The notes under the pieces: model-generated | What the model was told of the DNA's origin: nothing | What the model saw: the letters and a program-made list of their open reading frames with translations, nothing else | The model's database searches: none | DNA from: Convolutriloba macropyga | Lineage: Eukaryota | DNA: 64,000 bases | Reading direction: 5' to 3' | NCBI RefSeq assembly: GCF_964194025.1 | Contig: NC_134475.1 | Span: 2,480,001-2,544,000 of the forward strand | Part shown: piece by piece, positions 1-64,000 of the stretch | How positions within the stretch are numbered: position 1 is the first letter of the stretch | How the letters are laid out: the number at the start of each line of letters is the position of its first letter | Position numbers and translations under genes: made by a program

Positions 1-2
1 GA

Positions 3-513
3 AAAGCTGCCGCAACAGTTACTGCTGCTGTTCACCAGTATTATACGCATCAGTTACCCAAAGTTGCCTCACTTTTATCAGTAGCTACAATTGATTCAAA
101 ATTTTGCGCATATGACGAAAGAAGCGCCGCAACAAAATACATGATCCAGTGGCTCAGATCTGATGAGGCGTTGTTGAGCAACCCAGATGCAAAGATTTCA
201 GCGACAGTGAGCATTATCTTTGTCTATTGCCTTGAACTTTATTGATTACCATTGAAACTGACATCAAGTTTATTAGAGAGAGCAAAGTTAACCTCTATTA
301 TTTTTTCAGGTATTAAACGACCAGAGTGAACCACTGATATCTGTTATGTACAAAGATGGCTCAAAACTGAACTTCAAAGGGAAACACCTGAGATTTGAAG
401 AAATGCAATCGTTTTTTATACAGCACACAGAACCGAAAAATATTGCCGTAAAACAAGCGCAAGATGAGGAGTTATTAAAATCATCAGGAAAACTTAAAAA
501 ATTTACTCGATAA
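3..513 (+). CDS. MRPL53: Mitochondrial ribosomal protein L53, 5'-partial; join(<3..206,310..513)
   Basis: Spliced reading SKFCAYDERSAATKYMIQWLRSDEALLSNPDAKISAT|VLNDQSEPLISVMYKDGSKLNFKGKHLRFEEM matches the mL53 pattern (FCPF...N..C.V...V..D.SEP.V.V.F.DG..L..G.HL...EM). GT..AG intron 207-309, phase 0; stop TAA 511-513. Confidence 0.8.
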
Positions 514-853
514 TTTTAACAGGCTGTCTGGAGACATTATTGGAACAGATGAGAATGTTTAAGTATATAATTTTTTTGGAATAGACAATTTGAGTCAATA
601 TCAGGCGTTCTTTTGTCGCTGATTTTTTCTGTTTTTAACCCTGAGCCAAATGGATCCATTTGTGACCCTCAGCTTAAAGAGTGGACGCAACCCCCACTCG
701 ATTTTGGTTTTTAAATGCATACTGATTTGTAATGTCTGATTTGATCAAAAATTGAGGTAAATTACAAAAAATTTCAGCAAGCTGATGGTTTCAGGTTGCA
801 CATGGTTTAACAGCGAAGGTTTCGCCAAGTTGTCTTAACGTTACTACGCATAA

Positions 854-3800
854 ATGAGAACAAAAGAAGAAAGACCCGTTAGAAGAGTAAGGGAGCAGAG
901 AAAGGAGGACGCCGAGCCGGAGGAGGATGATTTGTCACCGGTAAGGCAGACCTCTAAGCGAGGAAGAAAGACACTTTCTTCGAGAGATAAAGAGTACGAC
1001 GAACACGGAGTGCACATTGCCACTAGACTGGACATATGTGACTGCTTGGATGCCAAATGCGTCGGTAACAAATTGCTTTGTAAAATAACCTTTCAAGTCT
1101 CAAATATGTAGGAAACACAAAAACTAAATTAAGAAATGCACCTCCCCAACACTGGTTAAATATTGGTTTGTCCGGGGCCCTACCAGAACTTCGTAAAGCA
1201 TTTCGTATTGTTTAAATCAATAAAATGATATTGTACACAAACAGCTTCTGTGAAAAATGTAAAACAAAAGACCGACAGCAGTAGAACACAAACAACTAAT
1301 GGCGAAAGTAGATTAGTCTCGTGAGTCTCAAGTAGATAAGCTCACGAAAGATAAAAGTGAGCGAAGAAAGCTTCCGCTTTTGCAACGAGTTCGTTGTTAA
1401 TTAAAGATAACAGACAAAGCAGAAACTATTGAATAGTTTAGTGAATGTTCTTCTCATGGTTTTCGTTAGAAATAAAGTAAATTTTCTCTAGAACTTTTTT
1501 TAAATTAAAAAAAATTGTTTTTTTTAAGATTGTTTTTCGAGCAGTGGAATTTCAAGTTAGGTTAAAGTTCAATTATACCGATTCTGAGTCTGAAATTTAA
1601 TGAAACATTTATTTAGTTTTGGAAATTCTTTGGCAATGTTTATTATTTTGCCGCAGGTCAAAATTATACGGCAAAAATGTATTTACAACGTAAACTTAAA
1701 CTTTTTTTGACAAATTTAACATTCATTTTTACTGTCACAACCTGAATCTTCAATGAGCCTAAAACTAACAGAGAGACAAAGATAGTGAAATTTATCTAAG
1801 GTATAAATATTTCATGATTTGGTTACATTATTTTTTATGATTAATAGCCGTGAAGCGATAGCTGCTATTACTGGGGACATCCTGGTTTTTTTACGACTCG
1901 AAGAGTATTCGTTTTCTTTCAGTTTTTTTTTACCGGAAGTACTATTTGTTCAGGCGGCATTTTGACCTGATAGTGAAAGTGAGTAAAATTTCCGTGTAAA
2001 CTAACTTTTTCTGAGCGAGAAAAGTTTTTTGTTCATGCGCTGCGTTCAGTGAATGACTTTTTGACTTTGAAAAGAGTTTTTGAGAGATTGGTGCATATAG
2101 CTGACAGTTTTTAGGCGTGTTTTCGTCCGTTTGGCACAATTTTGTTTATTGTAACTTTATTTTTTGTTGAAGTAAATTTTGACCGATACCGCATGATTAT
2201 GTAACCATCTTAAATCGATACCACAATCTTTCTGAGAGCTTGATAATGAGTTTCAAGTGCAAAATTTGCCCATATTTCTCATTTTTTTCAATTTTTGGGT
2301 TTTTTTGTTATTTTCTTCATATTTGGTTCTTTGAGCGGACTTTTTAAAAATCAAGTTAGTAAATATATCAACCTCTTTCGGATAATTCCCAATTTGGATG
2401 CCTTTTTGACGTGATGTGTTTTTGTTTAATAAAATCCGATTTTGGCTGTTTTGTCAATTTTTTCAAAGTTTTTTGTTTGTACTTTGAGTTTTTTTACCAT
2501 AGTCTTTTAGTGAACAATCGTGTTTTTGTTTACCTTCTGATGCGAATTGAATTGAGTTTGGCGATAACTATTTAAAATTCAGTTAAAATTTCATGTTTTG
2601 AACATTTTTTTCAAATTGTTTCGCAATTGAGATGTTTTCATTTCTTACTGAAACAGGAAGACGGCTATCTAATGTTCTTAAACCTCGATTGCTTAATAAC
2701 AAAAGACCTAGATTTTCTACCTCATTTTTAAATTTTGATTTTAATTTAGAGTTTGCAATACTTTTTTTTTAGAATTTTCGAATTAGATTTTGTATTTAGT
2801 CTCCAAATTCTGGCATTTTTCCTTCTAACATTCTCCTACGACCTATAGTTTTATTCGCCCTCCTTTTGTATAACTGAAAATTATCGATTTGAACTAATAA
2901 TTTTTGTCTTTTTCCTTCGACTTTTTTATTGGTTTTGGTAACATACGAATTTTTGCGTTTGGATATGTTTCTGTCTCTTAGTCTGTTTCATGATTAATTT
3001 CGATTTTTTTGGTCATTGTTTAGTTCTTTCGCGTTCATTGTGATTTAAGGCGACAACTAATGTTTATAGATAAAGCTACAAAGTTCATTTAGTTACGAAT
3101 TGAGTAGTGTTTTTATTTTGCAAAACAGTGTTTTGATTGAGAGAACTTACGGAAATTGATATATTTTGTCAATTTTTGGCCATTTCTTGCGGTATTCAAA
3201 TTTTTCTTTCAAAATAAGGTTTTGGGAACCTGACATGGCTTAACTTTTGCTGCTCGCGTACTTTAATATTTTCAATTGCGTACAAAACCTTTGGGTTGTT
3301 TTATATACAGGTGTAATGTAATTTTTTTGGTTCAGTGGGTATTATGGGCTGTCTTAATTTTTTGACTGATTTTTTGTCTTTAGTAGTCATCTTTAGTAGT
3401 AGGGACCAATTGATTTAAAAGGTAATTCTTTGACGAGCTTCGAGTCGTTTCCGGAATTCTTCCAGCTGTTTTTTAATTCGTCTGCATCGATGATTCTTGC
3501 GACCTGACTTCTTGCAATTGACCTTTTCAAAAAAAAGACTTTTGAGCTCACCAAATGAAATTTAAGTTTTATGAACATTTACTATAGTTAAAGATCAATA
3601 GTGTGCATCTAAGTAGTGCCAAAGGCATGCCTTTGGTGTGCCTAATTCTTGAGTATTAGAGTCTCAAGTCTAGTTGTCTATTAAAGGACTGGTGGTCAAT
3701 CTGTATCTAATTTCTTTAATTGTTTCAATTCCATGGAAGGCCACTACGGTCTATCGCGACTATTTTCCGGCAATCTGCCGGCTATGTTTTGACGACGTTG

Positions 3801-4228
3801 CATAACGTTTTTTGCCTTGAAAGTCCTCCGATTTTAAGTGTTTCATTTGTTGGAGCTGTGTTCTGAGAGATGCAAAATAGAATGGCGCTAGTCACAGTTA
3901 AATTTGCCCACGCGGTGCCTGTAAGCGCCCTTATTGTTTTGAATTTGACTACTTCGACATATCCGATGAGCATCTAAATTTTTGGTCGACAGAGCTGCTC
4001 AAGTTCGATGCACAAATGTGTGGTTTTGCAGGTTGCTGGATGCCATGCAGTACTTGTGGAGGTACCAAATGTGGACTGCACTGCAGAAGATCGCGAAAGT
4101 TTGTCTACTCAAAAGTTATTTCCCAATCAGGCATGTGCAGTGTGGAGCAACCTTTCCATATGAGAAGGTTTCCTGCAAAAAGTGGGAAGCACGACAGTGA
4201 ACACAGTGAGAAAAGTGATTCCAAATGA
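854..4228 (+). CDS. ARL14EP: ARL14 effector protein (ARF7EP_C Cys-rich domain); join(854..1064,4032..4228)
   Basis: YDEHG...DICDCLDAKCVG|CWMPCSTCGGTKCGLHCRRSRKFVY reproduces the ARL14EP signature (YD..G...DLCDCL...C.GCF..C..CGS.KCG..CR..RK..Y). Phase-1 GT/AG intron 1065-4031 joins the two ORF-track fragments in frame. Confidence 0.88.
1843..3786 (+). mobile_element. HINE family A (subTIR AATAGCCGC/GCGGCTATT) with nested family-C element
   Basis: 5' AATAGCCGTG...GCTATT stem-loop; 3' ATCGCGACTATT + hairpin CCGGC-AATCT-GCCGG + CTATG, followed by T-run. Confidence 0.75.
1893..3468 (+). mobile_element. HINE family C (subTIR ACGACTCGAAG/CTTCGAGTCGT)
   Basis: Perfect 11-bp subTIR pair; 3' hairpin CCGGAA-TTC-TTCCAG; T-runs on both sides; body homologous to 33730- and 63339-. 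Confidence 0.8.
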
Positions 4229-4726
4229 ACTGATTAGAGAACAAATTCATTTTTGTTGTTGATTGTTGTTTTATGTTAGAATTTTAGTTAGAATAAGAAT
4301 TTCTTGAGTATATAGTTTTTGAACCATGAATTGAGTTGTTCCTAGATAAAGATCGATAGACGAATTAAATTAATTATCGATGCAAATTGCTCAATCTCTC
4401 ATTTTTAATCGAAACTTCTATATATTATATTCTACAGAATTTTCAGCTAACCAGTGAATTTCAAGTTTAATGATAAACTATTCAGGTTAGCTTTTCGCTG
4501 CTCACGGAATATTCCAAACGGCTTGTTCGAACATCGAAGTATTCGCATACTAGCTGTTATTGACGATTTCAGAACACTGACTTTATTCTGATACCCCTAA
4601 AATAATCTGTTTTAGCTATTCTGCTTGCAAAATTTTTCGCAGGTGTTGAATAATTTCAGATTTAAGTTGAAATCGCAACATTGAAGTCACTGTTGTCAAT
4701 CGAGAGTTGAAAGTTGATCGAAATTC

Positions 4727-7700
4727 ATGTTGAAAGGAGAAGGCAGTCACAATAATGGGAGCAGTCAAACAAAAAGAGCAACGAAAAAGAAAAGTAAAAG
4801 TGGTCATCGTGTCGCAAATGACGTAGAGCTGGACGATGATGTTAATCAATTGCTTCTCGCAGCATTGCTCACAAAAGGAACCAACTACAGGAAAAAGGTA
4901 TGCATTTGTATGATGAGGCTAATATGTAGTGAGTTTGGCACATTGATACTGCAGCATTGACAGACGGGGTTAAGTAGACAACAAAAATTTAAGACGACAA
5001 ACATACCACACGTCAATTTTTAATAGCCTCCGTCAGCCTCTCAAACGGCTATTATTTAAGCGCTCTCCTTTTTACAATTCAAAGAATTTGAATTGCATTG
5101 GGGCGCTGTCTTTTTTTTTAAGATCTGTTCACACATTTTCATGATTTTTGAAGTCAAATTGGAGTAGTGATTTTGGTCACGCCGAAACAGGAAGTGGAGC
5201 GCGAAAGTAGAGTTAGAAAACAGTGTTTGAACAAAAATTCGCGTTCTCGCTAGTGGTTTTTTGTTCACATGCGGCAATTTCACTTTGATTTTTACTGTTT
5301 TTTCGATTCTTTGGATCGGATTTTTTTCTAAATGGTTTTCCCAATCCATTCATAGTCCGTTCTAGGTCTAGTTTTCTGTTTAGTCAATGAAAATTCTTTG
5401 AATTGTACGTCAGGAGTTGTGTTTTTAATAGCCGCACAGCGATAGCTGGGGCTATTATTGGCATTCGCTTGTTTTTTTTATTTCGTCGCGATTTTTGTTT
5501 CGACCATATGATATCACAACCTTTTCAAATCTGCTTTTTGTACATTCGTTCATGCAATTTTACCTGAATTGCGTGCGTGACGTCATTTTTCGCTCTTTGT
5601 GAAGCGAGTTTTTGTTCATTCGCTAGATTGAATTTTTGGTCACATTTGACTTTAAAGAGATAAGGTCAAATGGGTATGTGCCACTTCATTATGAAGTTTA
5701 TTTGAGAGCAGCTAATAGAGGCAGCAAAAACTGATACAGATTTTTTAATCAAAATATAAAATATCAGCCTTCAATGAAAAGATGATTTTTTTGGTCTTTT
5801 TTAGTGTTTTTTTGAGACTGCAGATCTACGAAGCTATTGCGGCTGTTTTCTGGCAATCTGCCAGCTATGTTTTTTAATTCACTTGCTATGTTTTTTTGAT
5901 TCCCTTTACCTTTGGATCACGTTTGTCACAATTTTCACGTCTGACTTCTTACTTACCTCACTCACTGTTTCAACTGAATGGATTTTAATTTTAACTTTTG
6001 AAGTAAGTTTAGGTTTAGAATCTAACTGAAACTGCACACTGAATTAAATTTTTTTTGAAACTTAGGAAATTTTTTTGTCAATTTCAGTCTCTTCTTTCAG
6101 TTTCTGTTTCAATCCTGATATGCGTCTAGCGCGTCAACGGCGGCTATTTTCCGTCAATCTGCGGCTATGTTAATGGTTGGACGAACAAGTGCGTTACGTT
6201 GAAAATACTACGTTTTGAATATTTTTGGCCTTTCGCGGGCAGTAGTGGCAATACCCCGTCACAATTTGCGTCACTGATTTCTGTATTGAAAAAGTAAACA
6301 TTTATCACGGGCAAGTGACGACCTATGCATGAATTTTGCCACTCGTATTCATGAATGAATAAACCTTTTCCGCGATTTTGAGCATTCAATTCTTCACAAA
6401 ACTCCACTTAGCCTAAAAGTTTTGCTCTATATTTAGAATTTTTTAATTGCTCTGGAACGAAGTTTGAAGCAATTATTATGAATGTGTTGATCATTTTTAT
6501 GCAAATTTTTCACGCACTTGACTTTTCGTTTTGCGTCCAGGAAGGTTGGATTTTGTAAGCCGGTTATTGTCAAAAACCATCCCACCTCAACCGTCGTCTG
6601 TGCAAATCGTCCGACGTTGGTCATTATTTAATAGGTTTTACTAAAAATGTTTATGCCTGCGCGCAGATTCCTTTTTTCTTGGTTTTGTCTATTATTGTTT
6701 AATTGCTCTCAAACGAAGTTTGTAGTTTATCGCAATTATATTAGTTATGTGGTCTTTTTATATGCGATTTTTTGCTTTACAAATTTTCGCATTCGACTTT
6801 TCGTCCTCAAAAACGGGATAAACAGGTTGCGCTTGGAGGGCTTTAAGTACTCTAAGAGGCTTTAAGAGCCCTAAGCCTAACCAGTCGCCTCCCCCCCCCT
6901 CACTCACTACCCCCCTCCCCCACTCACTGCCGCCCCTCGCCCACCGCCTAGTCCACCCCCTCCATTTGGACCCCCGTCTCGCCCAGCCATCCCAAGCCCC
7001 CCCCCCCCGATCGGTTGATCCCCCCCATGCTTGCATCTCTGAGCCCGAGCTGGGTACTACCGAAGCCAACCGCTCGCCGGTCGTTTGAGAGCGATTCGCG
7101 CGACGTTAGTCGCTTATGTTTAAGTTATTTTTACGCGCAACGATTAATATGATGTTCTAGGCTGTTGACGACTCAAAACCCTTCCAACAAAGTGGCAATT
7201 TGATCGCTATCAACACAAATCCAAGTGATCCAACATCGTCTGAGCAAAACAAGGAGTCTCCAAGTGATAACAACAACATTGTTGACAGTTCAAAACCACG
7301 TGAAACTTCGAGTACAGGTGACTGTACACCAGTTCAAGATGAGCCAAGATTTGACGAGCAAATTGACGATTTGGAAAAGTTGAAAGCGAATATTGAAGCT
7401 GTTGCTAATGATGATAATTTAGAGGCCGCTGAGGTCTCAGAAGATGGCGATTATTCGGAACCAGACATTGAAGTTAAATTAGGAACAGCAGATTCTGCTC
7501 TGTCGCTCATTTCTCCTTCAGATGAGCTCATTTTAAACGTTTCTGGTGAAACAATTTCTCCGTTAGATCCTGGTCCTACGTTATCAAAAGCTCCAATCAC
7601 GGATGTCGCCTCTTCAGCTAGAGAGAAATCGGACAAAATTGAGTCTGCCAAATTTGCAGAAGAGTCTACTGTTGAGTTGAGAGATCTGAATTGCAAAGAT

Positions 7701-9716
7701 AATTCTGAGAATGATGATGATGATATCCCACCACTGGATCCGAAATCGTCGATAAGCTTGGACTGCGATGACATTTTGAACTTTGATTTTGAAGATCTTA
7801 ACGACCTTGACAGCTTTTTAGACAAACACACGTCTGTGGACAAGGATAAAATGAACCAAAAAGAGAATGGGTCACAAGAAGAGAAAAATGAAGAGAGCAC
7901 TGTTTTAGATGACATCCAACAGCAGAAACCTAATAAAGCTGAAAAAGATTGTTTGAAATCTGAGACAAATGTTGAACCAAAACAACCTGTTCAAAGCAAA
8001 ACAGCTGTTAAAAAAGACGTGAATGATAAGCCTAAAACTGACAACATGAATCTAAACCCTTCGAAAACTGAAGATGCTCCAAGAATGGGCAATTTGTCCG
8101 AAAATGAAGTAAAATCAAAACCTAAGCAAATAGCGAAGAGGGAAAAGATTGTTTATTCAGCGCCTGGATCGCCGAGCCAAATCCAAGCTTCAGGAAAAAC
8201 TCAGGAAAAGTCTGCATCAAGTTTGAACGCCTCTCCTGAAAAACCCAAACGTATACTAAATTTGAAAGAAGCAAAATCATCACCATCAAGAAGTAATGCT
8301 CACTCAAAACGAGATGCAAAATTAATGGAAAGTTTGGATAAGGAGCTCGAAATGTTTCATAAAGGTCTGGCGAAAATTCAAGTGCCTGTTAAAGAAGATA
8401 AAAAGTCAAAGCGGAAGCCCATTGAGTACTCGAACTTAGATCTGGGTTCATCAAGTAGAATTGACAGCAACCTTTTCCAGAAGAAAAAGCCTCGGACTAA
8501 ATCAAGATCGAAAGAGCGTAAAGAGGTTCGCGTACGAAGAAGATCAGATTCTCGCGAGAAGCTTAAGCATCGAAAGAGACGAAAAAGTTCAACAACGGCT
8601 TCGGAAAGCTCAGAAAGTTATTTTTCATCGGACGAGGAGTCAAACTACAATTCAAAACAAAGTGACTTGGAAACCATCACAAGTGCTTCCTCGGAAGAAT
8701 CAGACGTGAGCGAAAAGCGAGGAAAAAAGAAACGAAAAGCCAAAGCGGACCGCGAGAGACGCAAAAAATACAAAGGTGATGAGAGAAAGAAATTAAGCCG
8801 AGATGCCAAAAGTCGGAAACGCCCAAACAAAGATTCCAGTCAACGCAAGATGAGCCGGAAAAAACGTTCACGTGAGTCTTCTAATGGTATCGTTAGCAAC
8901 GATGATGATGATGATGTACCAACGTTATCTCAGAAACCCGAGAAAATTCCCAAATTTTCGAAAACTATTCAACTTTCTCAAGATTACGAAGATTTTTCGG
9001 ACGATAGTGGCGATCCGTATGCCCACCTTAAACCCTCAAGCGATGTCGAATCGGGATCGTCAACTACTATAACCGCCAGTTTCAGACAGGCAGCTGAAAA
9101 TAATGAAGAACTGGAAGGTGTAAATGATTTTGATGAAGACGATGATATCTTTAAAATTGCTGATGTTGAGAAGAATCGAGTGACTGGTTCAAAAACTTCG
9201 AAAAAGTTATCACACCTTGAGCAGCTGAAACTTAAGCATAGAAACCAGGTTTCCTATTCTGACGAAGAGTACACAAACGAAGATGAAGAAATTGAATCTT
9301 TGATACGAGCTCCTGGTATTACTAAGACACATAATTCCGATCTTTCGTCCAAACTTGGCAGGAAAGTGACAGTCCAGTCGAAGTCTAGCAAACGAAAAGC
9401 GGAGAAAATTGAACAACATTCTCAGTCAAACAGTGAAGATGAAAGCATATCCTCAAAATCGAATTATCGATCCAAAAATGCGGGGTTAAACGTAAAAGAT
9501 CGGCTAACATTGACTACAAAACTGAAGAAAAGCAACAGCTCTGCTCTAAGTAAAGGTCAAAAAGGGTCGTCGTCAATGCGCTCAGCAGATACAAGTCAAG
9601 GACGTTCTGTTCATTCAAGGCTGGGAAATCCGGGTTCTACCTCCAGAAATCAGAAGGAAGCAACTGGCAGAAATTCAACCCATAATAGTAATACCGCTTT
9701 GACACGTCTTCTCTAA
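4727..9716 (+). CDS. Large acidic, Ser/Lys/Arg-rich intrinsically disordered protein; join(4727..4897,7161..~9687/9716); probably further small exons near 9742-9773 and 10436-10545
   Basis: 838-codon open frame. Donor AAG|GTATGC at 4897 and acceptor TTCTAG|GCT at 7161 are in frame. RSRS/KR-rich NLS-like and D/E-rich tracts. No recognisable folded domain. Confidence 0.7.
5022..6169 (+). mobile_element. HINE family A containing a second family-A copy at 5427-5869
   Basis: Outer AATAGCCTCCGT...ACGGCGGCTATT + hairpin + CTATG. Inner AATAGCCGC...GCGGCTGTT + CTGGC-AATCT-GCCAG + CTATG. Confidence 0.75.
6445..7118 (+). mobile_element. Two adjacent HINE family B copies (6445-~6626, 6701-7118; subTIR AATTGCTCTCGAACG/CGTTCGAGAGCAATT)
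   Basis: AATTGCTCTCAAACGA...TCGTTTGAGAGCGATT + hairpin GCGAC-GTTA-GTCGC + TTATG; internal C-rich tract 6890-7026. Confidence 0.75.
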
Positions 9717-12334
9717 ATGGCTCTAACACAATCGATTACAGAGCAGATGGCAGAAAAATAAACCTCTTAGGAAGTAAGAATTTATTTGAGTTTCGAATTA
9801 TGTGATGTTCTTTATCTCATCCTCGAGACTGTGTTGCGCTTTAAGTGTGGTACATGAAAGACCGTAAAATGTGTGCGACTGATACTCTTCATCAGCGTTT
9901 ACGCTAGCTTTTTAAACCGAACTTATAATTAGGAATTAGTTGTCATTCACTTAGTTTTTAACTTTGAACCATATCAATAAGTCATTATTTGTGAGAGGTT
10001 TATTTTTGTGCCTTTTATTTTCTTCATTGAAAGGGGTATCGTGGAAAGAAATGTGGCTAATTTAAAGCCGATAGCTTTTGATGTTATATTATATTTTTGC
10101 GGTTTGAAATTTTGATATATCGCAAATGTAAACCACCCTTTTAAGCCATAATACCTGTACTAAATGGCGCATTGAATAACTTCAGTTTGGGTGTTTTCAT
10201 CTGATGCGATATTTATTAGATTTAACCTTGAGTTTCTTTTTGATCCTGCAGATTTAGATTATCTAATATATTTTGCAGTAACCTGCTTTTTACAGCGGTC
10301 TAAAAAGTAAACCTAGATACGGAAAAGTTGGTTGCGCTAAATTTTTTAGGACTACGTTTCCGGATTTTTTCTACTATTGACATTCAACTCGTTGAAATTA
10401 ATCATTAAAGTTTATATTCATTGTGCTCTGTGTAGGCACTCCGAGAAGATATTTGCATCGCTTAGAAACAGTTCCAGCTTTAAAAGACGATAGAGGATTA
10501 AATTTCGACGATAAAATTAGAAAATATAAATGGGATAATTCATAACCCTAAATTGCGCCCCATTTTGGTTCTAATCTTGAGGTTGGATCTCTTTTTTGTT
10601 TCAAAAGCATCCGTGATATTCATCCGTGAGAGACATGAGTGTGAATTGAAAGCTCTCACAGCTTAGAATATCTATACAAATAAATGTTCTGAATCTTGAC
10701 TTTCCTGCCTGAAAAGACATGAGGATTTGAAAAGGTTTTGCTTAGGAGTTTCGGCCAAAAACAACGGAAAAGATGATCAGAAATGTTTTTAGTCGAACAA
10801 AATTTTACAATTAAATTTTTCTTAAGAAACTTTATTATTGCGTTAAAATTTTGAAATCTCTTTTGGTTTAAATATGGACAACCACGAAATAAAAATGCGC
10901 TCAATTTGCTAATTCAATTCACAGAAATTGGTGAGTGAGCTGAAAAAATCGAACTAGAAATGTCTCCCTTTCTGCTCTTAATTTTTAAAAGATTTTTCAA
11001 AACTTAGCGGGCGAATTGCTGCGACAGGCATGCTGAAAAATATCTAAAGCAGCAGCTACAGTTTTGAATTGATGAAGTTGCAAAGGCTACAAATGATACC
11101 CATCAAAAAATTAATTTGCTTTTTCAAAATTCAAATCGATCGCATCATTTTAAGTGTCATGCTCTATTGCTAATAGTCACGTAATACAAGGCTCGCATTT
11201 TAACCTTGATAAGATTTAGATCTACTTTTAGTGTCACTAATATTAGTATTATAAATTTATTTCGAGGGTAATGTCGGGCCATTGTTCCGAAAACTTACCA
11301 CTCTTCAGCTGAAACTATCCATTACTTTGATAAAATGACGGCAAACATGAAATTGGCTGAATAGCAGCAAAAGTTGCTATTCTTATTTTTTTTCTAAACC
11401 GATTGATAAGCAAATCTAAATCTATAGAATAATAAATCGATTTGCGAAAAGAATTAACACTCCATAGTATGACCTCAGATTACATCGGAGCTCATAAGAA
11501 ATAACTTAAATGCCGAGAGGAATTTTCTCGAGAAAGCAAAGTTGAAAAGTTGCAGAACATTTCTGGAATTCTTGAATCCTGTCGTACAAAGTATTCGACA
11601 TTCCAACTTTTGTTGAAAATGTTCGCCATTATGGACTTTTTGTCTAAGATGTTTTAAATAGCCGAAAATCTGGTTTACTAAAAATGGTTTTACATATTTT
11701 ATAATTTTATTTTTTCACTCGGAAAACTTTCTGCAACATCCTGTTTTGTTTTTCGTTACCGTCAATTCTCTTGAATGCTGACTCTGTGTTTCATTCAAGT
11801 GAGCGCGATTGATGAGGAATCAAGAAGTTTCAAACCTAAGACAAAAATTTCTTGTGTTCTCAATTGTTAACCTAAGAAAAACAGCTCAAATTTTCTTGGG
11901 AGTTTTCAGATGCTTTTTCTTGTTTGAAGAATACTAGTGCTCAAAATATGAAAAGGAAAAAAAAACACAGTGTTTCGGATCATGAATCAAATTTGCATGC
12001 GATTTTTAGGGGAACAAGATAAATGACCAATTGCTGAAATTTGACGGTCGATTGCTGGTCTAATCGTGGTACCCATCCTATTAAAAGTAATCTTGAATAT
12101 AGAAATTCATAAAGAGAACAATTTTAAATTTTGAATAATTGCACTTTCTTCCATGGAATCTGTTTTTTAAAGTTTATTCCGGAAGCAAAAAATATTTTTG
12201 CGAAAATTGAGATACTTTAGTAATGTCAGGAATTACTAGTCGTTGTATAGAGGACTAAAATTGACACAATCATTTCATTTCGAAAAAGTAATTTTCCTAA
12301 TTTCCCTAGCTTGACTTTTGCTCCTCGCCGCTTA

Positions 12335-13283
12335 AATGTCGAAGTTAATGCAAAATTCTGGTAGTGATTTTGGTCACGCCGTAACAGGAAGTGGAGCGAA
12401 AAAGCGAGTGGTTTTACGGCGTGAAATTTTTCGCTCTAATTTTAATGTGAGTGAAAAAACGGTGTTTGAACAAAAATTCGTTTTCTCTCTAGTGGTTTTT
12501 TGTTCACATGCGGCAATTTCACTTGCGATTTTTAATGTTTTTTTCGATTTTTTTGGATCGGATTTTTTCCAAATGGTTTTGCAATCCATTCATAGTTCAT
12601 TCTAGGCTCAGTTTATTGTTTGAACCAATTTCCATTTCTCGCTTTTACATGCGGCATTTTGACAGTGATTTTCTGTTTTTTTTATATCTGCTTTTTTTAG
12701 CAATTGTTTTCCCAATTCACTCATAGTCCGTTCTAGGTCTAGTTTTTTGTTTAGTTAATGAAATTTCTTTGAATTTTACTTCAGGACTTTTCCTGCTATG
12801 TTTTTTTTTACTTCGTCTAACAGATTTTTTTTCGTATTTGACTTTCAATGACTTCAGTGACTTCTACTGCTTTGTAGTTAAAATTTGTGTTCGTGACGCC
12901 ATTTCTGCTTTTAGCTCAATTGCGTGACTGACCTCAATTAAGAAAATGACTTCTGAACTTGTTATGATACTTTAATTTTTATGAACATTTACTAATTAAA
13001 GGTCAAGTGTGCATCTAAGTAGTGCCAAATTTGCCCTAATTCCTTAGTAATAGAGTCTTGAGTTTTAATATCGGATAGTATTTTTGAAAAAGCTCCATTA
13101 AGGTTTTTTCCTTGTTGAGCAAATGTGTCTCACAAAAATGACAGTCCGAATCTAACCCAAAAAGTCTAGTGGTCTATTGAAAAGCTGATGATCGATCTGT
13201 CAATCTTATTTCTTTAGCTGTTTCAATTCATGGTAGGCCACAAGCGTCTATCGCGGCTATTTTCCGGCAACCTGCTGGCTATG
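12335..13283 (+). mobile_element. 5'-truncated / mosaic HINE family A sequence
   Basis: 12340-12790 is homologous to 5140-5415; 12810-13283 is homologous to 3470-3786 and ends in GCGGCTATT + hairpin + CTATG. Confidence 0.7.
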
Positions 13284-14145
13284 TTAATTATTGCAGTAAT
13301 TTTTGTGCCCATGCAATCTGAATTGATATCGCAAAGCTGTCATTATAGTGTTGCTAGAGATTTTGGCGTTCGGCTAACAAACTTTTATTCTTAAAACCAT
13401 CTCCATTTTTTTACTAGAATCTTTCTTGAAAATTTTCACAAGTCAATGCTACTGAATGTTGTTTTCAGACCATAGTACTATTCTTCCACATTGATAACAG
13501 ATTCTCCAGGTGGTAGAGGTTTGCGAGAAAAGTATTGTTGAGACAAACAGGGTTTAAAATCTCCAGCCCCTACGCTACTGAACCCCGCTCCACATCATTG
13601 TTTTTATTACTTTTGCAAAATTGTCTATAGCTTTTTCAACTGTTTTCAAGAGCTATTTGAATTAATATACTCTTTGCTTTTGTCTTTCGTTTTGATTTCC
13701 TTTATCGTGTTCTTTTAGCACGATTCTTTCTTGTTTTGGCATTGCAATTGAGATTTTTCGTACTGTCGGCCACTTTTCGTCTGACCATTTTCCATAATTT
13801 GTCGTCTAACCACTTTTCAAGTGAGTCTAAGTTTTTAATTCTTAATTTTTGCGTGTCAATCTACTCTCAAAGTTTAAAGCAGCATAGCTTAGTTGGAGGC
13901 ATTTATTTCGCCCTATTTTAATACTTTTTTGAATTGTGGTTACGACCCACTTCAGTGCAGGAGGAACTACCTGCTGCACTGTTTTTTTGTTCAGTCAATT
14001 TTGGCCGATAGATATATTCATCGTATAGAGTATTGAAAAGTATCACTAAAAAGCTCGTACAGCGTAGAATATAGAATTAAGAAGACTTTTGGAATTTTTT
14101 TTCCAGGCAATTATCGAGGTTTAAATTTTTGTGAACACAGTGATT

Positions 14146-14727
14146 AATTGCTCTTGAACGCAGTTCATAGCAATTATTGAAAACGTTTGTGTCTTTTTAC
14201 GACTCGAAGAGGAGTATTGAGATTCTAAAGGTTTTTTTAGCAGAAAGGAAGTTTGTTCATGACTTGAATTTTGACTTCTTTCCCTTCTGTTCGAGCATTT
14301 ACCGCTTTTGATTGTTGACTTCTGTTTTCGAACATTGGACTTTAACAATAGCTTTGTTTGTGATGTATAGTAATTAGGAACTGCTGGTAATGTTCAAGGG
14401 GAAGAGGTCATTTTGAGATTTTTTTGTTCCTATATAAGTCACCCCTAATTATCTAAACTACACCGCACAACCCCCCCCCCCACCACCACCACCTACATAC
14501 CCCCCCCCCCCAACACCTACCCAACCTATCTACCCACCCACCCCACCTAGCTCTCCCCCGCACCTAAAAAATTGTCGGCTAATATAAAATCGGTTGCAGC
14601 ATACGAAAATTAAGCGACTCGTAGTGCAGTGGTTACTGCGGGTGGACATGGATCGGGAGGTCAGTGGTTCGAATCCGGTGGGGTCGCGGTGTGGTTCAAG
14701 AGCAATTCTTCCATTTGTCGGTTAATG
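14146..14727 (+). mobile_element. Chimeric HINE: family-B ends, family-C 5' body, tRNA-like segment
   Basis: AATTGCTCTTGAAC...GTTCAAGAGCAATT. 14199-14570 matches 55592-56075; A/B boxes at 14615-14688. Confidence 0.7.
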
Positions 14728-15361
14728 TTATTCAGTTTTTGTTCGTTTTCAAGAATTGTTGACCAATTTTTCGTCAACGATGCTAGCATTTGTTAAATTT
14801 GTAAACAATAGTGTTATTGGTTTTGCCTAGGAGGAGGGTTGCTGACTTGTTTGATCTGACAAACTTAATTTTTCAAAATTTGGCTTTCATCAAAAATGGC
14901 AACCAAATTTTTTAGCTTACTTTTTCAAATTTGACGGAAGTAGAGACCTAAAAACTGTATAGAGTCCTAAGGACACATTTTTGAATAAACACAAAAGAGG
15001 GCTAGATTTACTCCCCTTTCCTTTAAGGGTGCTCTGGAATAAAAAGAAATTACCGTTTTTTGATAACTTAAGTCAATCATTATCCAAAATGCATCATTTA
15101 ATTTCTATATATTGAAATTTTTGTTGTCAAATTAACTTTTGGTTGCAATTGGAGCAATTACTTTTTCTAGTGTTGTAAAATTAGCTGTAGTAAAACACTT
15201 GAACCCTTTTTTTGTCTAATCCCCCCGCGTTGAAGCAGGAAACAGCTCCACCAGGCCGCCAGTCGTTTGAGTTCAAATCGTCGACACTAGTCGGTCCTGT
15301 TCTGGTATAAAAGCAAAAACAGCAAAGGTTCAAAAATTTTCATTTGAAATTATCAGGCGTA

Positions 15362-17165
15362 TTAAATTCTAGTAACTTGAGGAAGGCAATAAGAGATTTT
15401 AGAGAGGTCGTCGGATGAAACGAGAGAGTTCTGAGGTCTGTTGTCATGATTAGATGCATCGAGTGTGTGATGTTGGGAGAAGTCCTTCTGATCCGATTGC
15501 ATGAGTAGTTCGGCCACCATGTTTGTCACATTCATAGACTGCAGGATACCTTTCATTGTCTTGAGTTGTTTGCAAGTGGCAATATCGTTCTGAAATGGTT
15601 GATCATTGCTCAGTTATTTTATAAAAATAGGAAATTTTGCTTAACTGTTTTGATGCTCGAATTATTTAACGTGAATTTCAATTGTTGATTAAAGGTTGCG
15701 AGTTTTTCAAGTAATGATCATTGCACCGCAGTTTTTTGCTATTTTATTAGCTATTATTTAAAAGACCTTTTATTCTCAGAAGCTTTTAAGAAGATTTTTA
15801 AGATTTCATAAACGAGGCTTTTTTGTATCCTGATCATTTGACTGTTGTTCTAAATGTTCCTATTACAAAGATAACATTATGAGAACCGCTCTATTTTTGT
15901 ACCTTGAAGTATATTAGCACCAATGAAAGCCAGTTTGCAGCTCGTGAGTGGTCGAATGGCACCAAGTTGGGCTTAATTGATGCCTCTCGGATCCTTAAAA
16001 CCTCAAACACTTCCCAGTTGTGATGGTGTAGTCCTGAAATTTTCAAAAGGACTTGCATGATTGGGCTCATCTCATTAAGCAGGTTCTGTAGGTTTTTCTA
16101 ACGTACTTTTGGGGGCAAATATTTAAAATCTCGGTCCGCTGGGATCAGATCAAAGACTCAAATTATTGAAAGATTTTTCTTTCTAGCAAAAAGTTAGCTG
16201 GCATTTTTTGGAGAACTCTTGATTAGGAAATTTTTGAGTGCTCTGTTTGCAAAATCTCAAAAACATGTTCGAAAGCTTTATGCACAGTTTAGTTGTTGAC
16301 AATTTTAAAAATGTTTGCAAAATATCTGATACATCGTTTTGCTGCTCTACCCGTTGTTCTCTATAAACCCTCCCATCCAGATACGAAAAAGGCCGTGACT
16401 TCGCGAACAACTATTTTGTTCTGTATCTCAGGAAGAATCAGTTGAATAAAGCTGTCTCGAACACATAGACCATAATGTACATATTTTCTACACCACACAA
16501 TTCAAAAACGTTGATACGCTTTTCGCTAGCATCCGCGAACAAACAAATTAGTCTTCAATGATTATAACTGGAAAAAGATTGAATTGATATACATCTTTTT
16601 TTTTTGTGGAAGAACTTTCAAAATGCATGAAATACGTAAAATTGATGGAAGAACTATTAAGCTGGAAATGAAAGTCGACCTATCCAATTAAACGAAAAAG
16701 TGTTTGGAAAATGCTTGGTGGTTGTCTATTATTAAGAAGATCGTTCCCTCAAAGTTCGAAATTTGAAACTTGGTGTTTTGTTTTAATTTCTTTATGAAAG
16801 TTGGAGTGTTATGGAATGGAAATGTTCCGCTTAGTTTGACAATGTTGGATCCAAAAAGATCCAAAAAAGCAATATATTTTTCAAACTTTTCTAACGTAAG
16901 TTTTCTTAGTTGCAGTTTTTCACTTCCTCTTCTAGGAGGAAAGCAATTTCATTGAAATACTTTTAGTGTTATGTTTGAGTGGAGAACTGATAAACCTTGT
17001 AGATATGGGTGTTGTATTTTTATGATAAGTCTCAACGTTCTGTTTTGCTGCAATTATCCGAGATGTCACAATATTTTTTTCATAAAATGATGCTTGTTTA
17101 ACACATGCAAAGAAAGATTTTTCTTGCGTATCAAGTCTTTGAGTTTCATTTTGTGAATGGCTCAT
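15362..17165 (-). CDS. Unidentified spliced gene; complement(join(15362..15589,15903..16033,16369..16487,16996..17165)); both ends uncertain
   Basis: Three consecutive GT/AG introns with compatible phases (2,1,0) give the open reading ...PISTR|KYVHYGLCVRDSFIQLILPEIQNKIVVREVTAFFVSGWEG|LHHHNWEVFEVLRIREASIKPNLVPFDHSRAANWLSLVLIYFK|NDIATCKQLKTMKGILQSMNVTNMVAELL... Confidence 0.6.
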
Positions 17166-17325
17166 CTTGTGACTTAATTGTGTGCTAACTTTATAGGCAT
17201 GTCTCTTGTTAAGTTTTGCTCAATCAATTTTCGTGTAATTTTTTCTTGAGTTTGAGGGTTGTAAGTAAAAACTCGATTGATGATTTGCTAATTTTCTGTT
17301 TTCTTTGAGATTAATTGGTTGCTCG

Positions 17326-18647
17326 TGTGACTTGTACGAGAGCCGAAGTGAAAAGAGCCGATTGAAAGAGAGCCGAAAATTTATTTGAATTATTAGTCGA
17401 TAAATTTTGCAGCCAATTAAATTGCCTTCTGAAATGAGACTACCAACTTCTCAGCCAATCACTTAGGCGTATTTGACAAATAAAATTTTAATATTTTCCA
17501 GTAAAAGAAACTGAAAGCGAAATAATAGATAATTATCTTCAAATTATAGCCGGCCATGGCCATGCCTTAGTGGCTTATGGGACTTGATGAAACTATCACA
17601 ACCGACCACTATCACATAAGACCAATTAACCCACTTAAGTAATTTTCTTGGTAATCAACTAACAATTTACGGTAATAAAAGGCAACTTTTTGCTTTCGGC
17701 TCTTTTTAAATAAAGTCAGGTTTCGGCGCTTTCTAACGTCGGTTTTTTATAACATCGGCTCTCCTGTACGTATCCGGTTGCTCGCAGAGTCTGGAAGGGG
17801 GGTGATTCCGAAAATTTATTTAAAAATTGTTAGTCGACAAATTACGATAAATTTTTTAGCCAATTAATTAGCCTTCTGAAATGATACTAGCAAATTCTCA
17901 ACCAATCATAACCGAGTATTTGAGAATGAAATTTTAGTGTTTTCCGGTAAAAGAAACTGAAAGAGAATTGATAAATAATTATCTTGAAATTATCGCGGGC
18001 CATGGCCATGCCTCAGCGGCTTATGGAAGTTGATATAAAACTATCAAAACCGAACATGAGACCCATTAAACCACTTAAGAACTTTTCTTGGTAATCAACT
18101 AACAATCAAAGGCAATTATTTGCTTTCGGCTCTTTTTAAATCAAGTCAGGTTTCGGCGCTTTCTATCGTTGGCTCTTTATAACGTCGGCTCTCTTGCACG
18201 TATCCGGAACTATCACTAACGAACAGTTCTGTCAAAAAGCCGAAGTTAAATTGCCCCGAAACCTGCTGACCTGATCCAGAAAGCCAAAAACAATAAATTA
18301 TTTAATTACCCTAAATTGTTTCTTAATTAAAACAAGAGTATATGCTTGGGTAAATTGATCTCTTGTTCGGTTGTGATAGTTCCATATCCAGTCCCATGAG
18401 CCGCTGAGGCATGGCTTTGGCTCGCGATAATTGCAGTATAATTTATTATTTCATCGCTTCAGAATTATTATGCATGTAAATAATAAAAGTGCAATACTTA
18501 AAATACTGCGTTATAATTGGTTGAAAATTTTCTAGTCTCATTTTATAGGTTAAATTTATTTGGCTTAACAAAATAATTATCATTTTTGAATTTTCGGCTC
18601 TTTTCAACGTTGGCTCTTTTTAAATTCGGCTCCTTTTCAGATCACCC
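17326..18647. mobile_element. Cluster of three ~410-450 bp MITE-like elements with iterated AGCCGA/TCGGCT subterminal motifs (17326-17775, ~17798-18206, ~18230-18647 inverted)
   Basis: Shared body (GGCCATGGCCATGCCTCAGCGG; reverse complement in copy 3). Copy 1 is flanked by the 9-bp direct repeat GGTTGCTCG (17317-17325, 17776-17784), a Mutator/Foldback-like TSD length. Confidence 0.7.
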
Positions 18648-18661
18648 AACGGAACATATGC

Positions 18662-19081
18662 TCAGGTTACGCAAACTTCGTAACGCTGCCTTACACGAAA
18701 ATATTGGTTAATGCTTCTGATGGAGCAAATATCGATGTATAATATACCTGAATCGCAAATGTTTGCCGGCTTTTCAATTCCACTTTCAATTTCACTTCCA
18801 CCTGTTCCGCCTCCTCTTGTTCTGTCATCTTTGTCATTTTGTTTACACTTGCACTCTTCCGGGTTACAACTCAAGAGTCGTGTTTGTCTCAGTGGAACAG
18901 TTAACGGACACCCGCTGGCTCTGTCCGTCTGGTCCTCAGAGATCAGTGCTTCATCCGGGTTGCAATAGCTGAAGAGTCTCGAAGCTGTGCTGTGAGATTT
19001 TCCCACGGGAGGCTGCTCGTAAAAGTAGTCTATATACAGTTGCTGTGGGGATATAGGCTTTGTCGAGGCAGAATAGCCCAT
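18662..19081 (-). CDS. Possible coding exon (139 aa ORF), perhaps an upstream part of the 15.4-17.2 kb gene
   Basis: ATG-started ORF, more GC-rich than its flanks, with candidate donor GT|GTAAGG near 18695. No homology recognised. Confidence 0.3.
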   Translation of the reverse strand: MGYSASTKPISPQQLYIDYFYEQPPVGKSHSTASRLFSYCNPDEALISEDQTDRASGCPLTVPLRQTRLLSCNPEECKCKQNDKDDRTRGGGTGGSEIESGIEKPANICDSGILYIDICSIRSINQYFRVRQRYEVCVT

Positions 19082-22000
19082 TTTTTTGTGGTTATGTGTA
19101 GGTTCTTAATAGTTAGAAATTAGGTCCTATATGTCTGTGGAATAAATATGCTGTCTGGAGGAATTTGTTTGATGTTTATTGCAATTAAGTCTTCTTTCAT
19201 TTGTATGATGGCTCCGTTACCCAAGTGGACAAAAAGTGCTGTTTGATTCTTTTAAACCGAATTCATCACTTATTGAATTCGAGATGAAAAGCGAATATCT
19301 TTGATCCATTCTGAGGAAATTGGTTGAACTTCTCATTTTTCTGCAAACAGATAACATAATGGTGGAGTTGTTTTTGATGTGTTTACTTGGGGGTGTATTT
19401 TGGGTAACGGTTACTGCTGCTGTGAAAGGTGACGGGGATAAATGGGTTATATTTGTGGGGAACTGTTATCTCTCGCGCCCTTTTATGTCGAGGCTGAACA
19501 AGTTAATTGAATCGAGCTTTTTCACTCTGAAGTTGGAATCGTTCCGGGGGCGATGTGAGACAAAGTGATTTGAAGTGTGATAAAATATTTTTGTTGCAGT
19601 TATATTTTGTTATGCTGTATTGATCCAGGTTATGTAACCGCCTTCCCCTTCCCCCTCCACCTTCCTCGTGGCTGTTAATGGATCGCATTTAATGAAGCTG
19701 ATAAAATTGAAAGATGCTAGCCATTGATCGGAATTCTAAATTACTCCCGCTGACATGCGGGTAGGAAGCGAGATATTAGGAAAAATGAATGTTAATATAA
19801 AACGCAGAAAACAGAAAAGCCTTTTATGCGGCGAGCTAACTGGGAAATATGTTAATGCCGTTTCAGCTTCATAAGAAAGGGGTCTGTCAATCTTGTGCCG
19901 CTAATGGTCCCGTTACAGCCCGTAAATTGCAACTAAGTGCGATGTTATTAACTAACAGTAATTGACGTGAAAACAACATTAGCCTTCCTGAAATGCCCCG
20001 ATTTTGTGGCTGCAAACAACATGGTTCCACTCCAATTATAACAACCAATTAGATTGGAATGTTGCGATACTTGACCGAAATATCTTGTACAAGATCCGAG
20101 TTCCTTTGCCAGAACTTGGAGTAACAACTAAATAGATCAGATATGCTCAGGAATAAATTAATGCAGGAATAGAGTACTCAATCAGGAAATATGGAAAAAT
20201 TGTATTCACTAGAATTCAATAATATTCAATAATAAAATAATGGAAAAGCAATTTAGTTGGAGGGATGTTTGCGATAAATTATCGCCAATTTGTATGACTA
20301 TTTTATTAGTTGAGCACAGAATGTTTTGAGATATTTTGTAACTATGCAGGCGTAGTTTTAAGCAATTTAGGGGGATATTTATTATTTAGAGGGAGCATGG
20401 TAATAACCGGGTAAGAGATAAAATTGAGTTAGTCTGAGGAATAATCGAATTGATATGAGAGAAGGAACTGAGAATTGAGATTAAACAATAGAAACCGTCC
20501 ATTTCACGTCACGCACTGTTTTAAGCCACTTGGGAGTAAAATTTTCCTTATTATTGTTGTAATTTTGCGTTCTTATGCTAGAAAAAGAAAGAAAGAGATA
20601 GCTAGGTAGTAGCTACTGCCAATGCTTTATTTCTCTATCCTCTCTTGTTCGTATATATTATTTTTTAAAAAGTTCCCTCCCCCTCATTCCTATTGCTGTT
20701 CATCATTTTGCTGACTTTTCCGCCCGGTTTGCTTGACTGGTTGCCAACTGAAAGTTTGGAAGTCTGCTAGTTGCTAGCCGGTCTCAGCTTGAATGGAAGT
20801 TTTCAATGCCCTCAAAATTATGACTTGAAATCTTTTTATAAGCCCACTGAGCTGTGCTCTGAGAGGGAGGGTGGTTGACCACTGAACCCTAGCGTCGATT
20901 CCTTGGCACTATTTTTGGGTGTATCTTAGGTGTAATTTTGATAGAAAATTGGAGTATGAAAGATGGAAGGAGGGCTAATTGTCTTTAGTCTGCCCAGCTG
21001 AAAGCCGCTTATATTTGGCCATGGTGCTATGTTTGACACTTTTGGAAAAGCTCCAGTGATCAAGTCACTAGATACCGTATTTATTGATCGCAAAGTAGTA
21101 AAGGCTGTTCATAATTACCAGAGAAATTTGAACTTTTCATAAATATATTTCCCAAAATTGATCGCATTATTAGGGAGGAATAACCTTTTTCTTGATTTTC
21201 GAACAATCGAAGGGGGATTAGTTACTGATTTCTGGCAAAAATTTGTAGCCGGCCTGTTTGGCAATCGATTTTTGGCATGTCTTTTTCTGCGGAAGTCATA
21301 ATTTGATTTTTTTCATGCACGAATAGAAATGGATATGAAAGGTATAGCCCAGCTTTTATGTCTTTGATTTGTGTAAGCGTGGCTATTGATTTAACGTTTG
21401 ATTGAAACTGTTTTGTTTATGTAAATGGAATTCTTCTTTCATAATCATTCTTCATTCATTAACAGCCTGAACGTTTCAGTTTTGGAATATATGCTTATTT
21501 TTACCACCTGACGCCGCTTGTTGCATTAATAGGGCTATTTCAATCACGAGTTCAATTAAATGAGGGTTTGAAATTAAAAAGTTTTAAAAATTAACTTCAA
21601 TAATTAGTTTTCCTAATTTTTAAAAATCCTGTAGGTCTTTTTGTGCAAAAATTTTTGAAGTTGGTCGTTTTATGTTTACTTTTTAGTAGCCTGATTACTT
21701 CTCTTTAAATCATTTGCAATTTGTGTTTAATTGCTCACGTAGAGAAGCAATTATTGTAAACGTGGGTGTCTTTTTTATGCAAAACTGTCGCTTGACCGTT
21801 TTGACTTTTCGAGTGACTTTTACGCCCTTGACTTATTGCGCTTCGCGTGATCTAAAATTCTCTCTCAATCAGAATTGCAAGCAGCTGAACTCAATTGGCG
21901 GCAATTTAATACTAAAAGTCAAATGAAAAGTGCGCCGAAACTGGTGCCATTTCTCACTTTAAATCTTAATAGTGGTATATGTTAACCTCTAATGTGGTTA

Positions 22001-23148
22001 TTTGAAGCCTATTGAAATTTTAGGTAGTCCCATTTAGGCCGCCTCCTCCCCCATTGAAGCAGGCTGCAATTGATTAGAGCTCCCACTAGTCGTTCGATAG
22101 CAATTGTTCCGACGTTCAGTTTACTCTTTCTTACCAAAAACAATTGGTCTCAATTGCAAAGGATTGCTGTGAAGGTTCGTTTAGAGCTAGTAGTTAAATT
22201 GTGACAACTTTTCATAATTGTTTTTGTCTCTAGACTGAACAATTTTGTGTTTCTTATTTGTACGATAAGATAGTTTGTCTCTGTGTTCATTGTTTCCTGG
22301 TTTTTGTCGGTTTTAATATCGTTCAAACTTATCTTTTTATGAAGTAAATCTTTGCACTTCAACTCGCGGATTTTTAAAATTTAACTGTCACTTGTTCCTC
22401 AAAATTATTCTTTGTCATCCATTGTTAAGTGATTTTATTGAGGGGCATGTTTAATTATAAACACTTTATTAGACTCTGATTTGCAATTGAGAGCTGTTTT
22501 TTTCATCTTGTCGTTTCTGACGCTTTATAGCGCTTTGTACCTAAAAGTTTTTGAAATTTACGGTAAGGGTATGGTTTCAGTTAGTTTTTCATAATTCGTA
22601 CTACCCTTTAATTTTATATGGCTTTATTTTAAGCAGTTTTGCTGATAAAAGTTAAATTTTGAGCCTGTTTGTTTGGCAGGTCTATTTTTGAATTTCTATT
22701 TGTGCTGTGTATCGTACTGTACAGAAATGTTTTCTGCTTGGATATTTGTAGAATTTGGAAGAATTGAGCTTAATTTTTTCAGGTTTTGGTTTTTTTTGCC
22801 GTTTCTCGATATATTATACATTTAGGGTTTTGTTTATAATTGTTTACATTTGTTTTTAGGGTTTTTTATAGGGTTTTGGGTTTTTAGGGTTTTCGGGTTT
22901 TGTTTATAATTTTTATCCTTTGATTAAACAGAAATGCGGTCACGTGGTCTGCTATGAATAATAATGAAGGATGCTAAAAACATTATTTTGCGCTTTTTTG
23001 TTTTCTTTTTTGTCGATGTTTCTTGTAGTTTGAAGTAGGTAGTTCGAAAATCATTAGGGATTTTCGGACTAAGTCATTTTTCACTTCAAGTTGATTGCAG
23101 AGTCTGTTTTCCTTTGCGTCCTCCTTTTTGTTTGCGTATATTAAATTT

Positions 23149-23737
23149 ATTGCTCTCGAACGAAGTTTGTAGCAATTATATTAGTCCTCTCGGTCTTTTT
23201 ATGCAATTTTTCGCTTGACCGATTTTTTTTCTGACCCATTTAAGTTTTCGTCCTCAAAAATGGGATAAACAGGTAGCGCTCAGCGGGCTTTAAGTGCTCC
23301 TAGAGCGTTTTAATTCACTAATCTCCAAGTATGCGATCCACAGAAACTGTTTTGGAGACTTAAACTTATGGTGTGAAGGGTGATTATTAGATGTTGTCCT
23401 CCAACCCCCCCCCCCCCCCTCCGCATCAGCCCCCGTCTAACTTCACCCCGCCTCCCAACAATCTCCGCCCCTGCAAATCTTTCAGGCGGTAATGGGCCCG
23501 CGCAGCCAAAACCGCCCTCCCGTTGTTGCCCCCTCCCTCTCCCCCGCTGTTGCCCCCCCGCACTGTTGCCCCATCCCATCAGCCCCCCGGTGCACCATCT
23601 CCCCCCCCGCTGCTGCGCTCACCTCACGCACCTTCAATTAAACTAAAGCTAGCCTCACTAAACCGTGGCCAGCTACTGACCAAGCCAACCGCACGCCGGT
23701 CGTTTGAGAGCAATTCGCCCGACGTTAGTCGGTTATG
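23149..23737 (+). mobile_element. HINE family B with C-rich core
   Basis: ATTGCTCTCGAACG...CGTTTGAGAGCAAT + CCGAC-GTTA-GTCGG + TTATG; body homologous to 6701-7118. Confidence 0.8.
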
Positions 23738-25750
23738 TTTTGTAATGTGGATTATAATTGACTTATCTCAGCGGCTGGTGTAATTCTGCTCAAGTTGCGC
23801 TTAGTCAACAAAATGCCAGTTAAGAGAACTACAATTAAACGCCGGGATTGTAAATATTGAGTTGCTAAACCGATGAATCGTAGTTTTAAATGAATAACCG
23901 TAACATAAGTTTAATGAATGTTTTTTGTTGAAGTTTTTTACCAATACTTTTGTCATCACTGTATGAAGTAATACTGAAATTGTGTCTAACTATCGACTAC
24001 AACTAAAGAAATTCTAAATGAAAACTTAGGTATCAACGATACCTGTGTCTGGCATACATGTTTTCTGTAGCCTTTCTCCTTACGAATGTGGGAACTTTCT
24101 GACTCGAACAGACTCCTAACCAGCCCTTTTATTACTGTTATGAGCTACAGATTTGTTACTTTATTGTCAACTCGGTCTGGGCAAAAATGTACCCCTACGA
24201 ATGCCAGGGTTTATCTAGCCCTTAAGATGTTATTTTCAAGCTGAAATGGAATTTTCTAACTTTCAGAATGAGGATCGTAATAAATTTTAAGCAACGAAGA
24301 AATGCGACTCAAGCTCATTGTAAGACAGTGTAAAAAGCAAAAGAGAATTCAATGAGCCTTGTCAATTTTTTGTCAAAGCAGGCTCATTTATAAATTTCAA
24401 ACTTCATGGTAAATGATAAAGTGGTATGATAATAATGAAGAAAAGGGTCTATTGAATGTTGTATTAACTTATACTTATCATTCAAGTGCCAAACTATCAA
24501 CGTTTTTAGTTATCAACCGACGACAACCAAGTGACTAATTTTGAATTCCCCTGAGAATTGATTTTCAGTCTTCCCTTTTGTTAATAGTGACAAAGGTGAC
24601 TTCAATGGAATCGTCCAAGTTAATTATGCTGCAACTTTCTACTCAATTCAAACTTTTCCCTCTTTTTTACCCCCTTTTGTCAATAGCTGTGCTGAACATT
24701 GCAATTGCTACCTTTTGATAATGATGGTATGCTACATTGCACACGCCATTGTTCACAATTTTGGGCGGAATTTTCACTAGCGATAAAGTTGCGGGTTAAA
24801 AATATGATAATTGAGGGGTAGAGGTTAAGTAGGGCGATAGATTGGGTAAAGAGGGGAGGATTAAAAGTAATTTCCATGTTAATTTGCCGATTGAACGCTA
24901 AATTGTAAAATAGACGCCTTAATTTATTGCCTTTTTCTGTTCAACGGACTAGATTTGGTTGCTACCAAGTGAAGGAAGTAAACGGATTAGAAGGTGCGTG
25001 TTCTGATTAAACAGCCCAACCGCTGACTTTGTTTTGAAGCTGTGTAAAAAGGACAACACCGCCCCTCTCTTTCCCTCTCAATTTCTCTCCCGTTTTGTGA
25101 TGTTGTACGTATTTGTGTGGTAGTAGGCCTAATTCTAATTCCGGGGGCAGTAACATTGATTTTTGCCTGTTGTGTGGGATTGGTGTCCTTGGAGTATGAG
25201 AGGAATTTTGGAATAATTAGTGAAAGAACTTAGTCAATATAATTCCTTTTTTGTGTTTCCCTGAAAGGCAGGAAGTTTAACTGCAATTTAGCTCCATTTT
25301 TATTGTATGTTGAAGAAAGCGGACAAATTTTACCGATCAGATCAGAGAAAGAAACATACCATAAACTTATAAAAAAATAAATGGATCCACAGGCTAAATG
25401 TTCGAAATTGCAATAACGGTGGTCAGCGGTGTCACATGATGGCCCGGTAAATTTTACTTCTTTCAACGAAACGAAGATTTGACTCAACTTGATTATTTAT
25501 TGTTTTTCTACAATTGATGATCTCAATATCGTCTTTCTTATTAAGCGTGAAGCATCGTACATATTAGTGAATGTATTGAATTATTTGCGTCAAAAATCTT
25601 AGTCACTTTTTTCGGTCCACTAATTCTAGCTCTGAACAACGCTATGATTTCAAAAAATCTGTTAATTTTTTAGGTTTAAAAATTCTAACCCTGAACAATT
25701 CTAACCCTGTATTAGATTTTAAAGAACACTTCTTTCAGATTTGTTTGCAA

Positions 25751-26497
25751 ATGCCGCTACCTGAAATAGATATGAACGAATTCCTTATTCCCCAATCAAG
25801 ACGGAATCTCAAAGCAATCGAAGTTGGATTTGCTTCTCAAGTGGATCCGATGCCAATCTACGACCTGAACCGCCCCGTTTCCTGTGGAACCACCACAATC
25901 TGTATGGAATACGACGGAGGTGTTGTTTTAGGCGCCGATAGCCGAACTGCCATGGGAACTTTTATCGTAAGCCGAGTTTCCGATAAACTGACAAAGGTTG
26001 TCGACAATGTTTACGTGTGTCGTTCGGGCAATGCAGCACATACCCAGGCGCTGACCGATGTTGTGACGTATCACATGGATTTTTACAAGATGAATAATAA
26101 AGGCAAAAATCCCCCAGTTGAGCTCGCCGCCAATACATTTCAAGACTTAAGTTATAATTATCGCGACCAGTTAACGTGTGGGTTTGTGGTCGCAGGGTGG
26201 GACGAGGTCAAAGGGGGACAAGTGTACTTAATTCCACTGGGCGGATTGATCCACCGGATGCCGTGGGCTATGGGTGGATCTGGGAGTACGTACATTTACG
26301 GTTATATGGATTACAGTTTCAAGGAAAGTATGACTAAGGAGGAAGCAATTGAATTGACGAAAACAGCGCTGGCAATGGCAATGAGTCGTGATGGAAGTAG
26401 TGGAGGAATTGCACGTGTTGCAGTCATTTCTAAAGACGGGGTCGAAAGAATGACCTTCTCCGAGGATCAGAAAAATTTGCCATTGTTCAGAAAATAA
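25751..26497 (+). CDS. PSMB6: Proteasome subunit beta type-6 (beta1)-like, intronless CDS
   Basis: Propeptide followed by G|TTTICMEYDGGVVLGADSRT...DKLT...CRSG...GGSGSTYIYGY...RDGSSGG. Thr1, Asp17, Lys33 and beta1-specific Arg45 are present. Confidence 0.92.
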   Translation: MPLPEIDMNEFLIPQSRRNLKAIEVGFASQVDPMPIYDLNRPVSCGTTTICMEYDGGVVLGADSRTAMGTFIVSRVSDKLTKVVDNVYVCRSGNAAHTQALTDVVTYHMDFYKMNNKGKNPPVELAANTFQDLSYNYRDQLTCGFVVAGWDEVKGGQVYLIPLGGLIHRMPWAMGGSGSTYIYGYMDYSFKESMTKEEAIELTKTALAMAMSRDGSSGGIARVAVISKDGVERMTFSEDQKNLPLFRK

Positions 26498-27063
26498 ACA
26501 ATACCCGCTGGTTGATATTATGGTCTCGATGTGTTAGAAAATAAAAAAAGGTATTGTAATGTTTTGAGCTGAAATCTACAGCAATTTATTTCAATAGTTT
26601 TTCATAATTGATTGACGTCCGTAAAAATTAATTTTCCGGAAGTTTTTCCTAAATTTGCAGCTGGAAGTGTCTAAGATTGATCGTTTAATAGGCCGTTTAT
26701 ATGATTTATAGCAGTTGAAATTAGCATTAAGTTGTCACCTTTAAAACAACTGTTTGCTTTTTCAGATTGTTAAAATGTCTGCTCTTGTAAATATGATGTG
26801 TAGCTGATATAGATAAGTGCTGGCGTGAGTCCATTATCAAATTGTTTTTAATGAAAAACCAGTTTACGACAAGCAATTCAAACCATAAATCGTTTACAAT
26901 GGAAAAGATCCATAAATCTTTTACAATGGAAAATATCCCTGGAAATTCAACCGAGAACACCTGTTCTTTATTTGACCGTATCTGACTTCCGAGACTGTAG
27001 TAACTTCAATTGGCCTTAATTGAATATCCTTAAGCTATCATTGCTTGAACAAGTCATAGGAAA

Positions 27064-30000
27064 ATGAGTGGGGGTGCTGTAGAGGCAGCAAAGAAGCACC
27101 AGTGTTCAGTTTGGGCTAAAAAGGTCGAAGCAGCCTGCGAAGAAGACAAGTGGGGACAAGTTCTAGATGCAGCTGAACAGTATGAGCAGGTTAGTTTCAT
27201 TCCAATTACTTTTAAGAAAATAACAAGAGGTCTCCTGTGTCCTTGAGCGGCACTTAATGTTCAACCAGACCTCCCTAAAAGACTCTCAGTTCTTCACAAT
27301 CGTGTGAAAAAAAATATTTATACATTTTTGCCTATAAATGAAGTTTTTGCCTAGTGGTAAATTTATAAAACGCAAGAGCAACACTGCTTTTTTATTACTC
27401 CACATATATACATGAGCTTGTAATACTTACTTGAACAATGTAATACTGAACAATGATCATTTAGGAATTCTGCCGTTCTCTAAGAAAAATATAAAACAGA
27501 GGAAAATTTAGTTTTAATAAAGTTATTCGAGTTCATTTTGTTTGTAAATTTGTGCAATGAAGAATCCATTTTTGTTTTTGTGGCTGTTTTATCATCGTTT
27601 TATGCACTCGCAACCCACTGAACTCTGATGTGTTGCCGTAAATGTTAGAATATCGATCAAACTATAGTCTTAAACTTAGTGAGAATTAGAAAGAAAGTTT
27701 GACTTACCAGATTAGAAAGACAAGCAATATGACTTCGATCAAAGAAATTATATAAATGAATCGTCAAGAAATGGTGCTTATAATCAATATTCGGTTCAAA
27801 TTGGTGAATCTAGATAACTATTTTTAGAGTTAGATTAATTGATGTAAAATCTTCCCAGCATGTATTAAATGATGATGATATCTCCGGAAGTGTGAATGAA
27901 TTCTTAGAAAAGTGCAAATGCATTCCATTTATGGTTCCCTTTGCGACTGATTTGCAGAAGCAAACCATATTGGGTAACCTTTGCGACCCCCACTATAAAT
28001 CACGGTGCTAAGATTAGTTTTGTATCTTGACCTTTTCACACTGATAATGGGTATATATACAGCTGATTTTTGAGTCCTTTTTCATCCCCAAATTCAAATC
28101 ACCATCTTGATCTAATAATCAGATCTCTCCTGTAAATCTCTAAATTCTACTGTAAAATATCATTTTGTTATTCTCTCATTTTTTGAGAAATTAATTCTTT
28201 TACTTAGTTAAAAAACGCTTTTTATTCCGCTTGCGAAAGTCCATAACCCAACAGGTTATGGGCCCAGCAATTTTCTAAGTCATAAAATTGATTTCCAAAA
28301 CAAAACTAATTTGTTGTTGACAGTCATAATCTTGTTGACAGTCATAATCCTTTTCTGCTTATTACCTTTTCTTTTCACAACTGTTTTGCCTGCTCAAACT
28401 CCAATGGATCAACAGACAGTGAAGCTGCTGACCTACACAGGAAAGGCACAGGACTTTCCAATCTGGAGCACAAGATTTGTGGCGATGATGCAGACCAAGG
28501 GACTCTACAAATGACTACTGGGGACAGAGGAGCAACCCAATGAGCCTGCGCCACTGGCCAAGGGGGCAACCAATGATGAGAAGAAGAACCACAAGGTGCT
28601 GAAGGATGCATATGAGAAGGAAGTTGGGACATCAAGAAGAAACGGAACAATGTGTGGTGCCATCTGGCACTGACTCTAGATGCAACAACCCTCATGCTGA
28701 TGAGACATGACTGTGTGGGAGATGATGGCATTGGAGATGGAGCAAAGGCTTGGAAGCTTTTGCAAGAGAGATTTCAGAGTGTGGAGACGCCGACAGTGGT
28801 GACTTTAGTGGCACAGCTTGCTCGACTGCAGCTCGAGAATTCTGAGGATTTGGACAGCTTCTTCATCAGAGGACAGGAGTTGCTCACAAGGCTACAAGAA
28901 GCAGGGGAAGCAGTCTCAGAGACCCTCTTCAACGCCTTGGTCCTCAATGGTCTGCCAATGAGGTATGAAAGTTTTGTTATACAGGAAAGCTTCAACCCGG
29001 CAACGAACTTCACAGAGTTGAGGAAAAGGCTGCAGAACTTTCATAAGAGTGCGGTGCAGAGACACAAGGGACAAAGTGGTTCAGTGGCACTGGCAGTGAA
29101 GCGTGACTTCAAGAAGGGACCCAAGAAAGGAAACTGCTTTGTGTGTGGGATCCCTGGACACTTTGCCAAGGACTGCAGGAGGAAGGAGACAGCACAATGC
29201 AGCAAGTGTGGTGAGAAGGTTCACCTAGACAGGGCATGCAAGAGACAAAGAGATGGAGGCAAACATGAGTCAATGGCAAGGGGTCCAACATTGGCTACAC
29301 CAGACGAGGAATGCTGGGCAGCTCTTACCCAGTGGAAGACAGCAGGCATGCTAGTGGACAGTGGTTGTACAGATCACATAGTGACGAACATCGATGCGTT
29401 CCTGGACGTTGTGCCCATTCAATCAGTGGTCAGAAATCCCAACGGAGAGGCTTCCAGAGTGGTGGGCAGAGGCTGTGTGAGGATCAGCATACCCTCAAAC
29501 AAAGGAGAATTCCAATGCGAATTCAAAAATGTTCTGTGTGTGCCGGACTATTCTTCAAACCTCCTATCAGTCTCAAGATGCACGGAAGGGGGACATAGCT
29601 TCACTTTCGAGAGAGGAAACTGCTGCATGAAACTCCAGAAGGGAACTCGGGTAAAACTAACACAAGAAAATAATTTGTTTTACTTACCCTTCAGCGTTCT
29701 AGAATTAAAGATGAGTTCCAACAGCGTGAAACTTGACAGTGCAAGGAAGTGGCACAGACGATTGGGTCATTTGAATCAAGCGGATGTGGTCAGGAATGCA
29801 CCAGAGACAGTGGGGAACTCGATGATGTATGCAATTTGTGTGCATTGGCCAAGATCACAAAGACTCCAGTACCAAGAGTGGCAGAGACCCAAGCATAAGA
29901 GAAGCTGGAGAGGGTGTTCACAGACGTGATGGGATCTTTCAGAGTAGAGTCACTGTCAGGGTTCCGGTTCTGCATAGTGTTTGCAGACCAGTACACGAAG

Positions 30001-33000
30001 TTTGTGTTTGTGGAATTGCTTAAGGCAAAGAGTGAAGCATTGGCCAGCGTGAAGAAATTTGTTCTCAGTGTGGGGTAGCCCAAGAAGCTGAGGCAAGACA
30101 ATGCGAAGGAGTTTCTCTCAGAGCAGTTCAAGACGTACTGCTTAGATGCAGGCATTCTACAGGAGAAGACCATACCAGAGACGCCACAACAGAATGGGTT
30201 AGCTGAGAGGTGCAACAGGACACTGCTGGAGATGGCAAGATGTTTGCTCATTGACTGAGGACTTCCCAAGATGATGTGGGGAGCAGCAATTCTTCACGCA
30301 GCAAGGATCAGAAACTTGGTTGTGAGACGAGGAGAAGAAAAATGCCCAGCAGAGCTGATGAGAGGTATAAAACCTAAGCTTCTAATTAGTAAATTATCTA
30401 TTTTTGGTTGCACAGTCTTCATGTCTTCATGAGGAAGAGGGACAGAGAAGTCAGCAAACTTGAACCCAAGGCACTGGAAGGAAAGTTTGTGGGTTACACT
30501 GAAGGAGAAAACGGATACCTGGTGTACATACCCAACACACGCAAGGTGATGGCAGTTCGAGATGTGATCATCAAGGAGTCTGAAGTGGGCTCAATCCCTG
30601 ACAACAAAGAAACGGCTGACCTACTAGATGATGGGTCGGAACTGGGAATCTGGCGCCCAGATGATGGTCATCAAGACGATGACAACAGAGAACGACAGGA
30701 CACATCTACTGCAATAAAGGAGGAGTGGCATGACGCAGGGAGCGTGAATACTCAAGAAACAACACTGAGACAAGAGGCCTCGGATGTTGGAGAAACAGCA
30801 CTAAATGAAGGATCTACTGCAACAAGAGGGAGTCACAGAGTCACTGGAAGACAGTGACACAGAAGACTTCTCACAGTTAGAGACAGTTGGCTTCAATGAA
30901 GATGCACTGGAACACACGGACAGAGCAGAGCCCAGACGAGGGACACGAGCAAGAAATGTTCCTCAATTTTTTGGAGAAATCCGGACCCATCTTGCTGTGA
31001 CTGAGGGCGACTATGTGGAACCCAAAACAGTCTACGAAGCCAAGCAAGGTGACAATTGGGACCAGTGGCACCGGGCAATGAAGGACGAGGTCAAGGCACT
31101 CCAAGACAACGGGACTTGGAACCTAGTGAGACCACCCACAGACATGGACGTCATACCGGGCAAATGGGTCTACAAAGTGAAATTGGGACCCAGTGGTCAA
31201 GTGGACAAATACAAAGCGCGCTATGTGGCGAAAGGCTTCAAACAAGTGGAAGGACTGGACTACTTTGAGACTTTTGCGCCTACCTGCAAGCCAGAGACAT
31301 TCAGGATTCTACTTCAGCTATCAGCGAAGCAGGGCCATGTGATGCACCAATTTGATGTCAAGACTGCTTTCCTGCACTCACCAATCGAGGAAGTGTATTT
31401 GGAACAGCCACAGGAGTTTGTAAAACGCGGATCAGATGGGGAGAAGTTAGTATGTCGACTAAATAAATCAATTTATGGTTTGAAACAGGCTGCTGACAAC
31501 TGGTACAAAGAGCTGGCAAACGTCCTACTGAGACAGGGGTTCACCAGAAGCAGGAACGATCACTTCTTGTTCGCAAGATCAGAGGCAGAGGATGACACCT
31601 TCATCTTGGTCTGGGTTGACGACATCATAGTAGCATCAAGAAGTATGACAGTGGTCTCTGATGTCAAGAAGGCACTAGAAGCAACCTTTCACATGGAAGA
31701 CAGAGGGAGACTACACTGGTTTCTGGGTCTAAGAATCAGACGAGAAGAGGGCAAAGTCACAGTCGACCAAAAACGCTACATAGAAACAATGCTTGAGCGG
31801 TTTCAAATGGATCAATGCAAACCCTCAAGAATTCCAGCTGATTTGAATTTGAAACTGCACAGCACAAAACGGAGACGAAGAAGGACCAGAGGATCTACAG
31901 AAGCTTGGTTGGATCACTTCTGTATCTGGCCAAACAGACGAGGCCAGACATCATGTTCACAGTCAACATTCTGTCCAGACACATGAATGCACCTACCAAT
32001 CAACACTGGATGTGCGGAAAACGACTTCTGCGATATCTTCAAGGTTCAAAAGGTTTAAAACTTACTTACACAAAAGAGGCTAGTTATGATTTAGTGGGGG
32101 AAAGCGATGCAGACTGGTCTGGAGACGTGAACGACAGAAAATCAACAACGGGCTATTACTTCAAGCTCAACGGACGTGGCGCAGCACTCAGCTGGGGTGT
32201 CAAGAAGCAGGCCACAGTTGCTCCTTCTTCATCAGAACCAGAACATCAGGGCATGGCAGCAGCAGTTCAGGAAGCACGCTACCTGAAACAACTTCTAGAG
32301 GATTTTGGCATCCAACAGAAACGTCCAATAGCAATTGGAGAAGACAACCAAAGTTGTATCAGACTCTGCCAAAACCCAGTCATGCACAAAAGGAGCAAGC
32401 ACATCGAAACAAAGTTTCACTTCATCCGGGACAAGACGGAGGATGGGACTATTTCAATTCATTACGTCCCTACAGACAAAATGGCAGCGGACATCTTCAC
32501 AAAGTCCTAACCCGTTTCGAAAGTGGAAACATTCAGAGCAGTTTTGATGGGAACAGACTCTACGCAATCAGATCAAGTCTGAGTGGGGTGCTAGAATATC
32601 GATCAAACTATAGTCTCAAATTTAGTTAGAAAAGTGCAAATGCATTCCATTTATGGTTCCCTTTGCGACTGATTTGCAGAAGCAAACCATATTGGGTAAC
32701 CTTTGCGACCCCCACTATAAATCACGGTGCTAAGATTAGTTTTGTATCTTGGCCTTTTCACACTGATAATGGGTATATATACAGCTGATTTTTGAGTCCT
32801 TTTTCATCCCCAAATTCAAATCACCATCTTGATCTAATAATCAGATCTCACCTGTAAATCTCTTAATTCTACTGTAAAATATCATTTTGTTATTCTCTCA
32901 TTTTTTGAGAAATTAATTCTTTTACTTAGTTAAAAAACGCTTTTTTATTCCGCTTGCGAAAGTCCATAACCCAACAGTAAATTTGTTGTGTAAAGAGCAA

Positions 33001-36000
33001 TTTTGCTCCCACTCGTTTTCCCTCCGAGTTATGCCCCCAAAATTCAGTGAAGGTAAACTTCTTAAGCTTACGCCAGAAACTAAGAAAGTCAATCTCGACA
33101 GTCGTCTGAAAGCAATGCATGAGACTGATTCCAAGAACAAACTTTTTTCTGCATTCTTTACGGCGAACGTGGTTTTATCGCGCAATTTTTTAATTGCTCT
33201 TTAACGAAGTTCATAGCAATTATTATAAACGTGTGTGTTTTTTTATGCAAATTTTTCGCTTGACCGTTTTTGCGCTTTTCTTCTAGAACATTTTTTGACT
33301 TCTCACTTGCCTTTATCACGCTTTCGTTCTTCCTTTTTGAGTGATCTCTATTGCTCTCACTCCGAAGTAAAGCTTGTTGCTAATATAAAGTCGGTTGCAG
33401 CACAGCAACAGGAAGGCGCTGACAGGCGAGTGGGCTGTGCATCTCGTTATGGATCGGGAGGTCAATGGTTCGAATCCCGGCATGGTCGATTGTTTTTCCA
33501 CCCGCCTGTCGTTCGAGAGCCATTCTTCGAACATTAATCGGTTTATGTTTGCTGAAACGAAAGCTGCTATTTTTTGGTTGGGAAGCACTTTTTTGACATG
33601 TCCTCATCTCGTTCCAACTATTGTTGTCCAGCTGTTATTGTTAATAGACCAATTCAAGAGCCTACATCAAAGTTTGTGAAGCATCAGGTTGCTACAGTTA
33701 AGAGTAGCTCTCTTGGAAAAGATGAATCTACGACTCGAAGAGGAGTATTGGTTTTCTCTCGTTTTTTTTTTTACAGGAAGTAGATTTGTTCAGGCGGCAT
33801 TTTGACCTAAAAGCGAAAGTGAGAAAAGCTGTCTTGGTGAACAGATTTTCGCTAAGCGAGAGAAGTTTTTTGATCATGTGCTGCGTTTAGTGAATGACTT
33901 TTTGACTTTGAAAAGTAGTTTTGACTGAATGGCACATATAGATAACCGTTTTTAGACGTTTTTTCGTCTACGTGACCGTTTTTTTGCTTGTAATTTGGTT
34001 TTTTGTTGAAATAATTTTTATTCGATGCTATATTGAAATGTTCGAAAAATTTTGAAAAATTGGTTCGAAAAAATTTTTGTCGATTTTTTGGCTTCAATCA
34101 ACGTGAAATGTTGTGAAACATGTTTTGTAAGTGAAAAAAATTGTCGAAAACACTTTTTTCAAAAACTGAAATTTTGGTCCCCTAGGGGGACAATAACTTA
34201 TAAAAAATTTTGAAAAATTGGTTCGAAAAAATTTTTGTCAATTTTTTGGCTTCAATCAACGTGAAATGTTGTGAAACATATTTTGTGAGTGAAAAAATTT
34301 GTCGAAAACACTTATTTCAAAAATTGAAATTTTGGTCCCATAGGGGGACAATAACTTGTAAAAAATTTTGAAAAATTAGTTCGAAAAAATTTTTGTCGAT
34401 TTTTTGGCTTCAATCAACGTGAAATGTTGTGAAACATGTTTTGTGAGTGAAAAAAATTGTCGGAAACACTTTTTTCGAAAAATGAAATTTTCGTCCCATA
34501 GGAGACAATAACTTGTAAAATTTTTTGAAAAATGGGGCCTAAAAAATTTTCCTTGATTTTTGGCTTTAATCAATGTGAAATGTTGTGAAACATGTTTTGT
34601 GAGTGAAAAAAGTTGTCTGAAACACTTTTTTCGAAAATCGAAATTTTGGTCCCATAGGAGACAATAACTTGTAAAATTTTTTGAAAAATGGGGCCTAAAA
34701 AATTTTCCTTGATTTTGGCTTTAATCAATGTGAAATGTTGTGAAACATGTTTTGTGAGTGAAAAAAGTTGTCTGAAACACTTTTTTCGAAAATCGAAATT
34801 TTGGTCCCATAGGGGGACAATAACTTGTAAAAATTTTTGCAAAATGGGGTCTAAAAAATTTTTGTCAATTTTTTGGCTTTAATCAATGTGAAATGTTATG
34901 AAAATGGGGTCCAAAAATTTTCAACGCTATTTCACTTTTAATCAATATGAGAAGTTGTGAAACACGTTTGGTGTGATAAGCAACAACATTAATCTTAACA
35001 CCACACCCCAAACACTCCGCTAAACATCAGCCAATTACAATTACCTCAAACATACACCACNNNNNNNNNNNNNNNNNNNNNNNNNNNNNNNNNNNNNNNN
35101 NNNNNNNNNNNNNNNNNNNNNNNNNNNNNNNNNNNNNNNNNNNNNNNNNNNNNNNNNNNNNNNNNNNNNNNNNNNNNNNNNNNNNNNNNACATAAATATA
35201 CACATTGATAAAAAAAACCAGAGTTGTACAAGGAAATAATTTTTCACGTAATTATGTGTACAATTATGGTCATAATCACTTATGTCCATAAATGTACACA
35301 TAAATGGGACAAAAACAAAAAAAAATAATAACTAGCCTGTTAGTAGATGTATAAAATCATTAATGATATATTGAGTAGAGAGTCATCGGATCATGCCCAA
35401 ACATGTTCAGGGTCACAAAACTTTCAAAAATAAATTAACCAATCGGAGTGCTTGATTTATTATTCAAGTTGACAACCAATCAGAATTGAAAGATTTATAA
35501 ACAAAAACTCTAAACGCTCACGTTCAGTAAACAGTAAATAATGAACACAATAGGAACAAAAGACATCAAGCTCATTCATGAGAAAGTTTTATCACTGAGA
35601 GGTAACATAAATTTTACACACATATCTTATCGACAATTATATTTCGTAGCTGCTTGTTCTTTGTTAGATCCAGAAGTTGACGGAGAAATAGCACTTAAAT
35701 TTAGACCCTATGGTGGTTTCATTGGAATTGATAATTCAAGACTAGATCCCTTATTGAAACGGAGCAAAGTGCTACGACTTCATGCTGCACTGCATGACGC
35801 CGCTGGATTTATAAAAGATTGCCGAAACAAAGTCCCTGGATATGTTTACGCTTTCCGTTACTCACCAGTAAACAATTGTCTTTTTGGACACCTGACAGGA
35901 ATATTATTCATTCTATCAGTGAAAATTTTTCATTCACAATTGTTTCGTGAATTGGAACGTTAGAAAATTTTGGCAGCAAAACCACAAATATTATTGTCCT

Positions 36001-39000
36001 CGATCTCGAAGGTTTCAACCTCAAGTCACTTGGTTTTATTATTAAAGAACTCAGTTTGTGTTCCAGTTACAACGATACAATATTTTTCAAACCACCGCTT
36101 AAATTTGCTGATTTACCCGCACACGATAGACAAACTGTTATTTGGCTGACCAATAACCTACACGGTCTTGATTGGGACGAAGGTGATATACCTTACTGTG
36201 ATTTGAAAACAATCTGTCTGAGTTTTAGTTTCCGATTCACACGGAAAAACTTTTTTGCTAAAGGCATTGAAAAGTGTGAGCTCCTCAGTAAGCTTTTACA
36301 AAAAACTGTTTATAATCTGGAGGATCTAAATTGTCCCCGAATCTCAGAGATAATATCAGAAGAACAAGTTCCCTCCTGTTATCTTCATTCAAACTTTCGT
36401 TTAACAAACGATCAATTATCAAATCACTGCGCGGAACGTAAAGCAAGAATATTCTCACAGTGGACACAAAGTGATGTACAGAGAAGACACGGCAACTTTA
36501 ACAACTTATCTGTCAGACAACTTGAAGATATTCACTTGCTTGACTCCACTTGACGATCAGCCGATTGTAATATTCAACAGAGTTCAGGATCCCTCTCCAC
36601 CAATACAGAATAATTTTTCAAGTGATCAACAGAACCGAGCGAACTATCTCAACAATAAACCAAACACAGCACAACAACCGCGTTACAACTCGCTTTATAG
36701 CGCAGCAGCAAAACGTTATTTTGCATCCATTACTCTTTCTCCCGACGAACTAGACAGCTTTAGGGCTTTCCTGCCCGTGATAGATAATTTCTATCACTTC
36801 CAACTGTACGTAAAAAATAAACAGAGAGCTCGAGAACATCGGAATCAGTTCAATTATGGCTATGAACAAAACAAACAATAAGCCTATGCAGTCCCCCAAA
36901 GAGCAGCAAATCCCACGTTGGAAGCAATGGGCGGACAAAAAAGTTCCTCAATTTAGATTGAAAAAAACACCACCAGAACGTGAGCTATCACTTATTGAGG
37001 TGCCGAATGAATTGCGATTATATGTCTTGGAGCACCCCGAAGTTGAAAAAATCTTCAGTCAACCATCGTTCGAGGAAAATGACTCATCAACCGTTTGTTA
37101 TAAACTAGAGATAAAAAGTCATATTAAAGGTTTCAATTTGTTTGAGTTCTGGTACATGAAACAGTTGCCCTGAGAATAATTCAAAAATTTAACATTTTGT
37201 ATCATTCTTGTTTCAATTCACTTTTCAATTAATTATTTTTCTCCAATGAATCAAAGAGACGAGGCTGACGCCGGTATCAGTAATTTAGTCTTTGATGTGA
37301 ACAACAAGGAGAGGCCCCCATGGCGTTGTTGTTCAAATTCAACAGTGCCAAGGTCCGAAGTAATATTTTTTGTTCAGGTTAGTATCATTGTCTTAATGAT
37401 CATTCTTTGCTTCTCTATGCTCTTTCTATTATCAGAAAGCTGTGAAGAGAAATCAATTTGGATTGCTCTCTTATCGAGTTTAGTTGGTTACATTTTACCT
37501 AATCCCAAACTATGAACAAAGTTATTCTTACACATGACAGGGTATTCATGTCTATTGTAGGAGCAAGTGGTTGTGGTAAAACAGAACTCTTGTTTCGGAT
37601 GCTAAAAGGTTCGACCTTTTATCCACGTTTTGAGAAAATTTATTATTTTTACAAAGAGTTCCAACCACTTTTCAAAGATATGCAACAAGTTATACCAGGG
37701 ATTGAGTTTCTAAAATACTCAGGCTTTGATATAACAAAAAATCTATCACATTGTCTGCTTATCTATGACGATTCATGTGAAGAAATCTTCAACGATAAAG
37801 AATTTGTAAAAATAGCTACCTCAGGACGTCATCGCAAATTACATGTTATATACGTCAAGCATAATTTGTTACATCAAAGCAAATGGTCCAGAACCATTGA
37901 TCTGAATACAACACACATAATATTATTCAAGTCGCTTCGTGACATTCAACAAATTGAATATCTTGGAAAACAGTTGAATTGTCTCCAACTGATAAAAGAA
38001 GCATACAAACTAGCAACTGCGGAGCCCTTTGGACATTTTATTATTGATCTCGATCCCAAAACCAGTCAGGGTTTACGATTTGCGTCACATATTATTGGAC
38101 CTAATCCTTCAAGTTTTTACATTCCTTCGGAGGAAGCCGTTGTTACATCAATTACGAATGAAAAGGAAACATTTGCTTATGCTCAAGCAATGGGCAAATA
38201 GCACAAACAAGAACTCCAACATTGAATCCGAGTTACTTAAAGACGGCGACTTCATTTGGTTTCTGAGTGACTGTGTGATGAACGTACTCTCTGGAGTTGT
38301 TCCAGTCAATAAAAAAGAACTAAAAAAATTTGAAAAAACTCTGCGTCAACTTTCGAACAGGAAAGTAGGGAAAACTGAACGGTTAAAAATAATTCGATCT
38401 CCCTCGGGCAACAATCTCATTCAACTCATAGCATTACCCTGCATTGAATATCTAGAACAAAATGCATACTGAAGAGTTTGTGTTAATACCTAAACAGATG
38501 TATACAAGAGAACAACCTCATGTCTCTCAATTACTCAGCAACAAAAATATTCACAATCCAGCCAAGCAGATATCACTTCTCCAGAGAAACAAGTCACCAT
38601 CAACTCTCCTTCTGCCTCGCAACAGGATGCAGAACAACAAACTGACGCTTCAGTGGATGATAGAAGTACAATAAACGAGCCTATGGCGAAATCATTTACG
38701 ACAGACAACACATCGACTATCAAAAAAGGAGTGCTGAATGATATTAGAATCTTGAAGGGGATAAAGTTTGAAAGAGCGAATTCAATACTGGACATAATAG
38801 AGGAATCAGATTCTGTTTCCTTGGACTCATCAAAGAGATTGCTTATTAATGGTACAAATACAGAAGTTCTTGCTGCTACGTTTCTTTACAATTTACAGCA
38901 AAACACTTGCAAATTATCTTTCGAACAATTCAGTGTATTAACGCATCTCGATATTGGTTCGCATTTGACTTGTAACACATACGCCAAAAAGTTTCTAAAT

Positions 39001-42000
39001 TTATCATCTGAAGAGAGACTGCAATTTTTGGAATATGAGTCGGACAAAGAAGTTGCTTCAAAGTCCCAGCGAAAGAAAACAAAAGCTTCTGACAACGACC
39101 AGAGAAACTTTGAAGAGGCAGAAAAAGAAATCAAACCAACCAGCCCCTGGGAGAATTACTTCCTATCAAGTTAAACAGTTAGACAAATTGTACACTAAAG
39201 GCAGTGCTGCATTTGGTAGCATTGCTAACTTGAAGAAGGCTAGCGGTTTCACCAGAGACAAAATTGTTCGCTATCTTCAGTCGAAAGCCCCGTACACAAA
39301 ATACAGACAATTCAGGAAAAGTTTTCCCCGACTGAAAGCTGTTGCATATAGAATAAATGAAATCTGGTCTGTCGATGTTGCGTATATGGATAAAGTTGCT
39401 CAACACAACAACGGTGTAAAATACTTGTCAGTGGCTGTGGATGTTTTATCACGTTACTTACGAGTTCAACCAATGAAAGCTTTATATGCAAAAGATGCTG
39501 TTGAAGCGTTCAAAAAAATGATCAAGAAGAAACAACCGGAAAAAGTATGGACAGACAAGGGATCAGAGTTCAAAGGAGATTTCAAAAAATTTTGTGAAAA
39601 GAAAGGAATTCATTTATATACAACAGAAAGCGAAACCAAGTCGGCATTTGCAGAGAGGAACATTCGATCGCTTAAAAACATCATTTACAAATATTTGGAA
39701 GAAAAGTGGACTTGGACATATATTGAAGATTTACCCCAGTTTGTAAATACTATAAACAGTCGTGTTAACCGGGTAACCCATTTAGCACCTAATAGAGTTT
39801 TCAAAAAACATGAACCAATTTTAATATCATTAGCAATCAACACAACAAAGTACAAACCAAAATACGAAAAAGGAGACCTTGTTAGGATTGCAAAGCACGA
39901 CGAAAAATTCAGAAAAGGTTATAAACAAAATTATTCTGACGAAGTTTTTACGATATTCAAAATTGCTACCGTGAGTCCACCAACGTACAATCTTATAGAT
40001 GCAAACAACGTTATAATTGAAGGTAAATTTTATGAACCGGATTTAGTCCAAGTAAACGTGTTAGTTACTGCAGATGATTAAAATGAATCCCGCCAAAGAA
40101 TTCACAATCGATCTAATATCCAACGCATCAATGGAAGTTTTTGGTGAAAATACAATGGCAAAATTCCGTAACCAGTTATCTCAACCACTTATTTTGGATG
40201 GAGAATGGCAAGTAGCTTTATCTTCAATATCCTTCCCATCAAACATCAACAACGTCAATTCAAACGGGTTAGTCGTTTATAAAAACTCGGGAGTGGAACT
40301 CGACGCCTCAAATAATCGCAGTGGACACCTTAGAAAAATTCGCAAAGGCATTTACACTAGTTTGGATCAACTCATGGATGAACTTAGGCGAATTGCTCAG
40401 TTTAAACAATTTGATTTTACTTTTGACAAAATTACTCATAAACTGGTTTTACAATTCGGAGCGAATGAGGGTTTTTCATTTGAAAACGAAGAAGTTCCAA
40501 GTATTCTCGGCTTCAAGGGTATAAAAGACAACTCGCATGATGGATACATTCATATTGGATACAAATCACACAAAACTCTCAATAGACACCAAAGTGATTT
40601 CCCAGTCGATATAACCTGTGGCTCACAATTAATATTTGTCTACATAGACATTATAGAATATCAAATTATTGGAGACGTGAGAGCTCCTGTAATTAAAATC
40701 ATTGAGACCGAAAGGCGTTTAAGAAACGGCAGCATAAACACTGTTACACCTATTCATCACAAGACATTTACAATTCTGGATTACAAGCCCATACTTTCTA
40801 ACAATATTCAGAACATTAAAGTGGAGTTGAGGAACGAAGCCGGAAAACTTATTCCATTTAATGGTACAGGAAAAGTGATAGTAGGCTTAAAGTTTCAAAA
40901 AAACAAGTGAAATGGAAGCTTACTACAGCAACCAAGCATCGCAGTCGATGCCACATTTCTCCGGTCATTATCGTCAAAGAGGAAGTGGCTTTGGAGCCCT
41001 CGCAGCAGGTATTGGAAGAGTTGCTTTACCATTGGCAAGAAGAATTATATGGCCCGCTGCCAAAAGAATTGGTCGAGAGCTTTTAGTGCAGGGTGTACCT
41101 GAGTTGGTAGAAGTAGCAACGAAACGAAAGTCGGCAAAGCAGGCGTTGAAAAGCGCGGTTGCAAAAACAGCCCGAAAACAATTTGGTGGTTCTCTCCACT
41201 CACGCATAACACGGGGCCGGCAAGCTATTAGACGTCGAAGACAACACTTTGCTAAACCTCGAACCTACAAGAAACGTTTCACTAAAAAAATCATTTCTCG
41301 AAAACCACAGCCAAGAAGAAGTCGACTGGATTTTTTCTCTCGTGTCAAAAATGCGAACTAATATTGTAATACCTTCCGAAGCCACTCACAGCTCATTGGA
41401 CTTATTTGAAAAACCGCCTTTGCTTGTTACCTTTGATCAATCATTTGAACAAAAAACTGGACCACTTTATTCTCCCTCTGGATCATCGCTCGAATTTGAA
41501 GTTGTAGGCGATCGCAACAATTTCATAGACTTGCAAAAAATTTATTTGGAAGTAAAATGTCGAATACAAAATGTCGATGGAACTGATTTACGATATGACG
41601 CAGGTGATCCCGCTAATACTGATGCCGCATTTTTTGTGAATAATGTCCTTCATTCCCTATTTGCTGACTGTACTGTTTCTGCAAATGGAATAAAAATCTC
41701 TTCTGCCAATGGACACTATGCTCACAAAAGTTTCATAGAAACAGAATTCTCGCACGGGACAGATGCAAAGAAGACTTGGTTAAAGTGTCAAGGTTATGAG
41801 TATGAAGCAAACCCTAGCGCAATTGCTAATGCATTAAAAGATGCAAGAAAGCAGGCTGCGAGAGAATCAGCTCAAATTACCCTTTATGGAAAACTAGCTG
41901 TTGATTTTTTCTCGTGCGAAAAACAATTAGTAAGCGGAGTTACCCTGAGAATTTCTTTCCGAAGGTCACAAGATGATTTTGCCACTATAAGTGAAGCAGC

Positions 42001-45000
42001 TGGCAAAAACTACAAAATAAAAATCGATGAAGCAAACTTATTTGTTAGAAAGATGACTGTATCAGACAATGTAGTCGGAGCCATTGAGAAAACACTTTTG
42101 AGAACACCTGCAATATATCGATACAATGAAGTGATAACAAAAACTTTTCTTGCAACAACGGGGCAGCAAAGTTGGAAGCACGAAGATATTTTTACAAAAG
42201 AACCCATAAGACGACTTATAATTGCATTGTGTGCTGGTGATGCTTTCATTGGGACTAACACAGTAAATCCCTTCAACTATCAAAAATTTGGGCTGCGTGA
42301 GATTACAGTGTTCCGAAACGGTTTCGCTACAGCTGGTACACCAATGTCAACAATTGACAACAAGCGTTTGTACTACAATTCAATGAACGCATTAGCCTAT
42401 GTAGAAAACGGTCATGGAATACCATTGAGTGAATTTTCAAACCATTTTATAATGTTTTCGACCTGACTAGTACACAAGAAGCCACACATGATTTTATTCA
42501 TCCTGAACTAACAAATTCGTCTACATCGGTCGAGCTAAAATTTGATACAGCTTTAACAAACAACGTTGAAGTTTTCTTCCTCGGTGAAAAATCATCTACG
42601 GTGTATATTGACTCTCCAAGAAACGTATCCAAAAATATTCTGCCTATGAACGCATACTAATGGACGAAGATCAAGTTTATATTCAAGTTCAAAAGTGCAA
42701 GCATCTCAAATACAAATTTCGAGGTGTTTATGCCGCTGACAATTATCCGTTAAATTTACCTGTTAACAGTTTTATAATTGTGAATGCATCGCGAGCTGAT
42801 TCTTTTGGTTCACATTGGGTGATGCTTGCGAAACGCTACGCATACCCCGTACTATACTTTGCAGATCCGTTAGCACTACCTCTGACTGCCTATAAAGACA
42901 TTTTCTCCCGCCTACAGCAATGTACTGATTTACATATGATGATGGATATTATGGAGCACAGAAGAGATATTCAGTCTCCCCTGCAATCAGCAGACTCGCA
43001 ACTGTGTGGTTTATTTTGCATCTATATTGCTCATTATTTCTATAGCAGTAAGTTTCCATTTGTACCTGATGTAAATGAAATGCAATTTTTGGCATTTTTA
43101 AAACATATGGAGTGAAATTGAATTAATTGTTCTATCACAGTACTATTTTAGACAGTAGAATTTTTACAGAACTGAAAGTTTATTAAATAGTCTGAAGTCT
43201 CACGTACAAAACTTCCCTGCCCACTTAAAATTATATCCATAATCTGATAGAGAGAACCAGAATATTCACCGAGCATTAGTTGACAAAAACGTTTTACAGT
43301 CACATCGGGGATAGTAGAAGCACGTTTGTTAGAAGTGGTAGTAGTAATGGTTGAGAGTCTTTTCACAAGGTTAGGCAGAGGAAGTTGTTTTTTAGTTTTG
43401 TTGGTTGAAACATGATTACATTTTGACAAGTACTCCACAGCAACATGTAAGCGAGAGACAATAGCACCATGAGCAACAAAATTTTTCGTAGGCAAAATAA
43501 GGATTTTAAAACAAGTCACAAGGCAAGGTATCGTCGCAGGAGCATACGAAGAGAAATCAATTTTATCTTTGGGACCCGTATATTCAAAAATGAGATGCCA
43601 ATGATTGGAACCAAACAAACAACCATCGATAACAGTCGAAGATGAATGATAACCGTACGCATAATTTTCTATTGCAGAATCTTGAGGTTTTGGTTCTGTG
43701 TCGCAAATAGTGTATTTGAATCGTTTTTGAAATTTTTTGAAGTATTCAGGACTGTTTTCGTACATAGCTTCAACCATAGTAAGAGACTAAACTGAGTGAG
43801 TAAACAGTGAATTACCTCTATGAATTATTGGGTTTGAGTTGATAACATGGTGTAAACAAAATTTCAAGGTCGTTCGAATACGAAAATTCTTTACATTGTT
43901 GTTATTTTTATTGCTTGTAAACAAATTCTGTCTAGACATTAAGTAAACAAACTATAGCTGTCTGGTTTCTACGACGCTCAGCAATTAAAACAAAGCTGTC
44001 GCTTTTTCCCGAAGTTCCAAAATCTTTAACCTGAGGTAAATTTTGGGTTGTTTTCATTGCTTTTCAAATAAATTCTGTCTAGACATTAAGTAAACAAACT
44101 ATAGCTGTCTGGTTTCTACGACGCTCAGCAATTAAAACAAAGCTGTCGCATTTTCCCGAAGTTCCAAAATCTTTAACCTGAGGTAAATTTTGGGTTGTTT
44201 TCATTGCTTTTCAAATAAATTTTGTCTAGACATTAAGTAAACAAACCAGATTTGTTGAAGTTGTGTACACGAATAATGGCTGTCTTAATTTCCCGAAGTT
44301 TTTAAAACTTTGCTGTGATTGGGTGACGACTTGAATTAAAATCCATATTTGTAACATAACTAATGGTTCCAACTTTATGGCTTGTAAACAAAGTTTCCGA
44401 AGACATTAGGTAAATAACTTGAGTCTGATGGAACTTTCCGATGTTATGTAACCTTTGTTCTGATTGGCTGACGACTTAAGATATAATCTATTTTTAGTAA
44501 AACAACTAATTGTTCCAACTTCATGGCTTGTAAACAAACTTTCTGAAGACATTAGGTAAATAAATAAAGGTTGACGGAACTTTCCAATGTTATGCAATGT
44601 TTGTTATGATTGGTTGATGACATGATAAATCCATTTTTAGTAAATAGACTTATTGTTTCAACTATTCTGTTTGTTTATCGTCATGAGAAATCATTAAGTT
44701 TTTGGGGAACAGGAGAACCACTTGTTTACCGAATTTCTATAGAAACGTTGACTGTTAACTTTTTAAAAAATTTTATCTTTCCTAATCCGATATTTAGTCA
44801 CTTTCTAATTTTTGGGAAATGCCTGCAAAAGACCGACATTTACAGATCAGCTGTGAAAAATGTGGAAAATCTATAGTAAAATATCACATTGCTCGCCATA
44901 GAAAGACTTGTTCTAGCGGTACCTTATACTGCAAGAAACGAAACTGTAATTTTGCAACAAAAAATTCGGCAGAACTATCGTACCATATTGCCAAATCGCA

Positions 45001-48000
45001 TGGATCGAAAAAGCGTAACACCTTAAACAAGTGCGTTGTTTGTCAGAGAGATTTTCCAAGTTTCTACTCGCTGCAGCTTCATCGCAGGAAGATACACCAA
45101 GTTAACACGAAAGTTGGGAGCTTAAACACAACCCGTGTCCGTGAAATAGTTGATGAGTTGAATGAAGATAGTGAAAAATTGAAAGAGGAATTAGCAGCAT
45201 GTCAGCATTTACTAGTAGATGTGCACGCTGAGCATGGAAGACAAGAAGTTTTCAACTTCAGCCTGTCGAAATTGGACACCAACGAAATCAACAAAAAACT
45301 TGATGAAGTTTTTGAAAATCTCAAATGTGCTGCAAAAGTTAACCTAGCTTTGGGGTTCCTGTTGCACAACGTAGAGAACAACGACTACCGTTATTATTAT
45401 CCGCACGAAAATAATTTACTTCTGGATAGGGCGCATTTGTTGAGCAATAAAAACGATTTACTCAACCTTCAAAGTGAAATTGAAAAGTTTGACTTGATTG
45501 AAACCTGTACACAGGAACGTCAGAACTCAAAGTGGCGATTCGCTTTAATTACGAACGTTACCATCTTTGCAGCACTCTTAAAAAATATTCCTTTGGGTTG
45601 CCTGGATTCTGTTCTTCCGGAACCTTTGTTAAGAAACCCAGAAGTTAATTGTCTGGTTTCAAATGGACATGATGTACCTTATAACGATAACTTATGTCTA
45701 TTCCGCGCAATTTCCATTCATTTATTTGGATCCGTAGATGTTGAACCACATGCAATGCAACTGTTTGACAATTTTGTTTCGGCCACTGACTGTGATCCTG
45801 AAAACTTCATGGGAGTTTCTCTGGATCAAATCCCAGTAATTGAAAAATTAGTCGAAAAAAATATCTTCATCCATGATTTTACCATTGAAGATGGTGAAAT
45901 AGTTGGTGAACTTATTCGACGAAGCATTGAACGATATGAAGAAAACATTAAATTACTTCGCTATAACAACCATATCTGTTATGTAAATGATATCAACAAA
46001 TTCTTCAAGAAGTTCCGCTGTCCCAGCTGTGACGTCTTCTTCAATCACTGTGGACATTTTAATCGCCACTTACGAACTTTCAAAGAACGAGTGAAAAATA
46101 TCTATCCGAGAGGTGTTTATTCGTTAAAGGAAACATTGTTTCAGAAACTTGAAAACTTCTCAATCGCTTATCCAGAAGATTGTACCCTCTTCAAAAATTT
46201 TGCCGTCTTCGACTTTGAAGCAATATGTGACAACTCATTGGAAATTAGTAGCTCTGCTACAACATCATGGATTGGAACTCATGTACCAGTATCTGTTTCA
46301 ATTTTCTCCAATCTGTTGAAGGAACCAATTTTCTTGTGCGAAGAAGATCCTAATCGTCTCATCATATCATTTGTTGCTCAACTTGAAACATTAGCAGCAA
46401 AAAACAAAGCGGACATGAGACCTAAGTTGTTGGCGGTGGAAGCGGAGATCAAAACTAGGTTGAGTGATATTTCCTCTAGATTGCAAGTTGTTTCCGAAAC
46501 TCAACCAAATATCAGTAACAAAACGGAAGATAGCAATGCATCTGAAAATTTTTTACGATTCCAGCAAAAGCAGCTCCTTGATCTCCAGCGTCATTTTGAT
46601 AGTTATGTTGACACTTTACCAGTTTTTGGATTCAACAGTGGAAAATAGGACCTTAACTTAATCAAAACTTATCTCATTCCTCATCTAATAACTGATAGAT
46701 CTATTCAACCTACGGTAATAAAGAAGGCAAACCAATTTATATCTTTTAGTTTTGGTGACATTCAGTTTCTCGATATTCTGAACTTTCTCGGTGGAGCTAC
46801 ATCTCTGGATTTATTTCTGAAAGCATATCAGTCCGAGGAGACAAAAGGATTTTTTCCGTATGAATGGTTTGATTCGTTGACAAAACTTGACTGTGACAAA
46901 CTTCCTCCCTATGACTCATTTTTCAGCAAACTGAAAAACTTTAATCCTTTGGAGAAGGAGTTTTCTGAGTTCGAGAAGTTAATACAGCGTGGGAAAGACG
47001 AGAAGATAATCCTAAAGGAGATGGGACTGAAAGAGAAGCCGCTGTCAGGAAAACAAAATTATACTCTTTTAGCAGATTTGTGGAAGAAGGAGGGTATGAA
47101 AACTTTTCGTGATTTCCTTCGATGGTATAATAACAAAGACGTGTACCAACGTTGACTGCAATGAGTAAAATGATTGAGTTTTATCATAATCGGAACATTG
47201 ATATATTGAAGCGCGGTTGTATACTTCCAAATTTGGCTAATATTTGTCTTCACAAGTCAACAAGTTCAAAATTTTATCCGTTCGTCGATAGCGATAAAGA
47301 TTTACATGAAAAAGTTCGAAGTGAAATGACTGGTGGGCCTTCTATTGTCTTCAAGAGGAAAGCTGTTGTAGACAAGACATTCATCCGAACATCAAACAAC
47401 ATTTGTAAGGCGATAGTTGGAATAGACGCCAGCCAATTGTATCCCTTCGCCATGTGTCAAACGATGCCAACGGGTTTATACACTAGGTGGGAGTTCGATT
47501 CTGATCTCCAAAAGTTCAAAGCTCGTCAGAACAAGATTAGAAAATTTGAAAACATGGTTATTTCTTACTATCAAACAATCAGACCAGACTGTACTATTGA
47601 GAGCATCTATACAACTGGAAAACAGAAAAAAATTGATTGGTTTAGTGTTGATGGCTTTTGTGGACACTGCAATACAATTTTCGAAGCTCTCGGATGTTAC
47701 TACCATTTCTGTCCCTGTAGAGAAGCTCAACCCTCTCTTAGCGAGGAAGAACTTAAACATGGTCTCCAGAAGCGAGAATCTGATAAGTTAAGGAAAAAAC
47801 ACTTGGAGAAAAAGGGCTACAAAATTATCGAGATGAGGGAGTGTGAATGGTGGGATCAGGTTCAAATGAGCTCTTTTCTGAAAAATCACATTAGAAAAAA
47901 TTTTCCCTACAAACTACCCTTAAGCATGGAAATCCTGCTGAAGCGAATAGATGAGGATAAGTTATTCGGTTATGTACAATGTGACTTAGAAGTTCCGGAG

Positions 48001-51000
48001 GAGCTCTACGAACGATTCGCAAACTTTCCTCCAATTTTCAAAAATAGCAACGTTGGAAGAGAAGATATTGGAGATTTCATGAGAGAGTATGCTGAAAAAA
48101 ACGATCTATTGATGAAACCACAACGAATGTTGATTTCGAGTTATAATTTAAATAATGGAATAGTTATAACGCCATTACTGAAGTTTTACTTGAAGCTTGG
48201 ACTACGTTGTACTAAAATATACCGATTTGTTGAGTATACGCCACAAAAGTGCTTCAATGATTTTGTGCAATCTGTTGTTGATGCGAGACGAAAGGGAGAT
48301 GAAAATCTTGACTCGAGCGTTGTTGCTGAGACTATGAAGTTACTTGGGAACAGCTCGTATGGTTATCAGATTATGGATCGAAGTCGACACACCGAAACTC
48401 TCTATCTTAATGAAGAAAAAACGCATAAAGCAATTAATAACCGTCTTTTTAGAAGACTAAATAGCGTTTCGAGAGATATCTATGAAGTTGAACTAGTGAA
48501 AAGCACAATTGAACATCGCGAACCAATAATTGTTGGATTTTTTATCCTTCAGTATGCAAAATTGAGAATGTTAGAGCTTTACTACAACTTTTTTGACAAG
48601 TTCTGTGATGTTAAAAAATTTGAAGAGCTTGAGATGGACACTGACTCTCTGTATATGGCACTAGCTCATGAGATTCTCTATGAATGCATTCGTCCCGAAA
48701 TGAAGAGCACTTGGAAAGAACTCCGAAGTAATGACTGTGTAGAAAATTTTCGCGCTGATTGTAACAAAAATTTTTTTCCGAGAACTTGTTGCCCTAAACA
48801 TGTGAAACATGATAAGCGGGAACCTGGATTATTCAAGGAGGAATTTCGATGTACTGAAATGTTGTCTCTATGTAGCAAAACTTATTGCTGCTACGACTCT
48901 AGAACGAAGAAAACTAAGTTCAGCAGCAAGGGACTCAACAAGAATGTTCTAGAAAAAAATAATGATGGACCATTGCAGAAGTACAGAAAAGTACTGGATG
49001 AAGCAGTGAATGTATCCTCGACTAACAGAGGATTCAAAACAGTAAATCATCAAGTTCTCACGTACGAACAAACTAAAAAGGGACTTTCTTATTTCTATCC
49101 AAAGCGAATGGTGGAGGCAGATGGAATACATACAAAACCTTTGATGATCTGAAAATAAAACTCTACTTTCAAATATTTTACATCCGTCATCTTTATTTAC
49201 TTTCGCTGATACTTGATAGATTCTGATTAGATTTTAAGTGTTTTGAGTAATTTTGTAGTGTATTGTATAACTAGTCTTGGTATTCATTGTAATTGATTAA
49301 CTATCGTTCGGGAAAAAAAACTTTGAAAGCTGCTTTATTTTTCATTCAAAGTTAAACATGGACAAATCGAATGAGTTCCTTAATCGTATCATCCTCCTTA
49401 TATCAATTAGCTTTCCTTATAAGGAATGTCAGGAATTTATTCAATCTTTAGTAGCGTTGATCAATTTTCGTTATTGTTTTCTGTGACGTCATAAATCCAT
49501 TTTATAGCGTTCTTTGTGACGTCATAAATAGTATGCATTTCGTACTCATCAAACTCTTTCCCTTTTGATGAAAAAAAAATACAATGACTAATTAAAAATA
49601 ACATTGATTAGGATGTTCCTTAATCATCCCACTATGTGAACATCCAAGAACAGTCTTAATACATGTGAGCATCTAAGACTAATTTTAATGCTTGTGAGAA
49701 GCTATAGCTAATCTTAATACATGTAATACTATACCTAATTTTAGATGTAGAAGCTATACCTAATCTTAATAAATGTAGAAGCTATACGTTATCTCTATAC
49801 ATGTAGATTCTATGCCTAATCTTAATACATGTAGAAGCTATACGTTATCTTTATACATGTAGATTCTATACCTAATCTTAATACATGTAGAATCTGTCTT
49901 ATTACAACTAATCTTATAAAATTTTATTCATATCCTTATATATCATACATTAATATCTGATTCCTATCTTTATACATTGCTAAAATAATTCAAGGGCGAC
50001 CGAAGCGAGCCACAACAGCTATAACCAATCTTAATACATGTGGGTTGCCACCCCCCCCCCCCCCCCCCCGGGCACCTCGGTCCAGCTATATACTACTCAC
50101 GTGTATCTTTTTTTTAGTTTTTTTTTGGCTTTTTTCTATTAATATCTTCATTTTTGGGTCTTTCAGTCGTCTTTCTGTCAAAAATTAGTTAATATGGCAA
50201 CTCCCTTTTTTAATTCGTTTACTCAACGCCCTTTTCTACCTCAATGTAATTTTGTTTTATGAAATTGTACATATGCTAATCCGATTTTGGTAGTATTTTT
50301 TCCAATTTCTGTCAGTTTTTTGTTTATATTTTGTTTTTAATTACTAGAAATAGTATTTTATTTCATTATAGGGGACTTTAATTTCGTTTCAATAAAAATT
50401 CATTCATTTTTTGGCGTTAAGTTCTTGAAAATTCAGTTAAGATTATTTTCATAAATGCAGTCTTGAAAGTTTTTTGACCTTTTTTTTGCAAAAAGTTCCA
50501 ATTTTTCCTATGTTTGAATTCTGTTTTTTATTTTTTTATTCTGTTCAGGAGGATGGATTTTTTCTCGGATGACTCGTTGTCTTTTCGATATCTCGAATGC
50601 TGAACAATGAAATGTATTCCTTTTTCTTTACTTTTTAATTTGATTTTTAACTTTGAAAAATCAAGAGTCTTTTTGTTACGGTGTTTCTTACATTGTGTCC
50701 ATATTCTTCACATTGTAGTTAGTATCATGCTAGCTTTGTCCTGCAACCTAAATTTATTTTTGGTATATTGATTTTTTCAGTTGTAAAAAAATAAATGATT
50801 TCAGCTTTTTCTTAGTTTTTTGTCATTTCTTTGGTTTGCAATTGATTTCATTCAACATATGGTAGTACTGAGAGTTTGATGGCAAGCTTTCTCCAAAATT
50901 TCCGCTTATGACTATTTACTGCAGCTTTCTCCCAGCCTTGGTACTAATTTAAACGATTTTTGTCTTTGAATATTCTTCTGCTTATGTCTTTTCTATGATC

Positions 51001-54000
51001 ACTTTTATTTTTGATTTAGTATGAAATCATGTTGTCTATCATATGTACAACAAGGAACAGGTGTCTGTTGTTTTTGTCTAAATCGCAGTCATTAGAAATG
51101 TAATTATGGGTGTTTTCTGATTCTTAAATTTGAGCTTTCTTTTTTGAAAAGATTTAACTTATCTTCTAAGGTTATCTTCCCTTTGCTTTCGCGATCTTTT
51201 GCAGATTAGAATCATGAATTATTTGAGGGCTATTGATAACCTTGTCAGCTTTTTCAGACTATCAGGTTTTTGATCATATTAATTATTTTGGATTTTTTAA
51301 CGTTACCAAACGTTTTCAATAATATAAATTTTTGCTGCATTTTGTTTTTCTTGTTGTCAGTGGTTTAAGTTTCACCAATTTTTAGAGCAGATCTGGAGAA
51401 GTAGTTAATGGTTTAATACAAAAGGTAGTGGCTTCCGCTGCAATTACGGTTTTATTAGTGAAGTTTTGAAGCTTCGAGTCGCTTCCGGAATTCTTCCGGC
51501 TGATTTTTTTATTTCGCGATTTTTGTTACGACCATATGACGTCACAACCGCTTCAAATCTGCTTTTTGTTCATTCGTTCTTGCAATTTCAACTGAAGTGC
51601 GTGCGTGACGTCATTTTTTGCTCTGAGTGGAGCGAGTTTTTTGTTCATTCGCGTGATTAAATTTTTTGTTCTAACTTGACTTACCTCACTCTCAAAAATC
51701 ACTTCCTCACTTTGAATTTGACTTTTATTTACTTTAATTCAAAGAGATAAGGTCATATGGGTGCGTGTCAACTCTAAATGAAGGTTATTTGAGAGCAGCT
51801 AATAGAGGCAGCAAAAACTTATACAGACTTTTAATCAAAATATAACTTATCAGCCTTCAATGAAAAGACGAATTTTTTTGGTCTGTCTTTTTTACTGTTT
51901 TTTTTAGACTGCAGATCTACGAAGCTATTGCGGCTATTTTCTGGCAATCTGCCAGCTATGTTCTTAATTTTATTAAGCTTGTCTTTTAAAAGATACTTAA
52001 TTTTTTGATCGTTCAAAAACAAAGGAAGTATTAGAGTTCTTAAAATCTTTAACGTGATATTTAACAAGGGAGCTCTGTAATGTGTGTTTGCACATTATGT
52101 TCCGACCTTGCTCCTTGACTCAATTGTCTACCAAATGAATAGAAGATAGAAAACTCTCAAAAGTTCACATTCTTCTGAAATAATTGGCGCTTGAGTTTTA
52201 AAAAAGTAACTGAGGATCCTAACTAATAAATGAATTAAATAATTCCTTGTCGCATTAGTGCGCCGATGAGACCTACCCTAATAAGACTACAAAACGCGAC
52301 AAAAATACTTGATAGAGTCACATAAAAGTCTTTAGGACGCCACTGGGACCTGTAATTGATAAGAGTATGTCAAAATAATACCAAAAAAATATACGAGCAA
52401 CCTCGAAACCTTACGAACAATTTACAAAAGCACGAAGTATTGAAGCCATTAAAGTCATTAATTATTAACTGAAAAGATTCTATTTTTACTTGGACTAATG
52501 ACTATAAAATTCTGTCGGCTACAAGATTCTTGCGACCACAAAATTTTGACGACTGCAAAAAGAATAAAAATACAGGCAGAAACCAAAAATTCATGAACAA
52601 AGGCAAGAAAGTTTTTGAAGCCACCAGAAACATAAGCTACTCACTCAAATACTTATATAAGTTTGATTGGGTCTATTTTCAATGCCAATGGAATTTGTTA
52701 TTATTCTGTCGTTATTTTATCACATTATTGTGATTTTGTTACTATAATGTGCCAGAATTTCAAAAAAGTCCAAAATATAAACAAATATCTTAAAATCACA
52801 AAAGTTTTATGAAAACTTGTAGTATCAAAGTAACCAATAGCAATCAGCTAGACGCCTTAATTTGGTTCACTTATTCTTCAATAGGATATGAAACCTTCTA
52901 ATGATCAGAATAGTCTTACAACTACAACGAGAGAAACAAATACAGGCAGAAAATAAAAATTGATTAAAAAAAGTGCGAGAACAAAATGTCGAAGCTGTTA
53001 AAACCATAAGCTGTTTACTCAAAGTTTTAGATACATTGAGTTGCTTTTATTTCCAACTCTATAATGTCTGCGTTTGATATAAAAACATCAAAAATTTTGA
53101 AAAGTTGTAAAAATAACAGCGGCACTTTACAATTGTAATCTTTTGGATGAAAAATAAACGGAATTACACTTTTTACCGCTGCGCGCCACGTAATTGGACC
53201 GATTTAATTAGTGTAATACATATATTTAAACAACAGTTTTATCCAAAAAAGATTAAAAATGACGCTATAAGTGAACAAAGTCAATCACTTCACATCAATG
53301 TTCAAAAAAATTACTTCAATAACCCCTCGAAAAAAGGTAATTCAAAAAGTTTTTTATTCAAAGTTTGTAATTTAAAGCTTGAAGGGCTTTTTAATGACAC
53401 TACTCACAACTCTCTACTTTGAATATATCGATCAGCTACAATTGACTGAACAAAAACCAGTTGAGCTTTTAGTCTACAATCAATTGCTGGAAACAGCAAA
53501 TTTTTGCGACTGCATATTGTTTTGAGAGTCGATTACACATTTGATAAAGGCAGCTCAGAGAACAAAACGTAACATGGAATTGCAAAACCCATTTGTCACA
53601 TTGTATAGCCTATTATTAACTAAAAAATGCTGAGAATGGTCGCGGTCATTCATGTTGAGCAGGGTCATTAAATCAAAATTCTGGACCAAAACGCTTTTTA
53701 AAGATAACAATTGTGCTCTTCACTTCGTACCCTTTGAAACATAAAAAGTTTTCAGAATCTTTTTTATACCATTCTTTCAGTGTTCTCATTTAGTACAGCA
53801 AGATTGGTTTTACAAAAAAATTGGTTTTCGGGTTTGTCTCATTTGATTGTTGATTTCGTTTTTTGATATTGACGCCGTTACTTTAAGGTTGTTTTTTTTT
53901 CCTGAAAAATTGCCTTTATTGATGTTATCAACGGCAATAACAGTGAATGCTTAAATTGTGAGTATTAAGAAAAGTCTTGAACGTTAACTAACTTCTTTAA

Positions 54001-57000
54001 AATTGAAAGTCACTTTAATTTTGATTTATGAAGCAAAAAATAACCATTGTTTTCTTAGAGGCATGAGAGGAACGTATGGGCGGAGAGCATGTATTAATAA
54101 ATTAGAGAATGTATTAATAAATTATAATGTTGAAGTTCAAATCTTTATTCGTTCTCAACGAGCATGAGAAAATGGTTTTGTTCCATTTCTCTAGCAACAA
54201 AATAAAAAACCTCACGCGTGGATTGAAAACCTTGCTGTACTAAATGAGAAAACTGAAAGAATGGTGTAAAAAAGATTTTGATAACTTTTTATGTTTCAAA
54301 GGGTACGAAGTGAAAGCTCTTTTTGTAAGATCAAAAAGAACCAGTGACCAGGCTCTGAATTTCAGGAATGGTTATCTAAACGAATTTCGTTTTTGAACTA
54401 TGAAATATTTTGAACTATATATTTGGAATATATGTATTTGGAACTACATATATTTGGAAAATATTTTTGATTAAAATTATCATTTTTTGTTTTTTGTTCT
54501 ATCTAAAACAACGGCTTCAAATTGTTTAGCTTCAAATCGACAAGCGAGTGCTTCGTTGTTAAAATTAACATAACAGCTGGCCAAAATCGCCGCTGTTGAT
54601 TTTACGAGTACGATTGTGACAGAGCGACGCAAAGAAAAGTAAATGGTAAAATGCATGTTGTCTTTTAATAATCCTCAAGGTAAGTGTTTTGAGAACTTTT
54701 TGTAGATATGGCATAGTTATGCTCACTCGTTTACTTACTAATGAGAAAATGAGAGACTCTTATGAAAACCAGCTAGCTATAGATCTTATAACTAAAACGA
54801 ACTAAAGCTATATTTAACCAACGGTTATCTAAAAATTGGTTTTCGGGTTTGTCTCATTTGATTGTTGATTTCGTTTTTTGATATTGACGCCGTTATTTTA
54901 AGGTTGTTTTTTTTCCCTGAAAAGTTGCCTTTATTGATTGAGCAGATTGATAGGCGAAAAAAACTGTCCTAGAGAAGTCAAAAAGTTTTTACGCAAATTG
55001 TTGAAGCAGCAAAAGTATGTGAGGCAAAACAAATTCTTGTCTGACAAAATGAAATAAATTGAAAGAAGGAATACTACCTAGCTGTGAAAATTGCCATGGG
55101 ACTTCTGAAAGGTTGCTGGATTTTTATGATGGCTATAAAGTACGAGGAAACTGAACTTTGTTAAAACCTTGTTAAAAAACTTTTTTAAAATGCTAGTCGC
55201 AATTTCCCTAAAAGACTATAAAATTTTTGGCCCATATCCTACAATTCTGACAATTCCGAAAAGAATGAATTTTCGACGCTTAAGTAGTTGTTGCTAATCC
55301 AATTTTGTTATTCGATTGAGTTAAAAAAATACTTTTGTTTGTTGAGTTAAAAAATTAACAGGTGTCCTGAGAATTTTCAGATATATCGGGTCAATCCTCA
55401 GATCAGGAAGCAATTGGGTATGTTATAAACAGTTCAACTTTTAAAATCAAAAAATTAAAAATGGTTTCACTGACGTTTTTGCATTTTTCTTAATTGAATA
55501 TTTATTTTTCAGCAATTTCGCTGGAAGTGATTTTTTTATAGCTGCGAAGCTGTAAGCTGAGCGAAGCTATATTGCGGTGCTCATGGCTTTTACGACTCGA
55601 AGAGGAGTATTGAGATTCTACAGGTTTTTTTTTAGCAGAAAGCAAGTTTGTTCATGACTTGAATTTTGACTTCTTTCTGTTCGAGCATTTACCTCCGTTT
55701 TTGATTGTTGACTTCTGTTTTCGAACATTGGAGTTTAACAGTAGCTTCGTGTTTAATGTATAGTTATTAGGAACTGCTGGTAATGTTCAACGTGAAGAGG
55801 TCATTTTTGAGATTTTTTGTTCCTATATAAGTCACCCCTAATTATCTAAACTACACCGCACAACTTCCTCACCACCTATCTACCCCCCGCCCCCCAACAC
55901 CTACCTACCACCCCCCACAACTCCCCGCACCCCCCCCCCAACTTACCCCCAACTACCCCTACCCCCTCCCTTCACCTAGCTACCCCCACCTACCCCCCAA
56001 CTACCCCAGCAATACCCACCTCCCCAACCTATCTACTCACCCACCCCACCTAGCTCTCCCCGCACCTAAAAAGTTGTCCGCATTTTTAGAACACTTTAAT
56101 GTTGTTTGTTGGGCTACTTTTGTTTTTTTTTCTCTTGTCTATTTTGATGTTCTGATTTCGGTAAGGTTAGGTTAGAGATTATAATGCTCGACGATTCGAG
56201 TCGTTTCCGGTATTCTACCGGCTATGTTTTTTGTTTCGTCGTCTGACGCTCTTTTTTCGTTTTACATTTGTTCACACAGCAAAGCTGAAAAAGTCAAACT
56301 TTCTGAATGACTTCTTCCTCTCACTAACGGCATTTGCGCGCGTGACGTCATTTCTTACTCGCTTTAGCAAAAGTTTTTAGGTTATTTGCGTGATTAGATT
56401 TTGATCATACGTGACCTACCTCACTCAATAAAATGACTTTTGCACTTTAAAACTTAAGTTTAGTTTGAATTTGTTTTCGGTCAAAGGAACTCATTTGTGC
56501 AGTAAAGGTCCCTAATAAGAGGCTTCTGCGGAATGAATTTTAACAAGCTTTATTAATTTATCGCTGAATGTTTTTTTACTTAGTTTTTTGAGCGGCGTCG
56601 ATTTTTTTCAATTTAGATCTGTATCTGTTTCTATCTCTATTATATGGCACGCAGGTCTATTCTTTCGCAGCTATTCCGGCAATCTGCCGGCTATGTTATT
56701 TTTTATTAATCTAAAGTTTTATATAGGCATCCGTATACGAAAAGAAAAGGTTGCAAATGTGAAATATTCTGGAAAATTTGATGCTCAATTTTTCTTCCCG
56801 AAATGACAGTTTTATAAAGTCTTCAATCGATTCACTTTTTCTAAAGCGTTCTAATGGTACCACATCTCTCTCCGCAAAAGATATCGATAATTCGCATTCG
56901 AGTATGCAGAATATCAAACACCATTAGTAGTAGTAGTAGTAGCGAAGTCTTTAGGGTTATACCATGGGTTTTCACCCTTTATGTCATTAGTGAGTAAGTT

Positions 57001-60000
57001 TGGAATGTTGGTTACAGTTCGTGCATTGGCAGAGTATCCTCCAGGTACATAGATTGGCTTCGTTGAACAATTGTGCTACTTGATCTTTTGGCGAATAATT
57101 AAATAAACTAATTTCATTATTAAGCTTACCACAAATTTTATAACCAAGTAAACATCAATTTAAATTTTTAGTTCGCGAAGAAAAGTTAATTTGTTTAATA
57201 TTATGTATCAGGTGATGAAGGCAATAGTCACTTCAGTTGACAATGGGTTAAACAACAACAATGATGAGTCGTCTGAGGGCGTCCAGTGGGACCAGGGAGA
57301 AACTGACTTCCTACAGAATGTGGCACTATGTCTAAAAGTCAGTAATTTTGAACATGTTTAGCTACGAATTTCGCTTTGTTATGCAGATCTATTCTAGTTT
57401 TGTAATTTGTGAATTTGAGACTACTCATCTTAACAATTGGAACTTCTGAAGGCACAATTTGATTTCAAATAGTTGTTTTGATTTTGATCTTCAAAGCAAG
57501 AGAATTTTTTTTTCGGAATAAAAGTGCAGAAGTTTTTTTCGGAATTATCAGATTTCCTCATTTTATTCGGTGAATTTTCTGGACTCTGCGACGTAGCAAT
57601 TGTATAAATAGGACATATTATGCACCCTCTCCCTCCCGTCCAGTTTATGTCCCCCGAAATAGATCGGTTATATATTGGAAAGGACGGAAAGCAACCGGAA
57701 TTGTAATTTCAGCAACGCCTTGACGTCATTCAATCTCCAATCAGCAAAGACAAACAGTTTCCTAGGGAGAGCGTGGCGGAAGTGATTCCACATTTGCGCT
57801 CGTTCTCTCTCCAATTGCCCAAATCTCTCAAATCATCAGGGCAAGGTGCTTCTAACCACAATCAGAGGAAGATGTCTCAACAACTGCTTTCCAAAATGAA
57901 GGTATTTTGCCTGATAGCATTGATGCTTGCAATTTTGAGTGGTGAATGTAAACAGTTACTGCGTAAATTTTTTAAACAGTTACTGCTTCTAACCACAATC
58001 AGAGGAAGATGTCTCAACAACTGCTTTCCAAAATGAAGGTATTTTGCCTGATAGCATTGATGCTCGCAATTTTGAGTGGTGAATGTAAACAGTTACTGCT
58101 CGAGATATCAAAAAATGGGTCTCGCTATAATTGTGATTTATGAGGGGTTGAAGAATTGGTTTTAGTTTTTGACCCTTTTCACTGGTTTTTGTTAATCCAA
58201 CCCTGAAATTTATTTGGTTAGAACTTAATGCAACTCTGACTTTTCTTTTTGTGTTAAGTCAATTGGCCGATCAATAAATTTTGCGGTGAAATACAAAAAT
58301 TTATCATTGAAGAGCTCACGAAAAACTGAAACAATTCTTGACGAGATTTTGAAATTTTTTTCTTGGGGGAAAATGAGCCTTGGAGATACTTTAGATATGC
58401 CAGAAAATTTATCTCTTGGAAATGCTAAATAAAAATTACTTCAGAATAAAGTTATTCATAAGTTAAGAGGTTGTCTGGCGCGGTTCTTTGATCTTACAAA
58501 ATACCATTCGGCTAAGGCTATCAAAAACTTAAAATATAAAGTTGAAAACTTTATTCTGATCCTACAAAATTTTTCATAATAATTAGGAATCAAAGCCACT
58601 AATTTAGACTTTTTGACATTTTTGTTGATTGAGAGAACCTAGATGAAACCTAATGGTAATTGAATGATACAAAATGGTGATAATTGTTACAAGTCAGTTG
58701 AGTTCTGGGACCCGAATTGAGTTCGACTTTGTGTCGTTTCCGGAATTTTCTGGCTATGGTTTTCTTTTTGGAATACCAACCGTATTTAATAGCTCTCGAA
58801 CGAAGTTTCAATCAATCAATGTAAACCTGTGTCTCCCTTTGCGATTCGTCGGGTTTTTCTAAGCTCAAGCAATTTTCTTCATGTTTTTTTTTCAATTTTG
58901 ACTTTTCTGTACAACTTTTCGACTTTTCTACTACTGTGTTTGTAGCTTGACCTCTACTTTCGAACATTAAACTTTAACACTAGCTTAGTTTCGAATATAA
59001 TAATTAATTTCTCTTGAACGAAGCATTAAGCAGTTAGTGAACGTGTGTCTTTTATATGCAAAATTTTCGCTGGAGCATTTTTGCGCTTTTGTTCTAGATC
59101 GTTCTTCGATCTCTCAAGTGACTTTTTCACGCTTCTCATTTTCATTTTTGAGTGATCTTAATTGCTCTCACTCCGAAGTACAGTCTGCGGCTAACTTAAA
59201 AGCGATTTTAGCATGGGAAATTACAAGGTCCTTACCGCCGAGCGGGGCAAGCTGCTGACAAGGACTCCGGATGTCGCGGTTTTGAATCCCACCCTGGTCG
59301 GATGTTATTGCACCCATAAACCTAAATAAATCTAGGTTACAGCCTTTTAATTGCCCCGCCTGTCGTTCGAGATCATTTTGTCAGACGTTAGGAACTGCTG
59401 GTAATATTGAAGGTCGAAAGTTCTTTCTGAGCAGTTTTTTGCCCTAACAGTCACTCAGCATTCAAACTACGGACACCTCGTTCTGTCTTCAGCAGCTCCT
59501 CCCCCCATCTACTCAAACTACTAAAAAATGATTCTGAAATTTTTAAAGTTTTTAATAGCCGCCCTCATCTTCTTAGCCGTCTATTATAGCGCTCCTAATT
59601 TTTATTTTTTACTTCGACCAAAAAAAATGTTTCGCTTTACCTCATTTTGCCGCTTTTTTCAACATTTTGCGTGAAATCTTTTTGACTTCTCTGGGCTAGT
59701 TTTTCTCTTCTCTCATTCTGCTAAAAGTGAACATCAGTTGCTCAGCAAAGCAATTCAAAATGAACAGAGTCAGTATAAAAAATTGAAGTCGGAAATAAAA
59801 ACGGGATGAACCCATAAAGCCCAATTTCAGATGCCCGCTATTTGAACGTCGTTCCTATCAGTCTTAGTTACCATCTCTAATGCTTATTGGTATTGATAGT
59901 AGCCCCGGTAGCCGAGAAGTATGTTCAACTACGAAATGCCATCAAAATAAATGGGACTTGAAAAATGTTTTTGTACAAAAATCTTATTTTTCAATATCTT

Positions 60001-63000
60001 TTCAATCCCAATCATGCTTATTGGAATCAACGGCGGCTATTTTCCGGCAATCTGCCGGGTATGTTTAGTTTTATCACGCAATTAATTCTTTATTTGTTTT
60101 TTCACTTTTCTGATTTAGGAATTTCCAATTGGAAAATTACCTCGCCCAAATCGTCGAGTTCTTTCATGTGTTCTCCCGGAAATTTTTTATGCAAAATTTT
60201 TTGCCTGACCGTTTTTACTTTTTAGCTAGAGCTTTATTTCGCTTGAGTGATAGAACTTCTCTCTTCTAAAATGGGATAAACTGGCATTAATTGTCTGAGC
60301 AGCTCACTTAGGATCTTTAATAGGCTCTCAGTGTAGGGTTCACGGAATCTGCTGAGTAGGTTGAGCTTCAGGATGGGACGGGACCGATATCTCACGCGGC
60401 TTTCTGCCAACCCCTCCCCTCCCTCTCCAACGCACTGCGAATGGGACTAAGCTTAAGCTAGTTACAACTAAACAAGCCAACCTCTCGCTTGTTGTTCGAG
60501 AGCAATTCTTCCGACGATAGCCGGTTTATGATTAATTGCTCTCAGACAAAGTTTGTAGCAGTTATATTAGTCCTGTCGGTCTTTTTTATGCGATTTTTTG
60601 TCTGACGCTTTTGACTTTTCGTTCTCAAAAACGGGATAAACAGGTAGCGCCAAGCAGGTGGGCATTAAGTGCTCTTAGAGCCTTTCAGCTCAAACGGTTT
60701 TGGAGACTTATACTTATGGCATACTTATACTTATACTTTTTCAACCTTTTAATGTCACAAATTTTAGCAATTTTTTGATACAACATGCTTTTCAAGTTTT
60801 TTGAAAAATTTTTGTTGTTTTTTAGGTTTCTTCACTCTCAAGAGCCATGGAACCTCCTCTAGGGTTTGACAATAAGTACTGTATATTTTCTAGATGCAAT
60901 GGAATGTTTTTCAAGATTTTAGCCACACGAACTTTAGCATTTTTTGACTAACCTTGCATTTTTTTGGCAATTTTTGTCATTCTGGTGTTTTCAGCCTCAG
61001 GGTTCGGAAAACCTCCGTTAGTGTTTGATAAAAAGTTACTTGTAGATTTTTTTGGCCGTGGATTAGTTTTTAATTTTTTATTTTCACAAATTTTAGCATT
61101 TTTTTTATAAAACTTGCAATTTTCAATTTTATGAAATCTTTTGTCATTTTTTAGGTTTCTCCAGCGACAAGAGTCACATCCTCTAGGGTTTGATAATAGG
61201 TTACTTCATATTTTATAGATGTAATGGAATGTTTTTCAAGATTTAGGCAAGATTTAGAATGTCACAAATTTAGGCAAATTTTTAAAAAAAATTTGCAATT
61301 TCAATTTTTTTAATTTTTTGACATTTTTTTAAAAATTTTTCTGGCACCAGGGTACTAGGAACCTCCTCCAAGGTTTAATAATATGCTGTTGCATAATTTC
61401 TGGAGTTAATGGAATATTTATCAATAATTTAATGACTCCAGATTTAGGATTTTTCGATGAAATCTAATTTTTTTTTCAAATTTTCGGAAGATCGTCCATG
61501 TGTAAAGTTTATGGATCTCTATGAGCCAGTGAAACTGTTTAATGCTTAAAATGCGGATAATGGATAGTCTCTGGAGACAATTAAATGGTTTTGAGTATTT
61601 ATTATGTTGAAATTTAGCAAGATTTTTAAAATTTGCCATTGTTATCAAACTTTTTGAATATTTTTGCCCTTTTCTGAGTTTAACGATCATTACTGGCCAA
61701 CGAGACTTTTTATGTCTTGCAGATGGGTTATTTGATAGAACTCTAGAGATAAAAATGGTTTTGAACTTTTTTCACTTCGAAATCTGGCAAATTTTTAAAA
61801 TTTTTGTATTTGAGTTATTTACTGACAAGGCTAGAAATAAAAAGTTGCATAGTCGAATCGAGCTAAAGCTAGCCTCACTAATCCCTGCCTAGCTACTGAG
61901 AAAGCTGACCGCTGACGGGTCGTTTGAGAACAATTCGCCCGACGTTAGTCGTTTATGTCAGACATGCCCCTCCTTCACGCTGCTTTCTGACAGCCCCTCC
62001 CCTCCCTCTCCAACGCACTGCGAATGAGCCTAAGCTTAAGGTAGTTACAACCAAAAAAGCCAACCTTTCGCTTGTTTCTTGAGAGCAATTCATCCGACGG
62101 CAGCCGGTTTATGTTTTTAATTTGGGCGCGTTGTAATTTTAACAATTATAATTAGTCTCCTTTTGGTCTTCTATGCAATTTCTCGTACTATCGACTATCC
62201 GTCTGATCGTTTTTTTCGTCGGGGAAAATGATTTTTGTCCTCAAAAACGATATTAAGAGGGAAAGACCGTGGGGGTGTTAAATTTCTCTTAGAACCTTGA
62301 GGTTTACTAATTTAGTAAAGTATAAATGTAAACGGTAGTCTAAGTATGCGATCCACCGAAACTCTTTAGAAGGCATAAATTCATTATGTGAAGGGAGTTT
62401 GACACACCCCCCTTCAATTCACCCCATCATTAAAGCTAAAGCTAGCCTCCCTTAGCCTCAGCTACCGACAAAACCAACTGCTAACAAGTCGTTTGAGCAA
62501 TTTTCCCGACCTTATTTGGTTATGTTTTGTTAATTGTCAAAAATGTGGTAGCAATTCTTGCTGAAAATACAAAGATGTTTTTCAGAATGGCGTCGTTGTT
62601 GAAATGGATGCAAGTGCAGAGCATCTGGAGAAGATCACTTCAAGTAGAAAAGGGTCGTTGATTGACTATGCTGCATCTAGTAGGTCAGTAAGTTTTTTAG
62701 TTTGGATAGTCAAAAATGTATAGAATAAAACTTCTAAGGCATGTTGTTCGTTTGACTTTCTTCTAAATGAAACGTTTTCGATTCATTGGGATAAAAAATT
62801 TCATCAAAGAGAGCTTGGCTTGATTGTATCGCGTATAAACCAATATATTTAATTTCAAAACGCATTCTGATTATCAAACATATTCCAAATCTGCGGTTCT
62901 GATCATTTTTCATCAAAATTATCTGAAATTGTCAATTTAGAAAATTTGCCAAAATTCATTTAACTGATACTAATCTAGTCTTTATAGCAGCTAGCACTCT

Positions 63001-64000: not shown

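Follow-up and report, generated by a model that had tools for sequence, protein, structure and literature searches.

A conserved Polinton gene encodes a protein with a predicted HUH Rep-like fold that is probably not an active Rep by motif III

Introduction

A Polinton in the 64,000-nucleotide stretch of the Convolutriloba macropyga genome analysed here (the window) carries a minus-strand gene that an earlier note proposed to encode a stand-alone HUH endonuclease of the rolling-circle Rep type. The question raised by this locus is whether a protein-primed, integrating element has captured a Rep and, if so, whether the protein still nicks DNA through a catalytic tyrosine or has been put to another use. 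HUH domains in several states are described for dsDNA viruses. Papilloma- and polyomavirus origin-binding domains are DNA-binding proteins built on a dead HUH domain (PMC6668415, in the part available), and U94 and avipoxvirus apvRep are dead HUH domains in which the His motif is lost too (PMC10193959, likewise in part). According to the accessible sections of PMC11253617, mriyaviruses have intact HUH motifs, are predicted to be active, encode helicases and depend on a host polymerase, and the available portion of 10.64898/2026.06.19.733378 reports an HUH gene in the PLV clusters Zora/VC102 and VC218, with an rve integrase alongside in some.

Results

The host element and the state of its genes

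Pfam matches to a protein-primed PolB, an rve integrase, an A32 ATPase and a protease identify the element as a Polinton, with the following features in the window.

37512-38201, plus strand: A32-like packaging ATPase (Pfam Pox_A32, E 2e-5)
39035-40081, plus strand: rve integrase (Pfam rve, E 9e-11)
41351-42466, plus strand: major capsid protein (MCP) with a premature end, placed by gene order without a Pfam match
42660-43115, plus strand: adenain-type protease, tail-to-tail neighbour of the HUH-like gene (Pfam Peptidase_C5, E 5.9e-6)
43148-43777, minus strand: gene P0001, with a predicted HUH/Rep fold, an ORF of 209 aa
43919-44663, no strand: non-coding repeats of ~147 bp in the ~1 kb spacer from which the HUH-like and PolB genes diverge
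44819-49152, plus strand: protein-primed PolB, split into three ORFs (weak DNA_pol_B_2 Pfam match)
50092-50097, plus strand: right terminus of the element, ACTACT (five sister stretches lose their match at 50097-50101)

The names MCP, penton and core protein are presumptive, being assigned by gene order without a library match. PolB is interrupted by an in-frame stop that ends 44819-46648 and by a frame change near 47134-47161, and since the gene is split its Pfam match falls below the cut-off. The MCP frame is open for 371 aa, compared with 432-436 aa in five of six sister copies, the sixth being left out of the length comparison as a start-frame artefact. The earlier note had drawn attention to an intact HUH-like gene beside broken PolB and MCP genes, and all three states are confirmed, but intactness is not special in this element: judged against sister copies, the ORFs of the integrase, penton, core protein and protease have kept their full length as well. 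Because these four are equally intact and the HUH-like gene is short, its state in the window copy is uninformative alone, and the notion that selection after insertion had kept it intact was dropped. The remaining minus-strand ORFs of at least 70 aa in the element either overlap plus-strand genes (four) or cross a stretch of Ns (one).

Sister copies lack the near-exact duplication that makes up the repeat pair at 43919-44212, and they have both the 158-bp tandem repeats (34045-34962) and the 28-bp repeats (49640-49920) found near the ends of the element. Two accessory ORFs, at 35541-35963 and 35951-36553, are by their motifs presumptively PLA2-like and DEDD/MAEL-like respectively; neither has a match in a Pfam scan. 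Individual sister copies are rearranged, with a deletion through the protease (L002), relocation of a 1.8-kb internal segment to the left (L121) and a local duplication (L007). Elsewhere the window holds a Copia-type LTR retrotransposon whose LTRs are 99% identical and whose gag-pol is split (27643-32977), a proteasome subunit ORF without introns (25580-26497, Pfam E 5.5e-43), and an open frame of 851 codons (7161-9716) for which a Pfam scan gave no match.

The HUH-like gene and its motifs

The motifs named in the earlier note are all present in the 209-aa ORF at the positions it gave: FKYTI at aa 20-24, H44 (codon 43646-43648), H59-W-H61 (43603-43595) and Y116-L-S-K119. With patterns fitted after the sequence had been seen, 20,000 shuffles of the protein reproduced the ordered motif triple 14 times and HuHuuu on its own 99 times. 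The parts of the gene referred to below are as follows.

43418-43777, minus strand: N-terminal Rep-like domain, aa 1-120, with an extra helix (105-120) bearing Y116 (AlphaFold model; fold matches cover aa 15-117)
43595-43648, minus strand: predicted metal site H44, C53, H59 and H61 (conservation, and alignment of the histidines to RepB H39/H55/H57)
43496-43525, minus strand: C85 and helix 86-94, the predicted motif III equivalent (conservation, profile alignment and structural matches)
43502-43504, minus strand: I92, predicted on the same evidence to occupy the catalytic-Tyr slot
43421-43432, minus strand: Y116-L-S-K119, motif III of the earlier note, not conserved as a catalytic motif
43163-43312, minus strand: small C-terminal domain, aa 156-205, conserved and with a predicted alpha-alpha-beta-beta layout (pLDDT and dN/dS), preceded by a low-confidence linker

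A large family in a fixed position and under selection

A search of the window's own genome with the window protein gave at least 151 matches from 150 scored candidates, and one with a relative 35% identical to it gave at least 150, with further families besides. Protein searches yielded 148 clusters with a single-protein query and 347 with a profile query (identity down to ~25%), and 141 representatives of the family at 50% clustering. None of the ten divergent relatives that we looked up, in Logan, JGI/IMG, NCBI and ENA records, carries a name. One of these proteins, P0182, has at most ~37% identity to anything scored in the window's own genome, and the family therefore extends beyond this assembly. 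Scans of IMG/VR (queries A1 and P0259), a JGI metagenome scan (P0182) and a plasmid tblastn search (P0259) found no relative, so all of the genomic context described here is drawn from the window's own genome.

The position of the gene is constant. In each of the 15 loci examined, 9.9 kb long and picked from this genome to span subfamilies, the order is penton, core protein, MCP and protease, after which comes the HUH-like gene, inverted and tail-to-tail with the protease; the position holds in elements with differing PolB types. By the Nei-Gojobori method the window gene has a dN/dS of 0.18-0.38 against five copies, and 15 pairs in a second family give 0.10-0.26, values of about 0.15-0.2 being representative. 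The protease and MCP are under tighter constraint (0.02-0.26) and the linker of the HUH-like protein is looser (0.23-0.70), with 0.07-0.17 for the C-terminal domain, aa 156-205. The search for homologues in other Polintons that the earlier note had called for thus returned many, with purifying selection in both sets compared (0.10-0.38), and shows that this is a real, old and conserved Polinton gene.

In the divergent families (L033-L042) the gene is accompanied by a different PolB, with extra small genes upstream. In the part of these elements that was fetched, this PolB shows no tblastn match to the window PolB; it has zinc fingers and matches endonuclease VII weakly. The pairing of one capsid module and HUH-like gene with different polymerases suggests polymerase swapping. 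Two small conserved genes sit between the HUH-like gene and PolB in these families, as listed here together with one in the window.

L033, 5329-5685, minus strand: small conserved gene
L033, 6243-7085, plus strand: small conserved gene
L041, 5337-5780, minus strand: small conserved gene
L041, 6498-7184, plus strand: small conserved gene
Window, 36474-36881: small conserved gene

Those between the HUH-like gene and PolB look PC4/ssDNA-binding-like to us, an assumption for which Pfam gave no support, and in one stretch (L047) one of them is present six times in tandem.

A predicted Rep-like fold

Pfam scans of the window protein, and of sets of 43 and 56 relatives, gave no significant family, and PDB sequence searches with proteins of the family gave nothing credible. 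An AlphaFold model built from an alignment of 149 of the 321 family proteins, picked for N-domain coverage and low redundancy, has a pLDDT of 84.4 and a pTM of 0.63; one built on 43 close sequences had a pLDDT of 38.5 and could not be used. In the model a disordered linker joins an N-domain (1-120) to a small C-domain, with pLDDT of about 90 or more over aa 161-200.

When the model was compared with 48,161 chains by VIA-align without bias, the top seven matches were Reps (Z 4.9-5.8), followed at rank 8 by glutamyl-tRNA reductase (Z 4.6). Realignment against 996 chains placed HUH Rep nuclease domains in all of the top 17 ranks (Z 4.5-6.0, rmsd 3.0-3.5 A, 81-87 residues each), with papillomavirus E1 or other Reps at ranks 18-22 and the first unrelated row at Z 3.1. 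Every Z here is below 8, where a match may reflect a common arrangement alone, and the assignment therefore rests on the consistency of the ranks and on the histidines rather than on the score. Reps from gemini-, nano-, circo- and vientoviruses and from pMV158 outrank the library's many ferredoxin-like folds, and the motif II histidines fall on strand 59-65 of the model, in which the Rep helices between strands are short or absent. The earlier note had also called for a Foldseek comparison, and here the outcome was divided: two libraries returned nothing at E <= 0.001, with Reps recurring among the weak rows of both, whereas VIA-align ranks Reps first. We conclude that the protein probably has a Rep/HUH nuclease fold, as predicted from the model.

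Conserved residues and the register of motif III

Conservation was counted in 56 sequences that are mutually less than 50% identical. In this set H44 (53/56), C53 (53/55), H59 (54/55), H61 (54/54), C85 (54/56) and G104 (54/56) are near-invariant, and the first five at 95-100% despite overall identities of ~25-35%. The histidine triad of the earlier note is therefore borne out. Its motif I is degenerate: T23 is kept in only one of 56 sequences, position 25 is T, S or C (16, 12 and 11 sequences), and what is retained is a hydrophobic strand (20-25) and P29. Except for K18 (42/56), the N-domain has no conserved acidic or basic catalytic partner. Mean-field covariation over the 149 sequences (Neff 78) was too noisy for placing C53 and C85.

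The proposed catalytic tyrosine fares differently among close and distant relatives. Y116 and K119 are nearly constant in 43 close relatives (42/43 and 41/43), which is why the AVEYLSK motif looked convincing, but across the non-redundant set the column is Tyr in 37 of 56 sequences and Phe in 12, with K119 retained in 15 of 55. Phe at this position is found in four amplified clusters, P0265 (91 members), P0267 (65), P0268 (59) and P0270 (66), and given this membership it is not confined to decayed copies. No alignment column has Tyr in more than these 37 sequences.

Profile and structural alignments point to a different helix. An hhalign comparison of the N-domain with 23 Rep_2 proteins places H44/H59/H61 on H39/H55/H57 of RepB and I92 on Y99, its catalytic residue (PMC5714925, in the part available), although the match is weak (probability 6.5%, with 5 of 100 block-shuffled controls reaching its score). 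The Y99 column is Tyr in 23 of 23 rows of the Rep_2 control, compared with nine of 56 at slot 92 here (L15/F10/Y9/H6/I5). With a four-row CRESS profile the alignment took another register, which was not significant; it pairs AVEY with the VEY of Reps and so favours Y116. The 17 structural Rep matches end at model residues 106-117. From PCV2 Tyr96 (match end 112, model 109), FBNYV Tyr79 (96, model 106) and MDCV site 91 (106, model 108), the catalytic sites project to model residues ~89-93, reading from range end-points with gaps ignored and not from atom coordinates, and residue 133 of RepB, well beyond Y99, pairs with model residue 117. These end-points and the I92/Y99 pairing identify helix 86-94 as the predicted motif III helix and place Y116 on an added helix. 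In the same sequence register, C85 would occupy a helix-capping slot (N/S/G/A/R in the Rep_2 rows), two turns from the Tyr slot.

The reading of Y116-x-x-K119 as catalytic motif III is thus disfavoured by its place beyond the Rep domain in these matches as well as by its variability, and a caveat in the earlier note, that CLVTCFKIL might be the motif III helix with the Tyr lost, turns out to be the better reading. The stand-alone, helicase-less form that it described also stands, as a weak search found no longer relative and no fused SF3 helicase among proteins of 476-2000 aa, and the window gene stops at 209 aa with a non-helicase C-domain. The protein is probably not an active HUH Rep by motif III, and probably derives from active HUH Reps.

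Element ends

A candidate left end of the window element is an AGTAGT at 33914, for which there is no matching TSD, TIR or hairpin. Four sister copies of the same subfamily have a hairpin of ~200 nt just inside the left AGTAGT (L123:233-433, L130:3035-3235, L132:3250-3451 and L145:566-767) and no long TIR. The hairpin is near-perfect (~-105 kcal/mol, z ~-23 where folded), and one copy that bears it has a verified TSD, ATTGTA, and a terminal repeat of 9 bp only. A left end was also sought in sister stretches L121, L125 and L127, where none was found. Six of eight elements fetched with both ends have ordinary TIRs of ~100-240 bp and TSDs, and the HUH-like gene is present; the other two comprise one without a TSD pair and one of the hairpin type. 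Since TIR-ended elements carry the gene, it is not a hairpin-resolution module as a family, and a proposal that the gene tracks hairpin ends was ruled out on the same ground. The single canonical nick nonamer in the element, at 49723 on the minus strand, is inside the 28-bp repeats.

Endogenous CRESS-virus sequences

The same genome contains an endogenous CRESS-virus genome in two tandem arrays (L048-L057; G000 C5 at ~7.95 Mb and C9 at ~39.89 Mb). The repeating unit of ~1.9 kb has a Rep spread over two ORFs and a capsid-like gene opposite, with 15 Viral_Rep matches.

Discussion

The most likely explanation, to which we give somewhat better than even credence, is that this conserved Polinton accessory gene encodes an exapted Rep domain acting as a non-nicking, metal-stabilised DNA-binding helper. 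A captured rolling-circle Rep would have lost its Tyr and most of the back-face helices, while H44/H59/H61 and C53, perhaps with C85, would coordinate an ion with a structural role, probably zinc. The sheet's open face could then bind the element's own DNA, most likely the non-coding region between the HUH-like and PolB genes or the strands displaced in protein-primed replication, and such binding might tune early transcription or replication of the element, with the small C-terminal domain serving in self-association or partner contact. Of what the earlier note inferred about a captured Rep, the idea of an exapted origin-binding protein is supported and that of a Y116 nickase is not. Retention of the His triad, unlike in the known exapted HUH domains, may equally fit residual chemistry.

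Such chemistry would be that of a Tyr-independent enzyme, with the metal of the His triad being catalytic and DNA or RNA cut by hydrolysis or through C53/C85. The 95-100% conservation of H44, C53, H59, H61 and C85 is an active-site-like pattern. However, His3Cys is a saturated structural zinc ligand set, no acidic or basic partner other than K18 is conserved in the N-domain, and C85 would by its sequence register lie in the capping slot, away from the Tyr slot; we regard this possibility as unlikely. In its favour, the dead HUH domains described in the sources available in part have lost the His motif. An extended version, which we regard as quite unlikely, has such a nuclease (His triad plus Cys) process replication or excision intermediates, with the window subfamily thereby swapping long TIRs for a parvovirus-like hairpin while keeping pPolB and integrase. 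The four sister copies with a terminal hairpin and no long TIR have also been considered as substrates for active rolling-circle or rolling-hairpin nicking through Y116, which would resolve the hairpin end of this subfamily. Near-constancy of Y116 and K119 in close relatives and the similarity of AVEYLSK to AVEYCTK of the CRESS Reps compared are in keeping with this, but the structural matches put Y116 outside the Rep domain, amplified families have Phe at that position, K119 is not conserved, six of the eight end-fetched elements have TIRs and TSDs with the gene still there, no helicase fusion was found, and the sole nick nonamer falls in the 28-bp repeats; we consider a Y116 nickase highly improbable.

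The protein might instead not be Rep-derived, being an unrelated metal-binding protein of ferredoxin-like fold whose HxH arose by convergence, such as a factor of the virion or of host interaction. Z scores below 8, the lack of a significant sequence or Foldseek match, and the short or missing inter-strand Rep helices of the model would all fit, but Reps of several families outrank ferredoxin-like folds and the three His positions agree in spacing with RepB, making this rather unlikely. A role as a decoy, in which a dead Rep would interfere with co-resident ssDNA viruses or rolling-circle transposons by binding their origins or Reps, can draw on the tandem CRESS-virus Rep arrays in the same genome (15 matches at two places) and on the non-enzymatic roles discussed for apvRep in the available part of PMC10193959. 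The constant placement of the gene, directed away from PolB, suggests that it serves the element, and we think a decoy very unlikely.

The origin-binding domain of pMV158 RepB (Rep_2/Rep_OBD, PF01719) resembles the protein in fold (Z 4.9-5.3), in having an upstream His and an HYHVL-type motif II at similar spacing, and, from the accessible part of PMC5714925, in having no helicase and a second C-terminal domain. It differs in that D42, Y99 and H102 are invariant in RepB/Rep_2 (23/23), whereas this family has a variable Y99 slot, no Asp and two invariant Cys. The family has no Pfam match (best E 0.06, in one member), and a Rep_OBD search of the own genome found none. The best structural matches are CRESS Rep nucleases (TYLCV, FBNYV, WDV, PCV2, MDCV and vientovirus; Z 5.0-6.0 over 81-87 residues), from which the protein differs in its degenerate uuTu motif I (T23 in 1/56), and in having no YxxK in the equivalent helix and no SF3 helicase found.

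The papilloma- and polyomavirus origin-binding domains, HHV-6 U94 and apvRep are captured, Tyr-less Reps under selection in dsDNA viruses (PMC6668415 and PMC10193959, both in part), and the gene described here likewise has a predicted HUH fold without the catalytic Tyr under purifying selection; papillomavirus E1 matches the AlphaFold model at Z 3.6-4.3. In the portions of these sources available, E1/LT origin-binding domains, U94 and apvRep lose the HUH motif and mostly keep helicase parts, whereas here the His triad is kept, Cys is gained and there is no helicase. Mriyaviruses and the PLV clusters are, in the parts of the reports available, alike in having an HUH gene within a double-jelly-roll dsDNA virus; compared with mriyaviruses, the window element has a protein-primed PolB and its HUH-like protein has lost the Tyr. 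Adintovirus/Polinton accessory genes (Oncoid, Adintoc, SSDBP and NS2-like) resemble this one, in the available part of Starrett et al. (PMC8502044), as conserved genes upstream of PolB in animal Polintons with a PLA2-type virion module. The main text and supplement of that paper, as far as available, carry no HUH, RepB or nickase label, and some unnamed Adintoc group may be the HUH-like family. In the open literature searched we found no report of an HUH gene in pPolB Polintons, including the accessible parts of PMC11071296 and PMC11296320, and no occurrence of HUH or hairpin in that of PMC8097293.

These data give a structural identity, at the strength of a predicted fold, to a previously unnamed conserved Polinton gene that is present hundreds of times in one genome and has relatives in further datasets. 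In terms of HUH exaptation the protein appears to represent an intermediate stage, at which the nucleophile is gone and the metal site remains. Capture of a Rep by a protein-primed integrating element would extend to Polintons, for which we did not find it reported, a route of gene transfer already known in poxviruses, herpesviruses and mriyaviruses. With its five defined residues, this small soluble protein may bear on how Polintons exit the chromosome and begin replication.
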